Source of the DNA: a candidate division FCPU426 bacterium
Lineage (GTDB): Bacteria; Oederibacteriota; Muellerivitia; Muellerivitales; Muellerivitaceae
Length of the DNA stretch: 64,000 nt
Assembly: GCA_963771075.1 (NCBI GenBank)
Contig: CAVYSE010000024.1
Span: forward strand, 64,001 to 128,000
Direction of reading: 5' to 3'
Position 1 is the stretch's first letter, and every line of letters begins with the position of its first letter. Shown piece by piece: positions 1 through 64,000 of the stretch. The notes beneath the pieces are model-generated. The model was not told the origin of the DNA and did not search any database. It saw nothing but the letters and a program-made list of their open reading frames with translations. The translations under genes were made by a program, and so were the position numbers.

Positions 1-1
1 C

Positions 2-1498
2 TTGACCCTGTGGAACCGCAACAACCTGGACCTGATGTATATGCCGGAAATGTGGGCCCGGCAGGACGAGATCCTGAAATATGAAAGCTATTTGAACCAT
101 GAACCCGATTGGCCTTTCCGGGGAATGCGCCTGGGAACGAACGTCCTCTGGCCCGATTCGGACCTGTTGAGCCAGCTCAAGGTATCCGCCTTCGTGAACA
201 TGATCCGCAACGGGTTTGACGATTCGGGAGCCTTTGGGGGCTGGTACTTCGGGCCCAACCAGTTCACGGATTGGCTGGTGGGGGGCAACCTGTCCCTGAA
301 ATCGCCGAAGTGGTACGCGGGCGATTCTTCCTGGCAGGCGCAGGTGGACTCCTACGGCCTCATCCTGGATGAACCCCTCTACACCAACCAGCCCGGCACG
401 GCTTACAACCCCAACGACCCCTCCACCTGGGCCCATCAATACCTGCTTGGCAGCGTCAAGCCGAGCTTAAGGGTGGGGATGGGCGACAATGTCTACGCGG
501 GAGCGGAGGCCGAACTTGCCTATTCCAGCTACCAGGACGACAAGCAGGACTCCCAAAGGGTGACCGGTGATTGGGCCGTTAACGGCGGGACCTACCTGCA
601 GGTCGACGATTCGAAAATATCCTTCAATTACCTGGACGTGGGCCCCTATTACTACGCGCCCCTGGCCCAGACCCGGCAGGACGCGGTCACCGACGTCAAA
701 AGCATGGGAACCAACAATAACTCGCCCGAGTTGTGGCAATCCCCGGTGCGGAGCGAATATTTCCTGAGCGACGTGCCCCGACCCGGCCAGATCTACAGCT
801 TCTACGACCGCACCCAGGACAATACCTTCCCCTACGGCTTGGCCACGCCCAACCGGGAAGCGGTCGGTATGGAGTTGGATATCCGCGCGTTGGACAAAAA
901 GGCCCTGCGCGTGCGCGGGGCGGCCTACCTGGCGCAGGAAATTCAAAGCGACCTGGTCCTGAATAACGGACAATACCTGGCCGTGGACGCGCCCTATGCC
1001 GTTTATCCCATCCGGCAATTCACCTATGTGAATGTCGGCCCCTCCTATAACCTTGGTCCCGACATCGGCTTTGGCGGTGATTTGGAGATCGGCGCCAATG
1101 CCCGTTTTGAGCAAACCACCAGCTCCATTGGTACCTTGACCAGCGCCTGGGGTGTGGGTGGGATTCGGGCTGACTTCCTGCCGGTTTGGGAAGTGACCGC
1201 GGCCTACAGCCAGCAGAACGCCCATGGGACGGATACGGGTTACATGCTCAATGGGGCCCCGACCCTGTGGGCGCGCTACGTCTATATCTTCGACAACAGC
1301 GATTACGGCCAATACCAGCCCTTCTCGGTGAACGGTACCAACCAGAGCCTGCGCCTTTCCAACGCCTTCAAGATCAACCGCAACTCCACCCTCTACCTGG
1401 ATTATGATTGGACCTTCGGCAATCTCGTTCCCTCAGGGCAGCTCCAGGGAACCCTGAACAACCAATTCGGCGAGGTTACCTATGAAGTCCAATTCTAA
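2..1498 (+). CDS. 5'-partial hypothetical protein, probable outer-membrane beta-barrel
   Basis: Long ORF entering from the window edge, with amphipathic beta-like segments and a C-terminal aromatic signature (VTYEVQF). Confidence 0.6.
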   Translation: MTLWNRNNLDLMYMPEMWARQDEILKYESYLNHEPDWPFRGMRLGTNVLWPDSDLLSQLKVSAFVNMIRNGFDDSGAFGGWYFGPNQFTDWLVGGNLSLKSPKWYAGDSSWQAQVDSYGLILDEPLYTNQPGTAYNPNDPSTWAHQYLLGSVKPSLRVGMGDNVYAGAEAELAYSSYQDDKQDSQRVTGDWAVNGGTYLQVDDSKISFNYLDVGPYYYAPLAQTRQDAVTDVKSMGTNNNSPELWQSPVRSEYFLSDVPRPGQIYSFYDRTQDNTFPYGLATPNREAVGMELDIRALDKKALRVRGAAYLAQEIQSDLVLNNGQYLAVDAPYAVYPIRQFTYVNVGPSYNLGPDIGFGGDLEIGANARFEQTTSSIGTLTSAWGVGGIRADFLPVWEVTAAYSQQNAHGTDTGYMLNGAPTLWARYVYIFDNSDYGQYQPFSVNGTNQSLRLSNAFKINRNSTLYLDYDWTFGNLVPSGQLQGTLNNQFGEVTYEVQF

Positions 1499-2222
1499 AA
1501 AAGGGAGTCGTCAAACCGTGCTGGGCGCCTTCGCGGCCCTTTCGCTCGCGTTCGGATTCCTTGGGATCCTTGGGTCGGCGGGTTTGGGCTGCAAGTCCAG
1601 CTTGCCCCCTACTAGTACCATGGTCCTGACCCCCTGCCCGACCCCCATCCTCTTCGCGGGCTTTGAGGACCTGACCTCCTACAAGTCCTTGTCGAACGGT
1701 GTGTCCTATTATGTTTCGAACAGCGGAATCACCTTCAACGATCCGGGTTCCAGCAGCGCGCCTTTCGCCTATACCGCGACCTTGACCCAATCCAAGTTTT
1801 ACCCCACCCAGGGCCAATATTCCCTGGATATCAACATCAATACTGCGGTGGCTTACAACCAGAACATCCTGATCCTGACCTTCGCCAACCCCATCGTCTG
1901 GAACAACATCACCGCGCTTACCATGGACCTGACCGTGGACCCCTCGGTGGTGGCGGGGGCGAGCTACGGTTATTTCCAATTCGTGGCTGATTCGGACGCG
2001 GCCAATTTGTATTTTAGGAGCATCACCAACAGCAACCCTTCCCTCAGCGCGGGGACCCAAACCATCACCTGGAACATTAATTACTCGGCGGGGCCGCTGG
2101 TACCGACCGATACCATCAATAAATTGACCTTTATTTACAACCGCAGTACGCCCAGCGCCGGGCAGGGGATCGGGAACATCTTTATCGATAATCTCCAGTT
2201 ACATCAGAATTGCCCCAATTAA
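1482..2222 (+). CDS. Putative lipoprotein with a beta-sandwich, possibly carbohydrate-binding, domain
   Basis: Hydrophobic signal ending in lipobox-like AGLGC, a P/T linker, and FEDL...IFIDNLQL ends typical of CBM-like folds. Confidence 0.6.
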   Translation: MKSNSKKGSRQTVLGAFAALSLAFGFLGILGSAGLGCKSSLPPTSTMVLTPCPTPILFAGFEDLTSYKSLSNGVSYYVSNSGITFNDPGSSSAPFAYTATLTQSKFYPTQGQYSLDININTAVAYNQNILILTFANPIVWNNITALTMDLTVDPSVVAGASYGYFQFVADSDAANLYFRSITNSNPSLSAGTQTITWNINYSAGPLVPTDTINKLTFIYNRSTPSAGQGIGNIFIDNLQLHQNCPN

Positions 2223-2367
2223 GTTTGCCTCGCTAGCAATCCCGATTTCCTGTTAATCTGAACTTTTCGGCCAGCTTTTCTTTTGATTCTTGTCTCCTCC
2301 ATTCTTGAAAATCCCCACTTTCATTAGGATTTTTCTTTAACTTTGAAACATTTTGCGCTATTAATTA

Positions 2368-2375
2368 AACCGGTT
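2368..2375. promoter_or_regulatory. Possible LacI-family operator core
   Basis: Palindrome AACCGGTT with a central CG about 55 bp upstream of the LacI gene. Confidence 0.3.
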
Positions 2376-2428
2376 ACGGGATTTCCCTGAAAGTTTCATA
2401 AACTCACTTTATCCATCAAGGAGAAATC

Positions 2429-3418
2429 ATGGGTGTGACGATCCAACAGATCGCCGAAAATACCGGGGTATCCAAGGCGACTGTTTCACGGGTTTTGAAC
2501 GGCCTTGCAGTGAAATACGAGACCGAGCAAAAAGTCAAAGCCATGATGGAAAAGATGCAGTACCGGCCAAACCGTTTCGCCCGCGGTTTGGCGGCCTCCC
2601 ATAAGACCGGTTTCCTGGGGGTTGTCACACCCTCGCTCAATCCCTTCGTGGCTTGGGTGATCACGGGCATGGAGGAGGAAGCCAGGCGTCATGGAAAGCT
2701 TTTGACCCTCGCGACCCTGCCCTATGGATCCCTCGAGGAAAGAGAAATCGTTCACACCCTGACCGAGCCGCCGGTGGTCGACGGTTTGTTGTTTTTCCGC
2801 CCTCTCCCCAGATGGAAGGTCTGATACGCAGTTTGAACCAGCGCAAATTTCCGATGGTGGTCACCGGGGAGAAGCGATTTGAGTACCTCATGCCCACCAT
2901 CGTCCTCGACAATCTCAACGGGGGAAAACAAGCCACCGATTACTTGATCCAAAAGGGCCATCGGCGGATCGGTTTTATTACCGGCCGTGAAGATATGAGT
3001 GATTCGGCGGACCGGGAGGAAGGATACCGGTTGGCCCTAAAAGAGGCGGGAATACCCGTGGAGGAGAGCCTGATCCTAAAAGGTGATTACACTATTCCTT
3101 CCGGCGTCTCGGCGGCCGGAAAATTTATAGAGATGTCCCACCCGCCCACCGCCATCTTCGCCGCCAATGACGCGATGGCGATCGGGGTTTTAAAGACCAT
3201 TCAAAACTGTAAGAAGGAGGGATTGTTCGCCATCGTGGGTTTTGACGACATTGAGATGTCTTCCTTCGTGACGCCCACGCTTACCACCGTGGGATATGAC
3301 CTCCACGAGTTGGGCAAACAAGCCGTACATAAACTGATGAGGCTGGTTCATGGGCGAGGAAAAGATCCGGTCCACCCTGGAGATCAAGACCCATTTGATC
3401 GTCAGGGATCCGGCGTAG
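2429..3418 (+). CDS. LacI-family transcriptional regulator (frameshifts near 2800 and 3352)
   Basis: HTH TIQQIAENTGVSKATVSRVLN in ORF 2429; sugar-binding domain (AIFAANDAMAIG, VGFDD, PTLTTV) in ORF 2653; typical end THLIVRDPA* in a shifted frame to 3418. Confidence 0.85.
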
Positions 3419-3519
3419 TTTTCGGGGGGCGGAAAAGAACAAGTCGCATTGAACAATCTGTTATGAAAGAGATTGGGAACTCATGGCGGATGGGTCAGTG
3501 AGTGAAATCGATAAATCCC

Positions 3520-4437
3520 TAAGAACCCAAAGATTTTCTGGATAGATCCCTTCTGAAATCAATCGGCTGATGGAGGCCCGGGCCTGTTCCCGGTCCTGGG
3601 GATAGGTAAGCCCGAACCAGGAGTCGGGAGTGGGAAGAATATTAACCTCTGCCTGTTTTCCTGGATCAAAAGGTCCGATGGCTTTAGGGACCAGGAACTC
3701 GGACTTATCCTCTTGGCCTTTTTCCGCAAGGAATTCCTTGAAACAGGCCGCGGTAGTTGGGGAAATAGTCGACGGGTGTGAAGCCCCAGATGTTCATGGA
3801 AACCAGTTCGTTCCCAATCAGAGAATGGGCGACTCCCGCCTCGTCCAGGTATACCGCCCCGCCCTTGGTCTTGCTGACCTTCAGCCTTTCCACTATTTTC
3901 CCTTAATTTTCCGGTCGTTATCGGCCTCGCAGAGGCCCCGGGAAACGGTCCCGTGATCGGATAGCGTATGGCGCAATTTGAAAGCCCACCATGGAATAAT
4001 CCGTGGATTGAAGGTCCCGGATTTCCTTGAGGTGATCCGCCATTACCTGGAAGGTCTGGCGCCCATAGTAGTCGTCGGCGTTGAAGACGGCGAAGGGTTC
4101 TGGACCTCCTCAGGGCCGAATAGATGGCATGTCCTGTGCCCCAGGGTTTTTGCCGGCTGGGGTGGGGGCTTGAAACCCGATGGAAGATCGGAAAGCTCCT
4201 GAAAGGCGTAACACACAGTCGATTTTCGGCTCCCATTTTTCACCCACGAGTCTTTCGGAAATCCGCCTCCATCTCCTTACGGATGATGAAAACAACTTTC
4301 CCAAACCCCGCGCGCAGGGCATCAAAGATGGAATAATCCAACAGGGTGGCTCCGCCGGGACCCACGCCCTGCATTTGTTTAAGCCCGCCGAAACGGCTTC
4401 CCATGCCGGCGGCCATGATGAGAAGGGTAGGTTTCAT
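3520..4437 (-). CDS. Sugar-phosphate nucleotidyltransferase family protein (multiply frameshifted, end approximate)
   Basis: MKPTLLIMAAGMGSRFGGLKQ, KPWGTGHA, VSMNIWGFTP and C-terminal YPENLW are spread over several frames. Confidence 0.8.
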
Positions 4438-5622
4438 GATGAGGATCCTCGTTCGCGTCCGCGAAAAATTTTCCGCCCCGGCGGCGGCATTGAAAAACAT
4501 AGCTTTCCAGGGATCCCGGTTTTATCTTTATAAGTTCCAGGCGGTTTCCGCAAAAAGGATTCCTCCGCGCCTTCTTTTACCAGGTTGACAGTGCATCCCC
4601 CGAACCCGCCGCCCATCATCCGGGCGCCGAAAACCCCTGGGCTCACCCGGGCCAATTCTGCCAGCAGATCCAATTCCTTGCAGCTCACCTCGTAATCCTC
4701 CCGCAGGGAAGCATGGGAGCGTTCCATTAAGCCGCCCGCGGACGCCAGGTCTCCCTCTTCCAGGGCCTTCACCATATCCAGAACCCTTTGGTTTTCCGTA
4801 AGTACGTGACGGCATCGTTTGCGGATGAGCTCGGGCAAGATGTCCTGGTGTCTTTCCCAGTCGGGGAAGGTCACGTCCCGCAGGGAGGAAAGCTTGGGAA
4901 TCCGTGAGGCCAAGAGTTCCACCCCCTTGGCGCATTCCTGCCGCCTTTGGTTGTAAGCCGAGGAAGCCAAGGCGCGCTTGACGCCTGTGTTGCACACCAC
5001 GACGATCACGCCCTTGGGCATGGAAACCCACCGGTAAGAAAGGTTTTGGCAGTCGAGCAACAGGGCCGAGGATTCCTTCCCTAGAAAGGAGGAAAACGGG
5101 TCCATGATCCCGCAATTCACGCCCACGAATTGGTTTTCCGCCGCCTGGGCCGCCTTTACCAGTTCCATGTCATTCCAGGCCTTTCCCCCGATCTTTTCCA
5201 GGAACACCGCCGAGGCGATCTCCAGCGCCGCCGATGAACTCAAACCCGCGCCCCGGGGCAGGTCGCCCTTGATAAGCGCCTGGCAGCCGCGGAATTGGCC
5301 GCCCGCTTCCAGGTATTGTTTCAAAACGCCCTTGAAGTAGTCGGCCCAGGCATGCGCGGGATCGTTCTGATAATGTTCCGGGTTCCACTTCGACCGAGTC
5401 CCGCAGGTCGGAGGAATAGAGGAGGATCTTTCCGTCTGTCCGGGGCTGGCCGCAGATCACGACCCCGCGGTTGACCGCCATGGGCAGGACGAGGCCCTGG
5501 TTGTAATCGGTGTGTTCGCCGATCAGGTTCACCCGGCCGGGACCCCAGGCCTCCGCCTCGGCTTTGCCCCTGAAATGTTCGGCGTATTCGGCGCGCGTTT
5601 GCTGGAGGAGAGAGTCGTTCAA
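4434..5622 (-). CDS. galK: Galactokinase (frameshift near 5350-5370)
   Basis: PGRVNLIGEHTDYN, PRGAGLSSSAALE, GVNCGIMD and GARMMGGGFGGC motifs across two ORFs. Confidence 0.9.
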
Positions 5623-5822
5623 GGGCGGACCTTTTTTAGAATTTCCAAGGTTAGTTCAAAAAAACCGTGGAGGAACACTCGCTTATAGCGCCTGTGCCCA
5701 TCTGCGGCAATGGAAAAATAAAAAGAAAAAGTTCCCCCGGGGCGGAAAAGCGCGCACTTGAAAATGGGGTTTGGGAAGGCATAATGAAGAGTCTTTCCAA
5801 CGCAAATTTTATCGGAGGGGTT

Positions 5823-6989
5823 ATGCCCAGCTACCAGCCCAAAAAAGAACACCGCTTTTCATTCGGCCTTTGGACCACCGCCAACCGGGGGAGAGACCCC
5901 TTCGGCGAGGAAACCCGCTCCCGGCTGGATCCCCTGGTCAACATCAAGGAACTGGCCAAGCGCAAGGTCTGGGGCTTCAACTACCACGACGACGACCTGA
6001 TCCCTTACGGGGCCAGTCTTCCCCTGCGCAACAAGATCATCAAGGAAACCAAGAAGATCATGCGCGATTACGACATCAAGTGCGCCATGGCCACCACCAA
6101 CCTCTTTTACCACCGGGTTTTCAAAGATGGGGCATTCACCAGCCACGATCCCAAGGTTCGGGCCTTCGCCCTTCAAAAGGTGATGAAGAACATGGACCTG
6201 GGCGCCGAGTTGGGCGCCACTGTTTACGTTTTCTGGGGCGGCCGGGAGGGAGCCGAGGTGGACGCGGCCAAGACCCCCGAGGAGGCCCTGAAGCGCTACC
6301 GGGAATGCATGAACTTCCTCTGCGCCTACGCCCGGCGGAACGGGTACGGATTCAAGTTCGCCATCGAACCCAAACCCAACGAACCCCGGGGCGACATCTA
6401 CTTGGCCACCGCCGGCCACGTCTTGGCCTTCATCGAGACCCTGGACGATCCGGAGCGGGTGGGGGTGAACCCGGAGATCGAGCATTCGCGCATGGCCAAC
6501 CTGAACACCTACCACGACTTCGCCCAGGCTTTGGAAGCGGGGAAATTGTACCACGTGGACCTGGGGGCGCAAAAACCGGGGCGGTTCGACCAGGACCTGC
6601 GCTTCGGTTCGGAAGATTTGAAGGAAACCTTCTTCGTGGTGAAACTGCTGGAGGACAACGGCTGGGCGGGCACGCGCAATTTCGACGAGCACCCCTACCG
6701 CAGTGAGGACGAAAAGGGCGTTTGGGACTTCGTGGAAGGGTCCATGCGCACCTACCTGATGCTCTGGGACAAGGTGAAGCGCTTCAACGCTGACAAGAAG
6801 ATACAGCAGATCCTCAAGGCAATCCACGGCAAGGACCCCCAATGGGAGGGCATTATGGCCCGGTTCACGCCCGAGGGCGCGGAAAAGTTGAAGAAGGGCA
6901 ACTTCAACCCCGAGCTGCTATCCAAGAAGCGCCTGCCCTACGAGGAGTTGGACCAGCGCCTTCAGGAAATCCTGATGGGTGTGGATTAA
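5823..6989 (+). CDS. xylA: Xylose isomerase (short, Streptomyces/Thermus-like class)
   Basis: FSFGLWT, GRDPFG, YHDDDLIP, VFWGGREG and EPKPNEPRGD motifs; GGAGG RBS before ATG 5823. Confidence 0.93.
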   Translation: MPSYQPKKEHRFSFGLWTTANRGRDPFGEETRSRLDPLVNIKELAKRKVWGFNYHDDDLIPYGASLPLRNKIIKETKKIMRDYDIKCAMATTNLFYHRVFKDGAFTSHDPKVRAFALQKVMKNMDLGAELGATVYVFWGGREGAEVDAAKTPEEALKRYRECMNFLCAYARRNGYGFKFAIEPKPNEPRGDIYLATAGHVLAFIETLDDPERVGVNPEIEHSRMANLNTYHDFAQALEAGKLYHVDLGAQKPGRFDQDLRFGSEDLKETFFVVKLLEDNGWAGTRNFDEHPYRSEDEKGVWDFVEGSMRTYLMLWDKVKRFNADKKIQQILKAIHGKDPQWEGIMARFTPEGAEKLKKGNFNPELLSKKRLPYEELDQRLQEILMGVD

Positions 6990-7110
6990 CCCCCCAAGGC
7001 TTGATTCGCCGCCGACGCATGGGATGGATGAGATTGAATTGGTTTATCCCGCTCATCCTATGCATTCGTGGCTGATATCGGGTTTTCCTTTCACCACTCC
7101 GGAGGGTTGA

Positions 7111-8082
7111 TTGAGAAACTACATTTTGCGCAGGGTCCTCATGATGGTGCCCCTCCTCCTGGGTATTTCCATTCTTTCCTTTACGATCATCAAGCTGGCT
7201 CCCGGGGACCCCGCCAGCCTCATGGTCAACATGAACTCCAAGATCGACCCCGGCTATATCACCAAGCTGAGGGAGGCCTACGGCCTCAACGACCCGCTTT
7301 ATGTGCAGTACGGCCGCTGGTTGAAAGGCATGTTCACGCTGAATTTCGGAAAATCCTTTAAGGATGACCGGCCGGTGATCGAGGTCATCGCGGAACGCGT
7401 CCCCGCGACCCTGGTTTTGAGCGGCCTGTCTTTCGTCCTCCTTTTTCTCATTGCCATCCCGCTGGGTGTGGCCTCCGCCTATTACCGCGGCCGGTGGCTG
7501 GATCATTTCACAACGGTCGTTTCCTACCTGGGTTTCGCCTCGCCCATTGTTTGGGTGGCCCTCCTGGTCATTTTGATATTCAGCGTGCAACTGGGCTGGT
7601 TTCCCGTCTCGGGCATGTGGAGCGTGGGAAGCGAGTATTTGCCCTGGTACGAAAGACTGGGGGATTTGGCCTGGCATCTGGCGCTTCCGGTGTCGGTGAT
7701 TGTGTTCATGGGGCTGGCCTCCATTTCCCGTTATTCCAGGTCCAACATGCTGGACGTGCTGGAAATGGATTACATCCGCATGGCCCGAGCCAAGGGGTTG
7801 ACCGAATTCCAGGTGGTTTTCCGCCACGCCCTGCCCAATGCCATGTTGCCGATTATCACCATCCTGGGGCTTTCCTTGCCGGGGCTCCTGGCGGGAGGGG
7901 TCATTACCGAGACCATCTTCGGTTGGCCTGGCATGGGCCGCTTGTATTGGGAAGCCATCATGTCGCGCAACTACCCGGTGGTCATGGGTATCGGTATCAT
8001 CCTGGCCTTCTTCACGCTACTGGGGAATCTCCTGGCCGATATCGCCTACGCGGCCCTCGACCCGAGGATCAAGTATGAGTGA
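7111..8082 (+). CDS. Peptide/nickel ABC transporter permease (OppB/DppB type)
   Basis: APGDP, EAA loop DYIRMARAKGL, ETIFGWPGMG, DPRIK. Confidence 0.92.
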   Translation: MRNYILRRVLMMVPLLLGISILSFTIIKLAPGDPASLMVNMNSKIDPGYITKLREAYGLNDPLYVQYGRWLKGMFTLNFGKSFKDDRPVIEVIAERVPATLVLSGLSFVLLFLIAIPLGVASAYYRGRWLDHFTTVVSYLGFASPIVWVALLVILIFSVQLGWFPVSGMWSVGSEYLPWYERLGDLAWHLALPVSVIVFMGLASISRYSRSNMLDVLEMDYIRMARAKGLTEFQVVFRHALPNAMLPIITILGLSLPGLLAGGVITETIFGWPGMGRLYWEAIMSRNYPVVMGIGIILAFFTLLGNLLADIAYAALDPRIKYE

Positions 8083-9106
8083 ACAACAGTCCGCAGCTCA
8101 CAGTCCGCAGTCGGCAGCAGGCAAAGGCAAAGCCGAAAACCAGGCCGCAGTCGGCAGTTCGCAGTCGGCAGCAGGCAAAGGCAAAGCCGAAAACCAGTCC
8201 ACAGTCGGCAGTCCGCAGTCGACAGCCGACAACGGCACGCAGCCGCCGGAATTCTTGCTGCATGATTCCAACCGCCAACTTCGAGCTGTCTTGCGCCATC
8301 CTTTGATCTTCTGGGGCGGGACGGTCATACTCCTCTTCGTCCTGGGCGCCTTGGCCGCGCCCTTCCTCGTGCCCTATGATCCGAATCTCCAGATTTTATC
8401 AGACAGGCTCCTTTCGCCTTCTCTGCATCATCCCCTGGGCACCGACCAATATGGGCGGGACGTTTTGAGCCGCATGATCTACGGAGCCCGCATCTCGCTT
8501 TCGGTCGGGATGGTGGCGGTCGCCATCTACGTCGTTTTGGGGACGCTCGTGGGGGCGGTGGCGGGCTATTTTGGGGGCTGGGTCGACTCGGCCCTCATGC
8601 GGTTGACCGATATTTTCCTTTCCATCCCCACCTTTCCGCTCATCCTGATGGTTATCGCCTTCGTGGGGCCCAGCATCATCAATATCATGGTGGTCATCGG
8701 CCTCACCTCCTGGACCGACGTGGCGCGGCTGGTGCGGGGGGAGTTTCTCACCTTGCGTGAGAGGGAATATGTCCTGGCGGCTCGCCTGATGGGCTTGAGC
8801 AACCGACGTATCATATTCGTCCATATCCTTCCCAACGCCCTGGGGCCCCTGTGGGTGATCGCCACCCTCGGGATCGGCGGCGCGATTTTGATGGAATCTT
8901 CCCTGAGTTTCCTCGGCCTGGGCGTCCAGCCCCCCACCGCCAGTTGGGGCAATATGCTCATGGAAGCCCACGAGCACCTCACCGACGCCTGGTGGCTGGT
9001 CACCTTCCCCGGGTTGGCCATCTTCATCACGGTTCTGGCCTTTACACTCCTGGGCGAGGGTATCCGCGAGGCCACTGATCCCAAACTGAGCGAAAGCCGC
9101 CGATAA
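8075..9106 (+). CDS. Peptide/nickel ABC transporter permease (OppC/DppC type)
   Basis: HPLGTDQYGRD, EYVLAARLMG, SLSFLGLG; ATG overlaps the end of the previous gene. Confidence 0.92.
   Translation: MSEQQSAAHSPQSAAGKGKAENQAAVGSSQSAAGKGKAENQSTVGSPQSTADNGTQPPEFLLHDSNRQLRAVLRHPLIFWGGTVILLFVLGALAAPFLVPYDPNLQILSDRLLSPSLHHPLGTDQYGRDVLSRMIYGARISLSVGMVAVAIYVVLGTLVGAVAGYFGGWVDSALMRLTDIFLSIPTFPLILMVIAFVGPSIINIMVVIGLTSWTDVARLVRGEFLTLREREYVLAARLMGLSNRRIIFVHILPNALGPLWVIATLGIGGAILMESSLSFLGLGVQPPTASWGNMLMEAHEHLTDAWWLVTFPGLAIFITVLAFTLLGEGIREATDPKLSESRR
8087..8227 (+). repeat. Heptamer (CAGTCGG/CAGTCCG) repeats with a 54-bp tandem duplication in the permease 5' end
   Basis: GCAGTCGGCAGCAGGCAAAGGCAAAGCCGAAAACCAG occurs at 8107 and 8161. 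Confidence 0.8.
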
Positions 9107-9253
9107 GAAATCAAACAACAGCCAACACGAAGACACAAAGAAACGAAGAAAGGCATCATCCGGGAAGGCCCCAAAACTTTTCAAATTTCGGGATTTTACG
9201 CCGTTCTTTGTGGCTTAGTGGCTTTGTGTTGGAACTGGGTTAAAGGTTCGAAA

Positions 9254-11485
9254 ATGCCTGAACAATTCGCCGAGGTGGTTTTCCCCGTCTCGATCAAGCA
9301 GTCCTTCACCTACCGCATTCCCGATCCGCTTCACGGATTGGCGCGCGAGGGCATGCGGGTTTCCGTCACCTTTGGACGCCGCCAGGCGGTGGGACTCATC
9401 ACCCGGCTGGCCTCCCAGGCCCCCGGCCATGTGCAAAAACTCAAACCCATCGAAAGCATCCTGGATGCCGAACCCCTCCTGACCCCCGACCTGCTGGAAC
9501 TCTGCCGTTGGATCTCCGATTATTACTATTGCTCCCTGGGCGAGGCCCTCTTTGCCGCAATCCCCGGTGGGTACCGCAAGAACCCCAGGGCCTTCCTCAC
9601 GCTCCTTCCGGAAGCCCGGGAAAGAACCCGGGAGCTCGAAGACCTCCTGGAAAAGTTGGGTCCGCTCCGGGGCGTGAACCTCAAATCCCTAAACGCGGGC
9701 AGGATACCCTTGACCGCCCGCACCCGGGCCCTGGCCGAGGCCTTGAAACAATCGGGCCTGGGCGGTTTGGCTTTTGAAGGTTCCCGAGAGACCCCATCGG
9801 TTCCTTCCTCGAAAAGAATCCGGGCCGATCGGCCCCCGGAACTGCATCCCCAACAGAAGGTGGCGCTCCAATTTGTCACCGAAGCACTTGCCAAGGGAGG
9901 CTTTCAAACCTTCATGCTTCACGGCGTGACGGGTTCGGGCAAGACCGAGGTTTACCTGCGGGCCATCGAGGAAACCCTGCGCCTGGGGCGGCAGGCCATC
10001 GTGCTCATTCCCGAGATCGCCCTCACCCCCCAGACCCTGGAAAGGTTCACGGGCCGCTTTGGGGACAAGGTGGCGGTGCTTCACAGCCGCCTTTCCCAGT
10101 CCGAAAGGGCCCGCCAATGGAGCCGCATGGCCGAAGGCTCCGCCCAGGTCGCGGTGGGCGCCCGGTCGGCCCTCTTCGCCCCGGCGCCCAAACTGGGTCT
10201 GATCGTGGTGGATGAGGAACATGATTCTTCCTATAAACAGGATGATGTGCCCCGTTACCATGCCCGGGACGCGGCGGTAAAAAGGGCGCAATTGACGGGC
10301 TCCCTGGCGGTCTTGGGTTCCGCCACCCCCTCGCTGGAAACGGTCCATAACGCCCGTTCGGGCAAGTACCAATGGCTTCGTATGCCGGACCGGGTGAACC
10401 AACGGCGCCTTCCCAAGATATGGCTGGTCGATTTAAAAGAAGAACTCATGAGCCGGGGTGGCAAGGAAAGGCCCGTCCTCACCCTCGCCTTAGAGATGGC
10501 CATGCGCGACGCGCTGGCAAAGGGCGAGCAGGTCATCCTCTTTCTCAACCGCCGGGGCTTTCACACGCTGGTGCTTTGCGCCAAGTGCGGGGAACAGGTG
10601 CAATGCCCCCATTGTTCCGTGGCGGTCACTTACCACCGAGGGGTCGTGCGGCCCCAATCCGAGAGGGCAAAACCCCTTCTCTGCCATTACTGCGGTTGGC
10701 AAGGGGCCTTCCCCCAAAAATGCCCCTCTTGCAAGGACGGGGAGATCCAGCCGGTGGGGTTAGGCACCGAAAAGGTGGAGGAAGAGGTCAAGTCGCGATT
10801 CCCCAAGGCCCGGGTGGACCGGATGGACCTGGACACCACCCGCAAGCAGGGAAGCCACGAGGAGATACTGAAAAAATTCCGTGAACATAAGACGGACATC
10901 CTGATCGGCACCCAAATGATCGCCAAGGGCCACGATTTTCCAGGCGTCACCCTGGTGGGTGTCATCGGGGCCGATGTGGGCCTGGCCCTGCCGGACTTTC
11001 GAGCGCCCGAACGGGTTTTTCAATTGATGGTGCAGGTGGCAGGCCGTGCGGGAAGGGCTGAGAAAGAAGGTGAAATTTATCTTCAAACCTTCAATCCCGG
11101 CCATCCGGCCCTGCGGGCGGCGGTGAACCACGATACCGAGACCTTTTGGAATACCGAATTGGAAACCCGGGAAGCCCTGGACTATCCGCCCTTTTCCAAA
11201 TTGGGCCTGGTCGTCTACCGCGCCAAGGAAGAAAAGAAGGCCATGGCCGCCGCCGGGAAGGCGGCGGAGATCATGAGACGGGAATCGGCCAAGCTGGGCG
11301 TGGAGGTCTGGGGCCCGGCTCCCTCGGCTTTCGCCAAACTGCGGGGGCAGTACCGGTTCCAGGTCCTCCTGAAGGCCAAGACTCCGGCGCCCCTGAGACG
11401 GCTATTAACCTACCTGGACGAGAAGATGGAAACGCCTTCCGGCGTCTTTCGCGCGGTGGACCTCGACCCGCAAAGCATGTTGTGA
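9254..11485 (+). CDS. priA: Primosomal protein N'
   Basis: GVTGSGKTEVY, DEEHD, SATPSLE, NRRG, Cys-rich Zn region, GTQMIAKGHDFP, QVAGRAGR. Confidence 0.96.
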   Translation: MPEQFAEVVFPVSIKQSFTYRIPDPLHGLAREGMRVSVTFGRRQAVGLITRLASQAPGHVQKLKPIESILDAEPLLTPDLLELCRWISDYYYCSLGEALFAAIPGGYRKNPRAFLTLLPEARERTRELEDLLEKLGPLRGVNLKSLNAGRIPLTARTRALAEALKQSGLGGLAFEGSRETPSVPSSKRIRADRPPELHPQQKVALQFVTEALAKGGFQTFMLHGVTGSGKTEVYLRAIEETLRLGRQAIVLIPEIALTPQTLERFTGRFGDKVAVLHSRLSQSERARQWSRMAEGSAQVAVGARSALFAPAPKLGLIVVDEEHDSSYKQDDVPRYHARDAAVKRAQLTGSLAVLGSATPSLETVHNARSGKYQWLRMPDRVNQRRLPKIWLVDLKEELMSRGGKERPVLTLALEMAMRDALAKGEQVILFLNRRGFHTLVLCAKCGEQVQCPHCSVAVTYHRGVVRPQSERAKPLLCHYCGWQGAFPQKCPSCKDGEIQPVGLGTEKVEEEVKSRFPKARVDRMDLDTTRKQGSHEEILKKFREHKTDILIGTQMIAKGHDFPGVTLVGVIGADVGLALPDFRAPERVFQLMVQVAGRAGRAEKEGEIYLQTFNPGHPALRAAVNHDTETFWNTELETREALDYPPFSKLGLVVYRAKEEKKAMAAAGKAAEIMRRESAKLGVEVWGPAPSAFAKLRGQYRFQVLLKAKTPAPLRRLLTYLDEKMETPSGVFRAVDLDPQSML

Positions 11486-12030
11486 AGGCAGTTGACAGTC
11501 GGCAGTTCACAGTTGGCAGGAAAAAAACCGCCAATGACAAATGGGGGCCCTACACCCGACCGGGTTTTTCTTCGCCATCTCCGCGTCTCCGCGGTAAAGT
11601 CTCATGCCATGAAACACGGCCTAATCTCGAAAGATACAGGTAATTCATAACCCTTTCCGAATTCTCTGTTGAAAAAATGATTTTGATTTAGAGACTATAA
11701 CAATACCTAATTTCACCACAGGCCGCCTTTGGCGGCCACATGCCGACCTTCCATAAACCCATTAAGGAGGTCGGTATAGTCCAGCTATCTTTGGCCCTAA
11801 GGGCCAAAGGGACAGAGGCACAGAGAAAAACCTTTCTAAATTCAAGGAATCTTAAACCCATTGTCCGGGTTTTCTCTGTCCCCTTTCGCCCAAAAGGCGA
11901 AAGGAATCGGGACAATACCGACCCCATTTTAAGTCTCATGGATGGTCGGCATGTGTCTCCGTGTCTCTGTGGTAAATATTGGGTTTTGTTTGAGATTCTT
12001 AGGTTTTAACAAAGGAACTCAAGGCGATTC

Positions 12031-13002
12031 ATGAAACTCGAACCCAATATCCATAAACCCGTCACCCTCACGACCTTTATTGAGCATAAAAGCTCGCTCA
12101 CCCTGCTCGATTACCTGGTCAATCGCTTTTCCTACCACACCCGCGAGGAGTGGCGCGAGCGTATCGCCCAGGGCAAGGTGAAAGTGAACGAACGCGTCCC
12201 CTCGGAAGGACAGCCCCTGCGCCCAGGGGACGAGGTGGCCTACACCACCGATTCGTGGGAAGAACCGGAGGTGAACAAAAACTACCGGGTCGCCTATGAG
12301 GATGACCAACTGCTGGCCCTCGCCAAGCCCTCGCCCCTTCCAGTGCACGCCATCGGGGCCTATTTCCAGAACACCCTCATGCATCTTTTACGGCAGGACC
12401 GGCCCGAGGCGAGGGATTACCACCTGGTCCACCGGCTGGACTCGGAAACGAGCGGACTCCTCCTCCTCGCCAAGGACAAGGAAACCCTGCAAAATCTGCA
12501 CAAACAATGGGATCGGGGCGGGGTGCGTAAGACCTACCATGCCCTCTGTTTCGGGTCCTTCGAACCCGCCGAAAGGCGGGTGGAGTTTCCGATCGGCCCC
12601 CTGGCGGGAAGCAAGGTGCGCATGAAATTAGGGGTGAATTTGGCGGAAGGCAAGCCGTCGATCACCGAGTTTAGGTGCCTTGAAAGGAAGAATAATTTCT
12701 CCAAGGTGGAGGCCCGGCCCATCACCGGGCGCACCCACCAGATCCGGGTGCATTTGGAAAACATCGGATTTCCCATCGTGGGCGACAAGCTTTATTCCGG
12801 GAGCGACGAGACCTTTTTGCGCTTCTACGAGCATGGCTGGGATGATTGGCTGAGGGAAAGGGTGATCCTGCCGCGAATGGCCCTGCACGCCTTTCGTCTT
12901 GATTTCATCCACCCCGCGACTGGGAAGCGGTTAATCCTTGAGGAACCAATGCCTGGGGATCTAAGCCATTTTTGGGGCTCGTTGGTCTCAAAACTGCCCT
13001 GA
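12031..13002 (+). CDS. RluA-family pseudouridine synthase with S4 domain
   Basis: HRLDSETSG, TGRTHQIRVH, PIVGDKLY, LHAFRL. Confidence 0.93.
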   Translation: MKLEPNIHKPVTLTTFIEHKSSLTLLDYLVNRFSYHTREEWRERIAQGKVKVNERVPSEGQPLRPGDEVAYTTDSWEEPEVNKNYRVAYEDDQLLALAKPSPLPVHAIGAYFQNTLMHLLRQDRPEARDYHLVHRLDSETSGLLLLAKDKETLQNLHKQWDRGGVRKTYHALCFGSFEPAERRVEFPIGPLAGSKVRMKLGVNLAEGKPSITEFRCLERKNNFSKVEARPITGRTHQIRVHLENIGFPIVGDKLYSGSDETFLRFYEHGWDDWLRERVILPRMALHAFRLDFIHPATGKRLILEEPMPGDLSHFWGSLVSKLP

Positions 13003-13088
13003 AGGGGCAACGTGGGTTGAAATCGATTTGTTAAAATGGCTTATCGGATGAATCCTGAAACTCCGCGGAGCCGCAAAGGTGCCATGGG

Positions 13089-13271
13089 ATGAATAAAACA
13101 GTCAAAAAAATGAAATTGGGTGAGGAATCGCCAACAGACAACGCCATTTATTGGTTGAGCCGGCCAGCGGCTGAACGCATTGAGGCGGTGGAAACCTTAC
13201 GGAAGGAGTGTTATGGAGATTCAATCCGACTTCAAAGAATTGTTCGTATTGTTAAATCGCCACAAAGTTGA
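13089..13271 (+). CDS. Small protein paired with a nucleotidyltransferase-like gene
   Basis: YWLSRPAAERIEAVETLR; overlaps the next gene as in TA-like two-gene modules. Confidence 0.6.
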   Translation: MNKTVKKMKLGEESPTDNAIYWLSRPAAERIEAVETLRKECYGDSIRLQRIVRIVKSPQS

Positions 13272-13659
13272 GTGCATCATCGTCGGCTCCTACGCGCTCG
13301 CTTTCCATGGTGCTCCCCGAAATACGGGGGATATGGGTATTCTGGTTAGGCCCACACCGGGAAACGCCGTTCGTATGATAACCGTATTAAAGGATTTTGG
13401 TTTTGATTCTATGGGCCTCACCGATGGGGATTTTGACAAGCCCGGACAAATCATCCAATTGGGCGTTCCACCTTTCCGGGTCGATCTTCTCACTTCGATA
13501 TCGGGCGTGACCTGGGAAGAGGCCGATTCGGGAAAAGCGGCAGGCAAGTACGGGGATACGCCGGTTCATAACCTTGGCAGGGCCCAATTCGTCGCCAATA
13601 AACGCGCGAGCGGCAGGAAAAAGGACCTGGCTGACTTGGAAGCCATTGGCGAAGAATAG
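13213..13659 (+). CDS. Minimal nucleotidyltransferase-like protein (DUF6036-like)
   Basis: IVGSYALAFHGAPRNTGD and NKRASGRKKDLADL motifs. Confidence 0.7.
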   Translation: MEIQSDFKELFVLLNRHKVECIIVGSYALAFHGAPRNTGDMGILVRPTPGNAVRMITVLKDFGFDSMGLTDGDFDKPGQIIQLGVPPFRVDLLTSISGVTWEEADSGKAAGKYGDTPVHNLGRAQFVANKRASGRKKDLADLEAIGEE

Positions 13660-13826
13660 CGATTCATTAACAGGCTGATCCAAGATGGCTCAACTCCTCA
13701 CTCCAACTCCTAACTTTTAACTGCCTCTGTCCATCCTTGACATTGCGAGCGGGTAAATTAAAATACCGTTCCTTGCCTTTCCCTCTTACCGGTAGCCTGC
13801 CCTGAGTAAGCGCAGCGCATCGAAGG

Positions 13827-13913
13827 GCCCGAGTGGCGAAATTGGCAGACGCAATAGACTCAAAATCTATCGGGAGCAATCCCATGTCGGTTCAAGTCCG
13901 ACCTCGGGCACCA
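13827..13913 (+). tRNA. tRNA-Leu (CAA)
   Basis: GCCCGAG/CTCGGGC acceptor stem, anticodon arm ATAGA-CTCAAAA-TCTAT, long variable arm, GGTTCAAGTCC T-arm, CCA end. Confidence 0.96.
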
Positions 13914-14255
13914 ATTTTCTTTTTTCGTTCAACAAAAAAGCTAAAAAATAATTTTTCCTGTGAACTTCCGAACTTGTCGGAAGTTTTTTTGTTTGTGTCA
14001 ATGGCCCTCCCAATTGCGAATGACACGCATATGACAAGAATTTCGAAAGAAAAATCTATTGAGGTTATGTGTTTCGGAAAACATTTGTTTTGGGCGTGTA
14101 ATTAAAAATTATTCCCTACAAGACCATAGGGCTCAGTAGACTTTCTGTAACGTGTGCTGGTCGATTTTTTCCCTAATAAGCTTGTCAATTATGCTTGTGC
14201 GAAATTAGAATTTTTATGTTTGCATCTAAAGTTCTTTCGGGTAAAGGACAACGTA

Positions 14256-14519
14256 ATGAGAACTAAGGGATGTAGAAAACTAGGGGCCAAACTATTGACT
14301 GTTGGGTTGAATTCTGGAAAAGCGGAGCTGTTCCAGGAAGCGGTTGTGGAAATAGTAGAGCAACTTGGTGGGGTTGAAGCCTTTGCGAAGAAAGCGAAAA
14401 TGTCGGTACGGGAATTGAAAAGGGCCTTAGCTAGTCGAGAGGCCTTTCAAAGATGGGTGGATATAGCCAAGGTGGTAAAGGCTCTGAGTGAAAGCCGGAT
14501 GGCATTTTATGCAAAATGA
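14256..14519 (+). CDS. Small HTH protein resembling an addiction-module antidote
   Basis: EIVEQLGGVEAFAKKAKMSVRELKRAL pattern; adjacent to a TA pair. Confidence 0.45.
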   Translation: MRTKGCRKLGAKLLTVGLNSGKAELFQEAVVEIVEQLGGVEAFAKKAKMSVRELKRALASREAFQRWVDIAKVVKALSESRMAFYAK

Positions 14520-14541
14520 GCAAAATTTCCCGCTATTCAGG

Positions 14542-14561
14542 ATATAACAATAATGTTATAT
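14542..14561. promoter_or_regulatory. Operator palindrome of the TA operon
   Basis: ATATAACA-ATAA-TGTTATAT perfect inverted repeat just before the toxin ATG. Confidence 0.65.
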
Positions 14562-14568
14562 TTAATCC

Positions 14569-14916
14569 ATGAAGGTTGATCTGTTTAGAAGTTCATCGGG
14601 GCGGTCGCCCGTTGAGGATTTTATCAGTAACCTTTCTAAAGAGGATCAGGCCCTTTTTAAGACTATCCATGACGGGATAGAGCGGGAAGGCTTGAAATAT
14701 CCATACGTTATTTTCAAACCCTTAGAAGGGAAGCTCTGGGAGATCAAATTTAAGGGTTTGGACGGTTCTTACCGGATTGGCTATGTTTTGGTGACGGGGC
14801 CAAAGATGTTTTGGCTTCATGTTTTTAAAAAGAAAACGCAGAAGATATCCAGGCTGGACTTTGAGTTGGCCTGGAAGCGGATGAAGGAGATTTTGGAATA
14901 TGAAAAAAACTCATAA
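14569..14916 (+). CDS. RelE/HigB (Gp49-like) toxin
   Basis: GRSPVEDFI, KPLEGKLWEIK, YRI, LHVFKKKTQK. Confidence 0.85.
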   Translation: MKVDLFRSSSGRSPVEDFISNLSKEDQALFKTIHDGIEREGLKYPYVIFKPLEGKLWEIKFKGLDGSYRIGYVLVTGPKMFWLHVFKKKTQKISRLDFELAWKRMKEILEYEKNS

Positions 14917-15214
14917 ACCCTACACGGACGGAAAAGCCTTTTTCCACAAGTTGGAAAAAGACCCTGAAATTCGTATTTTGGTAAAACAGCAAGAAGAAAA
15001 GTTTCGCCTTGCCACTGCGATCAAAAGAGCCCGAGAACATGCAGGATTAAGCCAAGTTGCTTTGGCTAAGAAAATTGGAACCAAACAAAGCGCAATTTCT
15101 CGTGCGGAAAGCGGTGTTTACCGCTCGGTGCCTTCCTTGAGTTTCCTACAGAAAATTGCGGCGGCCTGCGGGGCTCATTTAGGCATTACATTTGATTTCC
15201 GTAAGGCCAGTTAG
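14900..15214 (+). CDS. XRE-family HTH antitoxin (HigA-like)
   Basis: AREHAGLSQVALAKKIGTKQSAISRAESG; lies downstream of the toxin. Confidence 0.85.
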   Translation: MKKTHKPYTDGKAFFHKLEKDPEIRILVKQQEEKFRLATAIKRAREHAGLSQVALAKKIGTKQSAISRAESGVYRSVPSLSFLQKIAAACGAHLGITFDFRKAS

Positions 15215-15348
15215 TATTTCATCGGCCTTCTTTTCCTTGAGCCCCAAAGCCCGCAAAGAGTGTACGCCATTAGTTTGGACGATGAATAAAGTCAATGATC
15301 TTATTCATTGGACCCCGATTTAAAAAGAGTATAATAAATTCAACCTAA

Positions 15349-15400
15349 GGGGATGGAGTTCTCCCAAAACCGCCAATTCAATTGGACGATGACTCCTACT
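15349..15400 (+). ncRNA. Fluoride (crcB) riboswitch
   Basis: GGGGATGGAGTTCTCCC...AACCGC...GATGACTCCTAC matches the known consensus, including the GGAGT/ACTCC pseudoknot; TATAAT at 15330 upstream; crcB and eno downstream. Confidence 0.88.
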
Positions 15401-15440
15401 GCATGATGAAACATGCGGTGGGGCCATGTACTAACAAGTC

Positions 15441-15466
15441 AAACCCGCCGCCCGGCGGGTTTTTTT
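15441..15466 (+). terminator. Intrinsic terminator (riboswitch expression platform)
   Basis: AAACCCGCCG-CC-CGGCGGGTTTTTTT between the aptamer and the first CDS. Confidence 0.8.
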
Positions 15467-15510
15467 ATTTCCCGCCCTTTCATCCTGCAAGTAAATCTTG
15501 GAGGCGGGAT

Positions 15511-16728
15511 ATGACCCACGTTTGGGCGGAAGCTACGTTGTGGATCGGGTTGGCGCTGGTCGCAGTACTCATTTCCATCTGGCTAAAAATTGCCACAGCC
15601 TTATCGGAGATTGTGGTCGGTACGGTGGCACAACTGGTAATCGGGGCCTTAGTAGGTCAGGCTTTTTTAGGCACAAGCGAAAGTTGGATTACCTTCTTAG
15701 CGGGTGCGGGCTCCATCGTTCTGACTTTCCTGGCTGGGGCCGAGCTGGACCCGGTGGTGTTCAAGGCCAAGTGGAAGGAAGCTTCGCTTTTGGGGCTGGT
15801 GGCTTTTTTCGCTCCTTTCCTGGGATGCACGGCAGCCGCCTTTTACCTGCTTCACTGGAATCCTCAGGCCTCTTGGCTGGCTGGCGTAGCCCTTTCCACC
15901 ACCTCCGTGGCGGTAGTTTATGCCGTGATGCTGGAACTCGGATTAAACAAGACCGAATTCGGAAAAATCATCTTGGCCGCCTGTTTTATCAATGACCTTG
16001 CTACGGTCATCGCGCTTGGGCTTATCTTCGCGCCATTTACCCTCAAGACTCTCGTCTTCGTGGGTGTCAGCGTTCCTGTCTTTTTTATCCTTCCTTGGCT
16101 TACACCCCGGTTCTTTAAATTGTATGGTGACCGTCCCTCGGAATTGGAAACCAAATACCTCTTGTTCCTCATGTTTGGACTGGGGGCTTTGGCGACTTGG
16201 GCCGATAGCGAAGTAGTTCTTCCGGCCTACCTTATTGGAATGGTTTTGGCAGGAACAGTCGGCAAAGACCATGTCTTGGTACGCCGCTTGCGAACCGTAA
16301 CTTTTGGACTGCTGACGCCGTTTTATTTCATTCGGGCAGGTTCCTTCGTATCAGTTCCCGCCCTGGTGGCCGCTCCCCTGGCTTTCGTGGTCCTGCTTTT
16401 GGCAAAGATGGGAAGTAAGTTTGTGGGTGTTTTTCCCGTCACGAAATACCAGGGTTATGCCCATAAAGAAGGAATGTACACAACCCTTCTGATGTCCACG
16501 GGGCTCACCTTTGGCACCATTTCAGCATTGTTTGGATTATCACACCACGTTATCGACCAAACCCAATATTCGTTTTTGGTGGCTACCGTTATTTTGAGTG
16601 CGGTAGTGCCGACGCTTATCGCCAACGCCTATTTCTTACCGCACTATCTTTTGCCTAAAGTCCACAAACCTGAGGCTGAAGTCGTTCCATTGGCCCCAAA
16701 TAACTCAGAAAACGGAGGCGCTTTATGA
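15511..16728 (+). CDS. Cation:proton antiporter (CPA2/Kef-like)
   Basis: About 12 TM segments, LTFLAGAELD, ALSTTSVAVV, FINDL. Confidence 0.88.
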   Translation: MTHVWAEATLWIGLALVAVLISIWLKIATALSEIVVGTVAQLVIGALVGQAFLGTSESWITFLAGAGSIVLTFLAGAELDPVVFKAKWKEASLLGLVAFFAPFLGCTAAAFYLLHWNPQASWLAGVALSTTSVAVVYAVMLELGLNKTEFGKIILAACFINDLATVIALGLIFAPFTLKTLVFVGVSVPVFFILPWLTPRFFKLYGDRPSELETKYLLFLMFGLGALATWADSEVVLPAYLIGMVLAGTVGKDHVLVRRLRTVTFGLLTPFYFIRAGSFVSVPALVAAPLAFVVLLLAKMGSKFVGVFPVTKYQGYAHKEGMYTTLLMSTGLTFGTISALFGLSHHVIDQTQYSFLVATVILSAVVPTLIANAYFLPHYLLPKVHKPEAEVVPLAPNNSENGGAL

Positions 16729-17144
16729 TTCCCCAAAAAATCCTGGTGGCATTTGATGGTTCGATCCATTCCGAGAAATCTTTTCAATATGCCCTTGAGA
16801 CGGCTAAACGTTTTCAGGCTTCCTTGTTAGTGCTTTCCGTTGCCCCGATTCCAGAATTTGACATCGCTGTAGAGATGGAATCGGTGTTGGAATCCGCCCA
16901 AGAGCATTTCGAGGAGCAATTCAAGGATCTGAAAAAAAAGGCCGAAGTGGCTGGGGTTTCCTTGACTACGGAGGTCGTGGTTGGTCATCCCGCCGAACAC
17001 ATCATCCGAAAAGCAATTGATGAAAAAATCGATTTGATCGTTGTGGGTCATCGGGGCAAGAGCAAGATTGGCGAATGGCTCTTAGGATCGGTAGCTAAAC
17101 GCGTTTCTAGCTATGCTCCCTGTGCGGTCACGATAGTACGATAA
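16725..17144 (+). CDS. Universal stress protein
   Basis: KILVAFDGS, DLIVVGHRG, LLGSVAKRV. Confidence 0.92.
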   Translation: MIPQKILVAFDGSIHSEKSFQYALETAKRFQASLLVLSVAPIPEFDIAVEMESVLESAQEHFEEQFKDLKKKAEVAGVSLTTEVVVGHPAEHIIRKAIDEKIDLIVVGHRGKSKIGEWLLGSVAKRVSSYAPCAVTIVR

Positions 17145-17156
17145 AGGAGGCTGATA

Positions 17157-17537
17157 GTGAGCTTAAGCCAGTTTTTTTTCATCGTCACTGGTGCGTCCAT
17201 CGGGGCTTTGAGCCGTTTTGGTTTAGGTCTATGGGTGACCGCTAAATTAGGGTCGAATTTCGCTTATGGTACTTGGTTTATCAATTTGATCGGATCTTTT
17301 GTACTGGGATTATTTTTGACCCTTCACTTGGACAGGGGATTGTTCCATCCTAATGTTCGATATTTCGTGGCTGTCGGATGGTGTGCTTCCTTTACCACTT
17401 ATTCGACCTTCAGTTGGGAGACTTTCCGGTACTTCCAGGAAGGAGACTTTATGAGGGCGGGTTTGAATGTCACCTTGACCTTGGTAGGTTGTTTTTTGGC
17501 TTCATGGGGCGGTGTTGTTGTGGCAAGACTGTTGTAA
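17157..17537 (+). CDS. crcB: Fluoride channel Fluc/CrcB
   Basis: GASIGALSRF, GTWFINLIGSF, ASFTTYSTF; 4 TM. Confidence 0.92.
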   Translation: MSLSQFFFIVTGASIGALSRFGLGLWVTAKLGSNFAYGTWFINLIGSFVLGLFLTLHLDRGLFHPNVRYFVAVGWCASFTTYSTFSWETFRYFQEGDFMRAGLNVTLTLVGCFLASWGGVVVARLL

Positions 17538-17555
17538 AAAGAAGGAGGGCTCAAT

Positions 17556-17927
17556 ATGGACGTTATAGGTAAATGCAAGGTACTCCGCGTTTATGTGGAC
17601 GAAGAACTGAAGTGGAAAGGCAAACTCCTTTACAAAGCTATCGTGGATCGGTTGTTGGCGGAAAAAGTGACCGCTGGTGCGACGGTCTTCAAGTGTGTAG
17701 AGGGCTTTGGGTCTTCTTCACATCTTCACACCAGTCGTATCATTGAAGTCATGGAAGAATTGCCCATGATCATCGAAATAGTGGACAAGCCTAATCGAGC
17801 CTTGAAGGCCCTGAACATTATCGAGGAAATGCTTCCAAACCATTGCTTGGTGACAGTTCATGAAACCCAGGTGCTTCATTATCACAAGGCGGACGGCAAG
17901 CATACCAAGACGAAGAAGTGGAAATAA
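17556..17927 (+). CDS. DUF190 (PII-like) protein
   Basis: LRVYVDE, AGATVFKCVEGFG, LPMIIEIVD; usual crcB neighbour. Confidence 0.88.
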   Translation: MDVIGKCKVLRVYVDEELKWKGKLLYKAIVDRLLAEKVTAGATVFKCVEGFGSSSHLHTSRIIEVMEELPMIIEIVDKPNRALKALNIIEEMLPNHCLVTVHETQVLHYHKADGKHTKTKKWK

Positions 17928-17929
17928 AA

Positions 17930-19636
17930 ATGAAGGATTTTCCGGGTCAGGATGGCAATTCCACGCCAAGCCTCCCGAATGATTCTCGGACTATTTTTAC
18001 TGAAGCGGGGGATATCCTGTCATTTGCGGATTCCATCGCCCGCCGCTGGGGTATTTCAGTTCTTCTACCTCAAATCTATAATTTATCCGAATTTATAAAT
18101 GAATCCGATTCCGTGGATGTGGTCTTGTTGGGAAGATTCAAGGCGGGAAAAAGTTCAATCTTGAACGCCTTATTGGGCAGGAATATTTTTCCGGTCGATG
18201 TCCTGCCGGCAACTGCGGTCATAACCCGCGTGTCCGGCGGGTTGACTGATCACGTGAGTGTTTTGTACAGGGACGGGCACTTGGAAACGGTGCCCTTGAG
18301 TGAAATTAAAGAATATGTCACCGAAAGGGGAAACCCCCAAAATATCAGGAAAGTCGTTAGGGTTGAAGTTCGTGCGACTGGCTTGCGATCTTTTGGCGGG
18401 ATTCGGTGGGTGGATTCGCCTGGTCTCGGAAGCCTGCATGCAAGCAACACCGAAGCGACTTTGGATTGGCTCCCTAGGGTGGGAGCTGCCCTGGTGGCGG
18501 TAGCCGTGGATCAGCCTCTTGGCGAAGAAGATCGGGTTCTTCTTCGCAAACTGGAGGAACAAACCCCGTTTATTGTGATTCTTTTAACTAAGGCCGATCT
18601 AATATCTGGAGAACAATTGGAATCGGTCGTTCAATATGTCGATTCGCAATTGACAGAGAATTTTGAGAGGGAATTGCCAGTTTTTCCCGTTTCAACCCGA
18701 CCTGGGTACGAAGAATCCGTTTCAAGACTTAAAAACAGCCTCCAAGCCAGACTTGGAGGGAACCGCACCAGTGAAGAAAACAAGATTATCCTCTACAAAT
18801 TAGAAGCCATCCTGAAAAACTGCCGGGGTTACCTGGGGCTTTCACTCCGAGCCGCCCGTTCCGGGACTTTATCCGGGACGAAGCTTTCCCAAGCCATTGA
18901 AGAGGAATGGGTCTTCCTTTCCACTTTAGAGGATAATTTCCATCTGGTGGTGGATCAGTCAAGTCGTCGAATCCGGGAGTCTCTTGAGAGCTGTTTCGTT
19001 TCAAAGTCGCAGGAGTTGACCCGTAAGCTCCAAAGGGAATTGAAAGAGAAACTTTTGGGTTGGCGGGGAAATTTAGCCGAGGAAAGCAGGTGGTTTCAGG
19101 AATGGCTCGATTCCCAGTTGGTTTCCGAGTTGGACCGATTGGGCCGGGAAAACCAGGATGTTTGGAAGGTCCATGTCCGGAAAGTGGAGGGCGGTCTCAA
19201 CCGGGATCTCCAGGCCTTTGGGGACCGGATTTCGATCAAAATTAAGGAAGCCCTTCAATACGAATACGCCGGGACTTCCTTTGAGGCAAAGTCGACCCCT
19301 TTGGAAAAGCCAAGCACCCATCTTGACAGGGTATTTGATACGCCCTTTGAAATCATATGGTTCCTAATTCCAATGCCGGTCTTCCGGGTTCTGGTTCACA
19401 GGCATTTCATCAATTCCTTGCCGTGGCAGGTCGAAAAACATCTTTACCGTTTATCGTCGGAATGGACGGAGAGAATCATGGATTCCATCCAGGGAATGAT
19501 GGAAAAGGCCGGAAAGCATGTTCGGGACGAGTTGGAGTCCCTCGCGAACCTTTTGAAGGAAAGGATGGATGCAAGTGGAAGTATTGAGAAAGATTTGGGC
19601 CGATTAGGCGAGTTGGAGAGTTTAATCCGTTTATGA
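17930..19636 (+). CDS. Dynamin-family GTPase
   Basis: G1 GRFKAGKS, G2 PAT, G3 DSPG, G4 TKAD, then a long helical C-terminus. Confidence 0.85.
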   Translation: MKDFPGQDGNSTPSLPNDSRTIFTEAGDILSFADSIARRWGISVLLPQIYNLSEFINESDSVDVVLLGRFKAGKSSILNALLGRNIFPVDVLPATAVITRVSGGLTDHVSVLYRDGHLETVPLSEIKEYVTERGNPQNIRKVVRVEVRATGLRSFGGIRWVDSPGLGSLHASNTEATLDWLPRVGAALVAVAVDQPLGEEDRVLLRKLEEQTPFIVILLTKADLISGEQLESVVQYVDSQLTENFERELPVFPVSTRPGYEESVSRLKNSLQARLGGNRTSEENKIILYKLEAILKNCRGYLGLSLRAARSGTLSGTKLSQAIEEEWVFLSTLEDNFHLVVDQSSRRIRESLESCFVSKSQELTRKLQRELKEKLLGWRGNLAEESRWFQEWLDSQLVSELDRLGRENQDVWKVHVRKVEGGLNRDLQAFGDRISIKIKEALQYEYAGTSFEAKSTPLEKPSTHLDRVFDTPFEIIWFLIPMPVFRVLVHRHFINSLPWQVEKHLYRLSSEWTERIMDSIQGMMEKAGKHVRDELESLANLLKERMDASGSIEKDLGRLGELESLIRL

Positions 19637-19681
19637 GCCGGTTTTGGCATTGGGCGTTCATTACTTTTAAGGAGAAGTTAA

Positions 19682-20956
19682 ATGGCAAAGATATCCTCGG
19701 TTAAGGCAATGGAAATTTTGGACTCAAGGGGAAACCCGACAGTGAGGGTTTGGGCGGAATTGGAAAGCGGCGTGAAGGTTTCAGCTTCCGTGCCTTCCGG
19801 CGCTTCCACGGGAGAAAACGAAGCGGTAGAGCTTCGGGACGGGGACAAGAAACGCTTCGGCGGGAAAGGGGTCCTGAAAGCCGTTGAGAACGTGAACAAG
19901 GTGATTGCCTCGGCTATCAAGGGAATGGATGCGGAGCGGCAGGCGGAGTTGGACCGGCGCATGATCGAGTTGGATGGCACTCCCAACAAGGCCAAATTAG
20001 GGGCCAATGCCATCCTGGGGGTTTCCATGGCGGTGGCGCGGGCGGCGTCGGTCGAAGCCGAAATTCCCCTTTATTCATATCTTGGAGGAACGGGAGCCGT
20101 AAGGCTTCCAGTTCCCCAGATGAACATCCTCAATGGGGGTAAGCACGCGGACAACAGCGTTGACTTCCAGGAATTCATGGCTATGCCGATAGGCGCTCCC
20201 AATTTTACAGAAGCCCTTCGGTGGGGGGCCGAGGTTTTTCATGCCTTGAGGGGTATCTTGCACCAAAAGAAATATGCGACGGGGGTGGGGGATGAGGGTG
20301 GTTTCGCGCCGAATTTAAAAAGCAATGAGGAGGCTGTGGAGGTGATTGTCCAGGCCATCGAGGTGGCGGGCTATAAGCCGGGCAGGGATGTCGCCATAGC
20401 ACTGGACCCTGCGGCCAGTTCCTTTTACGAGAAAGGGGTTTATGCACTGACCAAGTCAGGGCAAGGGAACAAATCCAGCAAAGAAATGACCGAACTTTAC
20501 AAGGGATGGGTTGAGAAATTTCCCATTGTTTCCATCGAGGATGGGTTGGATGAGAACGATTGGGATGGTTTCAAGGAACATACGGCGGTCCTGGGGGGCA
20601 AGATCCAGATTGTTGGGGATGACATTTACGTTACGAACACGAAGTTTATCGCTCGTGGCATCAAAGAAAAAACCACCAATTCAGTACTGATAAAGCTCAA
20701 CCAGATTGGTACGGTCACGGAAACTATTGAGGCTATTCAACTCTGCCGCAAGGCTGGGTGGAGTTATGTCATCTCCCACAGGTCGGGGGAAACCGAGGAC
20801 GCCTTCATGGCGGATTTCGCGGTCGCCATGGGGGGTGGACAGATCAAGACCGGATCGGCTTGCCGGAGTGAAAGAATCGCTAAGTACAACCGTCTCTTGG
20901 AAATAGAAGCCGAATTAGGCAAATCTGCGGTCTTCGGTAATCCATTCAAGGAATAG
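19682..20956 (+). CDS. eno: Enolase
   Basis: [45 protein letters not shown]. Confidence 0.97.
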
Positions 20957-20966
20957 GGGAAGGCCT

Positions 20967-21638
20967 TTGGAAAAACACACTCCATACTTCAAGGTTTTGG
21001 AAACCATTCAAAAAAGCCGGGATTGCGGGTTGTGTGTTCTGGAAAAGGGAGCGGTTCATTCCTATTTTGAGGCATTCCTTTACGAGAATGTGAATGACCA
21101 TGGTGCCCGCGAAGCCTTGCGGGCTTCCAGGGGTTGGTGCCCGTTTCATGCACACCACTTGATTGGATTCCACGACACCCTTGCACTTTCCATCCTCTTC
21201 AAAGAACAGGCGCTCCTTGCCGGGTATTTTCTTGAGAAACAGATGGAGAAAACACACTTCTTTTCAGAATGGGTCAGCCATGCAAAGTGTCCTGCGTGTA
21301 TCCAAACCATACAGATACGACAGCATTACCTTGCTATCTTGGTGAAGGGATTAATAGAGGAAGAGGAAATGCGTTCGGCTTTTTTTGGGAATTTTCATGT
21401 CTGCCTCAATCATTTTATGTTGGTAGTGGACGCGCTGTCGGACGATGCCTTCAAGAGGCAATTGGTGGACCGGATGTGGCAACGCCTAGCCGATTTGGCT
21501 GGACGACTGGAACAATATTGCCAGGACTGCCAGATAAACGCGGCGGGTGAAACTTTCGATTCACCCCACCGCTATGCTTGGAAGGAAGCTGTTGAGACAG
21601 TTGCCGGGTTGAAAGACGTTTTCGAGTCGCCGTTGTAA
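20967..21638 (+). CDS. DUF6062-like Cys/His protein
   Basis: Two CxxC...CxxH units (CGLC..GWCPFH; CPAC..VCLNH). Confidence 0.65.
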   Translation: MEKHTPYFKVLETIQKSRDCGLCVLEKGAVHSYFEAFLYENVNDHGAREALRASRGWCPFHAHHLIGFHDTLALSILFKEQALLAGYFLEKQMEKTHFFSEWVSHAKCPACIQTIQIRQHYLAILVKGLIEEEEMRSAFFGNFHVCLNHFMLVVDALSDDAFKRQLVDRMWQRLADLAGRLEQYCQDCQINAAGETFDSPHRYAWKEAVETVAGLKDVFESPL

Positions 21639-21979
21639 TAAGACCCGTTATCGTTTTTGGTTCCCAGAACCCCATAAGTTTTTTCGGGAGATCATCAAAG
21701 GAAAAGAAAAAGTGAGGTGGGGGTGTTACTTCCTATGCCCCTAGGGAAAGTTGCTTTTGAATCTATCCTCAATCCTGGTAAAATGCCAAACAGCAAGGGA
21801 CATTAGGAGGCAGTATGAGCAAGCCTAATGTTCACGGACTTCCCCAACATCTTCGGAAAGATAGCGGGGGATATTTCCTGGATTTTTTTACCTGCACATG
21901 CCTGTCGCAAAAAGGATAGTGTGCAACTTTTTTTTGGCCAGCTATATTAGTAAAAGCTAATTAAGGTCGGGAGGTTGAG

Positions 21980-22135
21980 ATGAGGATAGTGTTAGGTGTC
22001 GTAATTGGGGCTGTTTTGGGCTTTGGATACCACAAATTAGTCGGTTGTTCGACCGGGGCATGCCCCATCACCGCCAATCCCTGGATCAGCACGTTTTATG
22101 GGGCATTGATGGGCTTTTTCTTCACACACGCTTAA
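21980..22135 (+). CDS. Small membrane protein, DUF6132-like (not in the ORF track)
   Basis: Translated by hand: MRIVLGVVIGAVLGFGYHKLVGCSTGACPITANPWISTFYGALMGFFFTHA; GGAGG RBS. Confidence 0.8.
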   Translation: MRIVLGVVIGAVLGFGYHKLVGCSTGACPITANPWISTFYGALMGFFFTHA

Positions 22136-22152
22136 ATAAAAGGAGCAAAAAC

Positions 22153-22584
22153 ATGGGTGCGTTTACTTCGTTGATCAAATCGGTATTGGGTTTGGGGGTT
22201 TCGGATCCGGCGGCGGAGGTATCCCCTCAGGATGCTTTTGAGCGATTAAAGGCAGGTAAAACTATCCAACTGGTGGATGTGAGAAGCGAGGAAGAAAACA
22301 AGCAGGGCTATATCACGGGGGCCAGGTCAATCCCATTGCAAGAGTTGGGAAACCGGACAAGCGAGATCAATAAAAATGAACCGGTTCTTCTTTATTGTCA
22401 AAGCGGAGCCCGTAGCGGAATGGCTTTGGCTCTTTTGAAGGGGAAGGGATATAGCCAAATCGCCCATATTTCGGGCGGGATCTCAGCCTGGAGACGAAAT
22501 AACCTTCCGCTTGAAACTGAGCCCGAAACTAACAAAGAATATACAACTGGGCAAAGTTGTTCTTTAAAGAGGCCGGGGAGGTAA
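22153..22584 (+). CDS. Rhodanese-domain protein
   Basis: LVDVRSEEE, GYITGA, YCQSGARS, GGISAW. Confidence 0.9.
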   Translation: MGAFTSLIKSVLGLGVSDPAAEVSPQDAFERLKAGKTIQLVDVRSEEENKQGYITGARSIPLQELGNRTSEINKNEPVLLYCQSGARSGMALALLKGKGYSQIAHISGGISAWRRNNLPLETEPETNKEYTTGQSCSLKRPGR

Positions 22585-22587
22585 CGC

Positions 22588-22971
22588 ATGACCCTGTTAT
22601 TTTTGGGGATTGGTCTGGTCGCCGGGCTGGCGGCTGGTTTTTTTGGTGTCGGCGGAGGCATTCTCATCGTTCCGGCACTCACTTTTTTAGCTGGCTTCAC
22701 GCAGGAACGGGCTACAGGTACTAGCCTGGCGGTTCTACTTCCTCCTGTGGGGCTCCTGGCGGTAATCGAATATTACCGGCATGGCAACGTGGACCTTAAG
22801 GCTGGAGTTTTGATCGCTTTGGGGCTGATCCTGGGTGCCTGGCTCGGGGCTTTAGAGGCGCATAAACTTCCCGAAGTCTGGCTTAAGATGGTTTTCGGAA
22901 TTTTTGTCACCCTGGTTGGACTTTGGATCATTTTAGGCGCCCTCAAGGGCTTCAATGTGAGGGGCCTTTAG
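22588..22971 (+). CDS. Half-size TauE/SafE family membrane protein
   Basis: GFFGVGGGILIVP, ATGTSLA. Confidence 0.85.
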   Translation: MTLLFLGIGLVAGLAAGFFGVGGGILIVPALTFLAGFTQERATGTSLAVLLPPVGLLAVIEYYRHGNVDLKAGVLIALGLILGAWLGALEAHKLPEVWLKMVFGIFVTLVGLWIILGALKGFNVRGL

Positions 22972-22975
22972 CCCG

Positions 22976-23474
22976 ATTGTGCCACCGGATTGTGCCAACT
23001 TAATCTATACACCGCGTATACCTTGAATGGCACAATCACCTGAATTGGCAGCCTCACTGCCAATTCAACAATCGCTAAATATACCCAGGGTATAAACCCA
23101 ATATTGTGCCACCCGATTGTGCTATCTATGCGACCGTATAATTACCACGCCGTGGTAAAACTTGGCACAATAACTGGCACAATCACATCCCCTTGTCGGA
23201 GTCTCCGACAATTCATTTACCTTTATTTATGCCGTCAGCATAACCCCGCCATTGTGCCACCCGATTGTGCCAACCAAATTTATACACCGCGTATATCTTG
23301 AATGGCACAATCCAACGTAGTGGCCGCATTGCGGCCACTGGGGTTCGATATTGACATTTTCTTAAGCCTGAATAAATTAATGGAAATTGTGCCACCGGAT
23401 TGTGCCATTGTGCCAACCGTTCACCGCATATGGCGGGTTAGCTAAGTGGCACAATACCGACGGAATGGCACAAT
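22976..23474. repeat. Structured array of ATTGTGCCA / TGGCACAAT sites in four units
   Basis: 9 forward and 6 reverse 9-mers; units start at 22976, 23103, 23251 and 23386. Confidence 0.92.
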
Positions 23475-23530
23475 CGTTAATCAGTGGGATTGGCACGGGG
23501 AGGGCTGATCCAATTATTTGGAGGTTTTAT

Positions 23531-24337
23531 ATGAGTTCTATGAGGACTGATTTAGAAAGCAAAATAGAATCGATCGTTTTATGGTCGTTTCTTTGGATAG
23601 CCACACTCGTTCATGCGGGTCTTACCGTTGGTGTAATGGTTGCAACAGCTAAATTCCCTCCTGGGTATGAACTTTCAACAAATTGGGTCAATCTCCTTAG
23701 CCAAGGCCCAACATCAGTAACTTTCTGGTTTTACATCATTGTTCTTGGGGTGAGCACCGTTTTTGAAAGCGACTTTAAAGGTCGCTTAGCTTATGTAAAG
23801 TCCAGTTTTCCCTTTCCTGACATTCAATATAGTCATGTGGCTGGGGTTTTATGGGCGGTTTTGTGGCTTTTTGGCCACTTGGGTGCCTCAAACGGATGGT
23901 TTACCTTTCCAAATAAATTGGGCGCAACATTTTGGACCTGTTTATTATTTGTGTTTCTTCAACGCAGTTGGAATAAAAGCAACTATGAAGAGGATCTTCA
24001 AAAAAACTCAGAAAATGCAGAAGCACCCCAGAAAACAGAAATCGCCAAGCCCCTGGAAAGGGTTCCAATTTCAAAGCCTGTGTCGGCGGCGGTCCCCGCC
24101 GCCTCGAAACCAACGGTTTCTGACAATGCCGATGTGACGGAAAAGGTCATTGAATATGTTCGCCAGAACGGCCAGGCCAAAACCGGGGGATTGATAGGAG
24201 TGTTGGGTACCCCCAGGAGAACCGTGATCCGAAACCTGAACAAGCTTATCGAGGAAGGCAAGCTGGTCAGGGAGGGGCATGGCGCTGGCGCGGTATACAG
24301 GCTTAATGACAACCCGAAAGAAGAGCGGTTTAACTAA
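23531..24337 (+). CDS. Membrane protein with C-terminal winged helix-turn-helix
   Basis: GGAGG RBS; about 4 hydrophobic segments, a P/A/K linker, then KVIEYVRQNGQAKTGGLIGVLGTPRRTVIRNLNKLIEEGKLVREGHGAGAVYRL. Confidence 0.8.
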   Translation: MSSMRTDLESKIESIVLWSFLWIATLVHAGLTVGVMVATAKFPPGYELSTNWVNLLSQGPTSVTFWFYIIVLGVSTVFESDFKGRLAYVKSSFPFPDIQYSHVAGVLWAVLWLFGHLGASNGWFTFPNKLGATFWTCLLFVFLQRSWNKSNYEEDLQKNSENAEAPQKTEIAKPLERVPISKPVSAAVPAASKPTVSDNADVTEKVIEYVRQNGQAKTGGLIGVLGTPRRTVIRNLNKLIEEGKLVREGHGAGAVYRLNDNPKEERFN

Positions 24338-24606
24338 AAACGCCAGAAAATTCGAGGTTTCGTCACAAATTTCAATTAGTGGTTAAAATCCTTTGATGCC
24401 AATTGTGATAGTCCGCCGGTTCGAGTCCAACCCGGGGAATCGAAAAATATAGGAGCGAGTAATGTCTAAAAAACTGTTGTTTATTTATTTTTTGTTTTTT
24501 CCGTTTATGGCTAATGCCCAAACTCAACCTCGTTTTTATTTTGGCTATGGCGTTGAATTTAGGGATTTGTCAGCTAAGAAAAGCGAAATAAGGAATAAAG
24601 AAATTC

Positions 24607-26019
24607 CACTCTTGTCCTAAATAAAGGACTAAAAAAAGACACCTCCGACTGAAGTAGAATTGGGTTAGTCGACAAGCCCAAAGCGACGGTTACCAGCCGT
24701 CGCTACTTCAAACATCCGGAGGCGTATTTCGATGGTACCACCAACCAGTCTTTTTGCCCAAGTGTTGAAAATTGTGGATCGCACGGCTTTTGAACGAATT
24801 GTGCGGGAGTTTGAAGCCGAAAAACACGCCAAGGGGTTCAGTTGCTGGAATCAGTTTGTTTCCATGCTTTTCTGCCAGATGGGAGCCGCCCATTCCTTGA
24901 GGGAAATCTGTGGTGGCCTCCACACGGCCCTTGGGAAATTGACCCATTTGGGTCTTTGCGAAGCACCCACTAAATCCACCTTGGCTTACGCTAACGCCAA
25001 CCGTCCTTGGCAGGTTCAGCAAAGTCTTTTCTACCATCTGCTATCGAAGTGTCAGCTACAGGCGGCCATCTCGAAGAGGAAATTCAAGTTCAAGAATCCC
25101 CTCTACAGCCTGGACTCCAGCACCATTGATCTTTGTTTGTCAGTCTTCGACTGGGCAAAGTTCCGTAGGACCAAAGGGGCCATCAAACTCCATCTCTTGC
25201 TGGATCATCAGGGATACTTGCCCTGCTGGGGACTCGTAACGGAGGGAGGCGTGCATGACGTGAAAGTGGCTCAAAAGCTGGATTTTCCGGTGGATTCAAT
25301 CGTAGTGATGGATCGGGGATATGTGGATTTCTTTCTTCTGGCCCGATGGACGTTCCAAGGCGTGTGGTGGGTGACCCGTGCCAAGATCAACATGGCCTAC
25401 GAGGTGGTGAAGAACCTGCCGGTTCCGAAAACGGGCAACGTCCTGAAGGACCAAGTGATACGGTTAACAACGTTTCGGTCACAGGAAGCCTACCCGAAAG
25501 AGATGCGACGAGTGGTGGTATGGGACGAAGACCAGAAGCGGGAACTCGTATTCCTTACCAACCACATGGGTTTTGCTGCCTCGACGGTGGCGGCCATCTA
25601 CAAGGAACGTTGGCAGATCGAGTTGTTCTTCAAGGCTCTCAAGCAGAACTTACGGGTGAAGACTTTCGTAGGGACCACTGAGAATGCTGTTCAGACGCAG
25701 ATTTGGACAGCATTGATTGCCATGCTGCTGTTGAAATTCCTTCAACTGAAGAGCCATATCGCCTGGAGCCTGTCCCACTTGGCGGCCATGCTGCGGATGA
25801 ATCTATTGACCTACCGCGATTTGTGGGCTTGGTTGGATGCACCATTCCTGGTGGCGAGATTGGAACCGGCGGAAAAACAGATGGAATTAATACCCTCGTG
25901 ATTTGGACAGCATCCGGACGAAAGGGGGGGGCTTATCCCTGGAAATTCACAAACCTGTCCAAAATCGCTTGTTTTTCTTGGGGGGCAGCGGTCAGATTGA
26001 GTTGTTTAGGATAGCAGTG
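24607..26019 (+). mobile_element. IS4-family insertion sequence
   Basis: IRs CACTCTTGTCCTAAATAA / TTGTTTAGGATAGCAGTG (14/18); 9-bp TSD AAGAAATTC at 24598-24606 and 26020-26028. Confidence 0.92.
24732..25901 (+). CDS. IS4-family DDE transposase
   Basis: LDSSTIDL, MDRGY and YKERWQIELFFKALKQ (YREK motif). Confidence 0.95.
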   Translation: MVPPTSLFAQVLKIVDRTAFERIVREFEAEKHAKGFSCWNQFVSMLFCQMGAAHSLREICGGLHTALGKLTHLGLCEAPTKSTLAYANANRPWQVQQSLFYHLLSKCQLQAAISKRKFKFKNPLYSLDSSTIDLCLSVFDWAKFRRTKGAIKLHLLLDHQGYLPCWGLVTEGGVHDVKVAQKLDFPVDSIVVMDRGYVDFFLLARWTFQGVWWVTRAKINMAYEVVKNLPVPKTGNVLKDQVIRLTTFRSQEAYPKEMRRVVVWDEDQKRELVFLTNHMGFAASTVAAIYKERWQIELFFKALKQNLRVKTFVGTTENAVQTQIWTALIAMLLLKFLQLKSHIAWSLSHLAAMLRMNLLTYRDLWAWLDAPFLVARLEPAEKQMELIPS

Positions 26020-26551
26020 AAGAAATTCAAAATAGAATTGAAATGTTGCGTAAGAAGTTTCGAAAAGGCCAGCCGTATGATGCTGTAACAATTCCTAAAA
26101 TCAGTATAGAAAATAAAATTCATCCTAGTCCGTCCGAAACGCTTTGGGCGTTTAAAAATTCTAAATTAATTGGGACGACCCATGCTAGTAAATATTCCAT
26201 TGAGTATGGTGAAGAGGATGAAACTTGGAGTTTTCGTTTTTTTGTTAAAGATTCTAAATTGAATGAATATGAGATTCTTTTTGTTTCGGTTCCATCTGAC
26301 ACAAAAACAGATGATTTGCCGATGGAATGCCATTATGAAAAGCTTTCCACCAAAAGTGGGCTGGAAAAGCTGTTAGCTAACATAAAAAAAGTTGATTTAC
26401 CGAGAAAAAGTCCTTTTGAAAAGATTTACACCAATGATGAAATGGAAAAACTACTGGAACTTATAGATTATGACGATCAAGCAGAATTATCTCCCTCGGA
26501 AGTGGAAACGTTAAAAAGATTGATGGAACAGAACTATCCGGTGAAATTCGG

Positions 26552-27905
26552 CCGCGTAAAATTTAAGGGTGTAAAAAGAAGCGGGCGTAACATGGTGTTT
26601 GTTCACGACACCATATCCCTTTTGTGAAAGGACGTTACGCCCATGAAGAATATACACCTAGCCTTAGAGGCCTTGGCAAGGGAGAAAACCCAAGCCATGG
26701 TCAAGTCGGCGGTCGGAAGCCGACAGATCGGCCAATGGGTCGGCGAGGCTCTCAACCAGCAGCTTTCCGAGGCTTTCAATACCCAATTGGAGAAGGAACG
26801 GGACGAGTTCTTGGGTAGCCAACCCTACGAAAGACAGGAAAAACCCCGTTACCGTAATGGTTTCAAGCAGGTTTTCGTGCCTGGATTTTTAGGCCGATTG
26901 GAATTGAGAAAACCAGTTTTGAGGAAGGGCAAAGGGTTCGTTTCCGAGACTTTGAAAGCCTTGAGGGAAGGCAGCCAAGCCCTGATGGGTTACCTGGGAA
27001 TGAATTTCTGGCTGAAAGGGGCTTCCACCCGGTCGGTAGCGGCGGGGATGAACGAGGCCTTTGGAACGAAATGGACGGCCAGCCACATCAGCCAGATGAC
27101 CAACGCCTTGGAACCCACGTTGCGGGAATGGGAGAAGCGGCCATTACCCGAAGGGATCCGATACCTGTACCTGGATGCGCTTTACCTGACAGTCAGGCGT
27201 CAAGAGGCTGGCGTGAAACAAGCCTTGCTGGTGGCTATCGGGGTGGATGGGAATCTCAAACGGCATTTTCTGGGATATCTGGTAGGCGACCGGGAGAGTG
27301 AAGCTTCCTGGACAACCATGGTAGAAGACCTGTTGAACCGAGGATTGGACCGCCAAACCTTGAGGCTGGTGGTCTCCGACGCGCATGGCGGGATTATCGC
27401 GGCGGTCGAAAAACGTTTGGGAGTTACCCACCAACTGTGCGTGGTGCACAAAATGAAGAACGTCCGTTTCCGGGTGGCCTGGAAGGACCAAAAGGCTTTT
27501 ATGGCCGATTTCAAGGCAGTGTACTGGGCCGAAAGCCGGGAAAAAGCCTTGATAGCTTTGGGAAGCCTCAAGACCAGGTGGTCCAGGACATATCCCAAGG
27601 CGGTGGAGATGACGGAGGAAAAATTCGAGGCTTACACCCGATTCTTTGGGGAAAAACCAAAGTACTGGCTGATTACTCGTTCCAGCAACCTCATCGAGAG
27701 GTTCAACCTGGAGCTCAGGAGAAGGCTGAGGCCGGCGGGGATGATGCAGAATGAATTGGAACTGACTAAATTGGTCTGGGCAGTGGCCGAGGCCCAACAA
27801 GAAAGATGGGATAGGCTTAAAGTCCACACCTCAAGGAAGGAGGCAGAAGCTCAAGCCGCTTGATTAAGACGCCCGTGAAAATTTACACCCAAATTCTTGA
27901 CGCGG
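26552..27905 (+). mobile_element. IS256-family insertion sequence (ends approximate)
   Basis: Imperfect IRs CCGCGT..GGGTGTAAA..CGGGCGT and ACGCCCG..TTTACACCC..ACGCGG; no target duplication seen. Confidence 0.82.
26643..27863 (+). CDS. IS256-family (Mutator-type) transposase
   Basis: YRNGF, YLYLDA, VSDAHGG, QLCVVH, SSNLIERFNLELRRR. Confidence 0.93.
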   Translation: MKNIHLALEALAREKTQAMVKSAVGSRQIGQWVGEALNQQLSEAFNTQLEKERDEFLGSQPYERQEKPRYRNGFKQVFVPGFLGRLELRKPVLRKGKGFVSETLKALREGSQALMGYLGMNFWLKGASTRSVAAGMNEAFGTKWTASHISQMTNALEPTLREWEKRPLPEGIRYLYLDALYLTVRRQEAGVKQALLVAIGVDGNLKRHFLGYLVGDRESEASWTTMVEDLLNRGLDRQTLRLVVSDAHGGIIAAVEKRLGVTHQLCVVHKMKNVRFRVAWKDQKAFMADFKAVYWAESREKALIALGSLKTRWSRTYPKAVEMTEEKFEAYTRFFGEKPKYWLITRSSNLIERFNLELRRRLRPAGMMQNELELTKLVWAVAEAQQERWDRLKVHTSRKEAEAQAA

Positions 27906-29227
27906 GGGAGATTTTTGACGCAATTGTCGAGGGGAAGGTTACCGCTGATTTAAAAAAGAAGCATAAAAACAGTAGCGTTTTGGAATGCTACGAATACTTC
28001 CATAAAAAGAAAGAAACCATAAAGACGATAGACTTTAATAAGGTTCTAAATAAGCTTTACTTCTTGGGGATTGATCTGGGCGTCGAAGAGGATGAACAGC
28101 AGATTTTTGATACCATTAATTCTTTGGGAGTTTCATTAACGACCGCCGAGCTTTTAAAAAATGAATTGTTTAAACGCGAAGATGAAGAGCTGTATGAAAA
28201 AACCTGGAAAAATATTTTTGAAAAAGATGAGGACGGTAAGTCTTATTGGGATTTAGAGGTTACCTCAGGCCGCCAACATAGGGTCAATATTGATTTATTT
28301 CTTCAAGCATACCTACTTATTAAAAGCGATGCTCACGATAAGTATTTGGGTTTAAGCAGTTTGTTTTCCAATTACAAAAATTATCTTAAAGACCATTCGG
28401 TTGATAAGGCGAGTTTTGTTAGCGAGTTGGTTAAGTTTGCGACACCATACCAAAATTCAATTGACCCCGACCTTTTAAATCAAGAGATAGACCAAAAGGC
28501 TTTCATTGACCGACTCAACATTGTTGTTTTTGGACTGAACACAACAACGGTTATTCCATACATCCTTTATATTTTAAATGAGGTCAAGAGCAAGGATGAA
28601 AGAGAAGGTGTTTTTCGGCTCTTGGAAAGTTACTTGATGCGGAGATTGATTTGCAGGGAAACAACAAAAGCTTACAACAACCTTTTTGCCTCTTTTATCC
28701 GCAATAAGATCAATGGGCTGGATAACCTAAAAAATAAAATTGAACAGTTTGATGATCCAACCAATCGCTTTCCCACTGATAAAGTCTTTTTAAAAGCTTT
28801 TCAAGAGAACAAGCTTACGAATCAACAAGCCAAAACAGTCCTTTATTTGATCGAAAAGTCGGTTCAAAGCGTTAAGGACTCTACCGTAATTAGGCCATTT
28901 AACGAGTATAGCGTTGAACATGTTATGCCAAAAAAATGGAGAAATAATTGGGATAACATCGGAGATAACGATGCCGATGAAAGAGACGAGTATTTGTTGA
29001 GGCTTGGAAACCTTACTATCCTCACCGCCTCTCTTAACAGCTCTATCCGTGATGCCGAATGGAATGTTAAAAAGGCCGGGAAAAATAGTAAGAAAGGCCT
29101 TGAGGAATACAGCGCTGGAATTAAAACTTTCCACCCCTACTTGAAGGAATCAGACTGGAACGAAGATGTGATCGCAAAGAGAGGCAAAAAACTTTCGGAA
29201 ATGGCCGTCGATTTGTGGAATTTATAA
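27906..29227 (+). pseudogene. 5'-truncated GmrSD-like (DUF262-DUF1524) restriction protein
   Basis: IFDTINSLGVSL (end of DUF262) and SVEHVMPK..LGNLTIL..N (DUF1524 HNH); the QR and DGQQR motifs are absent and the ORF start lies inside the IS256 end. Confidence 0.8.
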
Positions 29228-29313
29228 GCCGGGTTAAGGCTCTCTTTGTTTTTTAATTGCTTCCGGTATTCCCTTAGCTTGAATCCGAGGTTTGCGTCCA
29301 GGGTCATTTATGG

Positions 29314-29502
29314 ATGAACCTTGAGTTTGTAAAAAAACTAAAACTTTTACAGTTAATGGATAAAATAAACGAGGATCTGAGGCCTGGAACACTTCGTATG
29401 TCTTCTGATGGAAAGGGCCAGCGGTGGTTGACTCGTTTTGACTTTGAGAGTCCAAACTATACTACTGACTTCAGGAGCATTCCGACTGCAAAGATTTGTT
29501 AA
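29314..29502 (+). pseudogene. UmuC C-terminal (DUF4113-like) fragment
   Basis: LMDKIN..GTLR..W...SPNYTTD...P pattern without a polymerase domain. Confidence 0.6.
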
Positions 29503-29550
29503 TCAAGGAAACCGAACACAGAAATCCGAGTTTGATAATTTTAAAAATAA

Positions 29551-31617
29551 ATGTCTGGAGTAACCAGTTTGGAACACGAAGAAATTCAGAAAAAAAAGGC
29601 ACTTCTTTTTACGACCATTAGCCGCTTGATTCCGACAACGGAAGTTCTTAGGAAAAAAACTCTCGAAAAACTAATTGAACTAACTCTTTTTTCGATTTAC
29701 CCACGAGCGGGCGACGCTAAAAAAATTGGTTCTTTGATAAATAAGGAATGCGGGTTCGTTTTACCGCCAACTATTGTTCAAGAAATATTGGATGGATTGG
29801 CAGAGGGGGAAAGAGTAAAAAAAGATTCGGAAAAATATTATTTATTCAAAGAAGTATTTGAAGAAATAGAGGCGGGACAAACGGGCGCGGAAAAAAGATA
29901 CCAAAGTGTAATAAAAAGAATTTTTAAGGTTCGCGACTCCGGAGATTTAGAAAAATATTATTTACCATTTTTAGAATATATCTCTTTGGTATTCTCAAAA
30001 TTGGCCGACGAATACGTAAAGATATTAAAGGGCGAAATATCGCAAAGTGATTTTGTTTCTTCTGGATTCATAATTGATTCAATCAAAGTAATCCTGAAAA
30101 GTTATTCGTCGGTTGACAAGGAAATATTTTCTAACGGTATTTATGTTTTTTTGAAAACGACGCCCGACCCCGATTTTGATTTAATAAAATGGTACACATC
30201 TCAAAATTATTATTTGGCAAAATCAATTGGCCTTGATCCGGCGGGTTATATATTAAGTGAAGAGATTTTTAAAAACGGTTCATTTTATTTAGACACAAAT
30301 GTTCTCGTTGCGGCAATTGAAGGCAAACACAGACACCATGACTCAATCACAATTCTTATGAAAAAAGCTAAACAGTTGAACATCGATATTTATGTTTCTG
30401 AAGCAACGAAAAGCGAATTGCTCCACACTGTAAATGATCAGAAGAAATTACTGGAAAAAGTAATAGATAATATCCCTTTGGAATTACACCATAGGATGAG
30501 ATCGGATTTTTTGGAAAAATACGATGAGCTTAAAAACCATAATCCTGACGCAAAAATTGATGAAGTTTTTAAAGACTATGAAGATTTGAACAATACATTT
30601 GAAAAACTGAATATCAAAGTTGTTGATGATGAATGGTTTGACCGAGAAAAAGATTCTCCTTCCACTGGTATGTTGGCGGATTATTTAAAAACGAAGTATA
30701 AAAAAATGAGAAGCAAAGAAAAAGAATCACTTCCTGCTTTTCACGACGCCTTAATGTTGAGGTGGATACATGAAATTGAGCAAAAGGATCGGAGGACGTG
30801 GTTCATCACACTTGACACTACATTGCCTGGCCCATTAGGGGAGATAAAGACCGAATACTCCATCGCGATAACCTTGGATGCCATTCTCCAATATTTTGCC
30901 CCGATGGCGGGTGAGACTGATGATTTTCAAAAAATCTTTAGTAATCTTGTTAAAAACAGACTTCTCCCTGAAGAAAGAATGTTTGATTTAAAAGATTTTT
31001 TAATCTTTGACCAACTGGGAATTCAGACCAAAACATTGCCGATTGATGATGTTGAGGGGTGTTTAATAGATTTAAAAGGAAAATTTTCTAATACGGATTT
31101 GAGCAACCCTGTCATCAAACGAAATATGGATTATGAAGTTGCAAGGTATTTTACTGACCCCAGCAGAAAATTTAACCTGGAAGTAATGAGGTTAGAAGGA
31201 GAGTTGAAAAATACAAAAAATATGACTGCAGAGGAAATCGATAGATTGAAAACGGAATTAAGCGAGAAGTTATTGGAAAAAGATAAAATTCACCAATCAA
31301 TCGCGTCAGAGTTGAATATTAAAATAAGCCAACTTACAACAACGGGTGAAACCGAAAAATTGAAACATGAAGGGCAGCTTAGAGGATTAGTCTTGGCTAT
31401 GTTGCTGGTGGCTATGGAATTCGGAATGTTTAAACTTTCTCAGGTTTACGGGGATGGTGATAATTGGTTTCAAAAAATGTTAGCTTCGTGGGAGGGATTT
31501 GGAATTACTGGAGTTCTTTGGATTTTCATTTGTTACTTTTTAATCGGGAAAAAAAGGTTTGTGGCTATGGGTTGGCCATTCACCGAAATTTTTAAAATAA
31601 AAGATTTATCTGAATAG
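29551..31617 (+). CDS. Large PIN-like domain protein with coiled coil and two C-terminal TM helices
   Basis: FYLDTNVL, HDALML, FITLD; helical tail; two hydrophobic segments. Confidence 0.65.
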   Translation: MSGVTSLEHEEIQKKKALLFTTISRLIPTTEVLRKKTLEKLIELTLFSIYPRAGDAKKIGSLINKECGFVLPPTIVQEILDGLAEGERVKKDSEKYYLFKEVFEEIEAGQTGAEKRYQSVIKRIFKVRDSGDLEKYYLPFLEYISLVFSKLADEYVKILKGEISQSDFVSSGFIIDSIKVILKSYSSVDKEIFSNGIYVFLKTTPDPDFDLIKWYTSQNYYLAKSIGLDPAGYILSEEIFKNGSFYLDTNVLVAAIEGKHRHHDSITILMKKAKQLNIDIYVSEATKSELLHTVNDQKKLLEKVIDNIPLELHHRMRSDFLEKYDELKNHNPDAKIDEVFKDYEDLNNTFEKLNIKVVDDEWFDREKDSPSTGMLADYLKTKYKKMRSKEKESLPAFHDALMLRWIHEIEQKDRRTWFITLDTTLPGPLGEIKTEYSIAITLDAILQYFAPMAGETDDFQKIFSNLVKNRLLPEERMFDLKDFLIFDQLGIQTKTLPIDDVEGCLIDLKGKFSNTDLSNPVIKRNMDYEVARYFTDPSRKFNLEVMRLEGELKNTKNMTAEEIDRLKTELSEKLLEKDKIHQSIASELNIKISQLTTTGETEKLKHEGQLRGLVLAMLLVAMEFGMFKLSQVYGDGDNWFQKMLASWEGFGITGVLWIFICYFLIGKKRFVAMGWPFTEIFKIKDLSE

Positions 31618-31783
31618 TAATCATTCGGATGTGTTTCGGGTTTTATTTGGCTTTTGATTCAGACGTTAATAAACTGTTGTTCCGAATCAATGCTGACTAA
31701 ATTCCATGTCTTTTTAAAAACTTTCTCATTTAACAACCAAGCTAAACCCTTGGAAGCATATCTCAAACTTCTTTTGAAAAATA

Positions 31784-32257
31784 TTACCCCCTTACAAATT
31801 TATGGGTCCATTTCATTTCGTTCATTGAATCTGCATTTATAACCAACGTTAAACTTATTATTCCGCCGGGGCCTAGAAAAATTTTTTCTTGGAAAGTTGA
31901 TCCTGATTCTAATCTAGCCGGGATGGAAATTCTTTCTTTTATTTGTTTTTGGGTTTGTTCTGCGCAATTTGTGTCAAATACGAAATCGATTTTTAAATTT
32001 GTAACCGGGACTTCACCGACATTTTTTATTTCAAATCCGGGTAGTGTGAATTCGTAATGATCTGTTTTCTCGGCTTTGACATAAGTCAGAGTCAGTTTCG
32101 GTTTTTTTAATTTTTCTTCGGTTGAATTTCTTCGCTCATCCTCTACTTTCCATCTTTGTCTATTTGCCCACTCACGATACCCTGCCAATAGAAAACTAAG
32201 AATTCCCAGTGCAATGCCCCACCAACCTGAAGGGCCCGGAGAATATGGTTCGGGCAT
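31784..32257 (-). CDS. Hypothetical membrane-anchored protein
   Basis: N-terminal TM, beta-rich IKNVGEVPVTNL domain, GGAG RBS. Confidence 0.6.
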   Translation of the reverse strand: MPEPYSPGPSGWWGIALGILSFLLAGYREWANRQRWKVEDERRNSTEEKLKKPKLTLTYVKAEKTDHYEFTLPGFEIKNVGEVPVTNLKIDFVFDTNCAEQTQKQIKERISIPARLESGSTFQEKIFLGPGGIISLTLVINADSMNEMKWTHKFVRG

Positions 32258-32559
32258 TTCATACTCCTTGCGTTATTAAAAAATACTACATTTCTTATTA
32301 TCTCATGAAGTTAGTTTGTTTCCTCATTTACCGACCAGCCTTAGCCCTAGGGGGCTTGCCCTCGGACGTAAAAGCACGTCCGGGTCACCAGGCCTCGGAT
32401 GCTGTCACTTTGTTTTCGCACTCCGTCGGAAAACTCGAAAACATTTAATGGGCCGATAGTCCGCAGGGCTACCTATCGTCCCCAAATCCATTGGCCGCCC
32501 CCCTCCTCGATTGAGGGGGCGGCCTTCCAGCCGCGCTCAATAAAAGCGGAGGTAGGAAG

Positions 32560-33051
32560 ATGGAAACAAACAGAGCGAAAAAAGAAGAATTGAAATTCGA
32601 GTTAAGGGTGTTACCGCCTCCAACGGTTCCCCCGACAACATGGGCCGAAGCGAGGGCAGACTACAAAAGGGGGCCGGTGGTTTCAGGCCCAGAGGATGCC
32701 ATTGCCTACTTCCAACAATACATAGGCGGGAAGCCCAAGGAAGCTTTCTTGGCCATGTTCATTGACCACAGAAACCACGTTCTCGATTGCGTTTTGATGC
32801 AGGAGGGGACGGTTGACCATACGGCAGTTTACCCAAGGGAAATTCTCAAGAAGGCTTTGGACTTGAACGCAACTGGGCTCATCTTTTCTCATAACCACCC
32901 AGCAGGTAGCCTGGAACCCTCCGAGGGGGACAAGGCTTTGACCCGACAAATCCTGACTGCCTCTAGGGCCTTAGGCATTACCGTCCATGACCACATCATC
33001 GTAGCCCACGAGGGCCACTTTTCATTCCGGCAAGCCGGGCTTCTGGTTTGA
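32560..33051 (+). CDS. radC: RadC-like JAB domain protein
   Basis: E..., VYPREI, HNHPAG...PSEGD, HDHIIV; short MGE-type form. Confidence 0.9.
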   Translation: METNRAKKEELKFELRVLPPPTVPPTTWAEARADYKRGPVVSGPEDAIAYFQQYIGGKPKEAFLAMFIDHRNHVLDCVLMQEGTVDHTAVYPREILKKALDLNATGLIFSHNHPAGSLEPSEGDKALTRQILTASRALGITVHDHIIVAHEGHFSFRQAGLLV

Positions 33052-33062
33052 GGGGGTTAGGT

Positions 33063-33245
33063 ATGAAATTCCTAAGAGAAGCCGTTACTTGCTTTCATGG
33101 GTGGGATGAGGAAAGGGAGTGGAGGCCTTGCCCCTCCTGTGGAGGATATTGCCCAAGCTGTGGGAGGTGGGGAATGGTCCTCGATTGGCAAACGGGGAAT
33201 TGCTTGGAATGCCAGGAGGTATTCGACTCGGACTACCAGGGATAA
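33063..33245 (+). CDS. Small Cys-rich protein
   Basis: CPSC, CPSC and CLEC motifs downstream of radC. Confidence 0.5.
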   Translation: MKFLREAVTCFHGWDEEREWRPCPSCGGYCPSCGRWGMVLDWQTGNCLECQEVFDSDYQG

Positions 33246-33389
33246 AAATCCAACAAAAATCAGGCCCTGTCCCCAGGGCCTTTTTACGTCCGGCAGGGAA
33301 GGGGGTGATCCCTCCCCTGCACCCCACCCCTGTTTAATAACGAAAGAAGCATCGAATAAAAATCACATCTGATAAAATGTCACAACAAT

Positions 33390-35477
33390 ATGAGCAAAAA
33401 TATAAAACCAAAATTAATTACGATTGATGAGACTTCGAAGCATTTAGACGAGGTCAAGGAGTTGGGGAGAAAAAATTCCTCTACATTAGGGTTTTTCCCC
33501 GATGGGGCATTTTTGGACCATGCCCATAAAAAAAGAATTTTAGGTGTAACAATTGGAGATGAATTTGCAGGTTATTTGCTTTACAGAGTTTCTAAAAATT
33601 CAGTAAAAATTGTCCATTTGTGCATCAAAGAGAGATTTCGTGGAAAGAATTTGTCTAAGGTACTCATTGACCATCTGAAGGAAGAAACATCAATGTTTCG
33701 AGGAATTAGCCTTAGATGTCGTCGGGATTTTCCTGCGAACAAAATGTGGCCCAAATTAGGTTTTACGGCTGTTAGCGAAAAAGCAGGCCGCAGTTTTGAA
33801 CAAAAGACACTAACCTTTTGGTGGCTCGATCATGGTCATCCAAATTTGTTCACATTCTCTGTTCAAAAGCAAGCAGAAACAAAATGGACGGCGGTCATTG
33901 ATGCGAATATCTTTTTCGACTTGTTTAGCGACGAAAGCGAAGAATCGAAAGCGCTGTTAGCAGATTGGCTTAAGGATGATTTGGAATTGTGTGTAGCTCC
34001 TGAAATTTTTAACGATATTGATCGTTCGGAAAATTCCGAAAATAGAAAAAAGATGAAGGAAGCGGCTAAAAACTTTTCTACCCTACCAGTCTCCAATGAT
34101 TTAATAACCGAGACTCAAAAAAACCTTAAAAAATATTTCCCAAAAGATTTAACAGATAGCGACCATTCAGATATAAACCACCTTAGTCAAGCAATTTGCT
34201 CGGATGCTGATTTTTTTGTTACTAGAGATCAAGTTCTATTGGATAACGCATTAAAAATAAAAGAAGAGTTTCCAATAGAAATTGTTCGTCCGTCAGATTT
34301 AATCATTAAGCTGGACGAACTTTTACACTTGAAAAATTATTACCCTTCGCGCTTGGCTGGAACGAGCTTGAGCACAAAAAGCATTACAAGCGGAGAACAG
34401 GATTCAGTCTTCGGTGAGTTTAGAAACCCAATAGGGGGAGAAACAAAAAGCGATTTTCTACAAAAGCTTAGGAAATATTTAGCAGATCCGCAGACCTTTA
34501 GGTGTTCAATCGTCCAGGATGGCTTAAAACCTTTAGCCTTTTTTGTTTTAGACAGATCCGAAAAAAATAAACTAATAATTCGGTTTTTGAGATGCAAACA
34601 AAACAATCTTTCTTTGACTCTGTTGCGCCATCTTTTGTTTCATTTTTTGAAAATTTGCGTGAATGAAAAACGGGCTTGTCTTGTGATTTCGGACAACCAT
34701 TTATCGGGGTATGTCGAAAGAGAGTTGTTGAAAGATAAGTTCATAAAGCATGGACCCGATTGGCACAAGTTTCTCTTTGACTTTATCGGCGATCATAAAC
34801 AGATAAATAATAAATTGAAAACTCTCATCTCTTCTGGGGTGATTGATCGAAAAATATTTAAGGATCACATCTCTGTTTTGAAAAGAAAAAATATTTTCAA
34901 AGATAATCGGTCGATAAATGAGCTCCAAAAATTATTTTGGCCATTAAAAATTGAGAGTAAAGACTCCAACATTTATTTGGTACCCATTAGGCCGAGATGG
35001 GCCAAGGATTTATTTGACGAAAATATCGCTAGTGAAGATCTCTTTGGCGCCAAAAAGGAATTGGCTCTAAGTCGAGAGCAAGTTTATTATCGCTCTGCTC
35101 GGCCTTCGGGGATTAAAGCTCCTGGTGGCATTTTGTGGTACGTGAGTGAAGACAAAGGCTATAGTGGCACAAGTTGCATAAGGGCATTTTCAATTCTTGA
35201 TTCTGTGGAAATTTCAAAGCCCAAAGACCTTTTTAAAAAATATGAAAGACTTGGGATTTACAGTTGGAAAGATGTTTTTAAAACTGCGAAAGCAAATATT
35301 GGGAATGATATTATGGCCATTAAATTTTCTGAAACAGAGCTTTTTAAAAACCCCATCTCGATGAAAGATCTTTCAAAAATTCTTTCGCGAAGGGGCAAAG
35401 GGCTTCTGTTACAGTCACCACTTAAAGTTACGAACGATGTCTTTTTGGAAATTTATAAACTAGGGTGTGGAGAATGA
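33390..35477 (+). CDS. GNAT acetyltransferase-PIN fusion with PUA/EVE-like C-terminus
   Basis: HLCIKERFRGKNLS..ANKMWPKLGF (GNAT); VIDANIF, D..HL, FVTRD (PIN); VPIRPRWA..LF, VYYRS, ILWYVS tail. Confidence 0.75.
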   Translation: MSKNIKPKLITIDETSKHLDEVKELGRKNSSTLGFFPDGAFLDHAHKKRILGVTIGDEFAGYLLYRVSKNSVKIVHLCIKERFRGKNLSKVLIDHLKEETSMFRGISLRCRRDFPANKMWPKLGFTAVSEKAGRSFEQKTLTFWWLDHGHPNLFTFSVQKQAETKWTAVIDANIFFDLFSDESEESKALLADWLKDDLELCVAPEIFNDIDRSENSENRKKMKEAAKNFSTLPVSNDLITETQKNLKKYFPKDLTDSDHSDINHLSQAICSDADFFVTRDQVLLDNALKIKEEFPIEIVRPSDLIIKLDELLHLKNYYPSRLAGTSLSTKSITSGEQDSVFGEFRNPIGGETKSDFLQKLRKYLADPQTFRCSIVQDGLKPLAFFVLDRSEKNKLIIRFLRCKQNNLSLTLLRHLLFHFLKICVNEKRACLVISDNHLSGYVERELLKDKFIKHGPDWHKFLFDFIGDHKQINNKLKTLISSGVIDRKIFKDHISVLKRKNIFKDNRSINELQKLFWPLKIESKDSNIYLVPIRPRWAKDLFDENIASEDLFGAKKELALSREQVYYRSARPSGIKAPGGILWYVSEDKGYSGTSCIRAFSILDSVEISKPKDLFKKYERLGIYSWKDVFKTAKANIGNDIMAIKFSETELFKNPISMKDLSKILSRRGKGLLLQSPLKVTNDVFLEIYKLGCGE

Positions 35478-35968
35478 TCAGCAAGGCAAGTAAAGAAAAA
35501 GTTCTGCTCTTATCCATAAAGCCAGAGTATGCGAACAAAATATTTTCTGGCGAAAAGACAGTAGAACTGAGGAGGACAAAGCCGAATCTTAAAAGAGGGG
35601 ACATCGTGGCAGTTTATGTTTCGTCTCCAATAATGGCTTTGTCAGGGCAATTTGAAGTTGATGAAGTATTGGAACGGAAACCGGAAAAATTATGGTCGGA
35701 AGTAGGAGAAGAGTCGGGGATAAAGAAAAATGAGTTTGAAAATTATTATCGCGGTGCTGAAATTGGCTTTGGTATAAAAATTAAAAAGGTAGTAAATTTT
35801 AAACGCCCTGTCCCACTGTCCAACTTGAGAAAAACCTGGACCGGATTTAATCCCCCCCAAATTTATAGATATTTGCCCCAAGGTGAATACAACCAAGTGC
35901 TTTCATGGAGAAATATTTTTCCGTTTAAAATTCGACGAGTTGGAAATTACTTAACTACGTTCTTTTAA
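35474..35968 (+). CDS. ASCH domain protein
   Basis: LLSIKPEYANKIFSGEKTVELRR, PPQ.YRY; ATGA coupling. Confidence 0.88.
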   Translation: MISKASKEKVLLLSIKPEYANKIFSGEKTVELRRTKPNLKRGDIVAVYVSSPIMALSGQFEVDEVLERKPEKLWSEVGEESGIKKNEFENYYRGAEIGFGIKIKKVVNFKRPVPLSNLRKTWTGFNPPQIYRYLPQGEYNQVLSWRNIFPFKIRRVGNYLTTFF

Positions 35969-35990
35969 ATAATTGAAAAAAAGGGAATAA

Positions 35991-37994
35991 ATGGCCGAAC
36001 TAATTTGGGATGGGAAATATAAAGACGGGAAAAAAGTAGCCCCTGTCCGCATTGCCTTGCCTTTTCAAACCATTGAAACCGTAAACGAAAGCACTCAAGA
36101 CCGCCAAAAATCGCTTGATATGTTTTCGAGTGGCAGGGATTCAAACTGGAAAAATCGCCTGATTTGGGGTGATAAAAAATATGTCCTCCCATCCCTTCTC
36201 GAAGAATTTGCTGGCAAGATAAATCTCATTTATATCGATCCACCTTTTAATGTTGGAGCCGATTTTTCATTTGAAGCGACAATACCTGATGAGCCTGAAT
36301 CTGAAAACGAAGAAGTAACAACCTTTGAAAAGACTCCTAATGTTATTGAAATGAAGGCATATCGAGACACTTGGGGTAAAGGCCTTGATTCATATTGTCA
36401 GTGGTTTTACGAGACGGTTCTTATGCTTCAGGAGTTATTAAGCGAAAAAGGGATGATATTCGTCCATTTGGATTGGCATGTGAGCTATTACGCAAAGGCA
36501 ATTTTAGATGAGGTTTTTGGAGAAGATAAGTTTGTGAACGAAGTAGTTTGGAAAAGACAAACTGCAAAAGGGGACGTGGCACAAGGTTCTCAACATATGG
36601 GTCGAATTCACGAGAGTATTTTCGTTTATTCAAAATCACCAAGCTACACATGGAATATGGAATATACCCCATATGAACAAAAGTATATCGATTCTTTTTA
36701 CCGTTATAAAGAATCTGATGGAAGACGGTATCAACTAAGTGATGTAACTGCCCCAGGCAAAGGAAAGGCATCAAAAGGAAATCCATCGTATGAATTTTTA
36801 GGCGTAACTAGATATTGGCGTTTCTCGAAGGAAAATATGAACGAGCTATATAAGCAAGGGAAAATCGTTCAAACGTCGCCGGGCACTGTTCCACGTCAAA
36901 AAAGATATCTGGACGAAATGCAGGGAGTTCCTCTTCAAGATATTTGGTTGGATGTTCAACACGTTCAAGCCCAATCAACCGAAGGTTTGGGGTACGACAC
37001 ACAAAAACCAGAAATTCTTTTAGAACGTATTGTTAAACTTGCAAGCAATGAAGAAGACATAGTTTTGGACTGTTTTGCAGGAAGTGGGACAACCGCAGCG
37101 GTTGCTGAAAAACTTAAGAGGCGATGGATTACGTGTGACCTGGGCCGTTATTCAATTCATACGGCCCGAAAACGACTTCTTTCTATTCCAGGAGTAAACC
37201 CGTTTGTAATTCAAAACCTTGGAAAGTATGAAAGGCAAGCTTGGCAAATTGCTGAATTTCCTGAACTGGATAAGCAAGTCGAAAAAGAATTAAAATATCG
37301 GAAATTCATTTTGAACTTATACAAAGCAGAACCTATGACGGGGTTCACTTGGCTTCATGGGACCAAGAAAGACCGAATGATTCATGTGGGGGCGGTGGAT
37401 TCCCCGGTTACACTGGCTGATGTAAAAGCAATTGCAGCTGAAACCTGGAAAGCAGTTGGTAAAGGTAAAGATTCCCCCAAAAAAGCTGCGGTGGACATCC
37501 TTGGGTGGGACTTCGCTTTGGAAGTGAATGAAATCTCTAAGCAGATAGCCGCCGAATCCGGGGTGGAAGTTCATTTCAAAGTCATTCCTCGTGAAGTTCT
37601 TGAGAAAAAAGCCGTTGAACAAGGCGATATCAAGTTTTTTGAATTGGCTTCCTTGGCCGTGGATATCAAAGCAACCGGGTTAGAAGTGACAGCCAGTCTT
37701 AAAGATTTTGTCATTCCTCCTAATGATGTTCCTGCGGAAATTCAAAAAGAAATCAAACATTATTCTCAGTGGGTAGATTATTGGGCGATTGATTGGGATT
37801 ACAAAAGTGACACCTTCCACAACGAATGGCAAAGCTACCGCTCCCGCCAAAACCAAGACCTCGAACTCACCACCAATCACACTTACGAAACGCCGGGGGA
37901 ATACCAAGTGGTGGTGAAGGTGATTGATATTCTTGGCAACGATACAACTAAACTTTTAAAGATCAAGGTAGCGGATGCCAAAAAGAAAAAGTAA
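35991..37994 (+). CDS. Type III R-M DNA methyltransferase (Mod)
   Basis: IYIDPPF precedes TQKPE..LDCFAGSGTT (beta class). Confidence 0.9.
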   Translation: MAELIWDGKYKDGKKVAPVRIALPFQTIETVNESTQDRQKSLDMFSSGRDSNWKNRLIWGDKKYVLPSLLEEFAGKINLIYIDPPFNVGADFSFEATIPDEPESENEEVTTFEKTPNVIEMKAYRDTWGKGLDSYCQWFYETVLMLQELLSEKGMIFVHLDWHVSYYAKAILDEVFGEDKFVNEVVWKRQTAKGDVAQGSQHMGRIHESIFVYSKSPSYTWNMEYTPYEQKYIDSFYRYKESDGRRYQLSDVTAPGKGKASKGNPSYEFLGVTRYWRFSKENMNELYKQGKIVQTSPGTVPRQKRYLDEMQGVPLQDIWLDVQHVQAQSTEGLGYDTQKPEILLERIVKLASNEEDIVLDCFAGSGTTAAVAEKLKRRWITCDLGRYSIHTARKRLLSIPGVNPFVIQNLGKYERQAWQIAEFPELDKQVEKELKYRKFILNLYKAEPMTGFTWLHGTKKDRMIHVGAVDSPVTLADVKAIAAETWKAVGKGKDSPKKAAVDILGWDFALEVNEISKQIAAESGVEVHFKVIPREVLEKKAVEQGDIKFFELASLAVDIKATGLEVTASLKDFVIPPNDVPAEIQKEIKHYSQWVDYWAIDWDYKSDTFHNEWQSYRSRQNQDLELTTNHTYETPGEYQVVVKVIDILGNDTTKLLKIKVADAKKKK

Positions 37995-40548
37995 TCCAAA
38001 AACAAAGGCGAAAAAAGCTCACGCGGATTTACTTGATATCACGGGCAAGTTAAAGACCGCTCCCTGTGTTCCGGCCTTGAGAGAAGCAGTTAAAGCTTGG
38101 AGAGTTGGGGGTTACAAAGGCACGACTGAAACCACTCGACGGCTTCTTAGTTTTTGGTTTCAAAACGACCATAAGCTTTCCAATGGGAAAAAATTTGAAT
38201 ATCACTCCTCCCAACGGGAGGCTATCGAAACCCTGATTTTCGTTTGGGAATATGAGAAAGTTCGAACCCGCAAGGCTCTTTTAGAACGATACGCCACCAG
38301 TATCAAAAATCTTCGCCTACCTACCTATGATGAATTCGCTCGTTACTGCATCAAAATGGCGACGGGTTCCGGGAAAACCAAAGTCATGTCTTTGGTGGTG
38401 GCTTGGCAGTTCTTCAACTCGCAATGCGAGGAACCAGCTGAGGCCAAGCAATATGCCAAGACCTTCCTTCTGGTCGCGCCTAACGTCATTGTCTTTGAAC
38501 GCCTCAAGACCGATTTTGAGGGCGGAAGAATATTCAGGGCAGACCCCATCATTCCCCGGTTTTTTGAAATCTTTTGGGATTTTGATTGCGTCATGCGGGG
38601 TGACGGACAGAAAGCCCACAGTGAAGGGGTATTATTTCTCACGAATATCCAGCAGTTCTATGAACGGATGCAAAACGTCAAGTACACTGAGCCTGATGAA
38701 ATGACGGCGGTTTTAGGAACGAAGCCATCATTGACGAAATTAGAAGTTTCTGATTTCTCGGATCGAATCGGTCTACGGGCTGGAAATCTAGTAGTGATCA
38801 ACGACGAAGCCCACCATACACATGACGAAGAAAGCGAATGGAATAAAATCATCCGCAAGTTCCATTTAAAAACGCAGCTCTCGATGCAGGTTGATTTTTC
38901 GGCCACTCCTCGTTTTCAAAAGGGCCAGCTTTTCCCCTGGGTCATCTCGGACTACCCTTTGAAACAAGCCATATTGGACGGCATTGTGAAACGTCCGGTA
39001 AAGGGGATTGCCCGAATACCAGAAGCGAAATCAAAAACAGCTAGCGTTAAATATAAAGGCTTTTTGATCGCCGGGGTTGAACGCTGGCGGGAATACAAGG
39101 AACAATTAACCCCCCTGAAAAAGAAACCTATTCTTTTCATCATGATGAACGATACAAGTGAGGCGGACGATGTAGGCGATTGGCTTCAAACCAAGTATCC
39201 AAAAGAATTTGGAGGAGATGGAACACTGGTGATTCATACGGATAAGTCGGGCGAAGTTTCTAAGGCCGATTTAGACAAGGCCCGTGGAATTGCCCGTGAT
39301 GTGGATAACGATAAAAGCCCGGTGAATGTGATCGTAAGCGTTTTGATGCTTAGAGAGGGTTGGGATGTGCAGAACGTCACGGTCGTTGTGGGTCTTCGCC
39401 CCTATACCTCGAAGGCGAACATTCTTCCCGAACAGACTATTGGTCGCGGCCTTCGGTTGATGTTTCGCGGCATGGGTTCCGGTTATACGGAGCGGGTGGA
39501 TGTCATCGGCAATAACGCCTTCATTAAGTTTGTTGAGTATCTGGAAAAGGACGAAGACCTACAACTGGATACCTTTGACGTAGGGAAAGACCAGTTAAAA
39601 ATAGTTTCGATTTGGCCCGACCCCGCCAAAAAGATATTTGATATTGGGTTGCCCATTATTTCTCCTGTGATGGTACGTAAAAAAAGTCTTTCCGAAGAAA
39701 TCGCCGAGCTGGATGTAATGGGCTTTCAAACTCCGAAGCTGCCTATTAAAAAAGGCGATGCTCAGGAAACATCCTTTAAGTACGAGGGCTTTGATTACAT
39801 TACTTTGGTGAAGGAAATCGAACGGGAATATAAAATCACCGACCCGCAAACACCCCAAGAAGTAATTGGATACTATGCCCGCCAGATTTCACAGGAAGTC
39901 AAACTGCCTTCCCAATTTGCCGCTTTGGTACCAAGAATTACGGAATTTTTTCAGAAGAAAGCTTTTGGGCGGGAAGTCAATTTGGATGACCCGGAAATCC
40001 TAAAAGCGATGGGCACCAATGTGGCCCAATACGTTTGTGTAAATGCTTTCAAGAAAGAATTACAAAGCAAAATTGTTGCTGAACAAACCCCTAAAATAGA
40101 AGGGGCGGATCGCCTTTTATCAACTTTAGATCCACCTTTTCCGTGGGGAAGGCCGATTTTGGAAAGTAAAAAAACTATTTTGAATTTGGTTCCTTGCGAC
40201 AATGAATTCGAGCGTGATTTCGCCAAATTTTTGGATAAAGCGGAAGACGTGATGAAGTTTTCTAAGATTCCTCAAAGCTTCGGCTTTTCTATCGACTACG
40301 TTGATGGCAACTACAACCAGAGAAGCTATCACCCCGACTTTGTGGCAGTTGCTGAAGACGGGACTAACTGGCTTTTGGAAACGAAAGGCCAGGAGGGTGA
40401 GGAAACCCAATTCAAGGATGCGGCGGCGGAAAGATGGTGCGAAAACGCGACAGGTCTTACAAAAAAGACATGGCGATATAAGAAGATTCCGCAAAAGAAA
40501 TTTAACGAATTACAACCCACCTCATTATCTGATTTAATCGTTTTATAA
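37975..40548 (+). CDS. Type III restriction endonuclease (Res)
   Basis: MATGSGKT, DEAHH, SATP, LREGWD, QTIGRGLR, C-terminal PDF..ETKG. Confidence 0.9.
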   Translation: MPKRKSNPKTKAKKAHADLLDITGKLKTAPCVPALREAVKAWRVGGYKGTTETTRRLLSFWFQNDHKLSNGKKFEYHSSQREAIETLIFVWEYEKVRTRKALLERYATSIKNLRLPTYDEFARYCIKMATGSGKTKVMSLVVAWQFFNSQCEEPAEAKQYAKTFLLVAPNVIVFERLKTDFEGGRIFRADPIIPRFFEIFWDFDCVMRGDGQKAHSEGVLFLTNIQQFYERMQNVKYTEPDEMTAVLGTKPSLTKLEVSDFSDRIGLRAGNLVVINDEAHHTHDEESEWNKIIRKFHLKTQLSMQVDFSATPRFQKGQLFPWVISDYPLKQAILDGIVKRPVKGIARIPEAKSKTASVKYKGFLIAGVERWREYKEQLTPLKKKPILFIMMNDTSEADDVGDWLQTKYPKEFGGDGTLVIHTDKSGEVSKADLDKARGIARDVDNDKSPVNVIVSVLMLREGWDVQNVTVVVGLRPYTSKANILPEQTIGRGLRLMFRGMGSGYTERVDVIGNNAFIKFVEYLEKDEDLQLDTFDVGKDQLKIVSIWPDPAKKIFDIGLPIISPVMVRKKSLSEEIAELDVMGFQTPKLPIKKGDAQETSFKYEGFDYITLVKEIEREYKITDPQTPQEVIGYYARQISQEVKLPSQFAALVPRITEFFQKKAFGREVNLDDPEILKAMGTNVAQYVCVNAFKKELQSKIVAEQTPKIEGADRLLSTLDPPFPWGRPILESKKTILNLVPCDNEFERDFAKFLDKAEDVMKFSKIPQSFGFSIDYVDGNYNQRSYHPDFVAVAEDGTNWLLETKGQEGEETQFKDAAAERWCENATGLTKKTWRYKKIPQKKFNELQPTSLSDLIVL

Positions 40549-40594
40549 AATCTTCGATTCAGATGACCACAAAATACTGATAGGTTCATTTCCA

Positions 40595-41314
40595 ATGCGT
40601 TGTATTTTTTGCAAAAAACCTTCGGGAACTTCTAAGGCTGTTGAGCACATAGTGCCCGAATCGCTCGGGAATCTACACCATGTTCTGCCGAAAGGTTTTG
40701 TTTGTGATAGTTGTAATCAATACTTCGCAAGAAAAATTGAACGGCCCTTGCTTGAGTCCGGGGTTTTTAAATTCATACGTGCAGATCGCATTATCCCGAA
40801 TAAAAAAGGAAGGATTCCACAATTTGATATTTGCGAAAGTGGTTCAATGCCCGATGTTCGAATAATGAGCAGATTCATCGGGAAAGTTGGTTTAGAAATA
40901 TTGGCCCAAAGAATTCAAAATATTGAAAACTGGAATAGAGATTTAGTAGAAAAGGAAGAGCTTGATGTTCTCCGTCAATATGTTCGTTTCAATCAGGGTG
41001 GTAATTGGCCTTTTTATTGTCGGACACTATATCCAGTGAATACGGTTTTTACAGAACAAGAAGAGATGTACGAAACACTTCACGAGTATGATTTGCTTTA
41101 TACAAAGCGAAACGAATTATACGTCGTAATTATTCTGTTTGGGGTTGAGTATTCCTTGAATATGGGCGGCCCCGAGTTGGAAGGTTATGAAGAATGGCTA
41201 AAGGAAAATAATAGTGAAAGCCATTTGTATATTGGAAAAAATTCAGAACCAAAAAAGTTCAAAGAATACTTCTTTACGGAAAGCCTGATTTCGAAGTGGA
41301 TGAACAAGGGCTGA
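40595..41314 (+). CDS. HNH endonuclease domain protein
   Basis: CIFC..EHIVPESLG..CDSCN. Confidence 0.8.
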   Translation: MRCIFCKKPSGTSKAVEHIVPESLGNLHHVLPKGFVCDSCNQYFARKIERPLLESGVFKFIRADRIIPNKKGRIPQFDICESGSMPDVRIMSRFIGKVGLEILAQRIQNIENWNRDLVEKEELDVLRQYVRFNQGGNWPFYCRTLYPVNTVFTEQEEMYETLHEYDLLYTKRNELYVVIILFGVEYSLNMGGPELEGYEEWLKENNSESHLYIGKNSEPKKFKEYFFTESLISKWMNKG

Positions 41315-41494
41315 AAATCATTTTCTTTTCATTCTTGATCTTTTGATTTAATTATTTTTTTAAAGTATGCCTTTTAATTAGGCCCTCCTTTTAAAGCTGA
41401 TAAATCCCAAAAATTTAATGAAGTCTTTTAGAATAAACGGCATACCTTAATCGGTTGATTGTTTTTGACGTTTTTTCAAAGGAGGATTATAGAT

Positions 41495-41737
41495 ATGACC
41501 ATGAAAAAGAAACCGGGCCGCGGGCGTCCAAAGTTGGAAGAAGTTGGTGGAGTGAGGCTGATGGTTCACGTCACCGAAGAGATGCTGGCGGCCATGAACG
41601 AAAGGGCGAGAGTAGAACATTTAAAAGACCCGAAGATTAAAAGAGCTGACCTGATTAGGTTTGCTTTGGCGGCATACTTCTTCCCGCCGGGGAAAAGAAG
41701 AAGACCAGATCAAAAAAGGGAACCGACCAAGGAGTAG
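41495..41737 (+). CDS. Small DNA-binding protein (ribbon-helix-helix-like)
   Basis: GRGRPK, RLMVHVTEEM, RADLIRFAL; GGAGG RBS. Confidence 0.65.
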   Translation: MTMKKKPGRGRPKLEEVGGVRLMVHVTEEMLAAMNERARVEHLKDPKIKRADLIRFALAAYFFPPGKRRRPDQKREPTKE

Positions 41738-41793
41738 CTTGGCGGGATACCGCCTGGTTTGTTGTTCCGAGGGGTTTCCGGAAAGCCAGGTGC

Positions 41794-41916
41794 GGTATTC
41801 CGGCGGGCGATTACACCCTGAAGGCCTGCAACGGTAAGCTCGTTTCCACCGACCAGAAGGTCACGGTGGCCGCCGACGGGACCGTCAGCGCCGATATCGA
41901 CATCCACAAAAAGTAA
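41794..41916 (+). pseudogene. Orphan 3' gene fragment (carboxypeptidase-regulatory-like beta sandwich)
   Basis: GIPAGDYTLKACNGKLVSTDQKVTVAADGTVSADIDIHKK* with no matching N-terminus. Confidence 0.55.
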
Positions 41917-41931
41917 CCCAAGGAGATTTCC

Positions 41932-42465
41932 ATGGCTTCCGCGAGCAAAGTTCGGTGGGTCGGTGCGGCCCTGGCCGTCGCGCTTGGCCTGGGCGTGACG
42001 CTGTTGCTGCCCCCGCCCGCCGAGGCACCTCAAAGGCGCGACTTCAATATCGTGGCCCACAAGTATGCCTATGAGCCGCCCATCATTACGGTCAACCAGG
42101 GGGATGAGGTGCACATCAAGTTCTCCTCCCGGGACGTGACCCACGGTTTCTTCCTCGAGGGTTACGACATCGACGCCCTCGCGGAAGCCGGGAAATCCGG
42201 CATCCTTTTCAGGCATCCATCCGCGACGGACAATTTCTCCCCCGCGGACGAGATCGTTTTCAAGGCCGATAAGCGGGGCAAGTTTCGGTACCGTTGCTCC
42301 ATGACCTGCGGCTACATGCATCCCTTCATGATGGGAGTGTTGATCGTTAAGCCCAACAGCCTATTCGGGATCGCGATGGGCCTGGTCCTGGGCATCCTGT
42401 TGGCCGGGTTCATCCTGGCCTGGCCCACCCGGAAAGACCCCCAACCCCAAGGAGCGGCGTCATGA
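41932..42465 (+). CDS. Membrane-anchored CuA cupredoxin (CoxII/NosZ C-domain-like)
   Basis: DVTHGF and CSMTCGYMHPFM CuA ligands; N- and C-terminal TM. Confidence 0.85.
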   Translation: MASASKVRWVGAALAVALGLGVTLLLPPPAEAPQRRDFNIVAHKYAYEPPIITVNQGDEVHIKFSSRDVTHGFFLEGYDIDALAEAGKSGILFRHPSATDNFSPADEIVFKADKRGKFRYRCSMTCGYMHPFMMGVLIVKPNSLFGIAMGLVLGILLAGFILAWPTRKDPQPQGAAS

Positions 42466-42941
42466 AACGAAAACTTCAGGAACTCTCCGCAAAGGAGGTA
42501 CTGGGCCTGGCCATTTCCATCGAAAACTCCAACCAAAAGGCCCTTCTCAACTACTCCGGTATGTTCCATGGTTACGACGACCAGGTTTCCAAGAATTTCG
42601 CTGAATTGGCCAGTGAGGAGAACCTCCACCGGGAACTGCTGTTGAAGCAATACAAGAAATCCTACAAGGGCGCCCCGCCCAAGATGGATCCCTTCGACGT
42701 GGAGGAAGTGGTGGAAGCGCTGGATTTCGACGATTCCGAGCACCTGATCTTTGACAGCTTGAAGGCGAAGAAAGTGTTCCAACTGGCCCACGAGGCCGAG
42801 ACCCGGGCCGTGAACTTTTACAAGCGGGCCCAAAAGGCCGTGAAGAACAAGGACCTTGTGGCTTTGTTCAAGAAATTGGCCGCAATGGAAGGCGAGCACG
42901 CGAGCTGGCTGGAAGACAAAATCAAGGGAGAGAAATCATGA
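42462..42941 (+). CDS. Ferritin/rubrerythrin-like diiron protein
   Basis: AISIE, EENLH, AHEAE..FY, MEGEH (ExxH pairs). Confidence 0.85.
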   Translation: MKRKLQELSAKEVLGLAISIENSNQKALLNYSGMFHGYDDQVSKNFAELASEENLHRELLLKQYKKSYKGAPPKMDPFDVEEVVEALDFDDSEHLIFDSLKAKKVFQLAHEAETRAVNFYKRAQKAVKNKDLVALFKKLAAMEGEHASWLEDKIKGEKS

Positions 42942-44449
42942 GTGAATCCGTGAATCCCATGCCCCAGCCCCTGCCTCCCGCCCGGTCGGTTCCGACCCCC
43001 TTGTCCGATCCGCCCGTCTTCACGGGGCCCAAGCCCTGGAGGCTGGACCTGTTGCAGGCCTTTCCCCCGCTCAAATGGCTGGTGAAACAGCGCTGGTTCC
43101 AGTTCGCCGTCATCCTGCCCAACCTGTTTTTGTTCCTCGTCTTTTTGGTCGCGGGGGTCTGGGGAACGCCGGTAGGGAACCGCAACATCCTCATTGTGTT
43201 CGTTTGGATCTTCTGGTGGTTCCTGCTGATCAGTTGCATGGTACCTTTCCTTTCGAGGGTCTGGTGCACGGTCTGCCCCTTCCCCTTTTTCGGGGAATGG
43301 ATCCAACGGGGCTCCATCCTCACTCCCAAAATGGCCACCCCCGGCGCGATGGGGACCAAGATCGGCATCAACCGTTATTTCGGCTTCAACCTGCGCTGGC
43401 CCAAGGCCCTTTCAAATATCTGGATGCAGAACATCGGCTTTTTGGGCCTTTGCACCTTCAGCGCTTTCTACCTGACCCGTCCCCTGGTCAGCGTGATCGT
43501 GTTGGGCAGCCTGATCGTCATCGCCACGGTCCTCCACGTGATCTTCCGCCAAAGGGCCTTCTGCAACTATGTCTGCCCCGTCTCCGGCTTCTTGAGCCTT
43601 TACGCCATGAGTTCCACGATTGAGGTTCGGTCGAGGGACCAGAACGTCTGCCAAAAGTGCCACGACAAGAGCTGCCTGGTCGGGAGCGAGAAAGGCTGGG
43701 GATGCCCCTGGTTCAACTTCCCCAGCAAGATGGAGCGCAACAACTACTGCGGCATGTGCATGGAATGCGTCAAGACCTGCCCCCACGACAACATGACCCT
43801 GAACCTGCGCCCCTTCGCCTCCGACACCAAACTCAAGGGCTACGATGAGGCCTGGAAGGCCTTCATCATGCTGGCCTTGGCGCTTGCCTACAGCGTCATC
43901 TACCTGGGCCCCTGGGGCTTTTTCAAGGACGTGGCCAATTTCGCCGAGAGCGGCCGGGGCCTGGGCTGGTTCGCCGCCTATGCCGTCTGCCTCTGGTCGC
44001 TCCCGATGCTAGTGATCCCCGGAATTTTCTCGGTGTTCCATTGGGTGGCCCGGCGGTTCGCCGGGGCCGAGTCCAAGCCCTGGAAGGAATCCTTCCTGAC
44101 CATGGCCTATCCCCTGGTGCCCCTGGGTCTTTTGGCCTGGATCGCCTTCAGCGTGCCTTTGATCTTCATCAACGGCAGCTACATCCTGGTCACTATGTCC
44201 GATCCCTTCGGCTGGGGCTGGGACCTGTTTCACACTGCCCACACTCCCTGGTCGCCCATCCTGCCCCAATGGATGCCCGCCATTCAGGTGGTCCTGATGG
44301 CCGTCGGCTTGGCCCTCACCCTGAAATCCACCTTCAAGCAGGCGGGCAAGCTCTACGAGGACCCGAAAGCCAAGTTCCGCTTCGCGGTGCCCATGGCGGT
44401 CCTCATGACCTTGATCGTGGGCCTTTTTATCCAGCTCTACGTGAATTGA
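42938..44449 (+). CDS. Membrane polyferredoxin (NapH/NosR/CcoG-like)
   Basis: Two CxxxCP motifs (WCTVCP, FCNYVCP), CQKCHDKSC..CP, CGMCMECVKTCP; multiple TM. Confidence 0.88.
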   Translation: MSESVNPMPQPLPPARSVPTPLSDPPVFTGPKPWRLDLLQAFPPLKWLVKQRWFQFAVILPNLFLFLVFLVAGVWGTPVGNRNILIVFVWIFWWFLLISCMVPFLSRVWCTVCPFPFFGEWIQRGSILTPKMATPGAMGTKIGINRYFGFNLRWPKALSNIWMQNIGFLGLCTFSAFYLTRPLVSVIVLGSLIVIATVLHVIFRQRAFCNYVCPVSGFLSLYAMSSTIEVRSRDQNVCQKCHDKSCLVGSEKGWGCPWFNFPSKMERNNYCGMCMECVKTCPHDNMTLNLRPFASDTKLKGYDEAWKAFIMLALALAYSVIYLGPWGFFKDVANFAESGRGLGWFAAYAVCLWSLPMLVIPGIFSVFHWVARRFAGAESKPWKESFLTMAYPLVPLGLLAWIAFSVPLIFINGSYILVTMSDPFGWGWDLFHTAHTPWSPILPQWMPAIQVVLMAVGLALTLKSTFKQAGKLYEDPKAKFRFAVPMAVLMTLIVGLFIQLYVN

Positions 44450-44462
44450 CCGGAGGAAACCC

Positions 44463-45431
44463 ATGAAACCAATGGAAATTATCGCCAGCCTGCTTGCCGT
44501 AGTCGCCGTGGTGGGAGCCTTCATCATCCCCTTCGCCTACCAGAGGCATTTCATGCAAGGGAACCTGAAAGCCCGCACCATCGTCTTGACCGGGGTGGCC
44601 ACGACCGGTATTTGGACCGAGGATGAGGTCACGGGTGCCAATTACGCCACCGGTGAGTTCAAGCCCGCCGAACTCAACCTCAAGGCGGGTGAACAAATCC
44701 GGCTGATTCTTCGTAGCGCGGATGTGGTCCACCGCTTTTACATGCCCCAATTGGGCATCGGGCCCATCGAACTCGTCCCCGGCCACACCGAGATCGTCAA
44801 TTTTCGCGCGCCCAAAGAGGGGACCTATCCCTTCTATTGCACCGCGGTCTGCGGCGACTGCCATTTCCACATGATGAACATGCACGGCTTGGTGGCCGTC
44901 GGGGACCAGGTGGTCACGAAGGACGCGGCCGTGGCCAACGACGCCCTTTGTATGGCCCATCCCGCCTCGCCGATACCCATATTTAATAACATCACCGACC
45001 GGGGCCATTTCCTCTTCCAGACCCGGGGCTGTGTCACCTGCCACGGCGTGGACGGGATAGGCGGTGTGCCCAACTTCAATTACGCCCGGGGCACGGTGCC
45101 CGCCTTGAACACCTTGGCGAACAAGATATCCCTCGAGAGCAAGGAGGAAGTGGAGGCCTTCACCAAGGTCTTGGACAAGAAAGAAGAGCCATCAAAAGAC
45201 CAGCCGGTCCCCGGAGTCTCCAATTGGGCCTTGACCCTGGCCCAGTACCAGTCGGTCTTGAAGACGATCGAGGGGGGAAGCCCCCCCCTGAAGGCCGACC
45301 CCAAGGGCCCCGAGCCTCCTCTCTTCATGCCCAGCTGGAAGGAAAACCTCAATCGCGAGCAGATCCACTCAATCGTGGCTTTTTTGATCTCGGAACAAAA
45401 GTTCGAGGAAAAGACGGGATGGGGGAATTAG
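44463..45431 (+). CDS. CuA cupredoxin-cytochrome c fusion
   Basis: SADVVHRF, CTAVCGDCHFHMM, CVTCH heme motif, distal MP. Confidence 0.85.
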   Translation: MKPMEIIASLLAVVAVVGAFIIPFAYQRHFMQGNLKARTIVLTGVATTGIWTEDEVTGANYATGEFKPAELNLKAGEQIRLILRSADVVHRFYMPQLGIGPIELVPGHTEIVNFRAPKEGTYPFYCTAVCGDCHFHMMNMHGLVAVGDQVVTKDAAVANDALCMAHPASPIPIFNNITDRGHFLFQTRGCVTCHGVDGIGGVPNFNYARGTVPALNTLANKISLESKEEVEAFTKVLDKKEEPSKDQPVPGVSNWALTLAQYQSVLKTIEGGSPPLKADPKGPEPPLFMPSWKENLNREQIHSIVAFLISEQKFEEKTGWGN

Positions 45432-45492
45432 TTAGGGGAGAAGTTTTTTGAGCCGAAGGCGGGTGTCGTTCAATAAACTTAGGAGGAAGTGC

Positions 45493-46848
45493 ATGTTTTT
45501 TAAATCCAAGAAAATTTGGCTGGGAGCGTTCCTGACGGCCCTGGCCTTTGCGGTGGGCGTTCAAACCGCCCAGGCTTTGCCCAGTTTCGCCCGGCAAACC
45601 GGCATGTCCTGCGCGGCCTGCCACACGGTTTATCCGGAGTTAACGACCTATGGTAGGACCTTCAAACTTAACGGCTATACCACGACCAACACGGACGAAC
45701 TGAAGGACGGAACCGACGAGGCCGGATACCGGCTGGAAATCAACAACGTCCCCCCCTTGGCCGCCATGATTCAGATATCCGATACCTGGGTGAGCAAGCC
45801 GGTGACAGGGAGCGGGGCCGATCAGGGAAACGATGGCAATGGGAATTTGGAATTCCCCAACCAGCTGAGCCTCTTCTACGCGGGGCGCATCTCCCCCAAC
45901 ATGGGGGCCTTTGTGCAGATCACTTATGATTCCGGCTCCGGCGCCCTGGGCATGGACAACACCGACATCCGGTTGACCACCCGCACCCAGATCGCCAACA
46001 CGGACCTGGTGCTCGGCCTCACCGCCAACAATAACCCAACTGTCCAAGACGTGTTCAACACGGCCCCCGCCTGGAGTTTTCCCTACTCGGGCAATCAGGC
46101 GGGTTTTGGCGTCCCAGCCATGACCCAATTGGAAAGTTTAGGTGGGGGAAAAGTGGCCGGTCTGGGGGGCTACGCCTTCTGGAACCAGCTCCTTTACGCT
46201 GAAATTTCCGCCTACCGGGCGGCCTACCAGGGTTGGAACAACTCCCCCGCCTCTGACACCTACCAGACCATCCAAGGCTACGCTCCCTATTGGCGGGTCG
46301 CCTTGACCCAGGATTTCGATAAGAGTTCGGTTGAGGTCGGCGCGTTCGGTATGTATGGCCACACGGTTCCCAACGGTTCAGTCATGCCTGCGGGCGCCCA
46401 GGATCAACTGACGGACACGGCCATCGACGCCCAGTACCAATATGTGGACAAGGAAAACGCCTTCACCCTGAAGGGAAGCGAGATCTGGGAGAACCAGGTC
46501 TGGGATTATTCCAGGCTGAACGCCGGGACAAACCCGAACGACACCCTTCGGTCCCTTAAAATAGACGGCACCTATTATTACAACCGGATCATTGGAGCCA
46601 CCCTGGGGGTCTTCTCCACCACCGGCTCGGGGGACCCGGGTCTCTACGGCACGAACGACGTCACCAACACGCCCGACACCGAGGGCTATGTGGCCGAAAT
46701 CAACTTCGTGCCCTGGTACAACACCAAGTTCCAGCTTCAATACGTCGGTTTCACCAAGTACAACGGATCGACGGACAATTATGACGGGAATGGCCGGAAC
46801 GCCTCGGATAACAACACCCTCATGGCCATGGCCTGGTTGATGTACTAA
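45493..46848 (+). CDS. Cyc2-like outer-membrane cytochrome c-porin fusion
   Basis: Signal peptide, then ALPSFARQTGMSCAACHTVYPELTTYGRTFKLNGY, then a beta-barrel ending in an aromatic residue. Confidence 0.85.
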   Translation: MFFKSKKIWLGAFLTALAFAVGVQTAQALPSFARQTGMSCAACHTVYPELTTYGRTFKLNGYTTTNTDELKDGTDEAGYRLEINNVPPLAAMIQISDTWVSKPVTGSGADQGNDGNGNLEFPNQLSLFYAGRISPNMGAFVQITYDSGSGALGMDNTDIRLTTRTQIANTDLVLGLTANNNPTVQDVFNTAPAWSFPYSGNQAGFGVPAMTQLESLGGGKVAGLGGYAFWNQLLYAEISAYRAAYQGWNNSPASDTYQTIQGYAPYWRVALTQDFDKSSVEVGAFGMYGHTVPNGSVMPAGAQDQLTDTAIDAQYQYVDKENAFTLKGSEIWENQVWDYSRLNAGTNPNDTLRSLKIDGTYYYNRIIGATLGVFSTTGSGDPGLYGTNDVTNTPDTEGYVAEINFVPWYNTKFQLQYVGFTKYNGSTDNYDGNGRNASDNNTLMAMAWLMY

Positions 46849-46872
46849 AAACACCCTTTATCCAGCTGGTTT

Positions 46873-46903
46873 AAAAAAGCCGCCGCCCCCGGCGGCTTTT
46901 TTT
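46873..46903 (+). terminator. Intrinsic terminator
   Basis: AAAAAAGCCGCCG-CCC-CGGCGGCTTTTTTT. Confidence 0.85.
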
Positions 46904-47106
46904 ATTTAACTTCCAGCTAACCCAAACGCGGATCCTGGTGGGACGATCCTACCCGGACCGCCAGGGTTTCGATCCCATTGATCCCCATCGGGTGTATGCC
47001 GGGTCGTTTCGGTATATAGGGTTCGATTTACTTTGGATGGGACGGGTCAAGCCGCCAATCGGCTTTTACGAGCAAATTGGCGTAAAGGGCCCGATCGATA
47101 GGATGG

Positions 47107-47121
47107 TTATCAAGTTGATAA
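47107..47121. promoter_or_regulatory. Palindromic site upstream of the sigma54 activator
   Basis: TTATCAA-G-TTGATAA perfect palindrome; related copy at 47174. Confidence 0.6.
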
Positions 47122-47355
47122 TCGGTTTTGTCCAGAAAAGATTACAAAGAATAAGGCGAAAATTGTCTTTTCATATCAAGATGAGAGTAGAATCAAATCG
47201 ATTGAACGATTAGAAACCCGTTCCTCACCGGCCCCGGCGAATGTCTTAACGGAATCCGAATCAAACCATTTCCTTCCTTTGGTTCAACCAACTCGGCCCA
47301 AGTTTCATCCCTGAAAAGAATCACTAGGGGATTGAAGTCCCCTTAGGAGAAATCA

Positions 47356-48986
47356 ATGCGCGTCGAAGACCTTAACCTCAAGGAACTATTGGAATTAGAC
47401 CCGGAGGGAGGAAAGGTTCGTTTCGCCGGCCAAAGGGCTTTGATCTTCGACGCCGTTTCCCAAGGGCTCCTCCGCAAAGAACTCATCGAGTACCTACGGG
47501 GAGAGGACCGCCCGGGGCATCCTCAGCCGCTACGGCTACATCCACGGGCGGCGCCTGGCCGAGACCCTGAAAAACAAATTCAAATGGGACACGGAAGAGG
47601 ACTGGAAAAAAGCGGGCGCCCGGATCTACGCCCTGCAGGGTCTTTTCATGCAGGACCCGGATGGGCCCGCCACATTCGGGCCGGAGGGCGGCACTTGGCG
47701 GGTTTCCTACGAGGCCGAACAGCACCTGCTCCACATGGGCCGCTCGGATTCCCCGGTGTGCTGGAACCTGTGCGGGCTGATCAGCGGTTATTTAAGTTTC
47801 ACTTCCGATAAGGAAATGTACGCCCTGGAGGACAAGTGCGTCGGGAAGGGCGACACCGCCTGCCACGTGGTGATCAAGTCCGAGGAGGAATGGGGCGGCG
47901 AGGCGGGCGGGGAATTGGCGGTTTTCAAGCGCATGGGCATCGACGACGCCCTTCGGGATGTCACCTCCACGCTGAAACGGACGGAAATCGAGCTGCGGGA
48001 AAAGACCCGCAAACTGGCGGTCATCGCCAAGATCGAGGAGGACCCGGCGGAACTCATGGCCCGAAGCCCGGAGATGCGCAAACTGATGGAACTGGCCAAG
48101 ACCATCGCCGCCATCGATTCCACGGTGTTGATCACCGGCGAGAGCGGGACGGGCAAGGAACGCGTGGCCCGGTTCGTCCACGACAACTCGTCCCACGCGC
48201 AGGGGCCCTTCATCGCCATCAATTGCGGGGCCATCACCGAGACCCTGCTCGAAAGCGAGCTTTTCGGCCACGCGCGCGGGGCCTTCACCGGCGCCACGTC
48301 GGACCGGGCCGGGCTTTTCGAGGCGGCCAACGGCGGGACGCTCTTCCTGGACGAGGTGGGGGAAATCTCCCTTCCCATGCAGGTGAAGCTCCTGCGGGCC
48401 ATCCAGGAGAGGGAAGTGCGCCGGGTGGGGGAGAACAAGACCCGCCCGGGTCAACGTGCGCATCGTCAGCGCCACCAACAAGGACCTGTCCCGCGAGGTG
48501 ACGGAAAAGAGGTTCCGGGGCGACCTTTATTACCGCCTGAACGTGGTGGAATTGGCCGTGCCGTCCCTGCGCAAACGCCGGGAGGACATCCTCCCCCTGG
48601 CCCGGCTTTTATTGGCGGAAGCGGCCCTGCAGATGAAAAGGCCCGTGGACGGGCTGACCTCCCCGGCGGCGGACCAGCTGTTGGAGTATTCCTGGCCGGG
48701 CAACGTGCGGGAGCTGGCGAACGCCATGGAAAGGGCGGTGGCGGTGGCGAAAACGAACCGGGTGGATCTGGGGGACCTGCCTCCCCAGGTGATTTCGGTG
48801 GCGCCGCCGGTCCTCAGGCAGGGCGAGACCCGGCTCATGAAGGACGTGGAGAGGGATTGCATCCTGAACGCCCTGGAAAAAACGGACGGCAACCGGAGGA
48901 AAGCGGCCGACCTGATGGGCCTGGGCGTGGCGACCCTGTACCGCAAACTCAAGGCCTACAAGCTCCTGGACAAGGTGAAGGACTGA
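47356..48986 (+). CDS. XylR-type sigma54 enhancer-binding protein (XylR_N/V4R-AAA+-HTH; frameshifts near 47498 and 48447)
   Basis: [15 protein letters not shown] (V4R); [35 protein letters not shown]. Confidence 0.9.
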
Positions 48987-49113
48987 TCTTCCGGCATTCC
49001 GGATTTAAGGCGGACCAAACAAAAGTAGTTCGGCCGGTTCGGTGGCGGTGAAGGACAGCTGATCCGGAAGGCGTTTTTTTTTAGTCCCAGAGCAAAAAAG
49101 CGGGGTGTAATTT

Positions 49114-49128
49114 CTATCAATATGATAG
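49114..49128. promoter_or_regulatory. Palindromic putative activator site
   Basis: CTATCA-ATA-TGATAG. Confidence 0.6.
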
Positions 49129-49312
49129 TTCTTCTCGCGATGCCAAGATCCCGAATGACAATCCGCGCGAGCGCCCCTGCGTTCTATCGGTTCTCCTTCC
49201 CGTTCGGTGTTAGAGTGGCCGGGTCGGCGGCGCGTCCTCTCGCGGATGGGCCCCACCCTTCGGAGGATTCATCCCCAACCCAACCGCTTCCAAGACCATC
49301 CGCAAAATCGCC

Positions 49313-51568
49313 ATGCTGGGCAGTCACCTTCCACGCCTTTGCGGTATCGCCACCTTTACTTCCGACCTGAGCGACGCCCTCCAGGGTTCCTTCCCCGGGA
49401 TCGACCTGTTCAACCTGGCCATGAACGACGGCGAGCGGCGCTACGCCTACCCCGGCCGCGTCCGCTTCGAGCTGGAAGAAAACGACTTGGATTCCTACCG
49501 CCGGGCCGCCGATTTCCTGAATGTCAACACGGTGGACGTGTTGTGTCTCCAGCACGAGTACGGGATTTTCGGCGGCAAGGCTGGGAGCCACCTGTTGGTG
49601 CTCCTGCGCGAGCTTCGGATGCCCGTCGTCACGACCCTCCATACCATCCTCACCGAACCCAACGAGGTACAGCGTGCCGTCATGGATGAGCTCGCCTCCC
49701 TTTCCGAGCGCCTCGTGGTCATGACCTCCCACGGCGCCGCCACGCTCCAGGCGGTCCATGGGGTTCCCGCCCGCAAGATCGACCTGATCCCCCACGGCAT
49801 TCCCTCCGTCCCCTTCGACTGCCCGAACAAGGACCAGCTGGGCGTGGAGGGCAAGAAGGTGCTCCTCACCTTCGGGCTTCTCTCGCCGGACAAGGGAATC
49901 GAGAACGTCATCGAAGCCCTGCCGGCCATCCTGGCCCGGCATCCGGACACGGTTTACATCGTCCTGGGCGCCACCCACCCCCATGTCAAGGCCCATCAGG
50001 GGGAGATGTACCGGTTGGGGCTGGAAAACCGGGCCAAAAAGCTTGGCGTGGACTCGGCCGTTCTATTCCACAACCGCTTCGTCAGCCAGGAGGAACTCAC
50101 CCAGTTCCTTTCCGCCGCCGATATCTACGTCACGCCCTACCTCAACAAGGAACAAACCACCTCGGGCACCCTGGCCTACGCCTTGGGGTCGGGCCGAGCC
50201 GTCATCTCCACCCCCTATTGGCACGCCAGTGAGCTTCTCGCCGAGGGGCGCGGCATCCTGGTTCCCTGGAAGGACCCTCCCGCCATCGCCGAGGCGGTGA
50301 ACGACCTGCTTTCCAACGACGCCAAAAGGCTGGCCATGCGCCAGCGCGCCGCCGATTTGGGTAAGGAAATGCTTTGGCCCGCGGTGGGAATCCGGTATTT
50401 AAAAAGCTTCGAGCGGGCCCGGACGGAACAGGGGGCTAGGCTGAAGTCCGTGTTCCAGGCCAAAACCCTCATCCAGCAGCCCCTCGATTGGCCCGACATC
50501 AAACTCGACCACCTGCGCGTGATGACCGACGGGACCGGCCTCTTTCAGCACGCGGCCTTCAGCATCCCCCGTTACGAGGACGGCTACTGCCTGGACGACA
50601 ACGCGCGGGCGCTGCTTCTCATGACTTCCCTGGAGGACGCGGGCGCGGCCAACCGGCGGGAAACCCGCGCCCTGGCCATCCGTTACCTCGCCTTCGTGAA
50701 CCACGCTTATAACGCGGACAAGGGCCGTTTCCGGAATTTCCTTTCCTTCTCCAGGAATTGGACGGAGGAATCCGGGTCCGAGGAAAGCCACGGGCGGGCC
50801 CTTTGGGCGCTGGGAAACGTGGTGGGGCGCGCCGCCGAACCCGGGCGCCTGAGCCTGAGCAGCGGCCTCTTCCACGCGGCCTTGCCGGCGATCCAGGGTT
50901 TCTCCAGCCCGCGCGCCTGGGCCTACGCCCTATTGGGGATCGGCGAATACCTGCGCGCCTTCGGGGGCGACCGGGGCGTGCAATCGGCGGGAAGGACCAT
51001 CGCCGAGCGACTGTTGGGGCTTTACCATCGGACCCAAACCGGCGAATGGCCCTGGTTCGAGGACAAGGTCACCTACTGCAACGCGCGGCTTTCCCAGGCG
51101 CTGGTCGTTTCGGGAAGATGGATGGGGGACAAGGCCATGATCGAGGCCGGCCTGGCATCCCTTTCCTGGCTCTCCTCCATCCAACGCACGGAGGAGGACG
51201 GGGCCTTCGCTCCCGTGGGCTCCAACGGTTTTTACAAACGCGGCGAATCCAAGGCCTTCTTCGACCAGCAGCCCGTGGAAGCCTGCGGCATGGTGTCCGC
51301 CTGCCTGGAGGCCTACCGGGTGACGGGCGATGGCCATTGGTTGGAACAGGCCCGGCGGGCCTTCAATTGGTTTTTGGGGGAAAACCAGCTGCGGCAGCCC
51401 CTGTATGACGTGGCGACCGGCGGGTGCCGTGACGGCCTCCATGCCGACCGCGTGAACGAGAACGAGGGCGCCGAATCGACGCTTTCCTTCCTGCTCGCGC
51501 TCTGGGAGATGCGCTCCGCCGACGGTACCGGCGGGGTGAAACCAACCGAATGGGGGTCCAGGCGATGA
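49313..51568 (+). CDS. GT4 glycosyltransferase fused to an alpha-helical glycoside-hydrolase-like domain
   Basis: PRLCGIATF, QHEYGIFGG, TFGLLSPDKGIE; C-terminal GYCLDDNARAL, FDQQPVE, GAESTL. Confidence 0.88.
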   Translation: MLGSHLPRLCGIATFTSDLSDALQGSFPGIDLFNLAMNDGERRYAYPGRVRFELEENDLDSYRRAADFLNVNTVDVLCLQHEYGIFGGKAGSHLLVLLRELRMPVVTTLHTILTEPNEVQRAVMDELASLSERLVVMTSHGAATLQAVHGVPARKIDLIPHGIPSVPFDCPNKDQLGVEGKKVLLTFGLLSPDKGIENVIEALPAILARHPDTVYIVLGATHPHVKAHQGEMYRLGLENRAKKLGVDSAVLFHNRFVSQEELTQFLSAADIYVTPYLNKEQTTSGTLAYALGSGRAVISTPYWHASELLAEGRGILVPWKDPPAIAEAVNDLLSNDAKRLAMRQRAADLGKEMLWPAVGIRYLKSFERARTEQGARLKSVFQAKTLIQQPLDWPDIKLDHLRVMTDGTGLFQHAAFSIPRYEDGYCLDDNARALLLMTSLEDAGAANRRETRALAIRYLAFVNHAYNADKGRFRNFLSFSRNWTEESGSEESHGRALWALGNVVGRAAEPGRLSLSSGLFHAALPAIQGFSSPRAWAYALLGIGEYLRAFGGDRGVQSAGRTIAERLLGLYHRTQTGEWPWFEDKVTYCNARLSQALVVSGRWMGDKAMIEAGLASLSWLSSIQRTEEDGAFAPVGSNGFYKRGESKAFFDQQPVEACGMVSACLEAYRVTGDGHWLEQARRAFNWFLGENQLRQPLYDVATGGCRDGLHADRVNENEGAESTLSFLLALWEMRSADGTGGVKPTEWGSRR

Positions 51569-52527
51569 CGGCGAACAAGGGCTATGAGGTCATGTTTCAG
51601 AGGTACGAAAAAAACCCGATCTTAACGGCGGCTGACTGGCCCTATCCGGCCCATTCCGTCTTCAACGCGGGCGCGACCCTGCTGAAGGACGGCACGACTC
51701 TCCTGCTTTGCCGGGTGGAGGACCGCCGCGGCCACTCGCATCTTTGCGCGGCCCGTTCGAAAAACGGGCTGGATGGGTGGGTCATCGATGAAAAACCCAC
51801 CCTCCTGCCCGACCCCCAAAACCACCCCCAGGAACTCTGGGGCATTGAGGACCCCCGGATCACCTTTCTGGAGGAAACCGGGATGTACATGGTGGCCTAC
51901 ACCGCCTACAGCAAAAACGGGCCGGGTGTGGCCTTGGCCGAGACCGGGGACTTTAAGACCTTCAAGCGATACGGGATGGTCATGCAACCCGACGACAAGG
52001 ACGCGGCCATGCTTCCCCGGCGCATCGACGGGAGCTACGCGCTCATCCACCGCCCCCTGACCGATTCGGGGGCCAGCATCTGGATCTCCTACTCACCGGA
52101 CCTTCAAAACTGGGGTAACCACGCTCAAATCCTCCCGGCCCGCCGGGGCGCCTGGTGGGACGCCAACAAAATCGGCTTGTCCGGGCCGCTGATCGAAACG
52201 AAGCGGGGATGGCTGATGCTTTACCACGGCGTGCGGCAAACGGGGTCGGGTTGCATTTACCGGCTGGGCGCGGCGCTTCTCGCCCTGGACAATCCGGAAC
52301 GCTGCCTGCTCCGGGGCGATTCCTGGCTTTTCAGCCCGGAGGCTCCCTACGAACGCGGGGGGGACGTGGCCAATGTGGTATTTCCCTGCGGCCAGACGAT
52401 CGGGGAGGATGGGGACAGGATCCATCTTTATTACGGCGCGGCGGATACCAGCATCGCAACGGCGGTGGGAAGCATCCGCCAGATATTGCGATGGTTGGAT
52501 GAGAACGGGAATAACCCGGCGGCTTAA
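51565..52527 (+). CDS. GH130-family glycosidase/phosphorylase
   Basis: NPIL, VFNAGA, GIEDPRI, DKDAA, YHGV, NVVFPCG, YYGAADT. Confidence 0.9.
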   Translation: MTANKGYEVMFQRYEKNPILTAADWPYPAHSVFNAGATLLKDGTTLLLCRVEDRRGHSHLCAARSKNGLDGWVIDEKPTLLPDPQNHPQELWGIEDPRITFLEETGMYMVAYTAYSKNGPGVALAETGDFKTFKRYGMVMQPDDKDAAMLPRRIDGSYALIHRPLTDSGASIWISYSPDLQNWGNHAQILPARRGAWWDANKIGLSGPLIETKRGWLMLYHGVRQTGSGCIYRLGAALLALDNPERCLLRGDSWLFSPEAPYERGGDVANVVFPCGQTIGEDGDRIHLYYGAADTSIATAVGSIRQILRWLDENGNNPAA

Positions 52528-52640
52528 GACGTTGGCTCGGGTGTGAAATAAAAAAACCCGCGTACCCTTGAGGGGAAGCGGGCCACAAAAACAGGATTAC
52601 TTAGTAGTGCTTCAGTTCGAAAATAGCTTGTTTGTTAAGC

Positions 52641-53001
52641 CGTCATTGCGAGGTTCAGCCCCAATCGGGGCGGGTTGTCCTACGTTGCCCATTGGGCAAC
52701 GTAAATCAGGACTATGCCGCTAACCCTTTGGCTTTTATTGTAAAACGGCATGAACCAAGCTTGTGGTAGTTGGCCTGAAATCGGCCAACCATCCATGGGC
52801 TTTAGTCCATGGACAATCTCAGGCTGACTCATACCACGAATGGCAAAACCTGAGATTCTTACGTCGCATACCGCTTTTCTATTAGGTATTTATTGAAGCG
52901 GTATTGCCCAGTCTTCCGTTGCCCTAAAGGGCAACGGGGGCAAATCGTACTGATCTCCTAATTTCAAGGAAATGGAAATCAGCACTGCTTCTCGGAATGA
53001 C
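52641..53001. repeat. Cluster of nested REP-like palindromes
   Basis: GTCATTGCGAG...CTCGGAATGAC outer pair; inner CGTTGCCCATTGGGCAACG, CCATGGGCTTTAGTCCATGG, AATCTCAGG..CCTGAGATT, CGTTGCCCTAAAGGGCAACG. Confidence 0.65.
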
Positions 53002-53023
53002 ACCCTAAACAACTCACTACTGG

Positions 53024-53389
53024 CTACTTCGCGGCGACGGCCTGCGCTTTCGCTTCAGTTCCGGCGGTGGGGAAATTCGCGCTCGCCCACTCCTGCATGC
53101 CGCCTACGAACTCCGTGGCCTTAAAACCCTTCATTTGCAGGGCCTTGGCCGCTTTGGGTCCCGCGTCGCAGGAGGCCCCGGCGCAATAGGTGACGAAGAA
53201 CTTGCCTTTGCCGTATTTTTTCTCAACCGCCTCGATGAAATCCTCGGTTTTTTCCCCGATCGGAAGATTCTCGGAACCCTCGATGTGGAGCTTGGCGAAA
53301 TCCGCCTCCGGCAATACGTTCAAAACGACGGTGTTGTGGTCCTTCATCTTGTCCTTGAGAGCTTCCTTTGAAATCGGCATGCTTTTCAC
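53024..53389 (-). CDS. Rhodanese-domain protein
   Basis: LHIEGS, YCAGASC, GGMQEW. Confidence 0.88.
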   Translation of the reverse strand: MKSMPISKEALKDKMKDHNTVVLNVLPEADFAKLHIEGSENLPIGEKTEDFIEAVEKKYGKGKFFVTYCAGASCDAGPKAAKALQMKGFKATEFVGGMQEWASANFPTAGTEAKAQAVAAK

Positions 53390-53425
53390 CTCTTGATGTT
53401 TTTAATGGACTTCAACCTTACTTAA

Positions 53426-53441
53426 AGCAAGTAGCGTGCCC
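53426..53441 (-). promoter_or_regulatory. sigma54 -24/-12 promoter
   Basis: GGGCACGCTACTTGCT (GG-N10-GC). Confidence 0.8.
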
Positions 53442-53673
53442 CGGCCTAGGGCGGATCGGTGTTTCCGTTATTCATTCAACGCGGGGAAACAACGTTTTAT
53501 GGGAGGGGATGGACGGATCGGCGGACCTTCCGGTTTTCCGATCAAATCGACCGGGCAAGGCTCTCGTTTTGGTAGCGCTTCCGAATAGGTGTTCAGGAAG
53601 CCGATTGCTTTTAGCTATAAGCCTTTAGTTAAAAGCATACATCGACAAGCCGAGAGCCTACCCATTTCCGGGT

Positions 53674-54030
53674 TTATTCCGCGGTGTATTTCCTGGAACC
53701 GGACGAATAGCAGAGGGTCATCTCAGCCTCCCCTTTCCCCGTGTTCTGGACCCAATGGATCACCCTCAGGGGAACGGTGAGCGCGTCCCCCGGCAGGAGA
53801 TTCACCTCCCGGCCGCCCGCCTGGACGCAGGCGCTGCCCCGGATCATGAGGATCACCTCATCCGCGTTGGAATGGCTGTGGGGCCCGTCGGAAAACCCCG
53901 GATGAAGGATCAACCGGCCCACCGTCACCGAACTGCCGGAAAGGGTTTGGTTGGCCACCCAGGACAGGGAGCCCCAGGTTTCCACCGCCTTGTTTTTTTC
54001 CGAATCCCGCGCGTTCACCAATCCGGTCAT
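53674..54030 (-). CDS. Cupin domain protein
   Basis: PHSHSNADE and PGD..VP...HWVQN. Confidence 0.85.
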   Translation of the reverse strand: MTGLVNARDSEKNKAVETWGSLSWVANQTLSGSSVTVGRLILHPGFSDGPHSHSNADEVILMIRGSACVQAGGREVNLLPGDALTVPLRVIHWVQNTGKGEAEMTLCYSSGSRKYTAE

Positions 54031-54380
54031 GGGAGGACCTCGGTTCTCGGGGGCCGGGTGGCTTCCGTCGAAAATCCGGACCCCTTCCACTCGGCGAGCC
54101 CACCGGGAAAGGCTTCCGCCCACAAGCCCCTCTTGCGCAGGGCCAGGGCCGCTTCATCCGCGAGGGTGGAGGGGGGCTCGAGGCCGTAAACGATGAAAAA
54201 CTTACCCCTCCCGAATTTCATTTCCACCGTCTGGGCGAATAAAGCCTGGTTCGGAAGATAGGGAATGTTATGGGAGCCCGTGATGTGGCGTTCCCGGTAA
54301 TCCCCTTCCGGCTGAACGTTTAAAACCACCACGTGGGGTTTTCTCATCTTATCCAGCAGTATTTCTTTTGTGACGGTCAT
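54027..54380 (-). CDS. Rhodanese-like protein lacking the catalytic Cys
   Basis: HITGSHNIP and GGLAEW present; loop reads YGLEPPS. Confidence 0.8.
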   Translation of the reverse strand: MTVTKEILLDKMRKPHVVVLNVQPEGDYRERHITGSHNIPYLPNQALFAQTVEMKFGRGKFFIVYGLEPPSTLADEAALALRKRGLWAEAFPGGLAEWKGSGFSTEATRPPRTEVLP

Positions 54381-54435
54381 GGGTTCCTTTTTCTAAATGA
54401 GTCGGTGTGGATGAAGCGGGTTGGAGCGGGACCCT

Positions 54436-54684
54436 TCATTCGTAAATCTTGGCCGCCAGGAACATGTTGGCGATAAAACCCCAGGGAATGTTGGGAGGTT
54501 CGGTGAGGTGGTTGATTTCATTAAATCCTTCCATCTCCCCGACCCAGCTCGCCATGCCGGTTAAAAAGCCGCTCAACTTCTTGTTTTCCCACTCGTCCGG
54601 GAAATTTTTGTGGTTCTCGGCCAGTTCGTTCAAGAAACGAATAAACTCGGCTTTGGTTTTCACATCTTTTTCATCCATGTTCAC
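54436..54684 (-). CDS. Small conserved-looking hypothetical protein
   Basis: EWEN..L..FL..MASW...PW..A.M.LAAKIYE helical pattern. Confidence 0.65.
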   Translation of the reverse strand: MNMDEKDVKTKAEFIRFLNELAENHKNFPDEWENKKLSGFLTGMASWVGEMEGFNEINHLTEPPNIPWGFIANMFLAAKIYE

Positions 54685-54738
54685 CCTGGTTTCCCCCAGT
54701 TCCCAAGCCGCCCGGGCGGGCGCCGGGGTGGATTGGGC

Positions 54739-55515
54739 CTAATTTTGTCCCGCGCGATTCCCAATTTCCATTTCCTCGAACCAATAGCCGTAACGGTCGT
54801 AATGCCGGTAGAGCCGGACCTCGTCATTCCGGGTCGGGGTGGCGGGGGGAGTGAATTCGGGCGATTTTCGGACGGCCTCCCGGGTCAGGTTCGTGAAAAC
54901 CTTCTTTTCGGCCCAGCTCACCCGCTCGATCCAGCGTGGTGATACTAGCACATGCCTCCCCGGCAGCCAATTTTTCGTGTCGGCCACCAGGTAACGGATC
55001 GTCCAGTATTCCTCGTCGATGATAAAATCGTCGATATGCCCGATCTCCCCGTCTATGGCTTGGAGGTGGTGCCCCGTCACGTCCCGGGTGCTGAACAGGT
55101 TCGGATCGCAGGCTTTCGGCTCTTCCCGGACCGCCGGCCAGGTGGCCGGGTCCCGGGACAGGTTCCGGTAGTTTCCCCACATATAGGGGCCGCCCCAATA
55201 GGCCGGCCATCCGAAATAGTTGAAATAGGTTTTCTCGAACTGGTGGGAGACGGGCTGGTCGCTTTCCAGGGAAGGGCTTTCCTCGATCTGGCGCAGGGTC
55301 AAATCGACGGTGAGGTACTTGTTTTCGGGATGGACCGAGGTCAGCGCGTAAGGCGAGATCAGCACCTTCCGGCCCTTGAGCCAGCCGCCGGTGTCGGCCA
55401 CCAGGTAGCGGACCGTCCAATGTTTGTCGTCGAATAGGAATTCATCGACGGTTCCCACCTCTCCGTCTCGGCAATGCAGGGTATAGCCCCGAAGGGTCTT
55501 GGCTGGGTGCATCAT
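54739..55515 (-). CDS. Tandem PRC-barrel domain protein
   Basis: Repeated DGE.G..D.F..D..WT.RYLVADT..WL.GR.VL.SP. Confidence 0.88.
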   Translation of the reverse strand: MMHPAKTLRGYTLHCRDGEVGTVDEFLFDDKHWTVRYLVADTGGWLKGRKVLISPYALTSVHPENKYLTVDLTLRQIEESPSLESDQPVSHQFEKTYFNYFGWPAYWGGPYMWGNYRNLSRDPATWPAVREEPKACDPNLFSTRDVTGHHLQAIDGEIGHIDDFIIDEEYWTIRYLVADTKNWLPGRHVLVSPRWIERVSWAEKKVFTNLTREAVRKSPEFTPPATPTRNDEVRLYRHYDRYGYWFEEMEIGNRAGQN

Positions 55516-55552
55516 GGGTGTTTCCTTTCATCGCGGGGAACCGGGGCCTCCC

Positions 55553-56476
55553 TCACAAGGCTTTTGCGTGTGAAACTTCTTTTGCTTGGTTCGCTTGTTC
55601 CTGGCCGATCCCCATGGTCAGCGCCGTCAGGCCGGCCACCCCGCCCAACTGCATGGTTTCCACCACCGTGCTGGGCACGATGACGATCGTGGCGTTTTTC
55701 TTCAGGCCCTCGTAAAGCATGTTCATGGCCCTCAAGTGCAGGGCCACGGGGTTGTGGGCGTAGGTCTTGGCCGCCTCCCCGAATTTTTCCGCCACCTGCC
55801 GCTCCGAATCGCCCAAAATCACCCGGGCCTGGCGCTCCCTTTCGGCCTGGGCCTGCATGGACATGGCGTCCTCCAGGGCCGGTGGAATCAGCACGTCCTT
55901 AACCTCCACCGAAATCACGTTGATGCCCCAGGGCTCGGTGCGGACGTCGATGATCTTTTGCAGCTCGGTGCTGATCTTTTCCCGGCCTTCCAGCATGTCG
56001 GAAAGCATGGTCTTGCCGATGACGTCCCTCAGGGCCGTCTGGGAGGCCCAGTTGATGGCGCTTTGGTAGTCGGCCACGTCTAGGGCCGCCTTCTTGGGGT
56101 CCACGACCTTCCAGAAAAGCACCGCGTCCACATCCACCGGGACCGTGTCCTTGGTCAGGGTCTTTTCCGCCTTGAAAGAGGAGGTGATGACCCGGGTGTC
56201 GATCCAGTAGGCGACCATGTCGATAATGGGAATGATGAAGAATAGCCCCGGGCCTTCCAGGGACCGGTACTTGCCCAGCCGGAGGATCACGACCCTTTCC
56301 CACTGGTCCGCGACCTTGATGGCCTGGGCGCAGAGGATGGCGAGGGCCAGGGTGAAGGCGCCCACCAGGGCGCTTCCAATGACGGCGGAGGCGCTATAGA
56401 AGCCAAAGGCTACCAGCCCCCCCAACACGAGTATCGTGAAAAAGACTAATGCCGGAAATGAACTGCCGTTTCTCAT
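55553..56476 (-). CDS. SPFH/stomatin-like (slipin) protein
   Basis: LTKDTVPVDVDAV, AQAERERQARVI. Confidence 0.9.
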   Translation of the reverse strand: MRNGSSFPALVFFTILVLGGLVAFGFYSASAVIGSALVGAFTLALAILCAQAIKVADQWERVVILRLGKYRSLEGPGLFFIIPIIDMVAYWIDTRVITSSFKAEKTLTKDTVPVDVDAVLFWKVVDPKKAALDVADYQSAINWASQTALRDVIGKTMLSDMLEGREKISTELQKIIDVRTEPWGINVISVEVKDVLIPPALEDAMSMQAQAERERQARVILGDSERQVAEKFGEAAKTYAHNPVALHLRAMNMLYEGLKKNATIVIVPSTVVETMQLGGVAGLTALTMGIGQEQANQAKEVSHAKAL

Positions 56477-56525
56477 AGTGAAATTCCTCCAGGAATTGCA
56501 GAAAAATTTTCTCAAGACCAGTTAA

Positions 56526-56541
56526 AGCAAGGAACATGCCC
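56526..56541 (-). promoter_or_regulatory. sigma54 -24/-12 promoter
   Basis: GGGCATGTTCCTTGCT. Confidence 0.75.
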
Positions 56542-56728
56542 CGTTGAAACGACTCTTCATCGCGAAAAACGCCTTTAAGTAAGGGGAAAATTTGATTTTA
56601 TGTTTTCTAGGGCATGCTCCGCCGGCCCGAATCAATCAAAACGATAGCTTTCGGTTCTCTTTTTGATCTTTAAAGCTTCCGAACTTGGATTGGGTTGGTT
56701 TTATCGCGAGTTAAAAAGATTCGGTGTC

Positions 56729-56744
56729 CGGCTTGATTCTTGCT
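56729..56744 (+). promoter_or_regulatory. sigma54 -24/-12 promoter
   Basis: CGGCTTGATTCTTGCT. Confidence 0.65.
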
Positions 56745-56772
56745 TTTCTAAATCCTGATACCCGTTCCATTC

Positions 56773-57039
56773 ATGAAGAATTTCTATCACGGCAAAGGAT
56801 CCCAAATGATCGCGTTAAAAAATGATGTGTTAGGGGCTTCGCCCATCGGAGCCGAGGCCAACAAGCAAATCGAGGAAGCCGCCTATTATTGTTATTTGAA
56901 CCGCCAACGTTACGGCCAGGAAGGCGACACCCTGAGTGATTGGCACGAGGCGGAAAGCGAGGTAAGGAAAAAACAAGCCCAACACCTCAACCCGATCCTC
57001 AGCTTTGCGTCGGTCCTCAAAAAAATCGTTAAGAAATGA
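56773..57039 (+). CDS. DUF2934-like protein
   Basis: IEEAAYY....R...G....DWHEAE. Confidence 0.75.
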   Translation: MKNFYHGKGSQMIALKNDVLGASPIGAEANKQIEEAAYYCYLNRQRYGQEGDTLSDWHEAESEVRKKQAQHLNPILSFASVLKKIVKK

Positions 57040-57135
57040 TCGCTTCACAGGGTATCCCCCGTCTATTTCGATTCGTTTTTTTGAATGTCGAAGTAAATAG
57101 GCAAGGGAATGACTCTCGATAGTTCCCGGGCCCCG

Positions 57136-57426
57136 TTATTTGATCTTGGCCAGTAACCGATGGATGGCTTTTTCCAAAACTTCGCAAGCGGTATCGACCC
57201 CGATTTTCATGGATTCCCATTCCGCTTCACCGGCATGTTGTAGTTCTAAGATTGTCGCCTCGAGGTCTAAGCGTTTTGCCTGGATCTCCTCGATTTCCTT
57301 TTGGTAGGCCGCCTGGGAATTCGCCCGGACCTGGGACGCCATGGATAAGAACTCCTGGATCTCCCCGGTCCATTTATTGATTTTCCATTTTATTTCTTCA
57401 ACATAAGCGTCTCTTCGTAATCCCAC
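57136..57426 (-). CDS. Coiled-coil small stress-type protein
   Basis: RDAYVE..K..I.KW...I and AWE-like EWESMKIGVD. Confidence 0.65.
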   Translation of the reverse strand: MGLRRDAYVEEIKWKINKWTGEIQEFLSMASQVRANSQAAYQKEIEEIQAKRLDLEATILELQHAGEAEWESMKIGVDTACEVLEKAIHRLLAKIK

Positions 57427-57463
57427 GAGGGCGCCTCTTTCATATAAATTTTGAAGGAATGGA

Positions 57464-57652
57464 TTAAACCGTCAACGTACCCCGGCTTTTCCAAATCAAT
57501 CCTGCCTGGTCGGCGGGAACTTCATGACTGTAATTTTCATCGAACTCACGGGTCCCGGGAATAGGCCTGCTTTTCCTTCGCCGGGCCGGGAGGGGAAGGA
57601 CTTTAGGTTGGAAACGGGGCTTTTCAGGCTTTTGGGTAAGGGCCTTGGTCAT
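57464..57652 (-). CDS. Small hypothetical protein
   Basis: ATGA overlap with the SOD-like gene stop. Confidence 0.4.
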   Translation of the reverse strand: MTKALTQKPEKPRFQPKVLPLPARRRKSRPIPGTREFDENYSHEVPADQAGLIWKSRGTLTV

Positions 57653-58257
57653 AGGGCGTACTCGGCGGACCTGGCCAGTCGCACGGCAGAGGCGAATCTT
57701 TTTTGGGCTTCCGCCCAATTGATGACTTTCAGGAAAGCCTCGGTGTAATCCGACCGGTTATCGCCATAATCCGTCATGTAAGCGTGGTCGAAACAATCGT
57801 TGACCAGGAGGGAAACACAATAGAAAAGGCTTCCCACCTCATGCCCGGTGATCCATAGGTTAATGAGGTTTTTTCCTTCCGGTTCCCAGGCCAGGACCGC
57901 CCAGCCTTCTCCCCGGGTGAGGGAGACTTCCCAAAAATCATTCGCCCAGGACTCCAGGGAACCATAGGTCTTGATGATCTGGACCGCCAAATCCGAATCG
58001 GGGTCAAGGGACTGGGATTGCCTGGCCATATTCCCGAAATAGATCTCATGGAGCCGGACGCCGGTGAAATCCGAGGCGAAAGCATTCTTAATGGCATCAT
58101 ATTCCGGATTATCCCTTTGAGCCCCATTCAGTACGTCGATCATCCGGTTGAAACGGTCGAGGAAACCTTCATAGATTTTGATATGGTCTTTTATGTATTC
58201 GTCGCTGAATCCCGGCATACCCAACAAATGCTCATAACTTTGTCCCGCGTAAGTCAT
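57649..58257 (-). CDS. Fe/Mn superoxide dismutase-like protein
   Basis: H..IY, LHEIYFGNM, GWAVL, DCFDHAY, INW. Confidence 0.85.
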   Translation of the reverse strand: MTYAGQSYEHLLGMPGFSDEYIKDHIKIYEGFLDRFNRMIDVLNGAQRDNPEYDAIKNAFASDFTGVRLHEIYFGNMARQSQSLDPDSDLAVQIIKTYGSLESWANDFWEVSLTRGEGWAVLAWEPEGKNLINLWITGHEVGSLFYCVSLLVNDCFDHAYMTDYGDNRSDYTEAFLKVINWAEAQKRFASAVRLARSAEYAL

Positions 58258-58338
58258 CGTGCGTCCCTTTCGGAAATAGTTTGGCACAGACAACGCCATC
58301 CCCCCGCCGCTTTCTTGAATTCCTGCTAACACAGTAAA

Positions 58339-58354
58339 AGCAAGTTCCATACCC
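58339..58354 (-). promoter_or_regulatory. sigma54 -24/-12 promoter
   Basis: GGGTATGGAACTTGCT. Confidence 0.7.
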
Positions 58355-58540
58355 CGTGATTTTTTTTGATCAGGTCTCCAGGTATCGCGCCCATCTTGAT
58401 CCATACGGAATTTCCAGCCGGGATGGGACATGGAACGGCCGGCTTCTATCAAAATGATGTTCCCCTAAATCTCACTTTGATCCTCTGCCAAGACGAATCC
58501 CGGGAAGCGCATTGAAAGCCGCGCAAGCTGTTTCACGCGG

Positions 58541-58556
58541 CGGCTCGTTTCTTGCT
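58541..58556 (+). promoter_or_regulatory. sigma54 -24/-12 promoter
   Basis: CGGCTCGTTTCTTGCT. Confidence 0.65.
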
Positions 58557-58638
58557 TCCTTTGATACGACACGATTCTTAAAAACTTCGCAAGCCAAGGC
58601 GGGGAACATGACTTTCACCCGCAAAGGACATTAAACCT

Positions 58639-59073
58639 ATGATCTCTGAAAAAACGTCGGACGCCCTCACCGTCACCCTCTCCACCTATCCCGGTCGGCC
58701 CGAAATTTCCCTCCTTTCGGTCAGGGGTTACCTCGACACCACCACCACCCCGGATTTCGAGGAAATTTTCCAATCCGCCTTGCGCCAAAAGAAATTCAAG
58801 CTGGTGGTCGACTTGAAGGACGCGGATTACATCAGCAGCGCGGGCTGGGGGATCTTCGTCAGCGAGATCAAGCGCATCCGCCAGGGAAAAGGGGATTTGG
58901 TGCTTTCCGGGATGAATCCGGGGGTCCAGGAGATTTTCAAGCTTTTGGAATTCGACACCTTTTTGAGTTCCTTTCCCAACGTCGAAACGGCGGTCGAGAA
59001 GGGTTTTAGGGACATCCTTCCCCTGCCGGCCAAAGGGGACCCCCTCGGCGGGCGCGGAAAAAAAACGCCATGA
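58639..59073 (+). CDS. STAS-domain anti-sigma factor antagonist
   Basis: VRGYLD, VVDLKDADYISSAG, IFKLL. Confidence 0.88.
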   Translation: MISEKTSDALTVTLSTYPGRPEISLLSVRGYLDTTTTPDFEEIFQSALRQKKFKLVVDLKDADYISSAGWGIFVSEIKRIRQGKGDLVLSGMNPGVQEIFKLLEFDTFLSSFPNVETAVEKGFRDILPLPAKGDPLGGRGKKTP

Positions 59074-59771
59074 TCACCCTGCGCAGGTCGGAAGAACGCC
59101 GCCACATCGCCGTTGAGAACCAGAAAACCTGGAGGACCTTCGACTGGGAAAACCAGGCCGACCCCCTGCGGGGTGGTTTCGGCGTATTAAAGGTTTTCAA
59201 CGAGGAAATCCTGAACCCGGGCCGGGCCTTCACCCTCCACACCCAGGAGGACAGGGTGGTCGTGACCTACATCAACGAGGGCGTCATGATCTTCAACCGG
59301 CCCAGGCTTGGAAAAACCGGGCTCATGGAAACGGGGGACCTCCAACTTTCCTACGCCCTTTCCGGTTCCAAGCCCTATTCCCTCAACCACTCGTCCCTCG
59401 ACCAGGCGCGGTTTTTCCAAAGCGGATTCTCGCCCCTCGTGGGCCCCCAAGAACCCGGGGGCGACAAAAAACACTTCACCCTCGCCGAGCGCAAGGGGGT
59501 CTTGAAGCTCATCGCCTCCCCCGACGGCAAGGAAGCTTCCCTCAAGATCCGGCAGGATGTGGAGATGTATTCCACGCTCATCCACAAGGGGAACCACATG
59601 ATCCACGAGCTGAAACCGGGCCGAACCGCCTGGCTTCACGTGGTCAAGGGCCGAATCGACCTGGGGGAACTCATCCTCCTGGCGGGGGACGGAGCCGGAT
59701 ATTCGGAAGAAATCGGCGTCTCATTCACCGCCCAGGAACCCAGCGAAATACTTTTGTTTGATTTACCCTGA
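59070..59771 (+). CDS. Pirin-like bicupin
   Basis: GFGVLKVFNEE, IASPDG..ASLKIRQD, AGDGA, LLFDL. Confidence 0.85.
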   Translation: MITLRRSEERRHIAVENQKTWRTFDWENQADPLRGGFGVLKVFNEEILNPGRAFTLHTQEDRVVVTYINEGVMIFNRPRLGKTGLMETGDLQLSYALSGSKPYSLNHSSLDQARFFQSGFSPLVGPQEPGGDKKHFTLAERKGVLKLIASPDGKEASLKIRQDVEMYSTLIHKGNHMIHELKPGRTAWLHVVKGRIDLGELILLAGDGAGYSEEIGVSFTAQEPSEILLFDLP

Positions 59772-59795
59772 ATCAGCGAAATCCAAGGCCCGGAA

Positions 59796-60521
59796 TCAGG
59801 TTTTGACTGTTTCACCCAAGGGGGTATGGGCCTTGTCCATCCGCGGCTTGGCTTTAACGGACCCCTCCGGCGGGGCGCTGATGCCGCAGTAACCCCCGCA
59901 ACCGGGGCAGCGGACCACCTTCAAGTCGGCGGGGCGATGAAGGATATAGGACAAGGAGCAATGGGGACAGGCGGTCTTCCTCCCCACCGGCCTGGAAGTG
60001 GAATGATCGAACAGGGCCATCCCCGTTTTCCCGTCAAAATATTCCCCAAGTTCGGAAGGGTCGCGGCGCGCGAGGAGATCGGCGGCCTCCGAAACCCCTT
60101 CCTTCATGAGGGTGGGCGCCGGCCTGGGTTCCTCATAGGTTTCGGCCAGCTTCACGACGTAATCGGTCCAGGCGTTGGTGGTGTAGAGGCTGATGGAATG
60201 CTCGAATCGAGGCACAAGGCCCGTGATTCTTTTAATATCTTCGCAATGCCCGAACACGTAGACATCCTTGCCTCCGGCGAAACGGGTAGTCTTTAAATCC
60301 GGGATCTCGGTACCGGGCGTCATTGGGCCGCCCTGGCTGAACATCAGGAATAGGGCGCTGGAATTTTTAGCGTGATCAAGAAATTTCGCCTTATCCCCCG
60401 CCCCCGTGATCGTTTCGTAATCCATCCAAACCGTCCCCAATTCCACCGTCGAAAACACCTTCTCAAAAAAGGGTTTAAACCGTTGGTCTAATCGGCTGTT
60501 CAATAGAAGGATCTGCCGCAC
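59796..60521 (-). CDS. Hypothetical protein, alpha/beta N-domain plus C-terminal Zn ribbon
   Basis: GTG start inferred; CPHC..CPGC. Confidence 0.55.
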   Translation of the reverse strand: MRQILLLNSRLDQRFKPFFEKVFSTVELGTVWMDYETITGAGDKAKFLDHAKNSSALFLMFSQGGPMTPGTEIPDLKTTRFAGGKDVYVFGHCEDIKRITGLVPRFEHSISLYTTNAWTDYVVKLAETYEEPRPAPTLMKEGVSEAADLLARRDPSELGEYFDGKTGMALFDHSTSRPVGRKTACPHCSLSYILHRPADLKVVRCPGCGGYCGISAPPEGSVKAKPRMDKAHTPLGETVKT

Positions 60522-60883
60522 TGGAAACCCCCTTGGCTGTTCCGGTATTGGTGAATTCCGTTTTTGTAAATGGCGGGTGTCCGGACAGGGGTTAATAGAG
60601 CAATTTCCATACCTTGAACCTGTGGGGGGCAAGAGGTGGAACCCTTTCCAGGGTCCGATTCGGCCAAGTCCATGCCGCCGGCCTATCAAAGAGAGAAAGG
60701 GATCGAACCATTTTGATTCGTTGGGCCGCCAGGCCCTTTTGACCGCTTTCGTCCCGTTTAACTCAATGGACACCGAATAAACTACTCTTGCCGCTGGAAG
60801 AGCCTATAGTCCAAGTGAGTATTACGAACTATTGCTCGTGGTGTTTGGAGCCGCGTTTTGTGATTCTCTCGGAGGAGGCTCCC

Positions 60884-61147
60884 ATGGAATTCGAGCACGC
60901 GTTCAAAAAGTTGGCCACACGGTACAAGGTCTTACGCCTCCACCGGGGAATGATCCAGGAGGACGTCCTGGAACACAACTTCTCGGTCCGGCACTACCAG
61001 CAGTTGGAAGCCGGAAGGCCCCATTCCCTCACGACTTTATTCCGGCTTTCCGTCATGTTCGATACCCACCCGGAAATCCTGATCAAGGGCCTGTTGAACG
61101 GGCGAAACGGCCATCGTAAAAAGGGAAAAAAACGCCGAACGAAATAG
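60884..61147 (+). CDS. XRE-family HTH protein
   Basis: LRLHRGMIQED...SVRHYQQLEAG; GGAGGAGG RBS. Confidence 0.8.
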   Translation: MEFEHAFKKLATRYKVLRLHRGMIQEDVLEHNFSVRHYQQLEAGRPHSLTTLFRLSVMFDTHPEILIKGLLNGRNGHRKKGKKRRTK

Positions 61148-61299
61148 TTTTTATTCCCCCTAAACTGAAGCACTACCAAAATGAGAGCCTTCCCGATTGA
61201 TTTGATAGGGCCGTCGGCCGCGCCGCTTCCGCGCGAAGGTCGCCGGATTCAAAACCGCGATTTCCCGCGTGATTCCTGCCCGGCCGCACGGTCCGCCCG

Positions 61300-61315
61300 C
61301 GGCACGGTCCTTGCT
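61300..61315 (+). promoter_or_regulatory. sigma54 -24/-12 promoter
   Basis: CGGCACGGTCCTTGCT. Confidence 0.82.
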
Positions 61316-61350
61316 TTTACATGGACGGGTGACAATCCATCGATGATGAG

Positions 61351-61719
61351 GTGAAACGAATGCCGATTTCGAAAGAAGCCCTCAAGGGCAAAATGAAGGA
61401 CCGCAACACGGTGGTCTTGAACGTACTGTCGGAGGCGGATTTCGCGAAGCTCCACATAAAGGGTTCGGAAAGCTTTCCCCTGACCCAAAACACGGTCGAA
61501 TTCGCCCGGGAAGTCGAGAAGAAATACGGGAAGGACAGGTTTTTCATCGCCTATTGCGAGGGACCGACCTGCAGCGCGGGCCCGAACGCGGCCAAGGCCT
61601 TGAAGGTCCATGGCCTGGATGCCGTGGATTTCGCGGGAGGCATGCAGGAATGGGAATCCGCGGGTTATCCCACCGAGGGCACCGCGGCGAAGCCTCCAAC
61701 GGCCCATGCGCTCAAATAG
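61351..61719 (+). CDS. Rhodanese-domain protein (paralog of 53024-53389)
   Basis: MPISKEALK, YCEGPTC, GGMQEW. Confidence 0.88.
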   Translation: MKRMPISKEALKGKMKDRNTVVLNVLSEADFAKLHIKGSESFPLTQNTVEFAREVEKKYGKDRFFIAYCEGPTCSAGPNAAKALKVHGLDAVDFAGGMQEWESAGYPTEGTAAKPPTAHALK

Positions 61720-61732
61720 TCTCCCTTTTTGA

Positions 61733-61770
61733 AAAGGCCCGCGTTCCCCCCGGGGACGTGGGCTTTTTTT
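61733..61770 (+). terminator. Intrinsic terminator
   Basis: GGCCCGCGTTCCC..GGGGACGTGGGCTTTTTTT. Confidence 0.75.
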
Positions 61771-62021
61771 AGTGAAAATGCGCCCTTTTCACAAAAAGGA
61801 AAAAGGGAAGTGTAAAGGGGATTTGGGTTTCAGCTTTGCCCGCCGTCTTTAGCAAAGCTTTTTTCATGCGCGAAATAATGAATGACAATTGTCCCGTTTT
61901 TTCCTTCCAGAATGAAAAAATTCACTCATTAAAGGCGAATAGGCGCAAAATAGTTCGTGAAGTATCCAAACGGGGAGCGTGAGGATCTTACGATCTTCCG
62001 AATCAACATTCGGAGAATGCA

Positions 62022-63218
62022 ATGCGCCCCCCACTTATCCCACCAGCTTCCCGTAAGCTCTCATTCCACCTTCTCATCTTTCCGGCGGTGTTTTTGTTAT
62101 TACCCTTGGCCCTATCCTGCGACCGTCTCCACGCTTACCTGCACCCCGACGCGGGCAAAGTCGGGTTTATCGACCACCAGGGAAAATTCGTCATCAAACC
62201 CCAGTATCAATGGATTCAGGGCTTCAAGGGCAACGTAGCCGCGGTGGAGGTGAAGAACCTGGATAAAAGCGCGGACGGTACCCAATACAACCTGACGGAT
62301 AAATTCGGCGCCATCAACACGAGGGGGGAACTGGTCGTTCCGCTGGAATACGACACCGTGCGGGCCCTGGGCGACGGTTACATCATGGCCGAAAACGACA
62401 AGGGCTGGATCTTGTTCGACGAGAACGGGAAAAAACTTTGTCCCGAACCCTTCAAGCGGCAATTCACGGATTCGGGGGACGGGCTGGTCGGATACGAGGA
62501 AATGCGCAAAGACGGTAGCCCGGAATTCGGCTTCCTGGACAAGGCCGGTAACCGCCTTTACACGACCGTTTATCTCCACAACACGGAGACGCCGGCAAGG
62601 GTTTACAACGACCGTTTTGGCGAGGGGTTGGTTTGGGCGAGTGACGGGAAGGGACGCATGCTGGTGGACCGCGAAGGCAAGGTCGCGGCGCGTTTCACGA
62701 ACTCGGGGGTGACCTTGAACGCCGAGATGCCTTTCGTGGGCGGTCTTTCGGCGGTGGCCACTTCCTTCACTAAGGACGACCAGAATTTTACGGAGCGATC
62801 CAACTGGGGCTACGTGAACACGAAGTGCGAATGGGTGGTTCCGGGCATGTATGCCGAGGCGCACGATTTTTCCGAGGGTCTGGGATGCGTTAAGCTGGGA
62901 AAACTCTACGGTTTCGTGGACACGACGGGAAAGGAAGTCATCCCCCCGCAGTTCGACGACGTGGGCCAGGACGGCTTCGCGAACGGCCTTTGCGTGGTCT
63001 CCAAGGGAAAAAAGGACGCTTATTTTTTTATCGACACCCAGGGCAAGAGGGCCATCGACGCAGATTATGAGGCCGCCTACGGGTTCCACGAGGGGCTGGC
63101 GGCGGTAAGGGTGAAGGGCCAATGGGGCTTTATCGACAAGACTGGGAAATTCGTGATCAAGCCGGTTTTCGAATCGGTGGGAAGCTTCAACAGCGGGCTG
63201 GCCGCGGCGTCCGAATAA
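62022..63218 (+). CDS. WG-repeat secreted or lipoprotein
   Basis: Repeated GFID..G..VI.P.F and F.EGLA.V units; signal ending ALSC. Confidence 0.88.
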   Translation: MRPPLIPPASRKLSFHLLIFPAVFLLLPLALSCDRLHAYLHPDAGKVGFIDHQGKFVIKPQYQWIQGFKGNVAAVEVKNLDKSADGTQYNLTDKFGAINTRGELVVPLEYDTVRALGDGYIMAENDKGWILFDENGKKLCPEPFKRQFTDSGDGLVGYEEMRKDGSPEFGFLDKAGNRLYTTVYLHNTETPARVYNDRFGEGLVWASDGKGRMLVDREGKVAARFTNSGVTLNAEMPFVGGLSAVATSFTKDDQNFTERSNWGYVNTKCEWVVPGMYAEAHDFSEGLGCVKLGKLYGFVDTTGKEVIPPQFDDVGQDGFANGLCVVSKGKKDAYFFIDTQGKRAIDADYEAAYGFHEGLAAVRVKGQWGFIDKTGKFVIKPVFESVGSFNSGLAAASE

Positions 63219-63239
63219 AACCTATTGGGGGTAACCGGC

Positions 63240-64000
63240 ATGGGGGTAGGGATCAAGGCTTTGATGGCGGCGGGGTTGATCTTCGGAGGGTCTCTCGGGG
63301 CCGGGGCGCTGGGTTGCGAGGTCGCGGGCGAAGCTTGGCGTCCTGACAAGCCAGGCAAGCCCTATGAAGCGTTGACTTCAACGCAATACTATTCGAATTG
63401 CGCGGAATGCCAGGCGGCCATCGAGGATACTTACGCGAAATATCCCGGTTATTACCGGAATCTGCAATGCGTGAATTGCGATTGCGGCCAAAGTGAGGGA
63501 AACGACAACGCCACCACGAGTCAATCTTCCCCGGACCCGTCGGCGAACGATCAAGCGGCTCAGCAGGCGGCGGATGAAAAAGAACGCGAGGCGAACCTGG
63601 CCAAGGAGCAGAAGTTCAAGGAAGACAAGCAGGACGCCTTGAGCCAGCTCAAAGGCGTTTCCGGGGACAGCGACGAGGCCGCCGATGAAAAGGGCGTCGA
63701 ACCGGTTTCGAAACAACTCAACGGGCCCCGTGAAAGGGCGGTCAGCATCTCGGGCGGGGGTTTTGATCGTGCTTCCGGCAGGGCCAAACCGAAGGAATTG
63801 AATATCCCGCCCGCCTCGCCCCCGGTCCGGGAAGAGCCCCTGGTGACCCTCGAGAAACAAATCAAGCAATACCAAACCGACCTGGAAAAAAAGAAGAAAA
63901 AAATACAAGAACTGAATAGGAAGATCACCCAATTGGCCGTCAAGCTAAACGAAACATCCGCCCCTGAGGTTGAAAGCGCCCCCGCCACGCCCCCGCCAGG
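63240..64000 (+). CDS. 3'-partial hypothetical secreted Cys-containing coiled-coil protein
   Basis: Open frame from ATG 63240 (MGVGIKALMAAG..ALGC) to the window end. Confidence 0.6.
   Translation, partial: MGVGIKALMAAGLIFGGSLGAGALGCEVAGEAWRPDKPGKPYEALTSTQYYSNCAECQAAIEDTYAKYPGYYRNLQCVNCDCGQSEGNDNATTSQSSPDPSANDQAAQQAADEKEREANLAKEQKFKEDKQDALSQLKGVSGDSDEAADEKGVEPVSKQLNGPRERAVSISGGGFDRASGRAKPKELNIPPASPPVREEPLVTLEKQIKQYQTDLEKKKKKIQELNRKITQLAVKLNETSAPEVESAPATPPP

Follow-up and report, generated by a model that had tools for sequence, protein, structure and literature searches.

What does a small protein with a predicted membrane domain and a winged helix do with a dense array of short DNA sites at its own gene? 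The question is raised by a locus in the window, the stretch of 64,000 nucleotides analysed here, in which 15 ATTGTGCCA/TGGCACAAT sites stand before an open reading frame at 23531-24337. It has two parts: whether the array belongs to the protein, and what the pairing might be for.

The array and the protein behind it

A first, sequence-only reading of the window had listed 15 sites between 22976 and 23474, and all of its coordinates and orientations are exact. Forward 9-mers start at 22976, 22989, 23103, 23116 (with one mismatch), 23251, 23264, 23386, 23399 and 23407, and inverted ones at 23028, 23163, 23175, 23303, 23447 and 23466. They form four convergent units that lie 127, 148 and 135 bp apart, in agreement with the 127-148 bp given earlier, and units 1 and 3 are indeed identical at 57 of 62 bases. 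The features of the locus are as follows (> forward site, < inverted site).

22976..23474, no strand: array of 15 ATTGTGCCA/TGGCACAAT sites in four convergent units; putative binding array, conserved upstream of homologs
22976..23036, no strand: unit 1 (> > <) with palindromic spacer TATAC-N5-GTATA; another haplotype in the near-identical strain locus L056
23043..23065, no strand: 23-bp palindrome AATT...AATT separating units 1 and 2, its position occupied in L056 by another palindrome of equal length
23103..23183, no strand: unit 2 (> > < <) with palindromic spacer
23193..23211, no strand: palindrome separating units 2 and 3, with a terminator-like score on +
23251..23311, no strand: unit 3 (> > <), 57/62 identical to unit 1
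23320..23338, no strand: palindrome between units 3 and 4
23351..23378, +: sigma70-like promoter candidate TTGACA-16-TAAATT, called by consensus match alone; identical in L056
23386..23474, no strand: unit 4 (> > > < <), between promoter candidate and ribosome-binding site
23520..23524, +: GGAGG ribosome-binding site, 6 nt 5' of the ATG
23531..24337, +: 268-aa protein made up of a predicted four-helix membrane domain, linker and winged helix
24418..24438, +: duplicate of the tRNA-Asn 3' end, 80 bp past the stop; follows the gene at several homolog loci too

Sites within the array are spaced at mixed distances of 8, 12-13 and 17-19 bp. The spacers within and between the units are short palindromes, a feature absent from the sequence-only reading, and because of them the region folds strongly as long hairpins (z -9.7). 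At E <= 5 no Rfam family matches the array, and ARAGORN finds no tRNA in it. The tRNA-Asn fragment downstream of the gene had likewise gone unmentioned.

The promoter-like element singled out at 23351-23378 is the top of seven such matches in 22850-24500 (10/12) and would place unit 4 in a transcribed leader. The RNA contigs of two runs are isolated 151-nt pieces and no demonstration of transcription. A sigma54 reading of TGGCAC was dropped by eye, as it has no -12 TTGC at the correct spacing.

How specific is the 9-mer to this place? The 4.39-Mb genome (28 contigs) holds 29 exact copies, where order-3 and order-4 Markov models lead one to expect 12-15, and 14 of the 29 lie in the array. Outside it the only other close pairs are found at C24:42322 and C28:429496, and the genome has just three 9-mer clusters.

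The protein had been described as some four transmembrane segments followed by a linker and a winged helix, and the AlphaFold2 model matches this order: four long helices (residues 2-38, 62-85, 100-121 and 130-161), then the linker, then the winged helix. The predicted membrane domain covers about residues 14-146. Hydropathy peaks at 1.92 (residues 20-38), 1.58, 1.36 and 1.04, so that helices 3 and 4 are weak in this protein; paralogs have two to four peaks above 1.6. Modelled alone, the N-terminal domain gives four helices with a pLDDT of 89. The loops joining the helices are short in the model, which contains no periplasmic domain, and the residues Y68, W108 and T133 are invariant. Taken by itself the membrane domain has no noteworthy Pfam, PHROG or PDB sequence match and none in BFVD at E <= 0.001, while its best structural match, at Z 8.3, is to generic helical bundles, which is not proof of a new fold.

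The linker (residues 163-197) is rich in proline and alanine, disordered, and of low confidence in the AlphaFold2 model. Behind it, the C-terminal winged helix carries the recognition helix RRTVIRNL. It scores 21.1 bits against Pfam HTH_DeoR, whose cut-off is 21, and the families among its best 25 of 43 Pfam matches are of the DeoR, HTH_24, IclR and MarR types. VIA-align assigns the winged-helix fold a Z of about 10 to many wHTH chains. AspA, ranked first by a Foldseek search with the full model (E 1.4e-3), is one of the many wHTH chains that VIA-align leaves tied, and we therefore claim no closeness to AspA or to Z-alpha.

Close relatives are few: 22 among 5.8 billion proteins, with the source name 'hypothetical protein', followed by a distant tail among representatives at 50% identity. 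Matches in the ESM Atlas, in phage-rich TM+HTH_24 clusters, all stay below 0.9 and are a lead at most. A search for longer fused forms gave none, which is weak evidence since it also missed the fusion in genome G035 described below.

Array and gene across homologous loci

Sites of the same kind accompany the gene wherever a full-length close homolog comes with upstream DNA. At all 11 distinct loci of this sort (L001, L056, L002, L015, L003, L016, L057, L060, L061, L062 and L063), 8-42 TGGCACRAT sites lie within 1 kb of the start, grouped into convergent units or 17-bp tandem runs, with up to 26-42 tandem copies in genomes G001 and G002. L058 and L023 were counted as duplicates of L057 and L060, and L059, which has no upstream DNA, was left out. 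Six metagenome fragments with only the winged helix have no array.

Seen from the side of the sites, the association is similar. Paired sites occur in seven of 99 genomes of the phylum, six of which encode the cognate winged helix, either intact or, in G024, G014 and G025, as a winged-helix-only remnant; the exception, G018 (89% complete), has arrays and no detected protein. The concern that the 9-mer might simply be a dispersed repeat does not apply to the genome of the window. It does hold in part elsewhere, as gene-less clusters exist in G014, G024, G025 and G018: in G025 these are three multi-unit arrays between housekeeping genes, in G014 and G024 they sit in repeat mosaics beside IS3 and IS21.

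A glimpse of how an array changes comes from locus L056, whose protein is 96% identical. The 3' half of its array is almost identical to that of the window, while in the 5' half the sites and palindrome positions are kept and the spacers and the upstream gene are different. The switch between the haplotypes falls at a 9-mer pair. Contigs from one DNA run carry the L056-type haplotype, the array being common from 23163 onward.

Distant homologs, of which a genome can hold up to nine, have motifs of their own. At 20 distant loci, each with 300 bp or more of upstream sequence, 8-mers were counted blind. Nine of the loci have a private 8-mer in at least five copies; for random upstream windows from the genome of the window the figure is 19 of 1500. 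Of the 11 loci below that threshold, two reach four copies and five have degenerate arrays recognised by eye; L110 has only a weak array, and none was found at L124. Two paralogs in G056 carry a convergent array 3' of the stop codon. A motif-by-locus table is diagonal, each locus having its own motif and not those of the others, with the motifs chosen post hoc. The pairs of recognition helix and motif are:

RTVIRNL: TGGCACRAT
RTVNYWQ: TTGCGCGAT
RAVNYCQ: TTCGCGAT
STTIRML: TGACACG
STINRLL: TGAGACG
LTVNRML: TGATACG

A further paralog, L178, was found after the hypothesis had been formed, and some 20 TGTCCGYAA sites precede its ATG; the motif of its close paralog L111 is TGGCGGAT. In G035, six of nine copies of TGACACTAG and four of five copies of ATTAATTGCAC stand at the cognate gene, and G014 contains its cognate motif 20 times as against 0-3 times in four other genomes. 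Kin loci are not independent in these counts, but shared genome ancestry does not explain the differences in motif, because paralogs within one genome differ as well.

Since the array is conserved with the gene and its motif co-varies with the recognition helix, it is very likely the binding site of the protein itself, a conclusion drawn from sequence comparison. The earlier proposal of a cis pairing between array and downstream protein is thus strongly supported, with arrays at every full-length close locus that has upstream DNA and with private motifs at distant homologs. One of the functions it suggested, an iteron-like origin, is not supported: the scan of 76 neighbouring ORFs from 26 homolog loci found no Rep, ParA or integrase, and no Rep appears among the window ORFs scanned. 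(The 76 were drawn from 131 listed ORFs, the rest being family genes, repeat-derived or judged-spurious ORFs and some housekeeping genes.) In line with this, tblastn against plasmids and phages gave no match, a search with the close alignment found no relative among viral contigs, and the genes sit on chromosomal contigs. The alignment found no relative among genome contigs either.

Could the gene be a mere neighbour of iterons, or of arm sites that stacked elements with a tyrosine integrase have left behind? The low-GC island around the locus runs from a tRNA-Leu (13827-13913) to near 42 kb and looks like an integrase relic: an integrase stub stands at 21815 and a TGACACG pair that resembles arm sites at 14021. 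Direct pairs at 11-13 bp also resemble integrase arm sites. However, the end pair of this integrase family is of the TGACACG type and hence another motif, none of the eight integrase genes of the genome stands at a 9-mer cluster, and the motif tracks the winged-helix sequence and not any integrase or Rep. This origin of the array is thus extremely improbable.

What the pairing might do

A physical mechanism would join the parts. The four-helix domain would, going by the model, insert in the membrane and anchor the protein, the disordered linker would give it reach, and many winged-helix heads would load onto the 9-mers. Bound protein would also repress its own promoter, for which the candidate lies between units 3 and 4; given this geometry, autorepression is quite probable. 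If membrane insertion and binding both hold, the array locus would physically be held at the membrane, and the protein would act as a motor-less, single-protein DNA tether. Such a tether might serve to position or retain an accessory region, or to bring the nucleoid into contact with the membrane. Whether tethering is also the function that selection has acted on is a more demanding claim, to which, for such an autoregulated tether, we give about even weight.

Part of the reason lies in a second family. The winged-helix profile finds four further proteins of 135-191 aa in this genome. They contain no transmembrane segment and start with an amphipathic helix, whose hydrophobic moment is 0.46-0.62 where the medians are 0.19-0.36, and every copy comes with a separate array of inverted pairs. 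In a set of 19 ORFs of this family, one of which has no upstream DNA and another of which (L119) shows no clear motif in the upstream stretch examined, the motif goes with a single helix residue:

I or V: AATTGGACG (5 loci)
A: AATTGGAAG (7 loci)
T: AATTGGCAG / AATTGGCA(G) (4 loci)
K: AATTGGCCG (1 locus)

The family is a supported clade (99/96), in which T/GGCAG occurs on two branches; the backbone of the winged-helix tree, built on 70 columns, does not settle whether it is the sister of the transmembrane family. A third arrangement is found in G035, where the four-helix membrane domain is fused to the C-terminal side of a protein that has a ParB-like N-terminus followed by an HTH (hhalign probability 95.8, E 8e-9). 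We take the N-terminus to be ParB-like on account of a GGHKRL-type motif; Pfam gave no ParB match in this fusion protein, whose linker has short in-frame repeats.

The strongest competitor is an ordinary transmembrane regulator, whose four-helix domain would sense a membrane cue and whose array would be a multi-site operator for its own gene and for variable downstream genes, with membrane contact as a side effect. Several observations would fit. In combining a DNA-binding domain with at least one predicted transmembrane segment the protein falls under the definition of TTRs as given in the available text of PMC10269533. The sites flank the promoter candidate and, at seven of the 11 close loci, stop 29-65 nt short of the ATG; most arrays immediately precede the start codon as plain operators do. 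In the membrane domain some polar and aromatic positions are conserved, and the next gene is usually co-oriented. Against this, the gene neighbours are not conserved and there are no conserved target genes, the amphipathic-helix family has similar arrays and no evident sensor, arrays can reach 42 sites or lie 3' of the gene, and the membrane domain occurs fused to a ParB-like protein. A regulator as the whole explanation therefore seems possible though doubtful.

Between a tether and a multi-operator, then, the tether is somewhat favoured, because two unrelated anchors share one design, because of the ParB-like fusion, because of arrays that lie 3' of two paralogs or grow to 42 sites, and because no sensor loop or regulon is seen. 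Yet there are points that speak against tethering too. The invariant Y68, W108 and T133 exceed the needs of a passive anchor, and the domain may be a sensor or have a binding partner. The majority of arrays resemble operators, the four-helix domain is conserved, and the family is patchy. A promoter consensus of at least 9/12 lies inside or right after the array at only five of the 11 close loci. Soluble Fic/AlbA-type proteins with the same class of winged helix have three to four repeated 8-mers upstream at several loci, and an array by itself is thus no sign of tethering. A related idea, that the 9-mer represents in-frame Fic/AlbA linker repeats, was only weakly borne out and set aside: four AlbA-type genes have short repeats in the linker, none of them with this motif.

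The patchiness itself is informative. The membrane domain occurs in eight of the 99 phylum genomes, with nine copies in G035, and at nine loci in other MAGs; no copy turned up in a congeneric genome of 99% completeness. Such a distribution means that the protein is not core segregation machinery. Another reading is a selfish or nearly neutral module, in which gene and array duplicate and decay, orphan arrays spread in the manner of REPs or MITEs, and self-binding keeps expression low. Signs of such a life are a truncated gene and array duplicate at a second G035 site (L181), the winged-helix-only remnants, the gene-less clusters in mosaics beside insertion sequences, expansions by 17 bp that resemble slippage, the hairpin folding of the units and the tRNA-Asn fragment that recurs after the gene. 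But the membrane domain persists intact in several families of the phylum and in other MAGs, at identities of 13-25%, and neither a catalytic domain nor a linked mobilising enzyme was found; the 76 neighbours include one Y1 transposase and few insertion sequences. REP/REPIN-RAYT systems have abundant intergenic copies that are dispersed, together with a flanked RAYT transposase; here the genome has three clusters, while in G014, G024 and G025 the 9-mer is dispersed, and the single Y1 transposase is the one among the 76 neighbours. Selfish maintenance is in our view improbable.

Less probable again is a role as an anti-phage sentinel, a membrane protein that is inactive on its array and is released or clustered upon degradation of host DNA or transcription shut-off. 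Defence modules typically occur patchily and with orthogonal paralogs, and the low-GC island, next to a HigBA-like pair, stress genes and IS4- and IS256-type elements, does contain type III R-M, GmrSD-like and PDC-M11 genes. None of the PADLOC models matches the protein, however, and most homolog loci have no defence neighbours.

If tethering is the function, these families might be parts of something larger: a lineage-specific, expandable system of DNA-to-membrane addressing, in which orthogonal anchors of the four-helix and amphipathic kinds, one of them ParB-fused, each with its own array and a simple recognition code, pin regions or islands, and in which co-occurring motifs form composite hubs. 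The gene-less spot L155 in G002, where sites of both families stand together with AATAAGGG-linked palindromes, would be a candidate. We offer this wider picture as a speculative extension.

Relation to known DNA-membrane anchors and regulators

To our knowledge, bacterial DNA-membrane anchors are a handful of proteins from Bacillota (Noc, RocS, RicO and Par). If the tether is true, the present protein would be an independently built anchor that occurs in up to nine orthogonal copies per genome and uses a membrane domain without a match to the searched families or solved folds, and the old question of attaching a given locus to the membrane could be put to the test in a laboratory host. If it is a regulator, the protein would still be of use: natural pairs of winged helix and 9-mer, together with the one-residue code of the companion family, lend themselves to studies of specificity evolution and to the building of orthogonal parts. 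The literature search, which covered subscription journals thinly and main texts without supplements, returned no paper on the 9-mer motif or the protein family.

How does the locus compare with systems that have been described? Noc with NBS and ParB with parS couple DNA to the membrane through a site-specific HTH. The window protein has no CTPase domain of the ParB type, and the 9-mers at its gene are not palindromic, although the ParB-like fusion in G035 carries the same membrane domain. ToxR and CadC have an N-terminal OmpR-type wHTH, one transmembrane segment and a periplasmic sensor, whereas the winged helix here is C-terminal, behind four helices with short loops and with no periplasmic sensor. 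What the protein has in common with ToxR, CadC and BcrR is a DNA-binding domain and a predicted transmembrane region in one chain; it differs in having no conserved target operon, and paralog-private arrays of 8-42 sites do not figure in the available text on TTRs (PMC10269533).

A membrane protein whose C-terminal domain reads element-specific short direct repeats is also known from Streptomyces, in TraB with clt and in SpdB2 (PMC4447253, as far as its accessible text goes). TraB, as described there, contrasts with the present protein in its FtsK/SpoIIIE-type ATPase; the 268 aa here are helices, linker and wHTH, and the locus has neither plasmid context nor spd operon.

Closer in design are the anchors of the HTH type that join DNA to the membrane or the cell pole, namely RocS of S. 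pneumoniae, RicO of S. aureus, pSK1 Par and RacA (PMC11500499; 10.64898/2026.03.06.710092; here and below as available in part). RocS and RicO bridge DNA and membrane via an HTH and an amphipathic helix; RicO binds a specific motif, and the anchor of RocS can be replaced by unrelated transmembrane domains (10.64898/2026.03.06.710092; PMC11500499). The window protein resembles all four in being small, with a winged-helix head, a spacer and a predicted membrane anchor, and in having no ATPase. The order of its parts is reversed: in those proteins, which are described as belonging to Bacillota and acting near the origin, a MerR-type wHTH at the N-terminus leads into a coiled coil and the amphipathic helix (DUF536-AH) comes last, while here a four-helix domain is followed by a disordered linker and a DeoR/HTH_24-like wHTH. 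In the amphipathic family of this genome, too, the helix is N-terminal and not C-terminal. The dense array at the own gene and the presence of up to nine paralogs per genome with different motifs are further differences from these proteins as the available accounts present them.

The nearest parallel on the DNA side is StbA with stbS of plasmid R388, in which StbA binds 9-bp repeats in its own promoter and is both a repressor and a centromere binder (10.1101/2022.04.29.490116, in the portion available). Clusters of 9-bp repeats in the own promoter, smaller groups elsewhere and no NTPase are shared with it. StbA is described as a soluble protein with an N-terminal PadR-like HTH, encoded on a conjugative plasmid beside oriT and reading direct repeats at an 11-bp phase; the window protein, by contrast, has a C-terminal wHTH, is a predicted integral membrane protein and is chromosomal, and its repeats are convergent and of mixed spacing. 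The locus would work in the manner of RocS, RicO and Par or of StbA while being a member of neither family, since both the order and the type of its domains differ.

Palindromes and gene-less 9-mer clusters

The arrays of both winged-helix families, the membrane-anchored TM-wHTH proteins and the amphipathic-helix proteins, contain palindromes of about 23 bp with AATT...AATT ends, whose interiors vary freely yet stay self-complementary and which are often followed by AAATAAGGG. In the window's own genome (G000) they are located at:

23043-23065, 23193-23211 and 23320-23338, window
C1:34267, C22:24333, C24:42276 and C24:143452, elsewhere in G000

The 9-mer (TGGCACRAT-type) also clusters where the TM-wHTH gene is missing. 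Gene-less arrays of two to three units occur in the related genome G025 (L028, L043, L047), placed before prfC, in the guaA/dnaE gap and in the aspS/phoH gap (gene names by eye). Two further genomes harbor MITE-like mosaics in which different short repeats are combined with the 9-mer unit and which are repeatedly adjoined by IS3 and IS21 insertions:

G014: L031, L037, L041, L045, L049, L054
G024: L032, L004

tRNA-derived sequences and neighboring genes

The 3' end of tRNA-Asn is dispersed in G000 in at least seven copies, mostly immediately 5' of variable genes:

24418-24438, copy in the window
C5:104395, C22:14571, 14705 and 20180, C3:115683, C28:264959, copies elsewhere in G000
C11:233668-233742, true tRNA-Asn

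It is likewise found 3' of the TM-wHTH gene at the homologous loci L015, L003, L016, L057, L060 and L084, has decayed at L002, and is absent from this position in L056, L062, L063 and the distant clades. These dispersed ends may be the mark of a cassette or att-like system.

The gene next after the TM-wHTH gene (24459-26360), for which a longer homolog exists at L002:382-1407, is interrupted by an IS4-family element:

24732-25901, IS4-family transposase

Further downstream, a defence cluster (27860-41314) comprises a GmrSD-like nuclease, a PIN protein, RadC, PDC-M11A/B (GNAT-PIN plus ASCH), type III R-M and HNH. At the tRNA-Leu of the window lies the remnant of an integrase element:

14021-14037, TGACACG-type arm-like pair
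21815-21905, 5' integrase stub

The pair is found again at C7, C11 and C27, and the intact members of the stub's family on C3, C7 (two) and C27 share a common N-terminus.

Related proteins and their repeats

In G035, the protein encoded at L114:1242-2525 combines a ParB-like N-terminus, an HTH, a linker with in-frame ATGTCCAA repeats and the same four-helix membrane domain as the TM-wHTH protein. Fic and AlbA-type genes at L008, L021, L099 and L070 encode the same wHTH class and are preceded by a private 8-mer in 3-4 copies, hinting that autoregulation could be general to this class. Fragments consisting only of the wHTH (L067-L069) have a different array in front, about 10 CCGGCGG repeats, and a GmrSD-like gene 3' of them.

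An unnamed family in G000, with relatives at L131-L145, joins an amphipathic helix, a linker and a winged helix:

C3:186830-187315, minus strand
C11:299033-299500, plus strand
C24:143634-144206, plus strand
C28:396047-396451, minus strand

Each gene has its own array of inverted 11-13-mers in front, and a one-residue code links helix to motif. At C3:185621-191332 such a gene and its array, presumably adjoined by a DUF1016-like gene, lie directly upstream of ORFs that we take to be cas1/cas2-like, in surroundings that by eye resemble a type I-E cas operon.
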